Source: Schmidtea polychroa
Taxonomy: Eukaryota
Reading direction: 5' to 3'
DNA: 64,000 nt
NCBI GenBank assembly: GCA_044892525.1
Contig: CM097886.1
Coordinates: forward strand, 104,904,001 to 104,968,000
Translations under genes and position numbers: made by a program
Notes under the pieces: generated by a model
The model's input: only the letters and a program-made list of their open reading frames with translations
Database searches by the model: none
What the model was told of the DNA's origin: nothing
Shown here: piece by piece, positions 1 to 64,000 of the stretch
Layout: the number at the start of each line of letters is the position of its first letter
Numbering within the stretch: the stretch's first letter is position 1

Positions 1-971
1 CAATTGCATACATAATTACTTGAAAATTTAATTCCTGAATAAATATAAAAATTTAAATTCACCGCTTTGAGGTGATAAGTAAATGACTATCACGTCATCA
101 TTTAAAACAAATATTTAATAATATAACTTAATTTATTAATTTAAGTTAAAGATTTATTACTTTAATTTATTATAAAATTTTAATTTTGCACTAACTTAAT
201 TTATTAATTTGGGTTAAAGATTTATTACTTTAATTTATTATAAAATTTTAATTTTTCCGATGGAATATTAGTTTTAGGCTAAATTAATATAAGATTAAAA
301 TTTAGACTAGTTGCAAATTTTCGTGGAATGGTGTGATAAGGCGGTCTAGGTAGCTTGTCGGGATAGGTTGACAGAGTGGACCAGACGCGATGAGCATTTA
401 AACCATAATTAAGTAGGGCAATGGACAACTTTAGGTAACGAATCTCATTTAGATTTCAGACGCAAGGAGATCCAACGAAGACGGAAAAGTTGACCCATCT
501 TCAGGGAAGGTAGGACAGATTGACCCATGAATAATGATGATTTATACGAATGGTGGGGTGGGCTGACACCGTGGAAGAATACAAGACACGTTAACAGGTT
601 ATCGGGAGCACTATCCGACGACAGGGACCATGTAAAGCGGACATAAACCTTCTAACGGTAGTCCGTGAACCCAAAGGAGTGTTCGACAATTACAGTGCAA
701 GCAGTGCGCTCACTTTTTGCGAGCACTCACCCTCTTGATACAGTACCAACGTTGATCGCTCAACGGGTATCAAGCGGTAAACAATGTTGTATCTTGGGTT
801 ACGCTGGTAACAGCACTAAAGAGCAAAATATTTGATCATCAGTAACCCACCAATACTCTCTTTGCATATGTTAGATGACAGGGGCAGGCCCATTAACACA
901 TTTGTTGTAACAAGTGACTAAAGGACTGGGTCAAACAAATTCAGAGTGAATGTATATAGTGATTATGTTAT

Positions 972-1255
972 AGTGGTTATGAGTAGATAGATTGGGTACC
1001 GCTGGCACAGGGCACTGCTGGCACAGGGTACGGCTAGAACACCTACCCCGACTGGAAAATTTGTCTCGTATGACTCATCAAGGTCATTTAAACAAAGGCA
1101 ATGGCTCATTTGATGACTCATCCAGGTCGAATGACTCATCCTATGACTCCGCAAGGTCAAGTTTTCAAGGTCATTTAAACAAAGTCCATGACTCATCAAG
1201 GTCATTCCAAGGTCGTATGACTCATCCAGAATCATTTTCAAGGTCATATGACTAT
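972..1255 (+). repeat. Terminal-like segment beginning AGTGGTTATGAG with an array of ATGACTCAT (AP-1-type) motifs
   Basis: At least 5 exact TGACTCA plus variants within ~190 bp. The same segment recurs at 34362-34645 and 35431-35937. Confidence 0.75.
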
Positions 1256-1394
1256 TTTATTATTATATTTTAAAATATTATTTTTTCAAGGACAAAATTT
1301 TTTATCAAGTCACACTTTTTTTTTAAATTAAAATTGACAGAGTTCCCGACATTATTGTATGATGGCTAATTTTATAGCCCAATGCAAGACCATT

Positions 1395-2082
1395 NNNNNN
1401 NNNNNNNNNNNNNNNNNNNNNNNNNNNNNNNNNNNNNNNNNNNNNNNNNNNNNNNNNNNNNNNNNNNNNNNNNNNNNNNNNNNNNNNNNNNNNNNNNNNN
1501 NNNNNNNNNNNNNNNNNNNNNNNNNNNNNNNNNNNNNATACATGGCAATGATTTTATTATAAGATAACGCCAATCAAACATTCTTTTCACAATTAATTTC
1601 GACAGTTTTCCTCTCATAATTAGGTGGGATATTAATGATTTTAATAATTAATGATTTTAAACAAATTTAATTATATATAAAAAATTTTTTTCATTTAAAA
1701 AAAAAATATATTAGTTTTTGAAAATTTTAACTCTTCAAATTTAATATAATAATTTAAAAAATTTTTATTAACTATTTAATTTAACACAACAATCAATACA
1801 TACAATACACAAAAGCCTATTAAAAAAAACTCAACACACAAGTATTTACTGCATTCTACACATTAATTTTCGGATTCAATGAATTATTATATCCCACCTT
1901 ATGATGACAGGAAAACTGTCGAAATTAATTGTGAAAAAAATGTTTNNNNNNNNNNNNNNNNNNNNNNNNNNNNNNNNNNNNNNNNNNNNNNNNNNNNNNN
2001 NNNNNNNNNNNNNNNNNNNNNNNNNNNNNNNNNNNNNNNNNNNNNNNNNNNNNNNNNNNNNNNNNNNNNNNNNNNNNNNNNN
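1395..2082. other. N-runs (1395-1537, 1946-2082; also 34785-35027, 59636-59819, 63400-63625)
   Basis: Lengths vary (137-243 nt) and the flanks recur, which suggests a masked repeat rather than scaffold gaps. Confidence 0.6.
1538..1945. mobile_element. Two oppositely oriented fragments of the Penelope-like 3' end, with degenerate hammerhead copies
   Basis: 1538-1690 is the reverse complement of ~54320-54475. 1880-1945 matches 54375-54440 but has CTTATGA instead of CTGATGA. Confidence 0.75.
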
Positions 2083-2852
2083 ACTCCGAGTTTATCCGAC
2101 AAAATATTCTGTCCCCCTATGAGTATTTGTCGTAAGGGTACTGCTCACGCTCAACGCAAGGGTATTGTTTCTGTCTAATACAATTATTCAGAAGAGAAAT
2201 TTTCTCAATTTTATTTACTTTAAAGCGAAATATCGCCGAGAGAAAAAAATTAGGGAAAGTGTAATTTGTACTCTGCACATGATTTTTGCATGAGTCCTAT
2301 TCAAATGAAATATTACAAGTTATTATTGTTCAAACATAGCTAAACGTTAATTTATATTGGCAAATAATAAGTTGGAATTAATGCCATCGAATTTGTATGA
2401 GACTTTGATTTTTGATCAAAATATAATTAATTTTCCTTGGGTCGAATAGAATTTATGTCATAAAAGAAACTAACAAACTTCAAAAATGGTTAGTTTAGAT
2501 AAATGTTAATACATTGTTTACTAAAATAGATGTTCGATCGAGAACTAAACTATGATTCACTTACAATAAGAAATTGGTAAGTAATGTAGATAATAGTTGC
2601 TATGAATTAAAAATAAAGAGAAAGAAGAAGAGATTTAACTTCAATTGAACAAGTTTTTGCACAATACGAAGAATTATGAGAGTAAATTGTTTGCATTTGC
2701 AGTCTTATTGATAAACATTACAGTAGAAAATAGTTTTTCCATTTCACAAACAAAGTAACCAATCAAATTATCGATATTAACTTGGAAAAAATAAAATACT
2801 TCAATTTATAAAAGAAAATTTAAATATTTAAAATTTAACATCAATATACATT

Positions 2853-3125
2853 ATGATAATGAAAATGATAAAAAATAATATTTTCCTGTTCTTAGCAAGT
2901 ATTTTAATAAATTTGGCAAGTGGAACAACTGAAACAATCAAAACAAATAACATTAGACAAATTGTAATAAATCATACAATATTTCAAACCAAATATATTT
3001 TGATTTTTATTGCACTTCTTGTTGGATTGTGTTTTATAGTACTTCCAATCAAAAGGTTTTTATGTATACTAATTTTATTGGCAATAGTGCATAAAGGTTT
3101 CGAATTGTATGAAAATAGTATGTAA
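2853..3125 (+). CDS. Possible small membrane protein (signal peptide + hydrophobic segments)
   Basis: 90-aa ORF with N-terminal hydrophobic stretch and two further hydrophobic segments. No family recognised; may be an AT-rich chance ORF. Confidence 0.25.
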   Translation: MIMKMIKNNIFLFLASILINLASGTTETIKTNNIRQIVINHTIFQTKYILIFIALLVGLCFIVLPIKRFLCILILLAIVHKGFELYENSM

Positions 3126-3992
3126 AAAAGGTAATACGTCATAGCAAACGATATCGAAATTCGTCCAAATACAAATACATTATTTATGATAAATACTTAA
3201 ATTACATTAGTTACTAATATTATTAAGGTGATAAATTTTTTAAATTAAATTTATATTCTTCTACATTTTAAACAATCTCACTATTCAGATAATTTAAATT
3301 TTTATTAAATAAGTTTATTTTAATTTTTAATTTAATACTTTTTCAATTGCATAAAATATTTAAGAAATCTCAAAATTCATTTTAAACCTAAAATTTGAAA
3401 AATAAAAGAAATTGTAATTAATTAAATTATAACTTTATTAATTTTTGTTGGTAACATTAGCGATGATCAGAACAATTTAGACCAACATTTTCTTGTATTA
3501 TATTGTATTAATTATTAAACATGTATATAGAACATGTATATTCAGTCAACGTATATAGAATAAAGTTTATTTTACACAAAAATACACAAAAATTAAACTT
3601 TTTCAATATACACATATCTTATTTAAATTTCTTTTAAATTGCATTCAAACTTCTTAATTTTTAATTTTCAAAAATTATTTCATAGAAATTCTTTTACCTA
3701 TTCTAGTTTCTTCATAATTACAAACGCATTTTAATAAATTTTCCATTTCACTTATATGCTCGATTATTGGCGTTATCTGAAATCTATTTATCTTCTTAGC
3801 TCAGAACAGACTGAAATCTTTCTAAATTAACGAGTTTATTAAATATTGAATTTCATCTGTCCATTCTCTTCCATACTCTCTTTGCATATGTTAGATGACA
3901 GGGGCAGGCCCATTAACACATTTGTTGTAACAAGTGACTAAAGGACTGGGTCAAACAAATTCAGAGTGAATGTATATAGTGATTATGTTATA

Positions 3993-3996
3993 GTGG
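3993..3996 (+). other. Target-site duplication GTGG (second copy 34362-34365)
   Basis: The empty-site paralogue at 961-985 reads ttataGTGGttatgag with a single GTGG. Confidence 0.93.
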
Positions 3997-4535
3997 TGTT
4001 GGCGTATGTGGAGAAGAGAGAAAAATATGCATGCCTTTCCATCACACCTATCAAGCATCATCACTCCGTTATACATTTTCTACACATACTCCAGATGATT
4101 GATCGCATATTCCCACATATGAGCCCATGGTGATGTTCCATGTTGGTGCTGCTCACACGGGTCGGAAAAGGTTAGCAGGTGAGCCCCTGCCTTAGGACTA
4201 CTCCTAACCCTGTCTCGGTTCGGGTCCTACGGTGCCTTAGAAGGTCTTACCCACATACATGCGTATCACTCGGTCTGATCCTGGTCCAAAGGAACAACCT
4301 TCAACCCTAATTACCTTCATTCCGCAGCATTATCTCATCTACTCTAATTGCACAAACAAATGTATGAAAACTTGACAAAACTGAAATCAAACAGAAAATT
4401 TTATTGACACTGAAACGATAAAAATATCATTACCACTAACAGATCAACAGCAGTCAAAAATATATAACATTAGCAGAATTCACAAGGTAATTTACAACTC
4501 GATGAAGAAAAAATCAAGCTCAATTGTACGTCGCG

Positions 4536-5297
4536 TTAGACAAAGTCATCCCCACCTGCAAGCATCTCATCTATGTCGACCGGTAATCGGCTATCTACAA
4601 TATATTTGATGCCCCCGGCCGGAACAATGCGGAAGACTTCTTTCGAGGGGATTGAATGGGTGGACGATATTTCTTGGATTTTTGATTGCGCCGCCGATAA
4701 GGACGCCTCGAGTGCTGTCATCGCATCTCGGCGTTTTTGATTCTTCTCGGCTCGAGTTGGCCGTTTCCGTTTGCGAGGTGGCAGATTATCTCCTACAGCC
4801 GTGGTGACACTAGATGCCACGAGAATTGGAGCCAGAATTGGGTCCGAAGGACCGCCTACCTTTGGCTGATGGCCTGACAACACTGGGGCTGGAATGGGCG
4901 GCAGTTGTGAGCCGTGCCCCTGACAGTTCGAGCTGGAAGATGTAGAAGACTGGTGGTGAAGGGGAAAGACATTCATCCCATCCAGAACGGGAAATTCTCG
5001 CACCCGCTTCGCCAGTTCTGCCTCCGTATATACTTTATGGAGGGCTTCTGATTGTGCTTTGATAGTGAGCCGCTGGCAACGGCTTTCCTCTAGCAGGCTG
5101 TCCCTGCAATGCTCCAATCGGAGAATTTTCTTGCGTTCCTCTTTCATTTGTGGCGGGGAGAACCACGTTCCTTCATAGAGATCAATTCTCTTTTTGAGAG
5201 CCCCGATATATAAGTGAAGTTGGGCGATATCCGCGTTCTTGTCCGCACAAGAAAAACACGGGCGAAGTTCTTTGGCGTTGTTGTACGATGTAGCCAT
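4536..5297 (-). CDS. LTR-encoded 253-aa protein (copy in 3' LTR), unknown function
   Basis: N-terminal CxxC and coiled coil, a Pro/Ser-rich linker and a basic NLS-like PPRKRKR...KRR. A TTTTCTAG acceptor-like site lies directly before the ATG. Confidence 0.65.
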   Translation of the reverse strand: MATSYNNAKELRPCFSCADKNADIAQLHLYIGALKKRIDLYEGTWFSPPQMKEERKKILRLEHCRDSLLEESRCQRLTIKAQSEALHKVYTEAELAKRVREFPVLDGMNVFPLHHQSSTSSSSNCQGHGSQLPPIPAPVLSGHQPKVGGPSDPILAPILVASSVTTAVGDNLPPRKRKRPTRAEKNQKRRDAMTALEASLSAAQSKIQEISSTHSIPSKEVFRIVPAGGIKYIVDSRLPVDIDEMLAGGDDFV

Positions 5298-6483
5298 CTA
5301 GAAAATCAATCATTGTTTATGTTTACTCGAAAAACCTCTATCAGTGCGATAAAAATCAAATTTTGGGGCATGGTTTTGGAGTTTTATCAAACATACCACC
5401 CAACAATGACCCACAGACCTCTTCATCCATCTCTATTCGCAGTCATTCAGTTGCAAGCATTCAAATCTCTTCACCTGATTCGTGTAAATTAAGAAAAGCA
5501 AACGGGGATTTCATGCACAAAATTCTCCCTCTCTAAACCTCGCCCTTTGGATTTGTTTTCGGATGGGACAATTCCCAGGTAAAGCTCGTCTTTTACTTTA
5601 TTCCCTTCAACCTTGTTCCCCTTAGTATATTTTTATTTAAAAATTTGCCGATATCATTATGGCAATCCGTCGATGTAGGCGTACCTAAAATTACAGAGAA
5701 ATAATTCACGGCGACGGAATAGATTATTTATGTTTTTATCTCGTTCAAAATTATGGAATTGATCATGTAATCAGTTGAAAATTCAGCTCTAAATCTACAT
5801 CTAATTAATTCCAATAACGCGTCGAAATCGTCGTCATGGAAAACGTTTACTTGTGATTATGCATTATGACTGAATGTGTAGGTGTGTCATTACTCCTGGT
5901 GGTATCTGTAACTGTATGTTGGCTATCACCGCGAATGATGGTTTATGCTGTTATGAGAAATTATTATATATCGAGTTGTGTAGGGGAAATCCATTCCTTT
6001 ACTTCATCCTATTATCTCGCTGTTCTAGAAAAGTTCATATTATCATGCCGCTATTACATCACCAAAAATCGTGGATTTACTTTTACACTGCCCTATGTAG
6101 ACTTGACTGTGGTGTGCGTGTGTATGTGCATTCTCAAGTCGGAATAATATGGGTTGCGTAATAGATTCCTCAAACAAGCAGCCGTAGACGAATCGGAAAG
6201 TCAGATTAATCAATCTGAGTAGGCGACAAATTAGTAGATTATTGAGTAAGCTCGATGTTATTATCTAATTCTCTTTCACGATATTAATTCAGGCCAATGA
6301 CTATCAGCTTATCCATTTGACATTTCTCCAGAAAACCGACACGTTATCTCTTTCTCTAGGACATTATCCGCTATCTCCTGTCGACTAACTCTACGCTGGC
6401 TAATGTAAATCAACTGATTTCGTTATCGTTGGCAACTATTGCCTGCGAGCTCGAAGTGAGGATTTTGATAATTTCACTGCAAG

Positions 6484-6843
6484 ATGTTTACTTTCCTGTC
6501 AGCGAGAGATTTTTTATCACTGGCATCGGCGATTCAAGGACGACAGTTCCATCGTAAGAGTACATCGATAATGGATGTAGCCGCTAACGTTTTGACGGCA
6601 CAAATCAGACAGAGCCTTGCAAATGCAGTACGTTGCAGAAAAATCGTTGGATTTACTCGCAATCTATGGTCAACACTGTTCTTTCCCAACTACGTCGATC
6701 GAAAGGCTGAATATCATGAAAAATTTTCTCCTAGCTATGTGGATTATTATCGAATCAGTATGAACGTCAATGCCAATCTCGATCTGAATTATCTGCATTC
6801 GAAATTTAAATCATCTCTACAACTATTGGAAATCTCGGTGTGA
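6484..6843 (+). CDS. Antisense LTR ORF, 119 aa, unknown (second copy 32620-32979)
   Basis: ATG-initiated with protein-like composition. No motif recognised. Confidence 0.3.
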   Translation: MFTFLSARDFLSLASAIQGRQFHRKSTSIMDVAANVLTAQIRQSLANAVRCRKIVGFTRNLWSTLFFPNYVDRKAEYHEKFSPSYVDYYRISMNVNANLDLNYLHSKFKSSLQLLEISV

Positions 6844-7607
6844 CTAACTGAACCGATGGTACGCTCTATGGACGATCGCGCTTGATGAAGGAAATTTCAC
6901 TTCCCAACTGGATTTTCCACCTACTGAGTTTCTTCACCCCTCATGACACACCCAAGAAGGCATTCATTGCTGCCACCTTCTTGCACCGTCATGAGGGACC
7001 AATCAACTCGTTTCCATTCAATTAAATCAACAATAAAATAATCAAAATGAATGATGGGTAAATGCATAAATAAAATTTACCCGGCGACCATATCATTTGG
7101 ACTCCAAGTATGATGTTGCTCATCCTACATAATCGAAACCTCATCGTCTCCTTGGTGGATCTCTAATATGACAACTACCACTCTCTGTAAATATCGCATT
7201 CGCATTTCAGCATGTTCGTGATTTCTTATGAAGACCAACCTTCTACTGTGGTGGTTCTCTACCGCAGTACAATTCCAACTCGTCCACATCATACTGGGAG
7301 TTCTCAGATGGTACAGTCGCCGGCACCATGAAGAAAGGCAGCTTTTCATTTAAATAAATTTATTGTATGAAATTGTTTTTATTATATTTATAACCATTAA
7401 CGAAATTAAACTAACAACCATAAATAAAGCAACTGTCGAGACATACCTTGAGTTTCGAAAACTGGAGTTAAATCGGTTGAATTTAAAATTTGTCCTGAAT
7501 AGATTTGTGGTTTGGCCTCTATATATTCCTTCCTCGGTTTGGTTTGGTAGTCTCTGAACTAGTTCGCTGTAGGATAATTTAGTCAAAGGTTCCGAAATCT
7601 GTAAAGT

Positions 7608-7677
7608 CTGTAGAATATTTTTTAAAAGTGGTCATAACGAACCAAAGTTTACCTGTAGAATATTTTTTAAAAGTGGT
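7608..7677. repeat. Two 25-bp direct repeats in the LTR (CTGTAGAATATTTTTTAAAAGTGGT), U3-side enhancer candidate
   Basis: Exact copies at 7608-7632 and 7653-7677, mirrored in the other LTR (+26136). Confidence 0.6.
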
Positions 7678-8456
7678 ACTCTACAGATATTTTCCGTTCC
7701 TTATATATTATTTTTCGTCCAATCAGGACACGACTTGTTTGTATTTTTACTATTTATTATTATTTTTATGTTTTTTATTATAATATATTAGATTTTAATG
7801 ACTTAACTTATTTCTTATTATTATTTTATTTATTTTCTTATTTTTATTATTTTCCTCCTATTTTTCCTGTGGATTTATTGCTACTTTATTGTAATATAAT
7901 TTTTTGTTTTAATTAGACTTAAAGATAGTTTTATTTTTATTTATTTCTTAAATTTCTCGTTTATTTGTTGTCACTTTTTTACTTATTCTATTCTATTTCA
8001 TCTGCTGGGTCCTAAATCGCTTTATTTCTAAATCTTAAGGGGTTTATTGGGTTTTATTTAGTTTGTTTTACTTATTCTTATTCTCTTATTGATATTTTAT
8101 TGTTCCTTTTTGATTTATTAGTGGGAATTTGATGGTACTTTATATTTTTATTTTATTTCGTTTATTTTTCAAGGATTACTTTTCTATTCGCTCCAGTTTT
8201 CGAAACTCCGCGTTTTAGCCCAACAAATCACTCCGGGGCCCGTTAAAATTGCGCCCCGCAATTCACATAATATCATACATTTAAATCATACCTTCTTTCG
8301 GCATAACAACTAATTTCACGGTCAACATTCACACAACCATAAAATTAAAATAACTAAATAATACTTTAATTAAACAGATAAAAGGACAAATATAAGCAAG
8401 CAGTAGCCACTTTAGGTGACCGGATTTATACACACAAAGTTTATGAATGGTCGATG

Positions 8457-9092
8457 TCACATGATCTCAAGGTTCGGAATGTTATTACTGTCTTGGTTGG
8501 TTGAATTCTGGGTCGGATGGCTGGTTGAAGTTGTTATCGTGGGGAGCTGGATTGTAACAGGCATTTGGTCAGGAGATAGATTTTGTTGCATTTGGTCGGG
8601 TGGGTTTGGTTGTTGAAAATGTACTGCTCGTTTATGTTTATTTTTCGGTCGTGGGTTCTTTCTTTCGTGTTTCTCGGATAGTGACTGGTTTCTTCTCCAT
8701 GTTCGATGAATATCATACGCTTTCCAGATGACTAGTGCGCAGATGATAAGGGTTTCACTGATGGTAGCATAGAGTAAGACTTGACTTTCTTTTACTTCCT
8801 TCTTCCCGATGATTTCCTTCAAGGATTGTTGGGTGGTTTGTTCTTGTAAGAGAATTTCGAGCTGTTCGATTTTTTGGGTTTGTAGGTGGAGTTGCATTTG
8901 AAATTTTTTCCAGACGGCTTTGTTCCAGCATTGTTTCGGGATGTTGTTGGAGAGCTTTCTTTCGCTTTTCAGTTTGGTTAACGGGTTTTGCTGTTTCTCG
9001 GGATTCTCCCAGAGTGTTGGGATTGGCTGCCACATGGGTATTCCGTTTATCGCTATCATCATTATTGTCACCAGGGTTGCTCCGAACCACAT
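8457..9092 (-). CDS. Accessory type I membrane protein (signal peptide, coiled ectodomain, TM, tail)
   Basis: MWFGATLVTIMMIAING signal-like N-terminus; hydrophobic VLLYATISETLIICALVIW followed by basic residues. Confidence 0.7.
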   Translation of the reverse strand: MWFGATLVTIMMIAINGIPMWQPIPTLWENPEKQQNPLTKLKSERKLSNNIPKQCWNKAVWKKFQMQLHLQTQKIEQLEILLQEQTTQQSLKEIIGKKEVKESQVLLYATISETLIICALVIWKAYDIHRTWRRNQSLSEKHERKNPRPKNKHKRAVHFQQPNPPDQMQQNLSPDQMPVTIQLPTITTSTSHPTQNSTNQDSNNIPNLEIM

Positions 9093-9147
9093 ACTACTAT
9101 ACGAAAATTTTTATTTACAATTATTTACATTGATCATTCATCTTTAA

Positions 9148-9849
9148 TTATTGCCGGGTTTTCTTTTTACGGGTTTTCTTGGATGTTCTCATCACTCTCG
9201 TTTCTGCTTTTATTACTCGTTTTCTTAATTCGGGTAGTACTTTTAATTGTTTGTCTCTTTCGTCTAACTGTTGCTTTAGGGTTATTATTTTTTCTTTTAG
9301 TGCTTTTATTTCTTGTGTTGCTCTTTCGAGGTTTTTATGGTTCATTATCTGTAGAAAATCATTTTCCCTTTCCCCGTCTTCTTCGTTGTCTATTTCCTGG
9401 TATTTGTTGTTCATTCGTCTCATTATCTCACATTCTTTCTGTTTTTGGTGTAGTTGGAGTTGTAACTCTTTCAGGCTTTCTTGGTGTTTCCGTGCCTCGG
9501 TTTTCCAATAGTCACTAATCACTTCGTCGGCCTTTCGACTGGCCCTCTCCTGCCATAATTCTTCCGCGATCTTTTCCCAATTTCTCCCTCGCTTTCTTTG
9601 CTCGTGAAGCCATTCGTTTTCTTCCTCTACTTCTTTCTTTACTTCTTCTAACAAGATATATTCTCTTTTCAATACTTTAATCATTTTTCGATTATCTCTC
9701 CACCTTTCTACTAATCTTTCGTTTTCCTGTCTCTCTTCTTGTAATTCTTCCTTGATAGTTTTCTTCCTCTCCACTTCATCAACTTCAATTTCTCCCTCTT
9801 CTAACTCGATTATAGATGTTATGATGGGTTGTCCGTTTTCAGTGTTCAT
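9148..9849 (-). CDS. Accessory coiled-coil protein, 233 aa
   Basis: E/K/R/Q-rich heptad pattern and a basic C-terminus. Same strand as the polyprotein. Confidence 0.7.
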   Translation of the reverse strand: MNTENGQPIITSIIELEEGEIEVDEVERKKTIKEELQEERQENERLVERWRDNRKMIKVLKREYILLEEVKKEVEEENEWLHEQRKRGRNWEKIAEELWQERASRKADEVISDYWKTEARKHQESLKELQLQLHQKQKECEIMRRMNNKYQEIDNEEDGERENDFLQIMNHKNLERATQEIKALKEKIITLKQQLDERDKQLKVLPELRKRVIKAETRVMRTSKKTRKKKTRQ

Positions 9850-10023
9850 TTTCTATAATATATACATAATTAATAATTGCGCTACAGTGCGTCTTATACT
9901 TATACATTTATATGTTATTTTATAATCAGGGTTACAGTCCCTTTCATACTTTTACTGTACCATTAATTTTTTTGGTTGGGATACAGGTCCCGATTTTTAT
10001 ATTTTTTATCTTTCCTTTTATCT

Positions 10024-11061
10024 TTATACAAAGGTCTCTTCCTTGCCTACATATCCTTCATCGCTTTCTACTGACATTTGTAATTGGAGTGCGATGGGAT
10101 CAAATGGGATGTAGTACCGGGGAATCTGCGCTCTAAGTTCTTGGACTTCGTCTCTTAGCGCTCTTGACACATTGAGTTCCTCGTCCAATAGGTAGGTTAA
10201 ATACCTAGTTTCGTCATCCCGTACTTCTATCTGTTTTTCTAATTCTTCCGCCTTTTCGCCGTTCTCCCATTTCTTGATCTCCTTTTCGAGGTTCTTGATA
10301 TTTTCATCATACATCTTCCTCTCGTTTTCTAATTTCTTATTCTTACCGGCTAGCACTATATTCCTTTGTTCTAGTGCCCCTTTGTAGCCGTTATTGTCTC
10401 TTTCGAGGTCTGTCACCTTATTTACGAGTTCGACGATTCTACCTGACTGTTGCAGGATCATCTCTTCCATGGCGGTATTCTCTTGTTCCTTTATAGACAA
10501 TTTCATGGCTAGATGCCTTTCAAATTCCATGGCCTTGGTCTGCCAGGTTTGACTTCGTGCCGCTATTTTCCTGAGCCTTCTTAGCTCTTCTCTCTGATCA
10601 AGGTTTTCCTCCCATTTCCCTTGTTCACTTTCGTATTCCAATTTCTGAGGTAATTCTCTCATCTCTGTTTTGATTTCCCGATGTTGTCTTTTCCACTTTC
10701 TGGCTTCTGCCAAGAGTTGACGAGATTTCCTTTCCTCTTTTTGTTTTTCCATCTCTCGTTTTTTATTCTCGTCCGTCAGTCTTTTTCTCGATTCCTGTAC
10801 CAATTGTTTTAAGTAGTGACCGTGAGCTTCCTGTCGCGTATTTTCTAATGCTGCCCACTTGGCGGCTCTCTTACAGGCCTCTGCCTCTGCTCGTAAATTT
10901 TGCACCAACCACTGAAATTGGTGGTTTTCCCATTCCCTTGCTTCTTCAAGGTAGTTTCGTGTCTTATTTGCTAATTGCGCCATCACTTTGGCCCATCTTT
11001 CTCGGTGTACTCCATTGATTTTTATTTCATGGTTTGGGGCTTCCGTTCGTTCTTGTGTCAT
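10024..11061 (-). CDS. Accessory coiled-coil protein, 345 aa
   Basis: Long helical E/K/R-rich ORF on the same strand. Confidence 0.75.
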   Translation of the reverse strand: MTQERTEAPNHEIKINGVHRERWAKVMAQLANKTRNYLEEAREWENHQFQWLVQNLRAEAEACKRAAKWAALENTRQEAHGHYLKQLVQESRKRLTDENKKREMEKQKEERKSRQLLAEARKWKRQHREIKTEMRELPQKLEYESEQGKWEENLDQREELRRLRKIAARSQTWQTKAMEFERHLAMKLSIKEQENTAMEEMILQQSGRIVELVNKVTDLERDNNGYKGALEQRNIVLAGKNKKLENERKMYDENIKNLEKEIKKWENGEKAEELEKQIEVRDDETRYLTYLLDEELNVSRALRDEVQELRAQIPRYYIPFDPIALQLQMSVESDEGYVGKEETFV

Positions 11062-11279
11062 CTTATCTGAATAACGAGATTATCAACTCAACGTCTCACA
11101 TTTATATTTGTTCTATTATTTATTTATTGTTACGAATATAGGTGGGTTGGGATTTTTCGAGGTTTTCCGCTTAAATTTACCTTTAGTAGATTTGGGGTTT
11201 TTCTACACTAGTATATAATATTTTACTGGATATATACGCCGATATTTACAATTTATTATATACAAAATTATTCGTCTCC

Positions 11280-12668
11280 CTACTCAGTCCTACTCTTCCC
11301 ATCTCGCCTCACCGCTATTTTTATATATATAGTGTCGTTTCTCGTCATATCCTCTACTTTCCGCTGTAGGATGAAATTCGGTGCTCCGGTTGCTGGTCCT
11401 TCTTCTTCCAATGGCCTTTGATAACATACAAGGTTTCCTGCTGTATGGAAACTCTGTTCATGTATACTTTGATAGTTCATCATTGCGAGATCTATTTTTG
11501 CTTTGAACGGCCATTCTATTAACTCGTCGTATAGCCCTTTGCATATCAAGAAGAATATTGAGAAATGTGTTCCGTGCGCACTCCCGTCCCCATTGGGATA
11601 TGCTTTCATTTTCATCTTATATCCGTTTTTCCATGAGTAGAATGCTGGACTTAATAATGTCGTATCCTTTCCATTTCTCGCTCTCTGCATTTTCTCCTTT
11701 ACTTCCGTTATTTTCCATATGTATGGAGCCGTTGGTATCAATTCATTGAGGTTCATTTCACTTACCTTTTGGTGTAGTTCCTTCACCATTTTGTTGCTAG
11801 TTTCTACTAGATCTTTCTGTATCTTTGTACTTAGTCTTGCCTCTTCGAATGCTTCTTTCTCTTGCAATAATTCTTTTACCAACGTTTTTAGCGAAATTAT
11901 TTCCTTTTCCAAATTTTCGGTTTTCCTTTCATTTTCTTGTAATACCGTTGACCACATTTCTGCGTGTGTTGATACGTTCTCTGCTAGATGTTGGGGTAGT
12001 TCTCCTCGGTGTAGTTGTTTCTGACATCCCCATTTTCCTAACACACACATTATCTTTTTCCTTTCACATTCTTTCAGATGTTGAGCGAGTTTTATTACTC
12101 CGGTTTTATCGCATTTGTTGGGACATTCTCCTCTGAATTCTGCGCACACTTTTTCCTCTTGTACGTTATGATGTTGACTCATTAGTTGCCTCCAGGTGTC
12201 GGTTTCTCCGCAATATTCACATTTTTCTAGCCTTTCTTTGCATCGACTTTGATGTTCTGCTTCTTCACTGGCTTTAATCTCTTCTTGGCAACGTTCGCAG
12301 TGACTGACTTTATACTCACACTTCTCCATATGTTGCCTCACTTCCCATATCACTCCTCGCCAATTACATGGGGTGTTTTTACATCCTAGGTTTGCATTCA
12401 ACATATCTTTTACAGCTGCTTTATCTTCGTTTGTATCTCCCAAACTTGTTATCATTGTTTCTTTGCATACTGGGCACCATTGTGGTCCCTTCTTTATTAT
12501 TTCTTCCACACATCCTTTACACATTCTACATCCGCATCTGGTTTGGTGAGGTTCTTTTAATAATCCTTTGCATATTCCACACTTCACATGGTCATGTATT
12601 CGAATTGTGGTGGATTTTCTGACTTGTTCGACAATTTCTTTGAATTCCTCTCGTTGTCGCTTATCCAT
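11280..12668 (-). CDS. traf-like: Full-length intronless TRAF-family protein (RING - TRAF Zn fingers - coiled coil - MATH/TRAF-C)
   Basis: RING CGICKGLLKEPHQTRCGCRMCKGC...CPVC; Zn fingers C.N..C.W.G...H...C.Y; TRAF-C motifs YIWKI, SPAFYS..GYKM..KAYPNGDG..GTHFSIFF, WPF, FI. Confidence 0.95.
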   Translation of the reverse strand: MDKRQREEFKEIVEQVRKSTTIRIHDHVKCGICKGLLKEPHQTRCGCRMCKGCVEEIIKKGPQWCPVCKETMITSLGDTNEDKAAVKDMLNANLGCKNTPCNWRGVIWEVRQHMEKCEYKVSHCERCQEEIKASEEAEHQSRCKERLEKCEYCGETDTWRQLMSQHHNVQEEKVCAEFRGECPNKCDKTGVIKLAQHLKECERKKIMCVLGKWGCQKQLHRGELPQHLAENVSTHAEMWSTVLQENERKTENLEKEIISLKTLVKELLQEKEAFEEARLSTKIQKDLVETSNKMVKELHQKVSEMNLNELIPTAPYIWKITEVKEKMQRARNGKDTTLLSPAFYSWKNGYKMKMKAYPNGDGSAHGTHFSIFFLICKGLYDELIEWPFKAKIDLAMMNYQSIHEQSFHTAGNLVCYQRPLEEEGPATGAPNFILQRKVEDMTRNDTIYIKIAVRRDGKSRTE

Positions 12669-12756
12669 TTCTATAATTATATATATACATATATTCGTTA
12701 CTGGTACATTCTCGTATTTTTATTTACAATTATTTACATGTTGTTTTGGGTCATAT

Positions 12757-13140
12757 TTATTGACTGGAAGAGTCGGCCTCTTGTCCGCCCTCTTCCCTAC
12801 TGGTTAACCATTCTGACCAGTCTTCTATCTCTTCTCTTTCCATTTCTTCAGCGATTCTCATTAACTCTTCCTCCTGTCCCTGACTGTACCGCAATATTCG
12901 CTCTATTTCCCGCTGCATTTGTTCTATCTTCATTCGCTGATCTTCGATTATTCTTACATAACTGAAGCCTTTATTTAAACTTTCGACTAAGCTTCTTTGT
13001 GCAGCGAGTCCTTGTTCCTGTAAATTCGAAATCACTTGAGTTAACATTGCACATTGCTGCTTCCACATCTCCTCGGTTGTCGTACTGTGGTTTACTTCAT
13101 CGTTTATTCGCTCCATTCTTAATTTATTTACACTTTTCAA
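12757..13140 (-). CDS. Accessory small coiled-coil/acidic protein (first ATG at 13116)
   Basis: 127-aa ORF directly downstream of the polyprotein stop, with heptad pattern and acidic C-terminus. Confidence 0.55.
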   Translation of the reverse strand: MKSVNKLRMERINDEVNHSTTTEEMWKQQCAMLTQVISNLQEQGLAAQRSLVESLNKGFSYVRIIEDQRMKIEQMQREIERILRYSQGQEEELMRIAEEMEREEIEDWSEWLTSREEGGQEADSSSQ

Positions 13141-13284
13141 CCCTTATCTAATTTTAGTTTTATGTTAATTGTCCCCATCATTATATAATATTGATACCGC
13201 GCTTATATAGAGATATAGAATACTGTTATATAAATACATATAATGTACTTACTTTTTACAATCTATATACAGTCATAATCCTTT

Positions 13285-16200
13285 CTATATTTGTGAGTTT
13301 GGAGGGCGCTGAGCATTCCAGGCCTCCACCCACTGTTCCTGCTTGATATTACTTGGTCTCTTTACCTGATGTTGAAAATTTCTGATTCTGGCCATCTCCA
13401 GTTCTCCGCGATGCCGTCTATCTTTGATTATTTTTATGGTTCCCCCCATTATGATTAAAAATGCCCCTGCTATTATTATACCGCTGATCCACATCATCTG
13501 TTTCATGCTTATGATTTCCGCTTTTTCCTTGTTCGTTATTGTTGGTATTGCCTCTGTGCTTTTTAGATTACCACCTTTGTCATTTCCTTTTATCATTCCT
13601 CGTATTCTTGCTATTTCTTCGTTCATGCCTTCCTTTGCCATTTTTTGTATTTTCTCCATCTCTTCTTCTGACACGTAATTATCTTGATATTTCTCACTAG
13701 TTTTCTTGCGCTTTTCTTCCTCTTCTTTCTCATCGTTGCTTTTTCTTTTCTTCCCTCTTTTCCCAGGGTATCGTCGACATTCTCTCGCTGTATCGTTTCT
13801 CCAGATGCATACTGTGTATTCTTTTGGAGGTTGTTGCTGTGTTACATATTGTAGATAGTCTTCACCCGGTCCTAATCTTGAAATGCAGACTTTGTGTTCT
13901 TTTCTTGGCTGGAGTTGCGTTATCACTACCTCACCTCCTTTTCTCAGGTGTACCTCCTTCCCTTTGACTTTAGTTATTCTCTTCCCGTCTCGATTCCGGT
14001 ATGCTTCTTGTATTCTTACTTCCGTTATCGGTTCTGTATCTTCATTTATTAATACTAGTCTCCGATATGCTCTCGACATACATCTTCCTAGTATGCACCT
14101 TTCTTTTAGATCCCATTCTTCTTTTAAATCCCATTGTTGCTCTCGTACTTGCTTCTTCTTTTCTTGCTTTAGTTCCTTCTCCTTGTTATCTTTGTTTTCC
14201 GTTTCCTTGGCTTCTTTTATCGTTCTCATTCCACCGTGGGCTGTTATCATTTCTACCATTGTTAGTATGAGTATCATTACCATCATATTTGTCTCCATTT
14301 CCTTGTTGGTAAAAAGTAGGCATACCCTCTGTTTCCCATTATTCGTCTTTTCCTCTTCCTTTGTTCGGCTTCCCGGTTTATTTTCCTCCTTTTTTATACC
14401 TGAGTCGTTATTCCCTTGATTATTCTCCTCTGATTTCTCTTTCTCTCCATTCCCGTTTCGACCTTGTTCATTATTATCATCGTCTTTATCGTCTTTATCT
14501 CCCCCGCTGTCGTTTGAAATGTCGTCCTCGACATTTATGTCGTTCAATAATCTGCGATATGCTGTTAACACTCTATTTCTTGCTAATTTCGCTTCGAATT
14601 CGAACTCCCTTCTGCCTGTTGCTGCATGTCTCTTTCTATTCCATTCTTTTACTAATTCTCTTAATTGTATTCGACGATGTTTTCCGATTCGCTTTTGTTC
14701 GTTTTGATTTTGCGTAAATTTGAGGTCTTCTCTGTTCAATACGATCATTATGATTTTCGGAGTTCCTCCTTTTGTCAGCGTATTTTTAACCATGGCATTT
14801 TCCCCGTTTTCATAGAACTCATTTATGTTTATTGCATATGTATTACTTTGTGGTATTTTCCATGTTAGCAACAACTTCATGGCTTCTAAGTTCTTCCGTA
14901 TCGTGTTCCATTGGAACTGTGACGTGTTTTTACAGATATTTTCTACCTCAGTTCTTGTAGCATTTTTACGAATGAATCTAATCATTTCTAAGTTTGGTTG
15001 TATTGTTGCCCAATCCATGCTAGAATTTCCTTCGTTTGATATTTCGTCAAGTCTCGAACCTGATTGGTGTAGTATGTGTAAAGTTTTCGGGTGTATATTT
15101 GTTATTGCTGCATACATCATTGCTGTTTCTCCTTGTTCGTTTTTTGCATTTGATTCTTCTCCGAAGTCTCTAAGAATTCTTATGATGGTTATTGCTCTGT
15201 TTTCTTTTGCTGCTAAAATGGCTTGTTGTAATGGTGTTCTTGAATCTTTTGTTGGTAAGGTGAATGCTAGTGGTATGAATGTTTTTATTTTACCTATGTC
15301 TAGATTTGTGGTCTGATCTCTTGCGTAGGTGTGTACTGTTTTGGTTATTTTTGCTAGTATCGCTTCATCGGATAGATCTTGCATTTCTTCAAAGAATACT
15401 TCTTTAGCCTTACGTACTACTATCTCTTGGTCGGAGTTTATTGTCTTTGGTTTACTTGTTGTTGCTATATCGGTTATTGTTTGATCGACTTGTTCCTCAG
15501 ACTCTCTTGCTTTTACTTTCTTCATTTTTATCTTTTTCTTGTTCGAACTGTTAATGCGTTCCTCTGCCGTTAGAACTTGGATAATACTTAGGTAGTTTTC
15601 TCGAATGTTGTTCATAGTTTCCATCATCTGTAAAACACTCACGGTTTCCCAAAACTTTACTTGTACTTTATCGGTAAATTGAGATATGGCTTTTTCGAAG
15701 TTGGTAATTCGTTTTCTGATTAGTTGTTCGTCTTTGTGATTTGAAAACTTTATGCCACGTTGTAGTAGTTGATTTGGGATCTCGAATAGGTGATGTCCCC
15801 TCATCGCTTCTCTCATCAAGGTGTTTTCTCCTTTGGTAAATGTTTCGTTTATATCTACCATGTAATCGTTTTTGATCGGGTTTCTCCACGAAATTAGTAT
15901 TCCAGTAATTGTTATTAATTTCTCTTTGATTGCAGTTAATAACCCGTCATACATGTTTCCTATCTCCCTATTATCCTCGTATGATAATAGATCTACTAAG
16001 ATTATGAAGGCTTCCGTACTTTTCCCTTCGATTGCCTGGTGTAGTGCGTTTTTCTGGTTGTGATCTTGTGTGGTTATCTTTGACCCAGTTTCGAGTAATG
16101 CGATGATAATATCTTTAGCTTTATCCCGATTGGCTGCTATCATTAGTGGGGTGTAACCTTGGTTATTTTCTTGATCCGTCGAAATGTTACAGTCGCGGAA

Positions 16201-19200
16201 TGCTTCAATTGTCTCTAGTATTTGTTCATTATAACCAACCTTTAAAAGTTTGTGTAGTGGTGTATCTCCGTAGTGATCTGTGATTGTGAATAATATGGGC
16301 CATTGACTTTTAACTACCCTGAGCAATGGGTGTGTTCTTTCTCGGTTTGCATAGTTTTCTATCATTGTTAGCAGACCTCCCAATATTTCAAAATCTAATC
16401 TGTCTTTTGCCCATCCGGGCATTTTAGCTTTTACTTCCTTTATGATTTTGTCGGCTTCTGATGGTTGTAACCCCAATCGATTACCTGTTGGTTCGTTTAC
16501 TTGCTGTAACATATTTATTCTGTACGTTTGTGATCTTGTCGTTAATGTACGTCCTTCTGGCTGACTGGTGGCGGTTTTCGGAATTGGCTTACATCGTGCA
16601 ACATTTACGTATATTGGCCTTGTGAAGGGATTGTTCACCAATCGTACTCTTACGTTAGTTTCTCCGACGAATAAAATCTCATACGGACCTTTACCGTTTC
16701 GTTGTAATTTTTTAGTGGTTCCTGGAATTAATTCTGGGGTTTCGATCATCACCCAATCACCTGTTTGAAATGTATGTTGTTTGACGTTTTTCTTTCTATC
16801 GTGCAAGTCTTTGTAACTCTCTTGATAAAATTTTATATTCAGTCCTGCAGTTTCCCAGATTTCCTGCATTCTTTCCTTGAACTTTGTTACGTAATCGTCT
16901 ATTTCCATGTATTGTGATATCGGTGGCTGATACTCCAAATCCATTGGCATATTACATTCTCTACCGTACATCAATTTGAATGGACTCATCTTTGTGGACG
17001 CGTGAATCGACATTCTGTAAGCCATTAAACATAATTTTATATACTCGTCCCAGTCTCGTTGATGACGATCGACATAATTTGATAACATTTGAATCAATGT
17101 TCCATTGAATCTTTCTGTCATACCATTAGTTTGTGGATGATACGGTGATGTTCTTAATTTTGCAATCTTGAAGTAATTGGTTACTTCGCTCATTATTTCA
17201 CTCATGAAATTTGTCCCTTGATCAGTCAGTATCTGTTTCGGCGTTCCATACCGGCAACATATTTCCTCGACTAATATTTTCGCGATTGTTTTTGCTTTCT
17301 GGTCTGCCATAGCGAATGCTTCGGGAAATTTAGTCAGATAGTCCGTGATCACCAATATGTAAATATTCCCTCTATCTGATTCCGGAAGTGGACCGACTAC
17401 GTCCATTGATATCATTGTCATTGGTTCTGCCGGTACTGGCATTGGCTTTAACGGTGCTTTCCATTTCGTTCCCGTGTTTTTTCTGGTCGCGCAAGTTATA
17501 CAGTTCTTTACCCATTCCGTTACGTCTTCGGATAGCGTAGGCCAGAAGTATTTTTGTTTCATCCGTGCCAACGTCTTTTTTGATGACATATGTCCTCCGA
17601 GTCTTCCGTCATGATATTGCGTTAGCAAATCTTTACGTCTATTCTCGGGAATGCACATCAGCCTTTTTTCGCCATCCATTATCAACAACCAATCTTTTTC
17701 TATTATATATCGATGTCGATGTTTATCCATATGCTCTTTCAATTTTTGATCTTTCTCATATACCTCTGCTTTCCCTGTTTTTACATATTCGATTATTTGT
17801 TTCAACTCTACATCCTCTTGTTGGTCTTTCCGTAATTGACAAAAATCTAAATCTTCCGCTATCATCAGACATATTCGTTGCGTTTCGTGATCTACTAGGT
17901 CTGGAAAAATAAATCTGGACATACAATCTGCATTGGCATTTGCTCTTCCCGCTTTGAATTTTATGAACGGTGAATATTCTTGTAACTGCATTGCCCATCG
18001 CATCAACCTACTTGAAGCTTCCTTGTGCTGTCCGAGCCATACTAATGGTTGATGATCCGTTGTGATACATATTTCGTGTCCCCATAACAAATATCGAAAA
18101 TGTTTAATCGCTTGTATAATTGCTAACGCTTCTCTCTCGGTTACGGAATAGTTTTTCTCATGCTTTTTAAACGTTCTACTGTAGTATCCGATCACTCTTT
18201 CTTTTCCTTCCTCGTCGAGTTGTCCCAATATTGCTCCGGCTGCATATCCACTTGCATCTGTCGCTAACAAGAACGGTTTCTTGAAATCAGGATGTACTAG
18301 TATTGGAGCTTCAATTAATTTATCTCGTAGTGTTTCGAATGCTTTTTGCTGTTCTGCACCCCAAATAAATGAGATATCTTTTTTCACCAATTCTTGGATT
18401 GGTTTCGCAATACCTGCATAGTTTTTGATGAATTTACGATAATATCCGCATAATCCGAGAAATTCTTGAACTTGGGTGACAGTTTTTGGTGCTGGACATG
18501 TTTTTATTTTTTCTATGTTTCTGGGATCTGGTTCTTTGCCTTTTGCTGACACTATGTGTCCTAAGAACGTAACTTTTTCTTTTGCCCAATCACATTTGGA
18601 TGGTTTAAGCTTCAATTTCCATTGTCGTAATCGGATGAACACGTTTCTAATGTCTTCCAAATGTTGTTCGAAAGTTGCTGAATATATTAATAAATCATCA
18701 ATATATACCATACATTGCTTGATCCCGTGTGTGACAAAATTCATACATCTCTGAAATGATGCTGGGGCATTGGTCAGTCCAAACGGCATTTTCCTGAATT
18801 GGTATAGATCTCGGCCCAATGTGAATGCTGTTTTCTCTTTGTCTTCCTCCTTGACTTTGATCTGCCAATATCCACTTTTCAGATCTAAAGATGTAAAATA
18901 TGCGGCCCCCTGTAACATAAGTAACATCTCATTGATATCTGGTAACGGGTATGTGTCTCTTTTTGTTACTGCATTTAGTTTCCGATAATCGATACAGAAT
19001 CTCTGAGTACCGTCTTTTTTCTTCACCATGACTACTGGAAATTGCCATGGCGAACAACTTGGTTCGATCACTTGTGCATCTAGCATTTTTTGTACCTCTG
19101 CTTCGGCTATCTCTTTTTGCTTTTCTGCTAGTTTGTATGGTCGTAACGCAATTGGGGTTTCGTCTATTAATGGTATTGCGTGTAATGTAACATCGCATGC

Positions 19201-22200
19201 TCCCAAATCTAGATCCGAAATTGCGAATATATCTTTATATTCTATCAATAATTGTTGAAGTCTTTCCTTTTCTTTTTCCGTTAGCAAGGTGCTATCAATT
19301 ATCCATAATTCGTCAGCTTTCGTTGTTTCGTTGGTGATTTTTGGTAATTCGATGTCTATCATGGGTGTCAATCTACCCAATCTTTCATTTTCATATATGA
19401 TCTTGTCTTCTTCCTCGAAATTTGTGATGTTAATTGGTATTTCCCCTTCTTCATTTATTGTTATTATTTCTCTTGCTAATGGTAATTCTCGTCGTTTTTC
19501 GAATGATTTGCTTGGCTCGAAGATGGCTTCTCCTTCCATTCCTGTATCCACTTTTATTTGACATATCATTTGTGATTTTGCTGGTACAATTATTTTCTCC
19601 GGACATCTAATTATTGCGTTCATCTTGCATATTCTACCCATTTTATCTTTTAGACACATGGTTGTTAAATCGATTACTACTTCCTTGAACAATTCCGGCA
19701 TTAAATCCGTTCCGATTATACATGGTTCACTCAGTTTGGGTATTACTGCTAGATACGTTTCAATTTCATTATCTTGATATCGTAACGTAGTCCACCATCT
19801 TCCTACTACGTCTACGGTTTCTTTACTGCAGGCAATAATATGGATAGTTGTTTGTTCGATGTCTTTCCAACATTTACTGGGTATTTGGTTTATTGCTATT
19901 GCTGATACGTTTGCTCCGGTATCTATCATTGCGCTTGTCTCTTTCCCATTGATTTGGATCATGACTGTTACTGCCGCGCCTCCTGGTGAACTCATTACTG
20001 CTATGGTTCTTACGTCATCAGCTTGATCTACACTTTTCGTTCTTCGGGTTGGCATATAGTTCATTCCTGGTTGACTTGGTAACTGTGGATACATATTTTG
20101 TGTCATGGTCAAAGCTGTTTGTTGTCCAATGATATCTGGTGGTATATAACTTGCGTTGGCTATCCAGGTATTTGTTTTTTCTTTCTCCCAATATGGCGCT
20201 GTTTCTATTGGCTTTTCATTCGGGTTTCTACTTGGATATGGATATTTGTCATTCCCATTGTCGTCATCATCACTATCGCTGCTGTTTGATCGATTCCTAA
20301 ATCTGTCTAAGAATTTTGGTTTGTTCTTCTTTAATTGCGCTCTCGTTGCTTCATCATACATCGTTTTCCGAAATCGTCTGCCAACTTCCTCATCTGTCCC
20401 TTTTATTTTTGTCAGTATTTTGATTAATCGTTTTATTCTGTGTATATCTTTAGAATGACCGTGCAACACCATTGTTTTTGCCAAAAATGGTAGAAAACCT
20501 ACTATCAACTTCCAATTTACTTTCTTTTCTCTCTTATAGATATCAAAACACGCTAACATTTGAGTTAATATTACTCTGACAATCTGAATAATTAAGATGA
20601 TTCCTAATATTCCTGCCATCATTTGACCGAACACTAGAAATCTTCCCCACATTGCTTTCATCATGTTTGACGTGGCTTGTTGGAAATGATCCGGTGATAA
20701 TAATAGTTCATAGTTGGGACTTGATTGGAAATTCGTTCCCCCAGTTATGGTAACCATATTTGATAAAATGGATTCCCGTCTTGCTGGGAATAATACGTTT
20801 AATCGTGCCGTTTCTAAATCCTCTGGTGAGTACATACCAGCCTTTGACACATCAATTGGTTTGAAATCCTGTTCTGTTGCAAGCTCTATTAATCCAAACT
20901 TTTTAGGTTCTTGCACTTCTACTTTTAACGGTAACATTATCCATTTCCCATCGGGTTTTTTATATAATGGCCCGTATGCATTTGAACAGTTAAAGGTGTT
21001 CGGATAAAATCCAATTGGGTTCATAATTCTGGTGACGGGTTGAACGAATCTGTTCCGCCCTTTGTAACTAATTTCTAATTCGTTTGCACATTTCCCTGGT
21101 GGAATTGTGGGTTTTCTTGGCAGTCGTGCAAATGTCTTGGTACATGCATATGTATACATTACCTCTCCCACCATTCTGCCAAAATGTCCATCCGGTAACG
21201 GGAGTGATGGCATTGTGTTATCTGGGTGTGTTATTGCGATGGCTAATTTTGTTTTTAGTATTTCTTTATTCAATGAACAGTCATTTTGTATAAGATCGTA
21301 ATATACTTTTTGCATTGTCGTTTGTCCTCGGTGGAACAAGAAGTCCATCTTATTATTGGCATACAGGTACAATTTTATGTCCTCCGTTGCTACCTTTCCC
21401 ACTGCTCGGTCTATTACTTGCCTTGACATGTAGATACCTGCGTAGTTCGTTCGATATACTATACTGTCACATTTGGTGGTCTCTTTCTCTCTGATAAATC
21501 TCATACCGATATCTGGGTCATCTGTAATTAATGCCGTTGGTGTTTTTTGGGTTGTGAGTCTCTTTTCTTTGGGGGATGGCGGAACTGGTTTCCCATTTCG
21601 CATCCTTACGTTTCCATTCTCTTCATCGTCATCTTCGTTTTCATAAATTTCTCCTTTTACTTCATTGAACAAAGCACTTTTTAACAATTGGAGTCGGCAT
21701 TTTTGGGTGTTGGCTTCATATATTATAGTCGAAATTCCCGTTCTACACACGTTTTCCGTAGCTCTGCATGCTGGGTTGGTTTTCATTTGATAATTATTTG
21801 CGTCGAATTGCGCTTCGTACTCCTTCAACTCCACTGTGTAGGACTCAATTACTACTACCCCGGATATTACCTCCCCTCTGATCGTATATGTGCCTCCGTT
21901 ACAGGATCCATCGGTTGATTTTACTCGTCCGGCTACATAGATACTTTCCGTCTTGATCATTCCGCTTTGTCCGTGTATTGTCACTCCATCCCGGATTCTC
22001 ATTGCTCCGGTTCTAAAAAGCTCTTTGCAGTCTTCTCGTTGTATAGGTACTATTTCTTTATCTAATCCGGGTAGTATGAGAGTTGAATAAGAATATTGTC
22101 CACAATAATATGCCAACACTTTCTTTGATATTACGCATTCTCTAGCTTGTGTTCGGATAAAATCTGATTCTTGATATACGTGATAGGAAACTTTCTTCTT

Positions 22201-25200
22201 TACTATATCTAGTTTATTCGGAGATGCTTGTCTGCATTCCTCTATATCTCTCAGGGAGTATTTTTCTCTTAATACCGAATTGTCACAGTCGTAGATTGTA
22301 AATCCAGCTGCTCCGCTGGTACAGAGCATCCATATCATCATGGTCATCATTAGTGAATTAATCGACGCTTTTCTGCTGGCTGGGTCCTTTAATGGCAATT
22401 CCCATTCTAGCTCGTTTAATAATTTTTTCAACCTGATTTGCATTGATCTCTCTTGCTCGTTTTTTCGTGGTGCTTGTATGAGTCTTTTCCACCCTCCGGC
22501 ATGGATAATATGTGGTTCGATTGTACTTTCAATGATTGTAACTGTCATTTCTACATGATTTGCGAATTGTTTGTTAGGTATTTTTCTCGCTGCTAATCCC
22601 ATCAAATTGTACATTAGATACGTTAACACTACTAAATGATGTTCGTCGTCGTTTGCGTTTAGAGTTAATTGTTCGATTACTCTTCTTGTCTCTTCCCAAT
22701 CGGTTTTAGTGGTTTTTGTCTTTTCTTTGATTAATTTTGGAATTATTCCGGATATTGTATTCCATAGCTGTCTGGCATGCACGCTTGCTACTTTTCGTTG
22801 CCATAACCGTCTCAATTGCGGGTTTGTTATTATTAACATATCTTTTACCAGCTCCCGTATCCATTTTTCACCTCTCTCGATTGTTGGTTGAGCCTCTTTT
22901 AGATCCCACACTATTTTATCCAATTTCTCTAATCTGACTTGTCCTTGTTCTTGTTTCAACTGTTCTCTGGTTTTGAATTCTGGTTTTTCTCCTTGCTTCT
23001 TGGGCCTCCCTTTTGCCCGTTTTTCCATCATTGTTCCAGCTTCTCTTGTCTTTTCGTAATTCGGGTTTCTCTCGTTATCTGTTCTTGGCAATGAGCTATC
23101 GTTGTTTCTCAGCCACTCATTCCATTCGTCTATTATTTTGTCTGTTTGACCTTCCGGTGTTACTCTTGTTGGTCCGTTTTGTTTTTGGAATTGTTCGTCG
23201 GTTTCGGTTTCTGTCGTATTATCGATAATTTCCTCAATACTCAACTTACCCGGTTGTTGATAACTAGTTGACGGCTGGCTTGTTGTCCAAATCTCTGCCC
23301 CTGTCGGCCATCTCACTAGTATTGGCGATCTTTCTCCCGCTCCTTCATCGCTGTCTTCCAATATGATCTCTTCGATTTCTTCAGTTTCGTTCGATTTACT
23401 CGCCGCTTTGTCAGGGCTTGGTGTACTCAAGCTACCTTTCGTAGGTTTATCGGATTTACTTTTCTTTTTGATTGGTTTTCCCAATGTTTCTGCCATTGTC
23501 AATACATTGATCTCCCCTAATCTCATGGGTGTTATTCCGACGTCTGCATTATCATCTAATGATTTTCCGAATAGTTGTAGGTGAAATGGAGTTTCGTAGG
23601 CCAATTTCTTTTTTAACTCTCTGATCTTTGTTGTTGGATGCACATCTATATCCTCGATGCTCTTGTCGGGATATTTGACTCGGATACGATATCTTTCTTG
23701 GGTATCTTGTGCCCATTCTTGATTTCTCCATTTTCTAATAATTTGTTCTAGCTGTTCTGGATACCATTCGTTATACTGTCGGTATTCTTCTATCGCCTTC
23801 GCCATCTCTCTTAGATTGTGGATATTTTCTGATGTCTTTAGTATGATGGTAGCTAATGCTACTACTTGTCGCTTTTGATTTTTTGCTCCCATTGCTAAGA
23901 TATCACCTAATTGTTTGTATCTTTCCTTCTCTTCTCGTTCTCTCGCTTCTTTTGCCTCTTCACCGTCTATGTCGGCGTATTCGCGTTCCTTCTTTCTCAT
24001 CGCATGAATATGCCTGATTTCGGTTTCACTTTCTGACGTAACATCCGTTTCGCTTGCGTTGTCCGATATCGATTCCATTTCGTCCTCTTCGTATTTTGGA
24101 GGTTCATCTTCCTCTTCTGCTGATTCACTTCCTATCTCGCCAATGTCTGTTTCTACGAAAATCCCTTTCCTGATTTCCCATTCTTTGTTTTCCGCATTCC
24201 ACATCCTTTCCCATGGAGTTCGTCTGCAAGATCTGGTACTCAGTTTCTTTATTTTTCCTTGAAGCTCTTTTTCCTTTAGCCATTGTTGATGAATTTCAAT
24301 TATCTCCACTGATTTTTGGTATAGCGTTTTCATCCTGTCTCTTATCTCTTTCTGGTATGTTACATCTCTTGTTCGAAATTCGTCCATGGGCAATATTCTA
24401 ATGATTTGATGATTATCCCACATTCCCATTTCACTTAACGAGGTATCGTCTTCAGCCCGTAGTATTATTTTATCGTACATCATGACTACGTCATCTATCA
24501 TACCATCGCTGCTCTCGCTTCGAACTTTTTCCGTTATTTCTTGGTTTATCTTTGATACTAAATCGTCCACCGTATTCTGGTTGCTCATTTTTATTCGTCG
24601 TTTCTCCTCGTTTGGTAACCATATGGTTATTTCCAATTTCTGCGGTTGCGTTTCTTTTAATCTTCCGTATTTGTGGATCAAATTTATGGTTCTCCAATCA
24701 CTCATTCGGAGTAATTCTGTATCTCGCAGTCGGCTCATTAGTTCATGCATGTCGGGAGTTCGTCTTGTTATGAGCAAATCCCAGTTATCTTCAACTTGTT
24801 CTTGGATTTGTTTGATTAATTTATCTAGATTTCGTCTTAGAGTGCATTGTTTTAGTTGCTCCAACTTCAGCTTGATATTAAAGTCATACTCGGCCTTGGC
24901 GTCTTTAGCCCATTCGTGAATATTTGCTGGTTGCTTCTCTTTATGCAACTTCAATATTTGAGTTTCTCCTGGCCAGATCAATGCATCTATTAGGTGCATG
25001 TCTGGTTTGATCTGTTCTCCTTGATATTGATACAGGTATTCTTTCTTTCTCGAGCTGCCCAAATGTTCTCTTATCCAATCGAAAAGCTCGTCTGTAACTG
25101 CATTTTTTATCCATATTCTCTCGAGTCCTTTACTCGTTCCGATTTTTATTACATAGCGTGTTGTCTCTGCTTGTTTCATTTTTTCCATGTACTTCTTTAT

Positions 25201-27159
25201 TATCCTCTTTTCCTCGTTTGGTATTAGATCTTTTTCGTTTCTTTCTAGTTTCATTATCTTTTGTATGAAGCGTCTGTATGGTATAATGTCAATGAAATCC
25301 TGGTTTCTTACTACCACTGGAAGTATTTCTTTTACTTGTTTTATCGCTTCTTCTCTTTCTTTTCTCAATTTCATCTCGATATTCTCATCTTCACTTTCGC
25401 TTGTCACATCGCTTTCACTCTCATCTTCATCTGCTCCGATCTTTTCTCTTAGTTGGTCGATGTTTTCATTTAACTGTAACATTTCTCCACCAAGGCTACT
25501 CACATAATCCTCATCGTCATCTGTTGACAACACCTTCTTTGTTGTCCTCATCATATTAATTCGCAAATTTCTCATTCTTGGTACTTTCCTTAGCTTTTTG
25601 TTCTCGAATATCGTTAGCTCCTCTGAGTCTAATTCTTGTATCATATCATGATTTAGATGATTAATCTGTTTTTCCTTTTTGTTATTTTCTGCTTCTGCTT
25701 CTGGTTTTGATTTCTCATTTTCCCTTTCGATTTTATCTTTTATCTTTTTCCAGAATATTTTCTGAATTCTCTGATTTCCTTTTAGCGGTGTTGTTGGAGT
25801 TTCTTGGTTAGCTGTTGTAATCGTTTCTTTCGGTTTCTCTGGTTCGCTCACAGGTACAACTCTTGGATTTTTACCGTAATTGTAACAATATTGCTCTTTT
25901 ATCTCTTTTACCATTCTCATCATATTTATTCGTAATGGTTGTTCTTGTCGCTGCTGAATTCGTTCTCTTTTTATTCTCTCTTCTTCAGCTTGTAGTCTCT
26001 GCCATTCTTGTGCATGTTGTTGCACTTCATAATTGTTAAGATTCTCGGTACTCCTCATCATGCGTATGTTCTGGGTTTGTTGTGGTACTTGTTCTTGTCT
26101 CGGTCTCATCATTTGTTGCATCATCTGCTTCATTTGTGAAATTTCTTGCATCACATTCATTTGCTTTCCCTCACTGGGGTTACTTTGTCGTTGCGGATTT
26201 GGTGCATAATTATTATTTCGTTGTGGTGGTCGTTGTTGTTGGCCCCTTTCGCGACAGTCTCTTGAGATGTGACCTGGTTGACCACAGTTAAAACATCCTC
26301 TCAATTGACATATATTTTCCGTGTGTCCTCGTCGTCCACACCTATTGCAATTGGCGTTTCTATAACAGTCTCTATCCCAATGCCCTGGTTTACCGCATGT
26401 TCGGCATTGTTTGTTATCGTTCGTATTTCGTCGATTATTAAAGTTGTTCCCATTGTTCGAGTTGTTGCGTTCACTGTTATTTCCATTTGATCGTCCTTGT
26501 GGTGGTTTGAAAATTTGATGCGCACCGGGTATAAACTGATTCATTTTTGGTTCATGATTGTTGTTCTCTCCATTTTCAGTTTTTACCGTTGCTGTTGCGA
26601 TTCTTCCCTCCTCTTGCATGACATTCATTTGTGCCGGGAGGTGAAGTTCGCATCTCGTGGCCCAATCTATGGCCTCCTCTAGTGTTTTACACATTTGACA
26701 TCCCACCGAGGCTCTTACCTCCTCTCGGCGTAGTCCTTCTATGAAATAACCAATTAAATTTTCCTCCGGCAAGTTTCCGTTCATGGCCTTCTTTGCCAAT
26801 CTTCGCAATTCGCTTGCGTATAACGTTATTGATTCATTTGCTCTTTGTTTTCTACTCGCTAATTCTCCTAGGGCTTGATTTATTGGTTTGCTGGCTCCGA
26901 AAGTTTTTCTCAAAAATGTTTTGATGTTTTCCCAATTGTCCAGCTTCGTATTTCTTTCTTTAGCTTCTAAGTACACTTCTAATGCGCTATCGCATAAAAA
27001 CAACGGCATCCGTTTACTAATTGCTTCGGACGTCCATCCACACACATCGATATAGACTTCAAAATTGGTTATGAACGTTGCCAACTTGTTCGCATTCCCG
27101 TTGAATGGCTCGCCTCTAAATTTTTCTTTATACTCGTCGGTTTTTACCCCATTCGTCAT
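13285..27159 (-). CDS. 4,624-aa Gag-Ubl-Bcl2-Env-PR-RT-RH-IN-ankyrin-membrane polyprotein
   Basis: One uninterrupted ORF with all catalytic motifs intact: DTG, YIDD, RNase H DAS...E...D, and integrase HHCC and D,D35E. Confidence 0.97.
   Translation of the reverse strand: [4624 protein letters not shown]
13430..14290 (-). other. C-terminal membrane module: second signal-like segment, FN3-like ectodomain, TM anchor
   Basis: [34 protein letters not shown] resembles FN3 strand F; [19 protein letters not shown] followed by KIIKDRR. Confidence 0.55.
14960..16290 (-). other. Two clusters of ankyrin repeats
   Basis: [18 protein letters not shown]...[40 protein letters not shown]. Confidence 0.85.
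16600..17700 (-). other. int: Integrase (HHCC, DDE core, GPY/F)
   Basis: H....GGH...C..[37 protein letters not shown]. Confidence 0.96.
17915..18290 (-). other. RNase H domain
   Basis: [33 protein letters not shown] and NANADCMSR. Confidence 0.95.
18400..19170 (-). other. rt: Reverse transcriptase domain (Ty3/Gypsy)
   Basis: [51 protein letters not shown] and YIDD (18694-18705). Confidence 0.97.
19640..19975 (-). other. pro: Aspartic protease domain
   Basis: [19 protein letters not shown] (DTG at 19915-19923) and the IIGTD motif. Confidence 0.95.
20460..22355 (-). other. env: Env: internal signal peptide + class III (chuvirus G / herpes gB-like) fusion glycoprotein + TM
   Basis: [23 protein letters not shown]...YSL.DIEEC...C.I.....YYCG; later DC..NKEIL...LA....P......[39 protein letters not shown]. 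This Cys pattern is the one I recall for chuvirus-type glycoproteins. Confidence 0.8.
22474..22870 (-). other. Bcl-2-like domain
   Basis: Helical region ending [14 protein letters not shown], which resembles the BH2 consensus L..WI...GGW. BH1 is degenerate. Confidence 0.6.
23494..25160 (-). other. Three ubiquitin-like (beta-grasp) domains: ~24940-25160, ~24388-24640, ~23494-23695
   Basis: Each ~70-85 aa shows the beta-beta-alpha pattern (I.V.....T..I.V....T...L...I), then an L.Y/F.G..L.D...L motif and a terminal I.L strand. Confidence 0.55.
26255..27159 (-). other. gag: Gag domain: capsid-like region and three CCHC zinc knuckles (26255-26406)
   Basis: [28 protein letters not shown] and [14 protein letters not shown]. 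The upstream region has retrotransposon-gag-like [18 protein letters not shown]. Confidence 0.92.
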
Positions 27160-28376
27160 GATTGGTTCTTGAAACGTTATTATTTCTTTTAAATTTTCCA
27201 GCGATGTAGCTAAACTATGGACGGATAATTCTTCTGTTGACCCGGTTAGATTGTTTGTTATATCGGATAGGCTTTCTCTGCTTCTGGATCGACTGGGCGT
27301 ATGTCCGGCTGTGGGGTTTTCTTGATCGTATATCGGTGTTTTGTGGGGTCTTTTTGCTCCTTGTGATATTCCTCTCTGATGTCTAAATGATCGTCCTCTT
27401 TTGAGTTGGTCTAATTCGTCTCCTGAAAATAATACGTCTCCTGGCTTACTTGAAGATCTAAGGTTGGGTTTATCCGTGTTTCTTTCTTACTCTTTCCTGG
27501 CTTTTCACGTGGATTTTCTACGGTTAGCGTCTGCTGAATTGGTCGAGTTCGGTTCTGATATTGTTTTCCTTTGTGCGGGTTCTGAATTGCTTTTCCTGGG
27601 TTGTTTGTATATTCTCTGGATTCCTTTTGAGCTGGTTCTGAATTGACTTGGTTGGATTGATGTCTACAATGAAAAAATGATATCGTGTTGCATTTGCTTA
27701 CACGAATCAATCATTCCTTTTTACCACATTCAAGCACAGACACCGTTTTTGGGCCTCTGTTATGCTTCTCTTCCTTTCCCCTTACAATTCTTCGTGGAGT
27801 ATAATTACCCATCAACCCATATTTTTCGTCGATTTTAAATTATCTATTTGGGGTAGTAACAATTATCTATATAGTCGCATAAATTATCTATAGTTATCAT
27901 TTATAATATCGATAGGTCGTTGTCAGTTACTGCTTATTACCCCCCATATTTTCCTTAATCCTTTTACGCGGTTCCGCTTATTCAGTTAATCCTTTATCTC
28001 TATTCCCCTTATTTGGTTCTACTCTGTAACCAAAACAAAATTCGTTTAACCGGTTTAAACCAAAAAAATTCTGTAGAACTTTGTCTACCTATCTGGGATC
28101 CCCTTTAATTAATTAATTATTTCCTCTTTGGTTCATCATCTATTCATACTTATTCTTTGTTTCTATTATTCCTAATTCATTTTCCTTTTCCGTTTCTCCT
28201 TCTTCACTAGAAGAATTTTACTATCATCTTTTACGAGCTCGTTTAATCCTTTCTAAATTCAAATTCCATATTTCAAACTCAATTTGCTTCTAGCTAGCTT
28301 TAATATTCTATCTCACTAGTAATTTAAATGTTATCAACTTGTAGCTTAAATGCTATCTCACTATTACTTTAGGCCT

Positions 28377-28592
28377 TTACGACTGGCTGGCACTTTTCAA
28401 CAGCTCAATCTTCATTATCTTGACCGGTTGGACTATTCAACAACTCGATCTTACGACTGGCTGGCACTATTCAACAGCTCAATCTTCTTCTCCTGACCGG
28501 TTGGAGTATTCAACAACTCGATCTTACGACTGGCTGGCACTATTCAACAGCTCAATCTTCTTCTTTTGACCGGTTGGACTATTCAACAACTC
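28377..28592. repeat. 3 x 73-74-bp tandem repeat in the 5' leader, each built from two ~37-bp subunits
   Basis: Units start TTACGACTGGCTGGCAC at 28377, 28451 and 28524. Confidence 0.9.
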
Positions 28593-29190
28593 GGCCTTAA
28601 TATCTCCGACTATGCATGCTTCTACTACTTTCTCCCCTTTTATTCTAACCTACCATTTTCTCAAATTTTACCTTTTACTTTGTCGACCTAATCTTTACCG
28701 CTTTGGAATGTTTCCCCTTTCCCCCCTTGCTCAAAACGCAAAACGATCGCATTGATCCATTTCTACATTGGTATGGTGATCAGCCATACCGCAGAAACTT
28801 TTCAATATTCGCGATGGTACCTCGCCTTACATCCCTTACTCGGGGTGATCGGTTGTCCCTTCCCAAACGGTTCCAATATCGTACCTCCCGAAGGTGGCTC
28901 GGTTTATTCCCCCTTTAACCCTATGATGGGACTAGTTCCACTTTAAATAATCAATTTAAATTTTTAAAATGCCCTTTCTTCATGGTGAAAATTATAACAA
29001 CACAAATCAATTTATAACCTCGTATAATGAAATGAATACACAAAAAGGATTTATTAGTTATTTACTCCACATTACAGATAATATATGCTATCATTATAAA
29101 CATTACCGAATTAAATCAGAACAAAAATATCAAAATGTTTAGTCTAATTGTTAATCATCCAATTTCCTTCACCGAGCAACGATCGCGTGC

Positions 29191-29670
29191 CTAACTGAAA
29201 TAGATTGTGTGCTTCTCTTTTATTACACATGTGCACATAGAACAACGGATTAAATTGGCGGCGCATTCGTCACAATTACTAAGGTGCCCACAAGGTAGAA
29301 TCAGAGTTTTGACAGGTCGCATCTTGCAAATGTTACAAATTCTCAAGGCCGCTGCTTTCTCTACTATTGATGTTCGTATCCGCTGAGACAGAGTTTTGAC
29401 TTGTTCGCGTATCCTCACATATTCGATGTTCAGAGCGGGGTCGTCGAGTCGTTGCTGCATCCATTGGTAATGGGTAGACAAGTCAGTGTTGGTAGTTGTT
29501 GATCCTAATCTGTCGGTTAGAAAGTTTTGTTTGGATATCAGCGGTGCGTTGTGGCGTTGTTGCTCTAAGAGTTCTATTTGTTTCAGTTTCTCTCTTAATA
29601 TCTTTATCGAATCATTTTCTATGTCGATGAATCTGCTTAGCTGTTGTAGATGTTTTCTAGCTTCCGACAT
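29191..29670 (-). CDS. Coiled-coil + C-terminal IAP/Mdm2-type C3HC4 RING protein (putative E3 ligase)
   Basis: CNICKMRPVKTLILPCGHLSNCDECAANLIRCSMCTCVIKEKHTIYFS. The terminal RING plus hydrophobic tail is typical of IAP-like RINGs. No BIR domain. Confidence 0.88.
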   Translation of the reverse strand: MSEARKHLQQLSRFIDIENDSIKILREKLKQIELLEQQRHNAPLISKQNFLTDRLGSTTTNTDLSTHYQWMQQRLDDPALNIEYVRIREQVKTLSQRIRTSIVEKAAALRICNICKMRPVKTLILPCGHLSNCDECAANLIRCSMCTCVIKEKHTIYFS

Positions 29671-30107
29671 ATCTAAATGAAGGTGTTGTTATTATTTTGT
29701 TCCTGCTGGTATTAACAATAATATTATTATGTTTGTATTTAATATTCGTTGACTTTTATGTGTTAGTGTTTTAACTTTTGTATTTTATTCGATCTTTGAA
29801 ATTCCTCTTTCATATTTTTTCGCTTTAATCATTTACTTTCTTTCGTCCCCCCTTTTATTTTAACCAGTTAATATTAACTACAATAACTAATTCCCGTTTT
29901 CTTTTCTCATCATGCCTCATCACATTCATTCCAACTCATTTAGGTTCGTTTCATTCACCACATACTCTATTTCAAACTCAGACAGTTCGTATCATTTCAT
30001 TGCGCTATAATTCGTTTCAGCCCCGATTCCATTCTTATCATAATTAATTAGATTGTTAATCTAACACATCATAACACAAAAATAGACAATCAAACAAATC
30101 ACTGTAA

Positions 30108-30125
30108 ATCCCGGCTGAGCCCCCA
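30108..30125 (-). promoter_or_regulatory. Primer-binding site, tRNA-Pro type (TGGGGGCTCAGCCGGGAT)
   Basis: Matches the classical tRNA-Pro PBS TGGGGGCTCGTCCGGGAT at 16/18 positions. Starts 7 nt after the 5' LTR. Confidence 0.85.
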
Positions 30126-30132
30126 AAAATCA

Positions 30133-33100
30133 TGTTGGCGTATGTGGAGAAGAGAGAAAAATATGCATGCCTTTCCATCACACCTATCAAGCATCATCAC
30201 TCCGTTATACATTTTCTACACATACTCCAGATGATTGATCGCATATTCCCACATATGAGCCCATGGTGATGTTCCATGTTGGTGCTGCTCACACGGGTCG
30301 GAAAAGGTTAGCAGGTGAGCCCCTGCCTTAGGACTACTCCTAACCCTTTCTCGGTTCGGGTCCTACGGTGCCTTAGAAGGTCTTACCCACATACATGCGT
30401 ATCACTCGGTCTGATCCTGGTCCAAAGGAACAACCTTCAACCCTAATTACCTTCATTCCGCAGCATTATCTCATCTACTCTAATTGCACAAACAAATGTA
30501 TGAAAACTTGACAAAACTGAAATCAAACAGAAAATTTTATTGACACTGAAACGATAAAAATATCATTACCACTAACAGATCAACAGCAGTCAAAAATATA
30601 TAACATTAGCAGAATTCACAAGGTAATTTACAACTCGATGAAGAAAAAATCAAGCTCAATTGTACGTCGCGTTAGACAAAGTCATCCCCACCTGCAAGCA
30701 TCTCATCTATGTCGACCGGTAATCGGCTATCTACAATATATTTGATGCCCCCGGCCGGAACAATGCGGAAGACTTCTTTCGAGGGGATTGAATGGGTGGA
30801 CGATATTTCTTGGATTTTTGATTGCGCCGCCGATAAGGACGCCTCGAGTGCTGTCATCGCATCTCGGCGTTTTTGATTCTTCTCGGCTCGAGTTGGCCGT
30901 TTCCGTTTGCGAGGTGGCAGATTATCTCCTACAGCCGTGGTGACACTAGATGCCACGAGAATTGGAGCCAGAATTGGGTCCGAAGGACCGCCTACCTTTG
31001 GCTGATGGCCTGACAACACTGGGGCTGGAATGGGCGGCAGTTGTGAGCCGTGCCCCTGACAGTTCGAGCTGGAAGATGTAGAAGACTGGTGGTGAAGGGG
31101 AAAGACATTCATCCCATCCAGAACGGGAAATTCTCGCACCCGCTTCGCCAGTTCTGCCTCCGTATATACTTTATGGAGGGCTTCTGATTGTGCTTTGATA
31201 GTGAGCCGCTGGCAACGGCTTTCCTCTAGCAGGCTGTCCCTGCAATGCTCCAATCGGAGAATTTTCTTGCGTTCCTCTTTCATTTGTGGCGGGGAGAACC
31301 ACGTTCCTTCATAGAGATCAATTCTCTTTTTGAGAGCCCCGATATATAAGTGAAGTTGGGCGATATCCGCGTTCTTGTCCGCACAAGAAAAACACGGGCG
31401 AAGTTCTTTGGCGTTGTTGTACGATGTAGCCATCTAGAAAATCAATCATTGTTTATGTTTACTCGAAAAACCTCTATCAGTGCGATAAAAATCAAATTTT
31501 GGGGCATGGTTTTGGAGTTTTATCAAACATACCACCCAACAATGACCCACAGACCTCTTCATCCATCTCTATTCGCAGTCATTCAGTTGCAAGCATTCAA
31601 ATCTCTTCACCTGATTCGTGTAAATTAAGAAAAGCAAACGGGGATTTCATGCACAAAATTCTCCCTCTCTAAACCTCGCCCTTTGGATTTGTTTTCGGAT
31701 GGGACAATTCCCAGGTAAAGCTCGTCTTTTACTTTATTCCCTTCAACCTTGTTCCCCTTAGTATATTTTTATTTAAAAATTTGCCGATATCATTATGGCA
31801 ATCCGTCGATGTAGGCGTACCTAAAATTACAGAGAAATAATTCACGGCGACGGAATAGATTATTTATGTTTTTATCTCGTTCAAAATTATGGAATTGATC
31901 ATGTAATCAGTTGAAAATTCAGCTCTAAATCTACATCTAATTAATTCCAATAACGCGTCGAAATCGTCGTCATGGAAAACGTTTACTTGTGATTATGCAT
32001 TATGACTGAATGTGTAGGTGTGTCATTACTCCTGGTGGTATCTGTAACTGTATGTTGGCTATCACCGCGAATGATGGTTTATGCTGTTATGAGAAATTAT
32101 TATATATCGAGTTGTGTAGGGGAAATCCATTCCTTTACTTCATCCTATTATCTCGCTGTTCTAGAAAAGTTCATATTATCATGCCGCTATTACATCACCA
32201 AAAATCGTGGATTTACTTTTACACTGCCCTATGTAGACTTGACTGTGGTGTGCGTGTGTATGTGCATTCTCAAGTCGGAATAATATGGGTTGCGTAATAG
32301 ATTCCTCAAACAAGCAGCCGTAGACGAATCGGAAAGTCAGATTAATCAATCTGAGTAGGCGACAAATTAGTAGATTATTGAGTAAGCTCGATGTTATTAT
32401 CTAATTCTCTTTCACGATATTAATTCAGGCCAATGACTATCAGCTTATCCATTTGACATTTCTCCAGAAAACCGACACGTTATCTCTTTCTCTAGGACAT
32501 TATCCGCTATCTCCTGTCGACTAACTCTACGCTGGCTAATGTAAATCAACTGATTTCGTTATCGTTGGCAACTATTGCCTGCGAGCTCGAAGTGAGGATT
32601 TTGATAATTTCACTGCAAGATGTTTACTTTCCTGTCAGCGAGAGATTTTTTATCACTGGCATCGGCGATTCAAGGACGACAGTTCCATCGTAAGAGTACA
32701 TCGATAATGGATGTAGCCGCTAACGTTTTGACGGCACAAATCAGACAGAGCCTTGCAAATGCAGTACGTTGCAGAAAAATCGTTGGATTTACTCGCAATC
32801 TATGGTCAACACTGTTCTTTCCCAACTACGTCGATCGAAAGGCTGAATATCATGAAAAATTTTCTCCTAGCTATGTGGATTATTATCGAATCAGTATGAA
32901 CGTCAATGCCAATCTCGATCTGAATTATCTGCATTCGAAATTTAAATCATCTCTACAACTATTGGAAATCTCGGTGTGACTAACTGAACCGATGGTACGC
33001 TCTATGGACGATCGCGCTTGATGAAGGAAATTTCACTTCCCAACTGGATTTTCCACCTACTGAGTTTCTTCACCCCTCATGACACACCCAAGAAGGCATT

Positions 33101-34361
33101 CATTGCTGCCACCTTCTTGCACCGTCATGAGGGACCAATCAACTCGTTTCCATTCAATTAAATCAACAATAAAATAATCAAAATGAATGATGGGTAAATG
33201 CATAAATAAAATTTACCCGGCGACCATATCATTTGGACTCCAAGTATGATGTTGCTCATCCTACATAATCGAAACCTCATCGTCTCCTTGGTGGATCTCT
33301 AATATGACAACTACCACTCTCTGTAAATATCGCATTCGCATTTCAGCATGTTCGTGATTTCTTATGAAGACCAACCTTCTACTGTGGTGGTTCTCTACCG
33401 CAGTACAATTCCAACTCGTCCACATCATACTGGGAGTTCTCAGATGGTACAGTCGCCGGCACCATGAAGAAAGGCAGCTTTTCATTTAAATAAATTTATT
33501 GTATGAAATTGTTTTTATTATATTTATAACCATTAACGAAATTAAACTAACAACCATAAATAAAGCAACTGTCGAGACATACCTTGAGTTTCGAAAACTG
33601 GAGTTAAATCGGTTGAATTTAAAATTTGTCCTGAATAGATTTGTGGTTTGGCCTCTATATATTCCTTCCTCGGTTTGGTTTGGTAGTCTCTGAACTAGTT
33701 CGCTGTAGGATAATTTAGTCAAAGGTTCCGAAATCTGTAAAGTCTGTAGAATATTTTTTAAAAGTGGTCATAACGAACCAAAGTTTACCTGTAGAATATT
33801 TTTTAAAAGTGGTACTCTACAGATATTTTCCGTTCCTTATATATTATTTTTCGTCCAATCAGGACACGACTTGTTTGTATTTTTACTATTTATTATTATT
33901 TTTATGTTTTTTATTATAATATATTAGATTTTAATGACTTAACTTATTTCTTATTATTATTTTATTTATTTTCTTATTTTTATTATTTTCCTCCTATTTT
34001 TCCTGTGGATTTATTGCTACTTTATTGTAATATAATTTTTTGTTTTAATTAGACTTAAAGATAGTTTTATTTTTATTTATTTCTTAAATTTCTCGTTTAT
34101 TTGTTGTCACTTTTTTACTTATTCTATTCTATTTCATCTGCTGGGTCCTAAATCGCTTTATTTCTAAATCTTAAGGGGTTTATTGGGTTTTATTTAGTTT
34201 GTTTTACTTATTCTTATTCTCTTATTGATATTTTATTGTTCCTTTTTGATTTATTAGTGGGAATTTGATGGTACTTTATATTTTTATTTTATTTCGTTTA
34301 TTTTTCAAGGATTACTTTTCTATTCGCTCCAGTTTTCGAAACTCCGCGTTTTAGCCCAACA
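30133..34361 (-). repeat. 5' LTR (4,229 bp)
   Basis: Near-identical to 3997-8225; I saw one substitution (ccctgtctc ~4212 vs ccctttctc ~30348). Followed on the - strand by the PBS. Confidence 0.97.
30672..31433 (-). CDS. LTR-encoded 253-aa protein (copy in 5' LTR)
   Basis: Translation identical to 4536-5297. Confidence 0.65.
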   Translation of the reverse strand: MATSYNNAKELRPCFSCADKNADIAQLHLYIGALKKRIDLYEGTWFSPPQMKEERKKILRLEHCRDSLLEESRCQRLTIKAQSEALHKVYTEAELAKRVREFPVLDGMNVFPLHHQSSTSSSSNCQGHGSQLPPIPAPVLSGHQPKVGGPSDPILAPILVASSVTTAVGDNLPPRKRKRPTRAEKNQKRRDAMTALEASLSAAQSKIQEISSTHSIPSKEVFRIVPAGGIKYIVDSRLPVDIDEMLAGGDDFV

Positions 34362-35430
34362 GTGGTTATGAGTAGATAGATTGGGTACCGCTGGCACAGG
34401 GCACTGCTGGCACAGGGTACGGCTAGAACACCTACCCCCGACTGGAAAATTTGTCTCGTATGACTCATCAAGGTCATTTAAACAAAGGCAATGGCTCATT
34501 TGATGACTCATCCAGGTCGAATGACTCATCCTATGACTCCGCAAGGTCAAGTTTTCAAGGTCATTTAAACAAAGTCCATGACTCATCAAGGTCATTCCAA
34601 GGTCGTATGACTCATCCAGAGTCATTTTCAAGGTCATATGACTATTTTATTATTATATTTTAAAATATTATTTTTTCAAGGACAAAATTTTTTATCAAGT
34701 CACACTTTTTTTTAAAATTAAAATTGACAGAGTTCCCGACATCATTGTATGATGGCTAAATTTATAGCCCAATGCAAGACCATTNNNNNNNNNNNNNNNN
34801 NNNNNNNNNNNNNNNNNNNNNNNNNNNNNNNNNNNNNNNNNNNNNNNNNNNNNNNNNNNNNNNNNNNNNNNNNNNNNNNNNNNNNNNNNNNNNNNNNNNN
34901 NNNNNNNNNNNNNNNNNNNNNNNNNNNNNNNNNNNNNNNNNNNNNNNNNNNNNNNNNNNNNNNNNNNNNNNNNNNNNNNNNNNNNNNNNNNNNNNNNNNN
35001 NNNNNNNNNNNNNNNNNNNNNNNNNNNTCCGAGTTTATCCGACAAAATATTCTGTCCCCCTATGAGTATTTGTCGTAAGGGTACTGCTCACGCTCAACGC
35101 AAGGGTATTGTTTCTGTCTAATACAATTATTCAGAAGAGAAATTTTCTCAATTTTATTTACTTTAAAGCGAAATATCGCCGAGAGAAAAAAATTAGGGAA
35201 AGTGTAATTTGTACTCTGCACATGATTTTTGCATGAGTCCTATTCAAATGAAATATTACAAGTTATTATTGTTCAAACATAGCTAAACGTTAATTTATAT
35301 TGGCAAATAATAAGTTGGAATTAATGCCATCGAATTTGTATGAGACTTTGATTTTTGATCAAAATATAATTAATTTTCCTTGGGTCGAATAGAATTTATG
35401 TCATAAAAGAAACTAACAAACTTCAAAAAT

Positions 35431-35937
35431 AGTGGTTATGAGTAGATAGATTGGGTACCGCTGGCACAGGGCATTGCTGGCACAGGGCTTTGCTGGCACA
35501 GGGTACGGCTAGAACACTTACCCCTGACTGGAAAATTTGTCTCGTATGACTCATCAAGGTCATTTAAACAAAGACAATGACTCATCTGATGACTCATCCA
35601 GGTCGCATGACTCATCCCATGACTCCGCAAGGTCAAGTTTTCAAGGTCATTTAAACAAAGTCCATGACTCATCAGTAGGTAGATGGGAGCCCGCTGGCAC
35701 AAAGACCTATGACTCATCACCTTTCAGTGATGACTCATCGATTGATGACTCGTCGTGTAGAGAGTGAGTCAGGGGTCACGTGGGTGTATCATATGTGTGT
35801 GTGTATGACTCATGGTCTTTGTTCTACAACGGTTCAAACCCATCATGTCGGGTGAAAAGCATGAGTCATATATATTTTTCAAAACAAAGACATGTAACCC
35901 CCCCCCATAATAGCAAAAAATTTTTATGACTCATATT
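35431..35937 (+). repeat. AP-1-motif-rich terminal segment; candidate left end of the outer Polinton-like element
   Basis: Begins AGTGGTTATGAG exactly where the duplicated flank (2487/35430) is interrupted. About ten TGACTCA/TGAGTCA motifs; runs into the satellite that resumes at 51099. Confidence 0.55.
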
Positions 35938-36181
35938 AGTAGTGGTTATAAGACCCTCACAGACACAACCCTCCTGGTTAAAGCTGCTTCCAAACACTTA
36001 ATATATACTAATAACACCCCTAATTTTTACACTTTTAACTCTTTTAGACCCCTTATTTTTAACACAAAAAAGCCGAGGGTTTTTGTTTTCAAGCCCTATA
36101 AACATAAGAAAAAAGGAGAAGAGATGGAATTTAGCAAACTACCAAAGGGGTTATGTCCGTGAGGGTCTTATAACCACTACT
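35938..36181 (+). repeat. Left terminal 244-bp module with its own 23-bp inverted ends
   Basis: AGTAGTGGTTATAAGACCCTCAC (35938-35960) and its reverse complement (36159-36181). Confidence 0.9.
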
Positions 36182-36877
36182 TATAGCATTGTGTTGGCAA
36201 GCCGCCAAGTTGGCAAAATGCTAACTAAAATTATAAATATTTTAAAAATCTTAATCTTGATGTCTTGAAGAATAAAAAAATTTATGAAATAGTAAAACTG
36301 CTCTGAGAGGACAGTGGTATTTTTTTTTCACTGTCCTCTCAACAGTTTTTTTGATACGGATCATTTTCAACCTCTTTCGTTTATCAAATCTCTTCCAATA
36401 TACAAGCTGGCTAGACTCATACATCAGAATCAATTCGATAATAGCAGCCTTATTATTGGTGTTTTAAGCGTGCTGCTCGAAAGTACAAATGAATTCGAAA
36501 GCGAATCCGAAAGAGGTCCGAAAACAACTGAGAAACATTTCGAAATAAATGTGCACATTATGGGATCGATCCGGCGTGTGTTCGAAAGACTGGTGGCGAT
36601 AAATACCGGTTCACCACAACACCCCGTTTCAATAATTTTTTTTTTCATATTTATGTTTAAAAATTAATTAATTAATAAAAAAATAAAATAAATAAAATAA
36701 AATATAAATCTAAGATACCCACACTATTATTTTCAAATTTTTAATATTATTTTATGTTGAAAAAAAACTAACCTCAGATGTGATTTGAACCACTAGCATT
36801 TGAACCACTATGTCAGTCTAGCCCACTGCGCTATCGGTGTTCGAATTTTTGTTATTTTTTAAAATTTTATTATAAAA

Positions 36878-38170
36878 ATGAATAATATAAATCTCAAAAT
36901 TCAAGAAAAAAATAAATTAAATCTTGATTATAATAAAGAATTTACTCATGAAATCAAGAAAAATGATGTACTTAAAATCTCGCCAACTTCGGGATCTATT
37001 GCAAACTTAAATCGTAGGGGAGATATAGTTTTTCAATCTCTTCAAACATCAAACCCTATAGATATTTGTAATGCCAAATTATATTATAAAATTGAATTAG
37101 AAATTGAAGCAAACAAAGATATAACCCTAGAAAATAATTTCTTTCCAAATTTATTCTCCAACATGAGATTAAAACTAGGATCATCAGAAATTGAAACTGT
37201 TTTGCATCCAGGAGTATATTCTACAATGTTAAATTTTATTTTGACTGGTTGTGATTATAAAAACGAATATGGTGAATTAACAGGTTGGATTCCTGACACT
37301 AATAAAGGGGATTTAGATAAAGATGGTTTAGATATAAATTATGGTTATTATAAAAGAGCTGAACTTTATAAATCTAAAAAATTTGAGGGTTATTTTGAAT
37401 TAAAACACTTGTTTGGATTCCTTCAAAACTATAATCGTATACTTCATAATGTTTTTATAGAATTAGTTTGTAATAGACTAGAAGGTGATAAAAGATTGTT
37501 CTATGGAGCGGCAGATACAAAAGCTAAATTAAAATTATCAACACTTGAATTACATATACCTGAATGGACATTAAATCCACATTCTGAAATCAAACTCCTT
37601 GAAAGATTAAATTCCAACAAGTCTATAAATGTAAATTATTTAAATAGAATCTGTAGTGAATTTAGTATGACAGAGGGTTCAACATATTCTATAAAGGTAG
37701 CAAATTTAGCATACCGACCAAGATATATCTTGATTGGATTCAAAGAACTAGATTCATCTTTCCAAAAAAATAACAACTTGTTTATTCAAAAGATTGGAGA
37801 TGATAATTTAAAAACAATCCAAATTCAATTAAATAGTTCTTATTATCCAATAAATAGAATGGAATTTAATATTGAAAATAATGAAAACATATTCCCATAT
37901 CTAAATTATATTGAAACATGTTATGATTTCAAAGTTGAACCACAATTAAGTTTAGAAGATTTCAAAAATTTATATTCTATATTTTGTATAAATGTTTCAG
38001 ACCAAGATGATCGCCTAGCCATAAATAATGTTGATGTTACACTTCATGTAACAAAGGATTCTAATTTTAAAGCTAAAGTATATACATTAATATTAGAAGA
38101 AAAGAAAATAGAAATGAAATTATATGGTGGAAAGATTTCAATTATTGAAAATGTTAGGGGAGATTCTTAA
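36878..38170 (+). CDS. Polinton major capsid protein (PY, double jelly-roll)
   Basis: LNRRGDIVF, ENNFFPNLFS..RLKLGSSEIE...PG motifs; size 430 aa; Polinton context. Confidence 0.8.
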   Translation: MNNINLKIQEKNKLNLDYNKEFTHEIKKNDVLKISPTSGSIANLNRRGDIVFQSLQTSNPIDICNAKLYYKIELEIEANKDITLENNFFPNLFSNMRLKLGSSEIETVLHPGVYSTMLNFILTGCDYKNEYGELTGWIPDTNKGDLDKDGLDINYGYYKRAELYKSKKFEGYFELKHLFGFLQNYNRILHNVFIELVCNRLEGDKRLFYGAADTKAKLKLSTLELHIPEWTLNPHSEIKLLERLNSNKSINVNYLNRICSEFSMTEGSTYSIKVANLAYRPRYILIGFKELDSSFQKNNNLFIQKIGDDNLKTIQIQLNSSYYPINRMEFNIENNENIFPYLNYIETCYDFKVEPQLSLEDFKNLYSIFCINVSDQDDRLAINNVDVTLHVTKDSNFKAKVYTLILEEKKIEMKLYGGKISIIENVRGDS

Positions 38171-38187
38171 TATTTTAACATTTTAAA

Positions 38188-39573
38188 ATGTCTTTAAATA
38201 AATATTGGAGATGTGAAACTTGTAATTGTCAAGTTACAAGACATCATAAAGCAAGCCATCTTAAAACTAAAAAACATACAGGAGGTGACCTAATTCCACG
38301 AGCTGGAGGCGATTTGCAATCTTCAAAAACAACATCTTCAATATTAAAACCTTTTACTACAGAAAAATATCCAGGTGAAAGACATTTATTTAAACACAAC
38401 TATACTGGACCAGGAACACGTCTAGATATTAGATTAGATGAAAATAATAATCCCAAACAAGGAGAAGAACCAATAAATAGAATTGATCAAGCAGCTTTAA
38501 AACATGATATTGCATACAATTCAGAAGATCTTAGAGATAGACATGTTGCAGATGTGAATTTAATACATGATTTAAATAGTATCCAAAATCCATCAACCCA
38601 AGAAAAGATTCAAAGAGCTCTAGTTAAATTAGCAATGAAAGGTAAGATTTTCATAGGCGCAGGACTTGGGCACCCCTACCCTAGAATAGCAAAAGATGTT
38701 GCTAATAAAAAGATCCTCGAACAAGCAGACGCTGAATCCAAGACTGATTCTTTTAAAAGCTTATTAATTCCAACAGAATCAGAAATAAAATATGCTAATG
38801 AATTACACCATGAATTTAGAAAATATAAAAAATATTTAAAAGTTCAAGTACATGTAAAAGATCAAACATGGTCTGCAGATTTAGTCTTTATGCCAACCAA
38901 ATCATCAGACCCTGAAAAATATAAAATAATTTTAACTGTAATAGATTTATATACAAGATTTGCTTTTGCAAGGTGTTTAGAAAATAAAACAGGATATTCT
39001 ATTACAGAAGCATTTGAAAATATATTTGAACAACATCAAAGAATTCCAAAATATTTATGGTGTGATAAAGGAACAGAATTTTATAACAAAGTTTTTACAA
39101 AGTTTTTAAATGAAAATGATATTAAATTATATTCAACAGAAAACGAAGGAAAAGCAGTCGTATTTGAAAGATTAAATAGAACATTAAAAAATAAAATGTG
39201 GAAATATTTTACTGCTATTGGAAAACAAAAATGGAATAATGAATTGTTACAAAAGATTGTAAATGAATATAATAATGATGTACATAGTTCTATAAAATCA
39301 ACACCTTTAAATGCTTCCTTGAATCCTTTGGAACTCATAAATCCTGTTGAAAATGATGTTTTTGAAAAACCAAAGTTTAAAATTGGTGACCGAGTAAGAA
39401 TATTTAAATACAAAAATAAATTTGAAAAAGGATTCACAGCAAAATGGACAAATGAAATTTTTATTATAAATAAAATACATTATGCAACTCCAATAACATA
39501 TAGCATCATTGATTTAAATAATGAAAAAATATTAGGTAGATTTTATAATAATGAACTACAGAAAACAAGTTAA
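38188..39573 (+). CDS. int: Zn finger - parvovirus-type phospholipase A2 - retroviral-type integrase fusion
   Basis: HNYTGPGT...DQAALKHDIAY (PLA2 Ca loop and HD); WSADL, CDKGTEF, ERLNRTLK core; PKFKIGDRVRI..FEKG...WT.EIF C-terminal domain. Confidence 0.9.
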   Translation: MSLNKYWRCETCNCQVTRHHKASHLKTKKHTGGDLIPRAGGDLQSSKTTSSILKPFTTEKYPGERHLFKHNYTGPGTRLDIRLDENNNPKQGEEPINRIDQAALKHDIAYNSEDLRDRHVADVNLIHDLNSIQNPSTQEKIQRALVKLAMKGKIFIGAGLGHPYPRIAKDVANKKILEQADAESKTDSFKSLLIPTESEIKYANELHHEFRKYKKYLKVQVHVKDQTWSADLVFMPTKSSDPEKYKIILTVIDLYTRFAFARCLENKTGYSITEAFENIFEQHQRIPKYLWCDKGTEFYNKVFTKFLNENDIKLYSTENEGKAVVFERLNRTLKNKMWKYFTAIGKQKWNNELLQKIVNEYNNDVHSSIKSTPLNASLNPLELINPVENDVFEKPKFKIGDRVRIFKYKNKFEKGFTAKWTNEIFIINKIHYATPITYSIIDLNNEKILGRFYNNELQKTS

Positions 39574-40406
39574 AACAAACTTTTCCATATTTCAGCTTCT
39601 TCTCTATCCAAATAAATATAATTATATTTTTCTCTCCAATGATTATCAACAAACATATCAAACATATTCTTATCAGGTTCAACATTTGAAAATAAATCAT
39701 TATAAATCATATTCTTATCACGCTTATCTAATTTAAAAAATATAAAACAATTAGAATTATTTCTTATAGAGTTTTTATCTAAAGCATAATAAGTTTGAGA
39801 TATATAAATAACATTACAATTATTATGTCGGCCTCGTGTAAAGTAACTCTTTTGAATTTCTTGATTTTTCATGTTGACAACATCATCAAATATAACTAGA
39901 TTCTTTTTATTTTTAGGAAATAAATCACAATGTAAAACATCTTCGGGTTTATTAGAGAATAAAACTTGAATCGCCCCTGCTTGCCCCTGCCCCTCACAAA
40001 TATAATCATTTTTATTATTAATATCTGATTCTAAAATCTTTTCCTTATACCAATCAACCATATCACAAGTTTGAAAAACTTCTTCAGGACACCTATGTTG
40101 ATTTTTAAAAATATCAATTATTGCTTTTTTAGTTAATTTATTTTCAAATCCACATTTCAAAAGTTGTAATTCTGGTTGATTTATGGTTGTAGAATAAAAG
40201 ATTAAATTATTATAATCTAAAAAACCATCTTCAAGCAACATTCTCAAAAGAAGTACATTCTTTCCACATACAGAAGAACCAACAATTAATAATCTAAAAT
40301 TATCTGGAAATACTTTATTATTAAATTTAAATTTATTTCTATTTAAAATTGGTTTCCAAATATCCATTTTATTTATTTTAAAATGACAACTGAAGAATCT
40401 TTGCAA
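39570..40406 (-). CDS. A32/FtsK-type packaging ATPase
   Basis: LLIVGSSVCGKN (aberrant Walker A), LVIFDD (Walker B) and FTRGRHNNCNVIYISQ. Confidence 0.9.
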   Translation of the reverse strand: MQRFFSCHFKINKMDIWKPILNRNKFKFNNKVFPDNFRLLIVGSSVCGKNVLLLRMLLEDGFLDYNNLIFYSTTINQPELQLLKCGFENKLTKKAIIDIFKNQHRCPEEVFQTCDMVDWYKEKILESDINNKNDYICEGQGQAGAIQVLFSNKPEDVLHCDLFPKNKKNLVIFDDVVNMKNQEIQKSYFTRGRHNNCNVIYISQTYYALDKNSIRNNSNCFIFFKLDKRDKNMIYNDLFSNVEPDKNMFDMFVDNHWREKYNYIYLDREEAEIWKSLF

Positions 40407-40972
40407 GAATTAATAAATTCAAATAAAAATAAATCAGTAGTAATTGATGGTAAAAAATATTTTATTGGAAACATGTAAAAGAACAAGTTAAAAAGAAGTT
40501 AAAAGAGCAAGCTCAACATATAGGGAGTTCCTCCAAATCCGGAGGTATTCTTCCATTAGCTGTTTTAATACCTGCAATCATTGCTGGTTTATCAGGTGCT
40601 GCTGGAATAGCTGGAGGAATTGCAACTACAGTTCAAAAAGCTAAAGAATCTCAAAAGACAGACCTAGAAAAAGAAAAACTACAAACTGAAATCGATTCAA
40701 TGAAGAAGGTAGGGCAAGCTAAAGGGGGAGTGTCCGTTGGAAAGGGTCTCTATCTTAATCCATATCAGGGGAGTTCCTCTCAGGGGACTCTGTCCGAAGG
40801 TCAAAAGTCTCAGGGGAGTTCCTCTCAGGGGACTCTGTCCAAGGGAAAGGGCCTTTATCTTGATCCTTATAAAGGCCGTGGTTTAAATGATTTTTTAAAA
40901 AATCAAATTTCATCATCTGAATCTTTATCTTCAAAAGATAAAGATGATTTAAAAAAATATGTAAATCTTTAA
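40383..40972 (+). pseudogene. Membrane-lytic / protein VI-like structural protein, frameshifted near 40460
   Basis: GGILPLAVLIPAIIAGLSGAAGIAGGIA amphipathic segment is in frame with 40700-40972; repeated GKGLYL.PY motifs. The ATG at 40383 joins only if one T is added in a T-run. Confidence 0.65.
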
Positions 40973-41077
40973 AGAATGGATGCCTTTGTAAAATTGGAGG
41001 AACTCCACAGAATAATGGTAAAGGATTGTATTTAAAACCTTGGAAGGAACTATGATACCATTTTTGATACCATTAAA

Positions 41078-41938
41078 ATGGTATATGAAGAAAGATTAGC
41101 ACTTTTAAAAAAATTACAATCAGAACAAGATAAATATAATAAAAAAGATACAACACAACATGCTGAATCTATAATATTAAATGAGGTAATCCAACAACAA
41201 CAAGGACCAACAATTAAAGCTATAGAGGGACTTTAAACAACCCCTGGGAACCTGACCTCTGAACTTAAAGCTATAGAACCTTCTAAAAAGGAATTACCAA
41301 GATTAGTAGGAAAAAAACGTAGAAATACTATTGATTTAGAAGAAGATGTATTTCTTTCAAGATTAACACCCCATAAGACTCCAATTAATTTTAAAATTAA
41401 TACATCACTAGCTCCATCAATTATACCTACTATAGGTTATGATCCTAGAGGTTTTCAAACAATAACAATTAATAATCAAAAATTTTATATATATTTAAAT
41501 TCAGAAAATAATCCAGCGATTATTTCAACAAATACTTTTAGGAATAGAGAGCGTGTAGACATTGAACTTTCAGATGATTTTCATGGATTACTTTGTGGAT
41601 ATCCTTCAGATGATGTCAAGAAAGAAGAAATTGATAAATATTTAAACTTAATAAAATTAATAAATGGTAGCCCTAAAGCAAAACATATTCAAGATTTAAA
41701 GAAATATAGAGGTGGAGATAAAACAGGTCCTCAAATTCAAATCATTGAAGAACCCAAGGGAGAGGGATTCAGTGGGGATCCAAACCCTATAAATCTTTTT
41801 ATTGAATTAAGAAAACTATTAGCAGCTAAAAAAGCAGGACATAATAATTTAGATTCTGATATTTTAAAGATTTCTAAAGATTTGTTAAAACAAGGAATAA
41901 TTTCAAAAGATAAATTTAATAAATATACGAAGTTATAA
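41078..41938 (+). pseudogene. Conserved Polinton protein with in-frame TAA at 41234
   Basis: The frame stays open after the stop and ends LRKLLAAKKAGHNN...L.KQGII, a motif I recognise from Polinton proteins. Confidence 0.6.
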
Positions 41939-41974
41939 ATACGAAGTTATAAATACAAAGTTATAAAATATAAA

Positions 41975-42427
41975 ATGACTAATCCTTCAATATTAGATTT
42001 TTTAAAAACATTTGGAATAAATGTAAAAACACATTTCAATTTAAAAGATTATGCAAATTATTTAAATTTAAAAATAAAAATATTAATGAATGATGAATTG
42101 TCGAGTCTGGAAGACACCTCAAAGAAACGAAGTCCCCTGAATATAATAATCAATTATCAAAATTCAAATGAAAAAGGATCTCATTGGGTTTGTATATATA
42201 ATAAATCTATATACTTTGATTCTTTTGGGATTAAACCTACTAAAGAAATTGAAGACTATCTCTCAAAGGGAGATTATGCTTTTAATTCTTTACAAGTTCA
42301 ACCTAATAATACTAAAATATGTGGTACTTTAAGCTTATATGTTTTGTATAGATTAAATAAATCCAAAGGAGAAGGTTTCACTTCCTTAATCCAAGTAATT
42401 TATAATGATTTAAAATCTCTACTATAA
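41975..42427 (+). CDS. Adenain-like cysteine protease
   Basis: GSHWVC, YFDSFG, Q.Q.....CG catalytic His/Asp/Gln/Cys pattern. Confidence 0.92.
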   Translation: MTNPSILDFLKTFGINVKTHFNLKDYANYLNLKIKILMNDELSSLEDTSKKRSPLNIIINYQNSNEKGSHWVCIYNKSIYFDSFGIKPTKEIEDYLSKGDYAFNSLQVQPNNTKICGTLSLYVLYRLNKSKGEGFTSLIQVIYNDLKSLL

Positions 42428-42429
42428 AA

Positions 42430-43170
42430 ATGGAAGACAATTTAAAAAAAATGGCAAACATAATGTCAGATAAATATTCAAGAAGTTTATTAATAAATTC
42501 AAAAGAATCAGACTTTACTATAAATTTTGAAGATTCAATAAATTTAGATCAAGATTTAAATTATGAATTAGGACTCTTGTGGTTTAGCTGTTTTAATACT
42601 ATTTTTAATATAAATAATAATAATAATAAATTTATTATAGTTAAGAGTGATATTAAACCTAGTATTATAACAATCGAACCAGGATCATATGAAATACCAG
42701 ATTTAGCTAAAACAATTCTAAAAGAAACAAATGGAGAAGTAGAAATAAAAGCAGATGTAAAAACTTCAAAATGTATTACAACTTTAAAAAATGTTGGACT
42801 TACTGTTACTAAATCTAGTTTCTTTCATACTATTATAGGTTTTGAAGCCAGAGCTTATGGCACCAACCATTCACCTATTAAATCTAAAAATATTATACAA
42901 TTAACAAATACAAATTGTATAAATATAGAGTGTGATTGTATAATGGGATCATATAATAATGGTAAACATGCAAATATTTTATATTCCTTTCCTTCTAATA
43001 CCGTGGGAGTTGGATTTAAAATAGTTGAAAGAATGAATCCCCCAAATTATTTACCATTATGTAGAAAAAATATAATGGATATTAGTTTTAGAATTGTTGA
43101 TGAAAATGGGAAATTAATTAGTTTTAATGGAGAAAAGATTTCAATGTGTTTACATTTGAAACAAGTCTAG
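42430..43170 (+). CDS. Minor capsid / penton protein (PX)
   Basis: YELGL, NTIFNI, PGSYEI, INIECDCI.GSY.NG....ILYSF and RIVDENGKLI.FNGE motifs. Confidence 0.8.
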   Translation: MEDNLKKMANIMSDKYSRSLLINSKESDFTINFEDSINLDQDLNYELGLLWFSCFNTIFNINNNNNKFIIVKSDIKPSIITIEPGSYEIPDLAKTILKETNGEVEIKADVKTSKCITTLKNVGLTVTKSSFFHTIIGFEARAYGTNHSPIKSKNIIQLTNTNCINIECDCIMGSYNNGKHANILYSFPSNTVGVGFKIVERMNPPNYLPLCRKNIMDISFRIVDENGKLISFNGEKISMCLHLKQV

Positions 43171-43202
43171 AGGAACTTCTAAGGATTTTTATTACTATAA
43201 AA

Positions 43203-44240
43203 ATGAATTATGCTAATTATAATAAGTTTGGATTATATAATGGTGGATTAAAAGATGAAGATGTTTTATCTCTTACAGAAAAGAGATATATTAATGAAAG
43301 AGGTGATTCAATGAAAGGAGATTTAAATTTAAATGGACACAAGATAAAAGAATTATCTTTACCAACTGATGAAGGCGATGCAGTTAATAAGAAATATGTA
43401 GATGATATTAATACCCCAGCATTAAAAAGGATAACGGCAAACGAACGTTTTTTAAATAGTATATATTCCGCGGTTGGCAAATTCTACGAGAAAATGACTG
43501 AAGGTTTTGAGTTTTTTAAACTCAAATTTCAAACCCAGTTAAATGAAGAAGCTAAAAAGATAGCTGAACATAACAAAAAGATAACTGAAGAAACTCAAAG
43601 GTTAACTGATACAAGGCTTAAAGATAAACAAATTATAGATAATAAAATTAATACAATATATAATATAATAAATGAGATGATTACATCATTTAATAAAAGA
43701 ATTTCAAATTTAGAGTCTCATGGAACACATATTAACACCACACATAGTATTAGAAAAAGAGCTGCTGAATTAGAACAGAATAAAACATTATTACCCCATA
43801 CATATAAACATTTTATAGAACCAACTTCAATAACAACAAATAGTAAAGAATGGAGTGTTTTTATGGTTGTAAAGATTATTAATCCTTATTTCTATTTATT
43901 TGATGATGATGGTGAAACAGTGAAATGGTTTGTGAAATGTGATAATAATAGTAAGTTTGAAAAGGGTGATGTTATAATGACTGGTTATGATTTACCACAC
44001 GGATATTGGCATAATAAAACTAATTCACATAAAAGCCAAGGAATACATAAAACTAAAAGTAAGAATATTATTTTTAAAAGCATACTTGTACAATATATAG
44101 ATTTAATATTTTATGAAAAAAAGGTTGATTTTGATGAAGTTCGTAAAGCATTGATGGAATTGTATAAAGATATTCTCTCAACACGAGGTTCTTATGATTT
44201 GCGAGCATTGGTGCCAGGTAATAAAGTCATGTTTTTTTAA
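43203..44240 (+). CDS. Fibre-like protein
   Basis: GDSMKGDLNLNGHKIKELSLPTDEGDAVNKKYVD (phage-fibre-type repeat), then a coiled coil and a beta-rich head. Confidence 0.55.
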   Translation: MNYANYNKFGLYNGGLKDEDVLSLTEKRYINERGDSMKGDLNLNGHKIKELSLPTDEGDAVNKKYVDDINTPALKRITANERFLNSIYSAVGKFYEKMTEGFEFFKLKFQTQLNEEAKKIAEHNKKITEETQRLTDTRLKDKQIIDNKINTIYNIINEMITSFNKRISNLESHGTHINTTHSIRKRAAELEQNKTLLPHTYKHFIEPTSITTNSKEWSVFMVVKIINPYFYLFDDDGETVKWFVKCDNNSKFEKGDVIMTGYDLPHGYWHNKTNSHKSQGIHKTKSKNIIFKSILVQYIDLIFYEKKVDFDEVRKALMELYKDILSTRGSYDLRALVPGNKVMFF

Positions 44241-44255
44241 TTAATTATTATTAAA

Positions 44256-44834
44256 ATGGAAGAAGTAAGAGAAGAAAAAATTTACCCAGAATTGAGATCA
44301 AGATATTATTCTCCCTCAGCTCCCACAGAACTTGAAATTATGAGAGTAAAAGAATTTAAATCAGAAACCTTACATTTACAAGATTTATTAAAGCATTATA
44401 AAAAAATTAAAAATAGATGGAATAAAGGGAATACAGTTTTAAAAGTTGTAGGTTATTCTTTAGGATTTGCATTTGCAATATTAACAGTTATTTTACCTAT
44501 AACTTTACCAGTTTTAACAATTGCACCTGTAATACTTGGAAGTATTTCAGTAGCTGATGGTTTCTTAACTGAAATAGTTTCACTATCTTATACTTCTAAA
44601 AAGAAAAGTTTATATCGTGAAGTTTGTTTATTAATAGAATTAGGAATCTCTAAATTATTTTTATTTCAATTAAAAGCTTTGGAAGATGGAATCTTAACTG
44701 ATGATGAAATAATGAAATCAAATCAAATAATACAAGATATTAAAAATAATATTAATAGATTAAAAAGTGCTAATGTTATAACTAATGAATATTCTAAAAA
44801 AATTAAACGAGAGAAATGGTTGAAGAATTCTTAA
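44256..44834 (+). CDS. Small membrane protein with central hydrophobic hairpin
   Basis: VVGYSLGFAFAILTVILPITLPVLTIAPVILG segment; 192 aa. Confidence 0.6.
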   Translation: MEEVREEKIYPELRSRYYSPSAPTELEIMRVKEFKSETLHLQDLLKHYKKIKNRWNKGNTVLKVVGYSLGFAFAILTVILPITLPVLTIAPVILGSISVADGFLTEIVSLSYTSKKKSLYREVCLLIELGISKLFLFQLKALEDGILTDDEIMKSNQIIQDIKNNINRLKSANVITNEYSKKIKREKWLKNS

Positions 44835-44981
44835 TTTTATAAATATAAAAATGGATGCATTTTTAAAAAAAAGTAGATCAAGTTGCTATAGTTGATACTT
44901 CTAAATTAAATTTGTAAAATGTTGGGTACTTCAGAATGACTTTCAGATTCTACTATGAGAAGAATAAGAAATGATTGAGGA

Positions 44982-45329
44982 ATGGGTTCTCCTTTTAGAC
45001 ATGCTGTTAAAAGTAAAAAGAAAGGGGTTGTTAATAAAAAGAATAAGGGTGAAACCAAACCTCCACCCGGTGAAACATTAGCAGGAAAATCTTTTTATTG
45101 TACAGATTGTTCAAAAGTTTTTAAATCTAGTAAATCTTCTCAGAATCATGTTTGTAAATCAAAAGATACTCTGGCCTCTGGGAACCTGACTTCTGGGGCT
45201 TCGCGACCTTCCGGGAATATATATATAGCATCTTTAATAATAAAAATCTTAAATCTGGAGGTCATTCTTAAAGGCATTCGGAAGATCATTCTGAGGAGGA
45301 AGAAGTTGAAACAAGTAAAAAACAATTAA
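44982..45329 (+). CDS. Basic C2H2-like Zn-finger protein (possibly frameshifted)
   Basis: FYCTDCSKVFKSSKSSQNHVC. Confidence 0.45.
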   Translation: MGSPFRHAVKSKKKGVVNKKNKGETKPPPGETLAGKSFYCTDCSKVFKSSKSSQNHVCKSKDTLASGNLTSGASRPSGNIYIASLIIKILNLEVILKGIRKIILRRKKLKQVKNN

Positions 45330-45383
45330 ATGATATTTAGAAGGGGTCGCTGAAAAGGAAAACTTAAAATTTTCGAGTATAAA

Positions 45384-45764
45384 ATGGATTGCGATTCAGT
45401 TGTTGCGATAATTAGTGAAGAACCTGAAATGCAAGAAGAATGTGTAAAGCTTTTAACAGAATTTAATAAACAAAGTATGGGAACTCAAGTTGATTATGGT
45501 AGACAAGCAATTGTTTATCGTGTTGGACAAGACGAAATATTAAAGAGATTGATGAATAGGACTGTTGATCTTCGTCTGGAAAATAAAGGATTAAAGGAAG
45601 AGAATGAATATCTATTTCGAAATGCTACTTTAGTTAATAAAAGTTTTATAGAATCTATGCATGGAAAACACATATTATTAAGTAATTCTAATGCTGTTCG
45701 GGATGAAGAAATGAGGATGGAAATCGAGGAGTTAATACGAAGACCAATACCAAAGATATTATAA
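45384..45764 (+). CDS. Hypothetical coiled-coil protein, 126 aa
   Basis: ATG-initiated ORF with heptad pattern. Confidence 0.45.
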   Translation: MDCDSVVAIISEEPEMQEECVKLLTEFNKQSMGTQVDYGRQAIVYRVGQDEILKRLMNRTVDLRLENKGLKEENEYLFRNATLVNKSFIESMHGKHILLSNSNAVRDEEMRMEIEELIRRPIPKIL

Positions 45765-45941
45765 TTAATATAAAAACCCCAATAATAAAAATTATTATAT
45801 TTCTTAGTCTACAAAGTTTTAAATAACATTCGTCAACAGCATCATATAATTTTTTAGTTTTGTTTATGAGTTCTTTATTTTTTGAATATCTTAAATTAAT
45901 TGTCGACATTTTATACATTTAAAAATCAAATATCATTAGTT

Positions 45942-48900
45942 TCAGTCATGGTTGAACTGGACCTTCTCTAACACCTGAAGGCTTTTCCTATGGGATTCGA
46001 AAGCATTATCACTTAGACCTTGAATATATTCAGGATCAGTATTAAAATAATCAAGTTCTATAGGTATTGATTTTTGAACTTTATTATATAGAGGTTTTTG
46101 GGGAATGTTTAATTTAAAATATTCATCCTTTGGGTAAACTCTTCCGGGGTAAATGATTTCAACTTTACTAAGTTGAACATCTGTTATGTTTGTACCATAG
46201 AGATCATTCAATCTTGCAAGTTTTTTTATTATTGGGATTAAATCATTTCCAATTGGAAGAGTTGTTTTTAAATCACTTAGAATAAATCTTTTATCATCAT
46301 AATTTGATAGTGATATCTTGGCTGATTCTTGCTGATACATATCATGCTTCACGGATTTAAGTTGATGTACCTCTTCTATTTTATCTAGAGAATCTTTATT
46401 TAGAGCGTCTTTATAATCTTGATGAGTGATTTTCTTGGATACTGATTTTTGTATCCCTTTGCATTTGTTGTCTTTAAGGGTTTTTATATCAGAGGTCCTT
46501 AATGGTCCTTCAAATGTATAATCTATTTCATCTCTAACCATATATATTTTTGTTTCTGTCAGACTCTCGATCATTTCAAGTGAATATTGTTTCGCTCTAA
46601 TAAATATAGCACCAGTTATTGGAGTATTTGGTTTTTCATCTTTGAATGTGAATAATTCACCGGATGAATTTATTAGTTTTGAAAGCATGGGGTTTTCAGA
46701 TATTTCTTTTTTTACATCTATACCATATATTTTTAAAAACATACTATCTGTATCCATTGCATGTAAGGATATTCGATCACCAAAGTATGGTACTAGAACA
46801 TCATAATAGGTTTCATACATTTGCAATTTTGATAATTCTAAAATAGCGAAGCCTATAAAGATTGGTTTATTATAAGTTTTTTGGTTATTTTGAATTTCAA
46901 TTGCTACAAGGTTCTTTGAGAATACTTCGGCATTTTTAAACGTTGGTTTTCCAAGCATTCTATTATATCTTGCAAAGTCTTTGGGGGTATTTGATAGAAG
47001 ACCTATTCGAGCATACTTGTCAATATTTTCCATAGTCTTACCAAAGACTGCGTTGTTTAAAAGTTTATAAATCATATCAAGAAAAGCATTACCTTGTCTT
47101 TTTGCTTCATTTCTCTTCTTAATATTTCCTTCTATAAAATTTTTCATAAATGGTGCTTGTCGGAATTTTATAATACTGTGAACTTTTTTAAATATCATTC
47201 CATGAGAGATGAAAAATTGTAGAAGCCTATAATGACAAAGATAAAACTTTACACCTTTTTGGTTGCAAAGAAGTTTCCTTGCAGGGGGTCTATTTTGACC
47301 GATTTGCCAATCTGAAAGTTCACTGATATCAATCTTTCTTCTTACAGGAGCAAATGGGAAATTCCTAGTTGAAGATTTTATTTCATCTGGGTACTCAAGA
47401 TCACACTCTATAAAATATCCAAAATCTGCATCTTTTTCAGTTGATAATATTTCATTTAAAAGATCTTCTAGTTTATCTTTTTCTTTAGGAATATCAACCC
47501 AGGAGAACTCACCAATTGGTAAATATTCAGTCATTACACCCCCATATAGAGCCGTTGCATCAAGATAAAATATTTCACATGGATTTGTTAAACATTCTTT
47601 TATAAATTTAGAGTCTCCTGGGTTTTCTATTACTATATAGTCTTCATCTATATCTTTAAAGAATTTTCTATAAACAGCTAATGGATTGTTTGCTGTTATC
47701 TCTCTATCTCCCATTACAGAGGAAATACCTCCTCTAATATTATGTTTAATTACATTAAACATATTAAGATCAGTTAATAGTTCTATAATTTTATTTCTTG
47801 TTTCTACATCTTCTTCCGTCCATATATTATATAACATTATATCCCAAGCTAAAGCGGGTGCTGTTATATAATTATAGGGTTTTAATTCAAAGGCTTTACA
47901 GAAACCTTCGAAGCAGTCTGCTAAAATATAAACATCAAGGGATAAATACATGTCGGTATATTCTCCAAGGTTTTGACAGTTGAATAATTGATACATTTTA
48001 TTTGCTCGAGAATATTCTTGATCTGTAATATTTGATTGTCGAAGCACTGAAGAGAAGTGGTCTTTAGGTGGTATTGCTTCATTATATTTATCAAATGAAT
48101 CAATATAATCATATGGATATATTCCTTTTGCTAAACATGTTGGATATTCTTCCAAGGGAATGTTATTTTTTATCAAAACATGCTCTGTTGTATATTTAAA
48201 ATCTTCTGGTTTCATTGTTTTAGCTATTCCATCTAAGGACATTCCTAGAAAATTTAGAGAATCTATAAATTTTAAACAACCATATTGTACACATTTATAT
48301 TTTTCTTTTGTAAGTCCTATAACCTTGAAAGAATTTTTAGCATTTGCTGCTAGATGTTTTATAAATAAATGTATATCATATCCAAAAAGATTATGAAATA
48401 TAACTGGTATAAATTTAGGTTTTTTACAATTTATGTTACAGTTTGTATGAGCTGCTCCTCTATAATTATTTAATTTTTTAAAATGATCATGATCTGGTAC
48501 TTTTATATTTTGAGTTTCATTATTCGGAGTTTGCCTTTCATGAAACATTCTTTGTTCTTCTTCTTCCAAAGACTCAGTATTCAAGGGGACTGTGTCCATA
48601 GACTCCATATTCAAGGGGACTGCGTCCATAGACTCCATATTCAAGGGGACTGCGTCCATAGACTCCGTATTCTCAAAGAGTTGATCCTCAAAGAATTGAT
48701 CCTCAAAGAGTTGATCCTCAAAGAGTTGATTCTCAAAGAGTTGATTCTCAAAGAGTTGATTCTCAAAGAGTTGATTCTCAAAGAGTTGATTATCAAAGAG
48801 TTGATTCTCAAAGAGTTGATTCTCAAAGAGTTGATTCTCAAATGGTTGTTTACACATCCAACATTTTGAAGCATTTTTATATTCTTCCCATTGTTCAATT

Positions 48901-50735
48901 GAAAAATTTATTTTATAATCTGTTTTTAATATTTTAAATAATTCATGTTCTAAATCATTTACATTTTTACTAAAATGATTTAGAACATCTTCTGGAGAGG
49001 TTCCTCTATATGAATATTCTTTAGATTCTATAAGTTCAGGGTAATTACTTTTAAATAATAATTTATAAGCAGATGGTACTTGTTTGGTTAATTTTATTGT
49101 ATAAGATTTTTTATTTAACTTTAGAAAGTTTTTCATACTCTCCCATGGCAGTCTTGGTGACTTTGGGGAATAATCATACCAAGAATCTGATAAATTATTA
49201 TTTTCTATTATTTTTAAATATTCTTTTTCTAAATCAAGCTTTATATTTATTGCTTCAAAGTCTCCATATATTACACCTATTGATTCTAATAAATTTGAAA
49301 AATTTTTAAAGTTTATGTCTGATTTTGTGGGCATTTTAATTAATGCTGGTTGGTTCTTCTCACATAATCTTTCATGCATAATCATTGCGTTTTTAGATGT
49401 TGAATAGTGAAGACATCTTTTACAAGTTGTTCCGCCTCTAATTAGAGTTCTTGTGCGCATAAAACTTTGAAAGTTTTTTATTAGAATATAGTGTTGTTTC
49501 CCTTCTGGGGTTTCTTCTTCATCTTGCTCTATAACTTGTTCATCTTCATTAAAAACATATTCCCCACATTCTTGATCTTGTCCTGTGCCCTCTTCTAATA
49601 TTAAAAGATATATTTCTCTATTTTTGTCTTGTTCTAATAATTCTTTATTTGAAATATAAATTGGTATAATACGTTTCTTAAAATCTTCTTTATCTAGAGC
49701 ATATTCATAAATATTAAGTTTAATATTATTTAAATTTTCAAATGTTGGAATGTCTTCAATTTTCATTGGATGTTTAAATCCTTCAGGATATATTAATTCA
49801 TTTTCATTTTGTTTATAATTAGAAACCCTTTGGGGATTCCTTGCTTGAGGATGCAAGTGTGCAAGTATTGACCATTGAAAACATTTGTTATCACTATTCT
49901 GTACATTTATAACATAGATGGAGGGGAATGGTGTGCGAATAAAAGATTTAGGATTTGGGGGTGCTGCTCTCCAATATTCAATTTCTATAGATTGAAAAGA
50001 ATAGAATCTTAAATTTGATTCTCCCAATTCTTGTTCTACAACCTCTTGTTGCTCTTCCATCTCTTCAGTCAAATCCTTGATGATTTTATTTATTCCCTTT
50101 GTTGAGAATAAATATTTAAAAGATGTTTCGATGTTAGAATCTAGAGGGGTTGTGCCTGCTTCTTCTCCTCTCCAATATTTTACCAAGATTCTAACTTTAT
50201 ATTTTATAACGTTGAATCTTGATCGACTAAATTTTTTTCGAGCATTGTCCATTGAATTTTTTATGTTTTGTTTATTTTTTCTTATATAATCTAAGAGTGA
50301 AGAGGAAAACATTTGTTCTCCAAATATATCTGTATGGTTGGAGTTGTCCCAATTATATTTTTCTTTTTCAATGTGTTCAGGTTCTTCCTCAAAATCTTCT
50401 TCAGACTCAGAATCTCTTTTAGGTATTGGTTGTTTGTTCTCTATAGCACATTTTTTTACATGTTTTAAAAAATAAGATTTTATATTAAATTTTGATTTAC
50501 ATATAGGACATTCAAATTTTTCTCTATTTTTAGGAACTCCAATACAACTTTCAAAATGTTTATCATATCCTGAAAGTAAATATCTAACTTTACATTTAGT
50601 ACAAATTTTTGAATTTGAATTATCAAGTCTATTTATTTTTAATAAATGGTCTTTTGATTTTTGGTGTGATAGTAGTGCGGTTTTATTTTTAAAATTTTTT
50701 TTGCAAATAGTACAATTATAAATATTAGAATTCAT
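45942..50735 (-). CDS. polB: Protein-primed B-family DNA polymerase (pPolB) with N-terminal Zn fingers/terminal-protein region
   Basis: YGDFE (ExoI), FHNLFGYD (ExoII), LDVYILAD (ExoIII), LDATALYG, KLLNNAVFGKTMEN and MDTDS. Confidence 0.96.
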   Translation of the reverse strand: MNSNIYNCTICKKNFKNKTALLSHQKSKDHLLKINRLDNSNSKICTKCKVRYLLSGYDKHFESCIGVPKNREKFECPICKSKFNIKSYFLKHVKKCAIENKQPIPKRDSESEEDFEEEPEHIEKEKYNWDNSNHTDIFGEQMFSSSLLDYIRKNKQNIKNSMDNARKKFSRSRFNVIKYKVRILVKYWRGEEAGTTPLDSNIETSFKYLFSTKGINKIIKDLTEEMEEQQEVVEQELGESNLRFYSFQSIEIEYWRAAPPNPKSFIRTPFPSIYVINVQNSDNKCFQWSILAHLHPQARNPQRVSNYKQNENELIYPEGFKHPMKIEDIPTFENLNNIKLNIYEYALDKEDFKKRIIPIYISNKELLEQDKNREIYLLILEEGTGQDQECGEYVFNEDEQVIEQDEEETPEGKQHYILIKNFQSFMRTRTLIRGGTTCKRCLHYSTSKNAMIMHERLCEKNQPALIKMPTKSDINFKNFSNLLESIGVIYGDFEAINIKLDLEKEYLKIIENNNLSDSWYDYSPKSPRLPWESMKNFLKLNKKSYTIKLTKQVPSAYKLLFKSNYPELIESKEYSYRGTSPEDVLNHFSKNVNDLEHELFKILKTDYKINFSIEQWEEYKNASKCWMCKQPFENQLFENQLFENQLFDNQLFENQLFENQLFENQLFENQLFEDQLFEDQFFEDQLFENTESMDAVPLNMESMDAVPLNMESMDTVPLNTESLEEEEQRMFHERQTPNNETQNIKVPDHDHFKKLNNYRGAAHTNCNINCKKPKFIPVIFHNLFGYDIHLFIKHLAANAKNSFKVIGLTKEKYKCVQYGCLKFIDSLNFLGMSLDGIAKTMKPEDFKYTTEHVLIKNNIPLEEYPTCLAKGIYPYDYIDSFDKYNEAIPPKDHFSSVLRQSNITDQEYSRANKMYQLFNCQNLGEYTDMYLSLDVYILADCFEGFCKAFELKPYNYITAPALAWDIMLYNIWTEEDVETRNKIIELLTDLNMFNVIKHNIRGGISSVMGDREITANNPLAVYRKFFKDIDEDYIVIENPGDSKFIKECLTNPCEIFYLDATALYGGVMTEYLPIGEFSWVDIPKEKDKLEDLLNEILSTEKDADFGYFIECDLEYPDEIKSSTRNFPFAPVRRKIDISELSDWQIGQNRPPARKLLCNQKGVKFYLCHYRLLQFFISHGMIFKKVHSIIKFRQAPFMKNFIEGNIKKRNEAKRQGNAFLDMIYKLLNNAVFGKTMENIDKYARIGLLSNTPKDFARYNRMLGKPTFKNAEVFSKNLVAIEIQNNQKTYNKPIFIGFAILELSKLQMYETYYDVLVPYFGDRISLHAMDTDSMFLKIYGIDVKKEISENPMLSKLINSSGELFTFKDEKPNTPITGAIFIRAKQYSLEMIESLTETKIYMVRDEIDYTFEGPLRTSDIKTLKDNKCKGIQKSVSKKITHQDYKDALNKDSLDKIEEVHQLKSVKHDMYQQESAKISLSNYDDKRFILSDLKTTLPIGNDLIPIIKKLARLNDLYGTNITDVQLSKVEIIYPGRVYPKDEYFKLNIPQKPLYNKVQKSIPIELDYFNTDPEYIQGLSDNAFESHRKSLQVLEKVQFNHD
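48577..48845 (-). repeat. In-frame coding minisatellites in pPolB: ~12 x 15 bp (LFENQ) and ~3 x 30 bp (NMESMDAVPL)
   Basis: Directly visible in DNA and translation. Lies between CWMC and DHDH of the EndoVII-like Zn module. Confidence 0.93.
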
Positions 50736-50854
50736 TTTTAAAAAAATTTTTTTTATTGGATGGGGTGTTTTTAAGATTTATAAAATATTTATAATTTTAG
50801 TTGGCACCGTGCCAAGTTAGCAGCTTGCTAGAAGGCGGCTTGCTATAAGGCATA

Positions 50855-51098
50855 AGTAGTGGTTATAAGACCCTCACGGACATAACCCTTTTGGTAGTTT
50901 GCTAAATTCCATCTCTTCTCCTTTTTTCTTATGTTTATAGGGCTTAAAAACAAAAACCCTCGGCTTTTTTTTGTTAAAAATAAGGGGTCTAAAAGAGTTA
51001 AAAGTGTAAAAATTAGGGGTGTTATTAGTATATATTAAGTGTTTGGAAGCAGCTTTCAACAGGGGGGTTGTGTCTGTGAGGGTCTTATAACCACTACT
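50855..51098 (-). repeat. Right terminal 244-bp module (inverted copy of 35938-36181)
   Basis: Near-identical reverse complement. Weaker TIR similarity continues ~80 bp inward. Confidence 0.9.
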
Positions 51099-51470
51099 CA
51101 TACTTTTTCAAAATTTTTCTAAGTCAAAACAAAGACATGTAAGAAATAGCAAAAAATTTTTATGACTCATACTTTTTCAAAATTTTTCTAAGTTAGAACA
51201 AAGACATGTACCCCCCCCCCTACCCCCTTGCAAAAAATTTTTATGACTCATACTTTTTCAAAAATTTTCTAAGTCAAAACAAAGACATGTAACCCCCCCC
51301 CCTAGTAAAAAAATTTTTATGACTCATACTTTTTCAAAATTTTTCTAAGTCAAAACAAAGACATGTAACCCCCCCCCCCATAGCAAAAAAAAAATTTTTA
51401 TGACTCATACTTTTTCAAAATTTTTCTAAGTTAGAACAAAGACATGTAACTCCTAGCATTAATTTTTATG
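51099..51470 (+). repeat. ~70-80-bp satellite (5 units) containing ATGACTCAT and C-runs
   Basis: Unit tcatactttttcaaaatttttctaagt(c/t)a(a/g)aacaaagacatgta(c)n..gcaaaaaatttttatgac. Polinton 1 is inserted in it. Confidence 0.88.
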
Positions 51471-52660
51471 AATCATTATTATTATTTCAAAATATTACTA
51501 TAATAATTAATATTATTATTATTGATATTAATACTATTTAAATTATTTTTATTATTAAACATCCTTAGTATTATTTTTTAAAATTATTGAATGACTTTAA
51601 TATTGCATCTGAATTGCATCTTTCTTTATTAAACTTGCAACTGTATTGCCGTTGTCTTTCTTAATCATATATTATTTTTTTTTCTAACCTATTATCTTTC
51701 AATTTATTTAAATATTATTATTATTATTATTATTAATATTATTATTATTATTATTAATATTATTTTTTTCTAAATCAATAACAAATAACTGATTAAAAAT
51801 TTATTGATTAAAAAATCTATTAAAAACTAAGAGCAAGACTTGCACGTTCTAATCTCCATATTGGAGAATAAATATTGTTTTGGTCCACTTTGAATTCTAA
51901 GTTAGAACAAAGACATGTATCCCCCCCTCTATTTTTAAATTTTTTATTATATATATTTTTTTCAAACAATTTTAGTTTCTAATTATTATTATTTCAAAAT
52001 ATTATTAATATTATTATTAATATTATTACTATTTAAATTATTATTATTATTAAACATCCTTAGTATTATTAATATTATTTTTTAAAATTATTGAATGACT
52101 TTAATATTGCATCTGAATTGCATCTTTCTTTATTAAACTTGCAACTGTATTGCCGTTGTCTTTCTTAATCATATATTATTCTTTTTTCTAACCTATTATC
52201 TTTCAATTTATTTAAATATTATTTTTATTATTATTATTAATATTAATATTATTATTATTAATATTATTTTTTTCTAAATCAATAACAAATAACTGATTAA
52301 AAATTTATTGATTAAAAAATCTATTTAAAACTAAGAGCAAGACTTGCACGTTCTAATCTCCATATTGGAGAATAAATATTGTTTTGGTCCACTTTGAATT
52401 CTAAGTTAGAACAAAGACATGTATCCCCCCCCTCTATTTGTAAATTTTTTATTATATATATTTTTTTCAAACAATTTTAGTTTCTAATTATTATTATTTC
52501 AAAATATTATTAATATTATTATTGATATTATTACTATTTAAATTAGTATTATTATTATACATCCTTAGTATTATTAATATTATTTTTTAAAATTATTGAA
52601 TGACTTCAATATTGCATCTGAAATGCATCTTTCTTTATTAAACTTGCAACTGTATTGCAG
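51430..52660 (+). repeat. ~470-500-bp AT-rich tandem units (left inverted-repeat arm)
   Basis: AAGTTAGAACAAAGACATGTA recurs at ~51428, ~51899 and ~52403. Confidence 0.85.
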
Positions 52661-52819
52661 CGGTCTTTGTTAATCATATATTTTCTATCCTTATTTGTGT
52701 TAGCAAGGGTCATTATATAATAACTTATACAAATTATTATTAAAACAACCAATGAAAGCCATACACATAAATGGTATAAATAAAATGAAAAACAAAAAAA
52801 AATCATATTTCATTTAAAA

Positions 52820-53333
52820 ATGAACGCGGAAATAATTGAAATTTAGACGGAGTGGTATCAAATGAAAGGGGAGGTGAATTAATCACAAATATTCAAATTC
52901 TCGTGGATGAAGCCATGAAAATTTACAGAAGGAATCCCGTCGATTTTTCGTGGATCCTCACAAGGAAAACCATAAATGCAAAGGAAAATGCATTTAAAAG
53001 CATATTTTATTCCTTATTTGAAAATATGAAGTGGTCACGGGTCATCGTGGCTTTCTTATACATGAAAATTATTTTACAAAGATCTGAAGAGAACTATGAA
53101 AGATACTTTCAATGGTCTGTACAGGTATGTGTATATATATATATATATATTTTTAAAATAATATCTAGATAATTCAAAATGAAATTTCGCCATGGGTATC
53201 AGAAAATGGATCCTGGAATGTCATTAATGAAATTGTTGAAAAACGAAAATCTCAAGACAAGACAAAATTAATTTTAATAATGTTTGGAATTACTGTATGT
53301 TGTTTTTCTATAAAATATATTTTTAAAAAGTAG
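52820..53333 (+). pseudogene. bcl2-like: Intron-containing Bcl-2 family gene (intron 53125-53168), with lesions
   Basis: Exon 1 has BH1-like LFENMKWSRVIVAFLY. A phase-0 44-nt GT-AG intron follows. Exon 2 has BH2-like ISPWVSENGSW, then a TM anchor LILIMFGITVCCFSIKYIFKK after a 1-nt frameshift. Confidence 0.75.
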
Positions 53334-53680
53334 TACTTCTTTTATTCTTTAATATTGTAAAATAAAAAAAATTTTAATCTTTATTATTTATTACACTATA
53401 ACATTCGCATTCCTCGTCACCACATTTATTATCTTTATTTGTTTCTTCATCATTGTTCATATTTTTGTCATATTGTGCATCATCCGATATATGATTATAT
53501 ATTTATTCCGGTCATTTCTAATATTTTTTCGGCTAAATACTTTATCAGATCATCTATAAAAATAATTAAAAAAAAAATAATAATATTAATAATTTAATAA
53601 TTAATAAATAATAATATTAATAAATAATAATATTAATAAATAATAATATTAATAAAATAATAATATTAATATTTGTTGAG

Positions 53681-54193
53681 GTGTGTGAGTCTGATGAGTT
53701 AAATAAATTAAATAGTGTGAGCAAGGATGATGAGCCTAAATTTGTGTTAGTATTGCCGTACTCAGAAGGTTTTAAGGATTATAAAGTGAAGATAAGAAAG
53801 CAGTTAGGGAATTTAAACTATAGGATAGTGTCAACTTCATGGAAAGTACGCAATATGTTTATTAATAAGTCAAAGACTCCGGTTGAATTGTGTTCCGATC
53901 TCGTTTATCAGTTGTCATGTAATGGGTGTAATGCCACATACATTGGAGAGACTTCCCGTCATCTCTGTATTCGAGCTCGAGAACATTGTAGACCGAAGTC
54001 TTTGACCCATATTGGTGAGCACAATAAGGGCTGTAAGATTAAAATAGGTATGTCTGATTTTAAAATTTTATTAAAAAACTTTGATAATTATTGGGAACGT
54101 GTGATTTGTGAGGCGTTGTTGATAAAATCATTGAATCCGAAAATTAATGTGCAGAATGCTGTAAATACTTGTGTGTTGAGTGTTTTTAAATAA
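53681..54193 (+). CDS. Penelope RT C-terminus + GIY-YIG endonuclease (fragment)
   Basis: VY..SC..C...YIGET motif with the CCHH pattern typical of PLE endonucleases. Confidence 0.88.
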   Translation: MCESDELNKLNSVSKDDEPKFVLVLPYSEGFKDYKVKIRKQLGNLNYRIVSTSWKVRNMFINKSKTPVELCSDLVYQLSCNGCNATYIGETSRHLCIRAREHCRPKSLTHIGEHNKGCKIKIGMSDFKILLKNFDNYWERVICEALLIKSLNPKINVQNAVNTCVLSVFK

Positions 54194-54387
54194 GCTTTTG
54201 TGTATTGTATGTATTGTTTGTTGTGTTAAATTAAATAATTGATAAAAAATTTTTAAATTTTTAAATTATTAAATTAAATTTTAAATGTTAAAGTTTTTAA
54301 AAAAAAAATAATATTTTTATAAAATAAAAAATTTTTTATATATAATTAAATTTGTTTAAAATCCTTTATTTAATAAGTATTATATCC

Positions 54388-54426
54388 CACCTGATGATGA
54401 CAGGAAAACTGTCGAAATTAATCGTG
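54388..54426 (+). ncRNA. Minimal type I hammerhead ribozyme
   Basis: CAC-CUGAUGA-U-GACAG(GAAAA)CUGUC-GAA-AUU/AAU-C^-GUG: intact core, 5-bp stem II, palindromic stem III, 3-bp stem I. Confidence 0.85.
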
Positions 54427-54832
54427 AAAAAAATGTTTGATTGGCGTTATCTTATAATTAAATCATTGCCATGTATGTTTAACTATTTATTAATAATAAA
54501 ATACCTTTTTCATTTAAAGTAGACATTTTATGTATTTTATGTATTATGTGTCTTTGTTTATTTGCATGTTTATTGCACATGTCTTTATGTTATTCATGTG
54601 ATGACTTAGTCATCTCTTTGTTAAAAATACTCATCATTTCCTTGTTTAAATTTAGTAGTCATGTCTTTCTAATTTACATGCTATTTATTTTTTCTAACCA
54701 ATCACAATTCTGATTGGTCAATTTTATCATTTCACTAAATACTCAATTTCGATTGGTCGGTGAGTAAATCTTTTTGTTTTGATATTATGTATAATCATTA
54801 CTTTTAATTTCACTTTTAGAAAATTTCAAAAT

Positions 54833-57800
54833 ATGAACAAGCAAATATTCATGACTAAAGAAGAAGAATTGATTTCGCGAAAAAGTAAATTTATTATTTT
54901 TATTTTTAAACTTGAATTTATTATTATGTTTTAGGAAATGTTTGTCGCTTTTTCATTGGGAATCCGAAAAAAGCTCGTTTAGGAAACATACAGCAAAGCA
55001 AAATTTATTTAATTTTTAAAATTTTATTAATATTTTCCTATTAGATGTTTTAGCTTCAACTTCCGCTTCTATTCGATCCAATTTTTTGCCTGTGGATATT
55101 GATGAAGGTAAATTATTATTACTATTCAAAATATATATATATATATATTCAGAAAACAACCAAAATGTACCCAACAAATCTCCCAGGAATGACAAAAAAG
55201 AAAAATATTTAATGAACAATGCCATTCAAAAACCAAACATGCCCAATATTTCGACAAATGCCAAACAAAAATTAACCAACAAGTCTCGCAGGAAGAACAA
55301 AAAAGAAAAATGTAAGTGTTTTCAAATTGAAATATGTGATTCGAATAATTTATTTATTAATTATGATATATATATTTTAAAGTAATTTATATTTTAGTTT
55401 TTATTACGTTTTTATAAAATAATAACTGTTTTCCAATTGAAATATATGATTAGAATAATTTATTTAATAATTATGATATATATATTTTCAAGTAATTTAT
55501 ATTTTAGAATTTATTATGTTTTTATAAAATAATAACTGTTTTCCAATTGAAATATATGATTAGAATAATTTATTTAATAATTATGATATATATATTTTAA
55601 TGTAATTTATATTTTAGAATTTATTATGTTTTTATAAAATAATAACTGTTTTCCAATTGAAATATGTGATTCGAATAATTTATTTAATAATTATGATATA
55701 TCTTTTTTCAAGTAATTTATATTTTATTACTTTTTATAAAATAAATAATTCAAAATAATTATCGATTTTTTTTTTAAATTATTTTATTTGGAAAAATTTA
55801 CATTTTAATAATATTTTTGAAAATAAATTTCATAATAGTTATCAACTTAAATAATAAAAACATTTAATGAAATAGTTAAAACCGATAAAAAAATTATAAC
55901 AAATTCTGAGGAAACTGAAATTATTGCACCAGAACCTATAGCAATTACTGAGGTTATAATAATTTCTGATGACGATGAAAATGTACAAGAAGAAGAAGAA
56001 TATGGAGCTGAAGATCACGAGGGAGACCGTAGAGAAGATAGGCCAGAAGATGGTGGAGAAGATGGAGCTGAAGATCGTGGAGAAGATGGTGCTGAAGATG
56101 GGCCAGAAGATGGTGGAGAAGGCCTTGGAGAAGATGAATAAAATTTACCAGTGATCGAATATGATTTGAATCGATTGCATAGAGTAATAAAATTAAACAT
56201 TGAAAGATATAATATGAATACCATTGAATTACCAGTTCCTATTTTACTTGCATTGAGAAATGCTTTAAACGAACTCGGTCACGCAAAAATCCAATTTGGG
56301 GTTAATGTGGAATTTATTAAAGATGGAGGCACAAAAACTGCGTGGATTTCCAATAAAGCAACAGAATATTCAGAAACATTCCTTGAGCAAGGTATTAAAA
56401 AATTATACGAAAAAATAAATGTTCGAACTGTTGCGGGAAGCAGTTGGATTGTGAACAAAGTGTTAGAAATAATTTTCACTGTCACAAAATATCATCCAAT
56501 AAGTAGGCTAAGCGGACATAGCTACTTGAAGACACCAGCGACTTTAGCTAATAAACATGCTATAGTTAATATTAAAAATACGGATAATTTATGCTTTCTT
56601 TATAGCATACTTTGTATTAAAAATTTGGATGTAATTCGAACAAATAGGCAACGAGTTGAGAATTATGCAGATTATATGGATCAATTGATGTATGATGAGG
56701 AAGATTTTCCTATGCAGTTATCTAACATAAGGAAATTCGAGCGAATTAATCCAGGACTGGCAATCAATGTTTTCAGTTACACTTGCACAAATGTTTTGAA
56801 CATCGATGAAAATGATGAGGAAACCGTTTTTAAACATCCGAATTTGGATATAATACATCGGACTAAAGTAGAGGGCGTAGCACCGATCTATTTGCTAATG
56901 TTGGAAGAAGGTGAAAAGTTTCACTATACTGCTGTTACTAATATGCAGCGGTTAATGAATTGTCATGAGAAGGAAGATTGCCCAGTTCGGATTCAGTGCA
57001 AATGGTGCGAAACATGTCTGAATGGCTTTAGAAAAGATATGGCTTTTGAAAAACACAAAGTAATTTGCAGAAAAAATATGCTCGGTACTACAATGTACAC
57101 GATGCCTCAAAATAAAGATTTGGTATTTAGTGATTGGTCCAAAACAGTCACTCCACCATATGTTATTTACGCCGATTTCGAGGCGATCTTACCCGATGAT
57201 GAAATACATCATCAAATTCATTTACCAATAGCAGTGGGGCTGTTGTTGATAAATAATTTCACTGGGGTAAGTCAATACCATCAATTTATTGGGCCGGAAT
57301 GTATTGTGGAGTTTTTGGCAAAAATTGAACAACTGGGGCAGCAAGTAGTTTTGCCATACTATTATAGAAATGCAAGGAAAACAATGATAATGTCAGCAGC
57401 AGAACGGATAGCATATAATAGGGCGCGAGTGTGTTATCTGTGCAATAAAAGAAAATATTTAGTCAGAGATCATGACCATTTTACGGGCGAATATTTGGGC
57501 GCAGCATGCAATGACTGCAATTTATCAAGACAAATAAGATATTTATTACCGGTAGTATTTCATAATCTGAAAGGATATGACTTACACCATATTTTGAAAT
57601 ACGGACTCAATGAATTTACACATTGGTCCTTAAATTGTATTCCAACAACAACGGAAAAATTTTTATCATTGATGGTGAGAATAAAAAACTTAACCGTGCG
57701 TTTCATTGACAGTTTGCAGTTTGTCAATGATTCGTTGGCAAAAGCGGTTAAGACATTGAGTGGATTACCGCTAACTCGTTCAGTATTTGGTGGAACATTG

Positions 57801-59458
57801 GTAGAAACAAAAGGGATTTTCCCTTATAATCATGCGAAAAGCTTAGAAATTTTGGAAAACACAACAGAATTGCCACCGATTTGGGAAAAAGTAACACAAG
57901 AAGAATATCAGAAAGCACTGGAAATTTGGGAAGAAACCGGTTGTCAAAATTTACTGGATTACATGAAAATATATTTGAAGCTGGACGTGTATTTACTGGC
58001 CGACGTATTCCAGCAGTTTCGAGCAAGATCAATAGCGCACAATAAATTGGAGCCACTAAATTTCTTTGGTATTCCCGGAATGAGTTGGGCATCGGCACTC
58101 ATGACGCTAAGGGAACCCATCGAGCTTTTAGTCGACATCGAAATGTACAATTTTTTCGATGGAGGTATACGTGGTGGTCTCACATTTGTGAATAAACACT
58201 ATGCAGTGTCGTCAGAAAACACTGAGTTGTTGTATATCGACATCAACAACTTATACGGCTGGGCATTGAGTCAAAAATTGCCATGTAAAAATTTTAAATG
58301 GATACTGGAGGAATCGGATTTGGAATCGATTTTGGAACAATGTGTGAATCAAGATTTAGAAACATTGGATTATGGCTATACCATGGAGGTGGACATGGAA
58401 ATTCCAGATGATTTACACGACAAATTCGATGATTTCCCAATCGGTGCAGAGAAGATGAAAGTGAATAAAGTCGAAAAGTTAATGCTAACACATTTACCAA
58501 AAACAAACTATGTTTTACATTGGCGACTCCTGAAAATGTACATGTCATTGGGTGTACAAGTGGAGAAGATACACCGGGCAATAAAATATGAGCAAAAATG
58601 TATCTTTAAGAACTATATAGATACGAATACACAATTGCGGGCAAATTCAACAAATGCTCTGGATAAAAACTACTACAAGTTATTGAACAATAGCTTGTAT
58701 GGCAAAACAGTAGAAAATTTAAAGAAGCGGTTGAATCTGAGGCTGTGCAACAAACAATCAAAAATGGAAACTTATGCCTCAAAGCCCACATTTAGGAGGT
58801 CGATCAAAATAGCAGATGATCTGATAGCAGCAATATTGAATATGGAAACTGTATGTTTAGATAGGCCAAGTTACATTGGGCAAAGTGTACTTGACTTATC
58901 CAAACTTAGAATGTATGAATTGCACTATGTAGAACTGGAGAAGTATGCAGTATAGATATTTTAGCAGGGGACACGGATAGTTTTTTCCTGGAATGTAAGA
59001 ATGTGAAGTTGAGAACACAATTACTTCCAGCCATGATTGCCGATAATTTATTGGATACAAGCAATTATGATCCGACAGACCCTTTGTACAATCAAAACTT
59101 GGATTCAGTTATAGGGAAATTCAAGGATGAAAATAAAGGTAAAAAATATAAAGAAATGATATTTCTAAGACCCAAGTGCTATAGCCTCTTGAATGAAGAT
59201 AATGATACAACAAATAAGGCAAAAGAGGTAAATTTAGAGGATAGTATTATAAATCATCAATCATATGTAGATTGTTATAATGGTATGGAAATACCGCCAA
59301 TTCCTCAAAGTAATATAAGCACTAGAAATCATCAGCTTTTCACTATAAAAAATAATAAGGTTGCATTAACAAATACTGATGATAAAAGGGTCTGGGTTGC
59401 TATAAATAAAAGTCATGCATATGGGCATTATGCAGTAAATTGGCGGGCTCCTATTTAA
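54833..59458 (+). pseudogene. polB: Spliced pPolB gene of element 2 (exons 54833-54884, 54935-54997, 55045-55107, 55153-55311, 55876-59458), with TAA at 56139 and a frameshift near 58950
   Basis: YADFE, FHNLKGYD, LDVYLLAD, DINNLYG, KLLNNSLYGKTVEN; GDTDS lies in the shifted frame. The four upstream introns are all phase 1 and keep the frame. Confidence 0.75.
55321..55748 (+). repeat. 110-bp tandem repeat (~3.9 copies) inside predicted intron 4
   Basis: TTC(A/C)AATTGAAATAT starts at 55321, 55431, 55541 and 55651. Confidence 0.9.
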
Positions 59459-59504
59459 CAACCAGGTTCACAAGAACTTATATATAATCGGTAAAAATTA
59501 TTAA

Positions 59505-59583
<79 letters not shown>
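59505..59583. repeat. (TAT)n microsatellite
   Basis: Direct reading. Similar tracts at ~51715-51765 and ~62395-62468. Confidence 0.95.
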
Positions 59584-60082
59584 GTTTCAGTAGTATCATC
59601 AGTTTAAATTTCTACAGATTATTTCAAACCCGATTNNNNNNNNNNNNNNNNNNNNNNNNNNNNNNNNNNNNNNNNNNNNNNNNNNNNNNNNNNNNNNNNN
59701 NNNNNNNNNNNNNNNNNNNNNNNNNNNNNNNNNNNNNNNNNNNNNNNNNNNNNNNNNNNNNNNNNNNNNNNNNNNNNNNNNNNNNNNNNNNNNNNNNNNN
59801 NNNNNNNNNNNNNNNNNNNCTATCAGCGAGTCGTGTTTGCCCTGATAACTTGTTATGTTGCTCAATGGTATTATTATTATTATTTTAGAATTTTAGTTTT
59901 ATTCACCACAGTGCTTTCAATTTGAGAACGAAAAAACGGTGCTCTTTAGGGTCCCAAATATTGATTGTAAAAAAAAAAACTTTGAGAATGTGTAACGGTC
60001 CTCTTTAGGGCTATAATTTGAGAATGTGTAACAGTCCTCTTAGGGCTATAATTTATGATTGTATAAAATAAAAAGCATTTAT

Positions 60083-60430
60083 TTAAACAGATAAATAATC
60101 AATAGCCCCCAATAAACATTGTTGATACGCGCAATTTAGATGAGTTCCATAAATACAGTGAATATTTTCTGGGATTTTCCGAATGGTTTTGAATTGATAC
60201 AATATTAATCGTAAATTCGGGAAGCTTTTCTTTAGTTTTTGATACTTTCTTTCATCGATAACATAGAAAATACTTTCATTTTTTATTGTTTTCAAATATT
60301 CTTCGTGAAATTTCGAATTAATGTAAACACAATGTATAGGCTCTAAAATATTATTCACATCCATAATACATAATTCAGTAACAGTATCAAATAGAATATC
60401 AATGAAAAAACAAGTCATTTTAAAAAACAT
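60083..60430 (-). CDS. Hypothetical protein of element 2
   Basis: ATG-initiated 115-aa ORF directly downstream of the protease; no motif recognised. Confidence 0.4.
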   Translation of the reverse strand: MFFKMTCFFIDILFDTVTELCIMDVNNILEPIHCVYINSKFHEEYLKTIKNESIFYVIDERKYQKLKKSFPNLRLILYQFKTIRKIPENIHCIYGTHLNCAYQQCLLGAIDYLSV

Positions 60431-60434
60431 TTAT

Positions 60435-60836
60435 TTAGTAATGTTTATACATTAGCCAAGCAAGACAATGTTGACCACATGTTTGAGTCAATGGATGTTG
60501 AAACTGAATTTTGTTGTATTCAATAGGACCACCATATAAGGTTAGTTTTTTGATCAAAAGAGTAATATAATAGAAACCCATAGGTTCGAAAACATATACG
60601 TTATCGGGCTTCTTATAGACTGCAATCCAGTGTTCTCCACCAAGAGTAGACGAATCAGTGTTGACAATAATGGGTTTTTTTTTAAATAGGGGATTTTATC
60701 TAATGGGTACACTCCAACAAACTTATTTCACAGAATTTGATAACCAATTCGATTAACCTGAACAGAATGATTATAATAATAACATTAGTTATTAAAAACT
60801 TACTCCATGACAAGCTAATTTCTTTCTTTACTTCAT
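60435..60836 (-). pseudogene. Adenain-like cysteine protease (not in ORF track), with predicted intron 60758-60803, stops and a frameshift in an A-run
   Basis: Manual translation gives KFVGVYPLDKIP / PIIVNTDSSTLGGEHWIAVY...FEPMG...NKIQFQHPLTQTCGQHCL. Confidence 0.8.
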
Positions 60837-60854
60837 TTATGATCAATAAAAAAA

Positions 60855-61242
60855 ATGTTTGTTCAAACCAACAATGCGGAAACAAACCTAAAGCGAAAAA
60901 CATACTATTATATTTTTCAAAACTGGAAAATGTTGAATAATGGGTTGTAAAGCTACAATAATTACGAATGATTTGCAGTATAAAAATACAAATATAGTGT
61001 TACAATAAATTACCGTTACTATAGATCTGGGAAAATGTATTAATTTATACAAATTGAGTAAACAAACCAATTGCATGTTCGAACCAGAATTATTTCCAGC
61101 TTTGAGATATATAAAATATAACCCTATGTGTGTCAATGTGTTTTCGAGTGGAAAAGTTGTTGTGTTAGGGCTTAGAAATTTAGGTTACATCTCATTCGTT
61201 GATAATTTAGTAAAGGATATCATAAGATTGGTTGAGAAATGA
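60855..61242 (+). pseudogene. tbp-like: TATA-binding-protein-like gene with in-frame stops
   Basis: One frame reads HTIIFFKTGKC*IMG...LQ*ITVTIDLG..INL..L...FEPELFPAL......CVNVFSSGKVVVLG, matching both TBP repeats (TALIFSSGK; YEPELFPGL...IFVSGKVVLTG). Confidence 0.75.
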
Positions 61243-61301
61243 TTGGTTGAGAAATGATACTTATTATGGTTATCAAATACGATAATTCATTTTTTTTCAC
61301 C

Positions 61302-61669
61302 ATGAATAATCTTACTGAAAATGGTATTTTATAATTAATTATTTTCAATTTTATCATTTATATTTAGAAAAGTTGATGTCGATTTTGTTAATGAAAATGG
61401 ATGAATTATATCCAAAAATATGTTCAGATCTGATGTGTTGCGCGCCGGAGATTCTTCCATTCCGAATTAAGATGGCAACAGGAATCAATCTAGTTGAAAT
61501 CCTACAAAAGCATTTGAATACAATCGACAATGATTTGCCTATTATTGTGCATCCAGGAGTTTGCGCTTATGAGTGCGATGCATGCATGGATCGTCTTCGC
61601 GTTTATCATATTTGGGTTTTACATGCGGAACTACGCAAAAACCACTTCAGTTCCATTGTTGATCTATAA
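61302..61669 (+). CDS. Two-exon hypothetical protein (intron 61324-61367)
   Basis: ATG exon of 22 nt, a 44-nt GT-AG phase-1 intron, then joins ORF 61373-61669 in frame; contains CxxCxxC. Confidence 0.55.
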
Positions 61670-61994
61670 TAAATGTTTTTATGTTTTGTAATGTTTTATT
61701 ATTTGTTACATAAATTGTAAATTTAATTAGGTTGACAATTTTTATTAGTATTAAGTTATTTTATAATATTAAGAATTTTTATAGTGTAATAAATTGTTTT
61801 ATATTATTAAACCATGCAACACTTAAACAAGGCAAAGGCAACACAAATGCACGATTCTGATTGGCCGACCTTTGTTATAAATAAACAATGCTCTTTTTAT
61901 TAATCATAATTTCAAAATGAATAAGAAAATAAGTGAAAACAAAATTGTTGAGAAACCTGCTCTACAACCAGAGTAACTTTTCCATAATTTCAAA

Positions 61995-62330
61995 ATGTAT
62001 TTCCTAAAAGATCCGATGGAAATAAAGTTAACGAATCCTGTCAAGTTATGCAAAACTCTTTATCCCCATCTTATGGCAACTTTGTCAACAGAAGATGTTG
62101 AAGTTTTAAAGAAATTGTTTACGAAAATCAATAACAATATCCAAGTAACGAATACAGTGTTTTTCAATGTTCGTCAAGCTCGATTTTATGATGCATTTCA
62201 AGAAATTATATTCAAGGAGAATAAAAACTGGTATGTCACAATAAAGATTCAAGGATTCAAAGTAGACCAAAACAATATTTATTCTCCAATATGGAGATTA
62301 AAACGTGCAAGACTTGCTCTTGGTTTTTAA
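61995..62330 (+). CDS. Hypothetical protein, possibly an OB-fold ssDNA-binding protein
   Basis: C-terminal V.IKIQG......SPIWRL strand pattern is reminiscent of viral SSBs; weak. Confidence 0.35.
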   Translation: MYFLKDPMEIKLTNPVKLCKTLYPHLMATLSTEDVEVLKKLFTKINNNIQVTNTVFFNVRQARFYDAFQEIIFKENKNWYVTIKIQGFKVDQNNIYSPIWRLKRARLALGF

Positions 62331-62403
62331 TAGATTTTTTTTTAATCAATAAATTTTTAATCAGTTATTTGTTATTGATTTAGAAAAAATAATAATAATA
62401 ATG

Positions 62404-62468
<65 letters not shown>

Positions 62469-63341
62469 TTGAAAGATAATAGGTTAGAAAAAAAAACATA
62501 TGATTAAGAAAGACAGCGGCAATACAGTTGCAAGTTTAATAAAGAAAGATGCAATTCAGATGCAATATTAAAGTCATTCAATAATTTTAAAAAATAATAT
62601 TAATAATACTAAGGATGTTTAATAATAATAATAATTTATATAGTAATAATATCAATAATAATATTAATAATATTTTGAAATAATAATAATTAGAAACTAA
62701 AATTGTTTGAAAAAAATATATATAATAAAAAATTTACAAATAGAGGGGGGGGGGGGGGGGGATACATGTCTTTGTTCTAACTTAGAATTCAAAGTGGACC
62801 AAAACAATATTTATTCTCCAATATGGAGATTAGAACGTGCAAGTCTTGCTCTTAGTTTTTAATAGATTTTTTAATCAATAAATTTTTAATCAGTTATTTG
62901 TTATTGATTTAGAAAAAAATAATATTAATAATAATAATAATAATATTAATAATAATAATAATAATAATATTTAAATAAATTGAAAGATAATAGGTTAGAA
63001 AAAAAATAATATATGATTAAGAAAGACAACGGCAATACAGTTGCAAGTTTAATAAAGAAAGATGCAATTCAGATGCAATATTAAAGTCATTCAATAATTT
63101 TAAAAAATAATACTAAGGATGTTTAATAATAAAAATAATTTAAATAGTATTAATATCAATAATAATAATATTAATTATTATAGTAATATTTTGAAATAAT
63201 AATAATGATTCATAAAAATTAATGCTAGGAGTTACATGTCTTTGTTCTAACTTAGAAAAATTTTGAAAAAGTATGAGTCATAAAAATTTTTTTTTGCTAT
63301 GGGGGGGGGGGGGGGGGGTTACATGTCTTTGTTTTGACTTG
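62255..63341 (-). repeat. Right inverted-repeat arm
   Basis: Reverse complement of the 51346-52400 units. Confidence 0.85.
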
Positions 63342-64000
63342 TTAAAGTAAATTGTTAAAGTATTATTTTAAATTTCTCCAGATTATTTCAAACCCGATTN
63401 NNNNNNNNNNNNNNNNNNNNNNNNNNNNNNNNNNNNNNNNNNNNNNNNNNNNNNNNNNNNNNNNNNNNNNNNNNNNNNNNNNNNNNNNNNNNNNNNNNNN
63501 NNNNNNNNNNNNNNNNNNNNNNNNNNNNNNNNNNNNNNNNNNNNNNNNNNNNNNNNNNNNNNNNNNNNNNNNNNNNNNNNNNNNNNNNNNNNNNNNNNNN
63601 NNNNNNNNNNNNNNNNNNNNNNNNNTCCGAGTTTATCCGACAAAATATTCTGTCCCCCTATGAGTATTTGTCGTAAGGGTACTGCTCACGCTCAACGCAA
63701 GGGTATTGTTTCTGTCTAATACAATTATTCAGAAGAGAAATTTTCTCAATTTTATTTACTTTAAAGCGAAATATCGCCGAGAGAAAAAAATTAGGGAAAG
63801 TGTAATTTGTACTCTGCACATGATTTTTGCATGAGTCCTATTCAAATGAAATATTACAAGTTATTATTGTTCAAACATAGCTAAACGTTAATTTATATTG
63901 GCAAATAATAAGTTGGAATTAATGCCATCAAATTTGTATGAGACTTTGATTTTTGATCAAAATATAATTAATTTTCCTTGGGTCGAATAGAATTTATGTC

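What the first reader, a model, noticed from the sequence alone, without database searches (positions are those of the whole stretch)
54833..59458. Intron-rich Polinton-like element: a five-exon pPolB
Seen: introns of 50, 47 (GC donor), 45 and 564 nt, all phase 1, splice four small exons in frame to an acidic ED-rich segment that continues into pPolB across one TAA (56139). Three other genes have 44-46-nt GT-AG introns. Known: Polinton core genes are generally intronless. Inference: a lineage adapted to host-type splicing. Alternatively the spliced part is a separate gene ending at that TAA.
Basis: partly seen in the sequence, partly recalled or inferred. Interest (0 to 1): 0.74.

Follow-up and report, generated by a model that had tools for sequence, protein, structure and literature searches.

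The report
Spliced Polinton polymerase, dead copy
This is a broken copy of a virus-like jumping element (Polinton/Maverick) whose whole lineage has splice sites at the front of its DNA polymerase and protease genes and so likely needs the host's splicing machinery to make them, although the core genes of such elements are described as intron-free; spliced RNA has not been seen.

Summary
Largely real, partly misread. Exons 1-4 and introns 1-3 (50, 47, 45 nt, phase 1) hold, and so does the fourth donor. The GC donor, the TAA at 56139 and the 564-nt intron are damage in this copy: 9 of 9 sibling copies have a GT donor, 7 of 7 a sense codon, and siblings carry about 310 more bases that hold the true acceptor. 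Across six subfamilies (about 60% identical) that acceptor is phase 1, and the split codon is predicted to give a cysteine that unspliced relatives encode directly. The leader exons differ between subfamilies. The protease gene has a 36-41-nt intron after codon 2, shared with a distant metagenomic relative. The integrase and Bcl-2-like genes have introns in some subfamilies only. A separate clade has 44-53-nt introns elsewhere in the pPolB front end. Host short introns have a median near 46 nt. No spliced RNA was found. The window's copy also lacks the capsid, integrase and ATPase block. The scan noted this lineage before, on other pieces of this genome, and similar cases in other genomes.

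The parts
35674..35937 (+). Left terminus (AGTAGG) and outer part of the left terminal inverted repeat; interrupted by a second Polinton
   Evidence: Same terminus as sibling copies, which show 6-bp target duplications
51099..52691 (+). Inner part of the left terminal inverted repeat (70-80-bp and 505-bp repeats)
   Evidence: Inverted match to 62252-63340
52820..53300 (+). Bcl-2-like gene with a 44-nt intron at 53125-53168; frame broken near its start in this copy; ends approximate
   Evidence: Pfam Bcl-2 E 1.3e-7 in a sibling subfamily, 0.0073 here; subfamily B has no intron at this place
53600..54488 (+). Insertion with a GIY-YIG fragment (Penelope-like; that name is recalled)
   Evidence: Absent from sibling copies; Pfam GIY-YIG E 0.001, under the cut-off
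54833..54884 (+). pPolB leader exon 1 (ATG)
54885..54934 (+). Intron 1, 50 nt, GT-AG, phase 1
   Evidence: Donor GT in 8 of 9 siblings, acceptor AG in 9 of 9
54935..54997 (+). Leader exon 2
54998..55044 (+). Intron 2, 47 nt, phase 1; GC donor in this copy only
   Evidence: GT in 9 of 9 siblings
55045..55107 (+). Leader exon 3
55108..55152 (+). Intron 3, 45 nt here; holds an AT microsatellite that is longer in several siblings
55153..55311 (+). Leader exon 4 (Asn/Lys-rich, basic end); its last base opens the split codon
55312..55855 (+). Remnant of the long intron 4 (110-bp tandem repeats); its acceptor is deleted here
   Evidence: Donor GT in 6 of 9 siblings; 325-1046 nt long in siblings; deletion of 303-319 nt
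55856..56141 (+). Remnant of the large exon: acidic linker, ending in a stop found in this copy only (56139-56141)
56142..58955 (+). pPolB body: terminal-protein-like region, vOTU Cys/His motifs, endonuclease VII insert, Exo I-III, PolA, PolB
   Evidence: Pfam PF03175 E 8.7e-34 and PF02945; motif positions (motif names recalled)
58919..59458 (+). pPolB C-terminus with PolC, in another frame because of a short deletion in this copy
60430..60808 (-). Adenain-like maturation protease; intron after codon 2 (donor 60803); acceptor lost and gene broken here; 3' end approximate
   Evidence: Pfam Peptidase_C5 over the cut-off in a sibling; intron tally
60892..61230 (+). Single-repeat TBP-like gene, 5' end lost at the junction where the capsid-penton-integrase-ATPase block is deleted
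   Evidence: Pfam TBP; block present in 5 other subfamily-A copies in whole or part
61302..61669 (+). Two-exon gene of unknown family; intron 61324-61367 (44 nt, phase 1)
   Evidence: no Pfam match
61918..62330 (+). Conserved small ORF (32% to subfamily B), stop in this copy
62252..63340 (-). Right terminal inverted repeat, cut off by another insertion; true terminus not found

Best explanation
The stretch is a dead, internally deleted copy of a Polinton (Alpha-adintovirus-type) lineage whose polymerase mRNA is very likely made by the host's RNA polymerase II and spliceosome: one to four small leader exons are predicted to be joined to one large exon through a conserved phase-1 intron whose removal would complete the first cysteine of the N-terminal Cys/His domain. 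Shown: conserved donors and acceptors, open frames, the cysteine in unspliced relatives, and the lesions of this copy. Inferred: (1) The ancestor began Met-x-Cys in one exon; an intron entered that Cys codon. (2) Sequence upstream was then recruited as short exons, mostly phase 1-1, that can be added, lost or swapped without breaking the frame; hence the unrelated leaders. (3) Introns collect where they are tolerated: the variable front of pPolB, codon 2 of the protease, one site of the integrase, and accessory genes. The TP-vOTU-exonuclease-polymerase body and the capsid and ATPase reading frames stay single exons. (4) The spliced product would be leader, Cys/His domain, acidic linker, TP, vOTU and polymerase, cut by its own vOTU as proposed for Polintons in general. 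This copy cannot make it.
For: The start motif of the large exon occurs in 18 of 20 top pPolB loci and 3 of 3 more, each with AG in phase 1. AG in 65 of 65 locus hits, 35 distinct copies by my count from the place tables; only the A is tested, background 42 of 126. No in-frame ATG before an upstream stop in 58 of 65 hits, and in two subfamilies a stop sits directly before the motif, yet C8, H13, C17 and H18, ahead of the first Met, are invariant at 33-45% identity. A T|GTAAG donor lies at the family distance in 17 of 23 copies of subfamilies B-F. An automatic search found an open phase-1 leader with a TGT split codon in 18 of 31 loci; subfamily D would give TGC, also Cys (read by eye). In database relatives, 35 of 38 anchored domain copies have Cys 5-7 residues before C8, 16 exactly at the split position. 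In 7 of 8 metagenomic loci with the domain, an in-frame ATG lies within a few codons of that Cys. Protease: 14 hits (12 copies) in subfamilies B-E open to 112-118 codons through a 36-41-nt intron; relative L168 has the same start unspliced and L153 has the intron. Host kinase introns: median 46.5 nt, 14 of 20 at 43-51. The six subfamilies form one clade, support 99.
Against: No spliced RNA. One contig of a run guessed to be RNA crosses the family acceptor unspliced, with 52 intron bases; it may be DNA, pre-mRNA or from a dead copy. The subfamilies share ancestry, so the tallies are not independent. 6 of 23 copies lack the donor at the family distance and were not inspected. 13 of 31 loci gave no leader, a wrong one or no motif. 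Subfamilies B and D use an AAG acceptor (24 of 65 hits). In 7 of 65 hits (5 of subfamily E, 2 of A) an in-frame ATG lies upstream in the intron, so an unspliced product without the Cys is possible. Only 8 of 12 exon-length changes in subfamily A keep the frame, about three events, which is weak. Subfamily D has a second strong donor nearer the acceptor. The host intron sample is small, called de novo, and limited to 28-133 nt.
Confidence: 0.86

Rival explanations
1. Only the last intron is coding. The short upstream introns lie in the 5' UTR, and translation starts at an ATG in the last small exon, so the multi-exon protein leader is overstated.
For: The last exon of A holds its own in-frame ATG, and the search stopped there in 3 copies. 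E has a single coding leader exon behind a UTR-type intron, and B and C have in-frame ATGs close to the last donor. The leaders are low-complexity and not homologous between subfamilies.
Against: In A, D and F all upstream exons are open and phase 1 from the first ATG. The last exon of F has no in-frame ATG in the modelled leader.
Confidence: 0.2
2. No splicing is needed. pPolB starts at the conserved Met 21 of the large exon and the splice-like sites are chance matches in AT-rich DNA or relics.
For: Met 21 is invariant. The nearest database relatives with the domain, P0057 and P0059, are called from it, though an intron-blind caller would do that too. One unspliced contig.
Against: Four invariant Cys/His residues lie ahead of Met 21, behind in-frame stops. 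The split codon matches a conserved Cys. The protease has no in-frame ATG ahead of its conserved N-terminal part unless spliced.
Confidence: 0.06
3. One reading: in this copy a 564-nt intron and a GC donor are used, with read-through of the TAA or a separate small gene ending there.
For: The join at 55875 keeps the frame, so a cryptic splice in this one copy cannot be excluded.
Against: All three features are lesions of this copy. The copy has a further frame break and lacks the capsid block.
Confidence: 0.03

Closest known systems
Animal Polintons/Mavericks, Alpha adintovirus class (PMC8502044, passages read)
   Same: PF03175 pPolB with OTU motifs, rve integrase, packaging ATPase, adenain protease and jelly-roll capsid gene in complete siblings; Bcl-2 cargo is reported there too.
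   Different: The pPolB and protease starts, and the integrase in some subfamilies, are split by spliceosomal-type introns. The paper has no hit for 'splic'; its one 'intron' hit concerns a group II maturase.
Vertebrate Mavericks (PMC8097293, passages)
   Same: Terminal inverted repeats, 6-bp target duplication, core gene set.
   Different: [quoted passage not shown]
Nematode Mavericks with intron-bearing cargo (10.1101/2022.07.12.499685, passages)
   Same: Introns inside a Maverick.
   Different: There the introns are in captured cargo and the core genes are called intronless; here they are in core genes.
Introners in dinoflagellate eupolintoviral elements (PMC12166617, passages)
   Same: Spliceosomal introns inside Polinton-like elements.
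   Different: Those are transposon-derived and mostly inserted after integration; these are short AT-rich introns inherited at fixed places across diverged subfamilies.
TP-vOTU-pPolB polyprotein of Polintons (10.1101/2024.03.18.585575, passages)
   Same: Domain order of the body.
   Different: No hit there for 'intron', 'splic' or 'zinc'; the leader and Cys/His domain lie ahead of TP.
Adenovirus E2 unit (PMC7851563, passages)
   Same: A protein-primed polymerase of the same supergroup made from host-transcribed, spliced RNA. That its first three residues come from a small upstream exon is recalled, not read.
   Different: Adenoviruses do not integrate and have TP as a separate gene; their introns lie mostly in untranslated regions.

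Membership tests
Polinton/Maverick | Protein-primed family B polymerase | tested here: met
   PF03175 E 8.7e-34; Exo and Pol motifs
Polinton/Maverick | Retroviral-type integrase | tested here: met
   In the lineage: rve E 1.2e-11 in subfamily B; in 2 subfamily-A copies by tblastn. Deleted from the window's copy.
Polinton/Maverick | Packaging ATPase | tested here: met
   Pox_A32 over the cut-off in a sibling subfamily; in 2 subfamily-A copies. Deleted from the window's copy.
Polinton/Maverick | Adenain-like cysteine protease | tested here: met
   Peptidase_C5 over the cut-off in a sibling; broken homologue at 60430-60808
Polinton/Maverick | [quoted passage not shown] | tested here: inconclusive
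   A conserved 410-420-aa ORF beside the protease; Pfam DJR-like only E 0.005, under the cut-off, on a fragment, and no match for the whole ORF of subfamily B. Not folded. Deleted from the window's copy.
Polinton/Maverick | [quoted passage not shown] | tested here: met
   Repeats in the window; exact 6-bp duplication in 2 of 3 sibling end pairs, 5 of 6 bases in the third. The window copy's right end is missing.
Polinton/Maverick | Intronless core genes (descriptive, PMC8097293) | tested here: not met
   pPolB, protease and in part integrase carry predicted introns. This is the variant feature; I treat it as a description of the elements studied so far, not as the family's definition.
Alpha adintovirus | OTU domain plus PF03175-type PolB | tested here: met
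   vOTU-type Cys and His motifs at 56583 and 56919 (motif identity recalled, no fold made), PF03175
Alpha adintovirus | Virus particles or free linear DNA | not testable with these tools
   No data
U2-type spliceosomal introns | GT-AG ends, host-like size | tested here: met
   the protease introns (36-41 nt) are at the short edge of the host sample
U2-type spliceosomal introns | Removed from RNA | tested here: inconclusive
   No junction in three contig sets guessed to be RNA, with very little cover

The most novel reading that the evidence does not exclude
Spliceosome-dependent Polintons are a widespread, overlooked class. In this one the split Cys codon is a socket for exon shuffling: phase 1-1 leader exons are swapped so fast that subfamilies E and F, 0.07 changes per site apart in pPolB, have unrelated leaders. 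Introns at the very start of the polymerase and protease would act as a licence that limits replication and particle maturation to nuclei, and hosts, whose spliceosome handles 36-51-nt introns. Presence/absence pairs (integrase, Bcl-2-like, protease) would be a dated series of intron gains.
Probability: 0.3. Interest if true: 0.75.

Novelty: new variant of a known kind. Interest (0 to 1): 0.55.

Why it matters
Two papers read here describe Polinton core genes as intronless, and one uses that to define intact elements. A lineage with spliced starts would be annotated as truncated or dead, and its polymerase and protease N-termini would be wrong in databases. Inherited introns in core genes would also tie these elements to nuclear, host-driven transcription, unlike virophages that use a giant virus's machinery (established knowledge, not tested here). 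Close subfamilies that differ by single introns are a compact system for studying intron gain, a long-open question. The window's copy itself is an ordinary decayed remnant.

Tried and rejected
RNA: no RNA holder listed. Contigs of three runs guessed to be RNA and one other run, laid on sibling stretch L057:2850-4720, barely cover the leader; no GT-AG joint at any predicted intron; the one joint in X1 lies in the length-variable acidic repeat and ends GT..GG. Lack of cover says nothing. The first attempt on the window itself laid nothing, so the window copy's own junctions and the other genes' introns are untested in RNA. A protein search with residues 1-420 of a subfamily-B pPolB found nothing among full-length candidates. 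No relative in viral contigs. The profile search returned no leader-bearing, transcript-like protein of this lineage among 53 hits, of which I read 22 in full. Fold of the 100-residue exon start: mean pLDDT 69; best match Z 3.5, none at Z 5 or more, so the fold is unassigned and 'zinc-binding' rests on the Cys/His pattern only. The alternative GC donor at 54993 breaks the frame. A 46-51-nt protease intron to the next AG was rejected: it puts the only nearby ATG out of frame. The first tree run timed out; FastTree was used, with local support only, midpoint root, the top hits chosen by hand, and L155 filling 11% of columns. In one search one of 20 kinase loci was given on the wrong strand and 7 gave no intron. 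My note says 19 of 20; the count is 18 of 20. Papers not held: Kapitonov and Jurka 2006, a 2024 review, a 2015 review. Repbase entries and paper supplements were not seen and may describe spliced Polinton genes. PMC6431247, PMC11296320, PMC12220804, PMC10748475, PMC4040987 and 10.64898/2025.12.11.693146 were read as passages; none reports spliceosomal introns in Polinton core genes or gives this host's modal intron size.
Full report
The four small exons and three short introns are there as described: ATG 54833, introns of 50, 47 and 45 nt, all phase 1, an open 112-codon leader and a strong donor at 55312. The 564-nt intron ends at an AG at 55875 that keeps the frame into the acidic stretch, which stops at TAA 56139. 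The pPolB body follows (Pfam PF03175 E 8.7e-34).

Sibling copies correct the model. The own genome (781 Mb) gave 49 scored pPolB matches, a lower bound. Two are 97-98% identical to the window's protein; the rest are near 60%. Ten copies of the window's subfamily (A) were aligned over the leader. The codon at the TAA is a sense codon in 7 of 7 siblings that hold the anchor motif, of 10 examined. At 55855/55856 the window lacks 303-319 bases against the 4 siblings that could be measured, of 9 tried. The missing piece holds the end of the long intron and the start of the large exon, a Cys/His-rich domain. The window also has a frame break before PolC that 8 of 8 other copies with both motifs lack, an insertion at 53600-54488, and a deletion of the capsid-integrase-ATPase block that other subfamily-A copies keep in whole or part. 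It is a dead copy.

The long intron is a lineage feature. The large exon starts with the same motif in 18 of 20 top loci and 3 of 3 more; the two misses are the window and one rearranged copy. All 65 locus hits, 35 distinct copies by my count, have AG in phase 1 at that point; the motif fixes the G, and the A occurs before 42 of 126 comparable codons. More telling: in 58 of 65 hits no in-frame ATG lies between the upstream stop and the motif, and in subfamilies B and D a stop directly precedes it. Yet four Cys/His residues ahead of the first Met are invariant at 33-45% identity. Upstream, a T|GTAAG donor stands at a family-specific distance (196-1960 nt) in 17 of 23 copies of B-F. An automatic search gave an open phase-1 leader with split codon TGT in 18 of 31 loci; 10 gave no chain, 2 a wrong one, 1 no motif. 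D was read by eye: three exons, all phase 1, split codon TGC. The leaders are unrelated between subfamilies: four exons in A, three in D and F, two in B and C, one repeat-expanded exon in E.

Unspliced relatives confirm the junction. A profile of the exon start found 53 proteins among 1.84 billion. Of 42 domain copies aligned near the start, 38 could be anchored; 35 have a Cys 5-7 residues before the anchor, 16 exactly where the split codon falls, and the 3 without are cut short. Many begin Met-x-Cys. In DNA, 8 of 75 metagenomic loci hold the domain, and in 7 an in-frame ATG lies a few codons before the Cys. The ancestral start was therefore probably one exon, and the intron entered the Cys codon. 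The six subfamilies form one clade (support 99). A separate clade has 44-53-nt introns downstream of the domain instead, and unspliced relatives lie between the two. This points to at least two sets of gains; the tree is FastTree with a midpoint root, so the order is not tested.

Other genes. The minus-strand gene at 60430-60808 is the adenain-like protease. Fourteen hits (12 copies) in B-E open to 112-118 codons through a 36-41-nt phase-2 intron after codon 2; the 9 hits of the deleted A derivative are all broken (26 loci given). Of the two metagenomic loci with the protease, L168 has the same start without an intron and L153 has the intron, so this one is old or arose twice. The integrase has an intron in C and E but not in A and B. 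The Bcl-2-like gene has one in A but not in B. Capsid and ATPase ORFs start at an in-frame ATG. A rough host sample, 20 introns from 13 of 20 kinase loci, has a median of 46.5 nt, matching the leader introns.

RNA. No junction was found. One contig of a run guessed to be RNA crosses the acceptor unspliced. Splicing is thus inferred from conservation, not shown.

How it most likely works. Host polymerase II would transcribe from a CCAAT-box promoter before exon 1. The spliceosome would remove the short introns and the long one, completing the Cys, to give leader, Cys/His domain, acidic linker, TP, vOTU and polymerase. Self-cleavage by vOTU is proposed for Polintons generally (10.1101/2024.03.18.585575, passages). 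Since the exons ahead of the junction are mostly phase 1-1 and low in complexity, they can turn over freely: E and F differ by 0.07 changes per site in pPolB yet share no leader. I see no evidence for a benefit; tolerated gain in a nuclear, intron-rich host is enough.

Against what is known. The lineage meets the Polinton tests except the capsid fold (inconclusive) and intronless core genes. PMC8097293 (passages) and 10.1101/2022.07.12.499685 (passages) call core genes intronless. PMC12166617 (passages) reports introners in Polinton-like elements, mostly inserted after integration. Six searches (listings, not all hits listed) showed no paper on inherited spliceosomal introns in Polinton core genes. 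Three key papers and Repbase were not available. The scan's own notes record this lineage on other pieces of this genome and spliced Polinton genes in other genomes. They gave me two paper leads and the integrase check, and are not evidence. I had reached the pPolB reading before and the protease intron.

Verdict. Observation partly confirmed, interpretation right in substance. New variant of a known kind; confidence in splicing 0.86; interest 0.55, held down by the lack of RNA and of any shown function for the introns.

Noticed in passing
window 35938-51098: A second Polinton of another lineage is nested in the left terminal repeat of the intron-bearing one (flanks match in 5 of 6 bases). Its capsid, integrase-PLA2, ATPase and 1611-codon pPolB frames are single ORFs with their own ATG: an intronless contrast in the same window.
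   Followed up: partly
window about 4000-34300: Giant LTR retrotransposon with a 4733-codon Gag-fusion glycoprotein-Pol-ankyrin ORF and a RING-MATH gene; matches the description of planarian Burro elements (PMC6431247 passages). This is the basis for calling the host a probable planarian.
   Followed up: partly
L035:3208-3270; L031 minus strand, integrase: Integrase intron just before the second catalytic motif in subfamilies E (42 nt, both ends in a 7-11-base direct repeat) and C (ATT repeat body), absent in A and B. Looks like gain by local duplication; lead from e1-9281158 and e1-9047361.
   Followed up: partly
L169:231-941; L172:447-1104; L153, L155, L159 starts: A separate clade of metagenomic relatives has three or more 44-53-nt GT-AG introns between the Cys/His domain and TP, with the Cys codon unsplit. 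L169 and L172 solved by script, the others read by eye; L153 and L169 are nearly identical.
   Followed up: yes
L168:990-1500: A Cys/His-domain gene with several short introns inside the domain itself, on a contig whose protease has no intron.
   Followed up: no
window 60892-61230: Single-repeat TBP-like gene, found in the four subfamilies A, B, C and E; could direct the element's own promoters.
   Followed up: partly
window 60800-60890; L058, L061, L066, L067: The same deletion of the capsid-integrase-ATPase block is shared by at least five copies, so a defective derivative spread as its own subfamily.
   Followed up: partly
window 54697-54760: Three CCAAT-type boxes just upstream of exon 1, a likely host-type promoter (seen).
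   Followed up: no
own genome, table: Several pPolB matches lie as close inverted pairs (6-10 kb apart), for example the pair in L037 and L038.
   Followed up: no
window 59460-59870, 63340-64000, 34400-35430, 970-2250: Repeated insertions of another element family, partly read as N, cut into the element and its surroundings.
   Followed up: no
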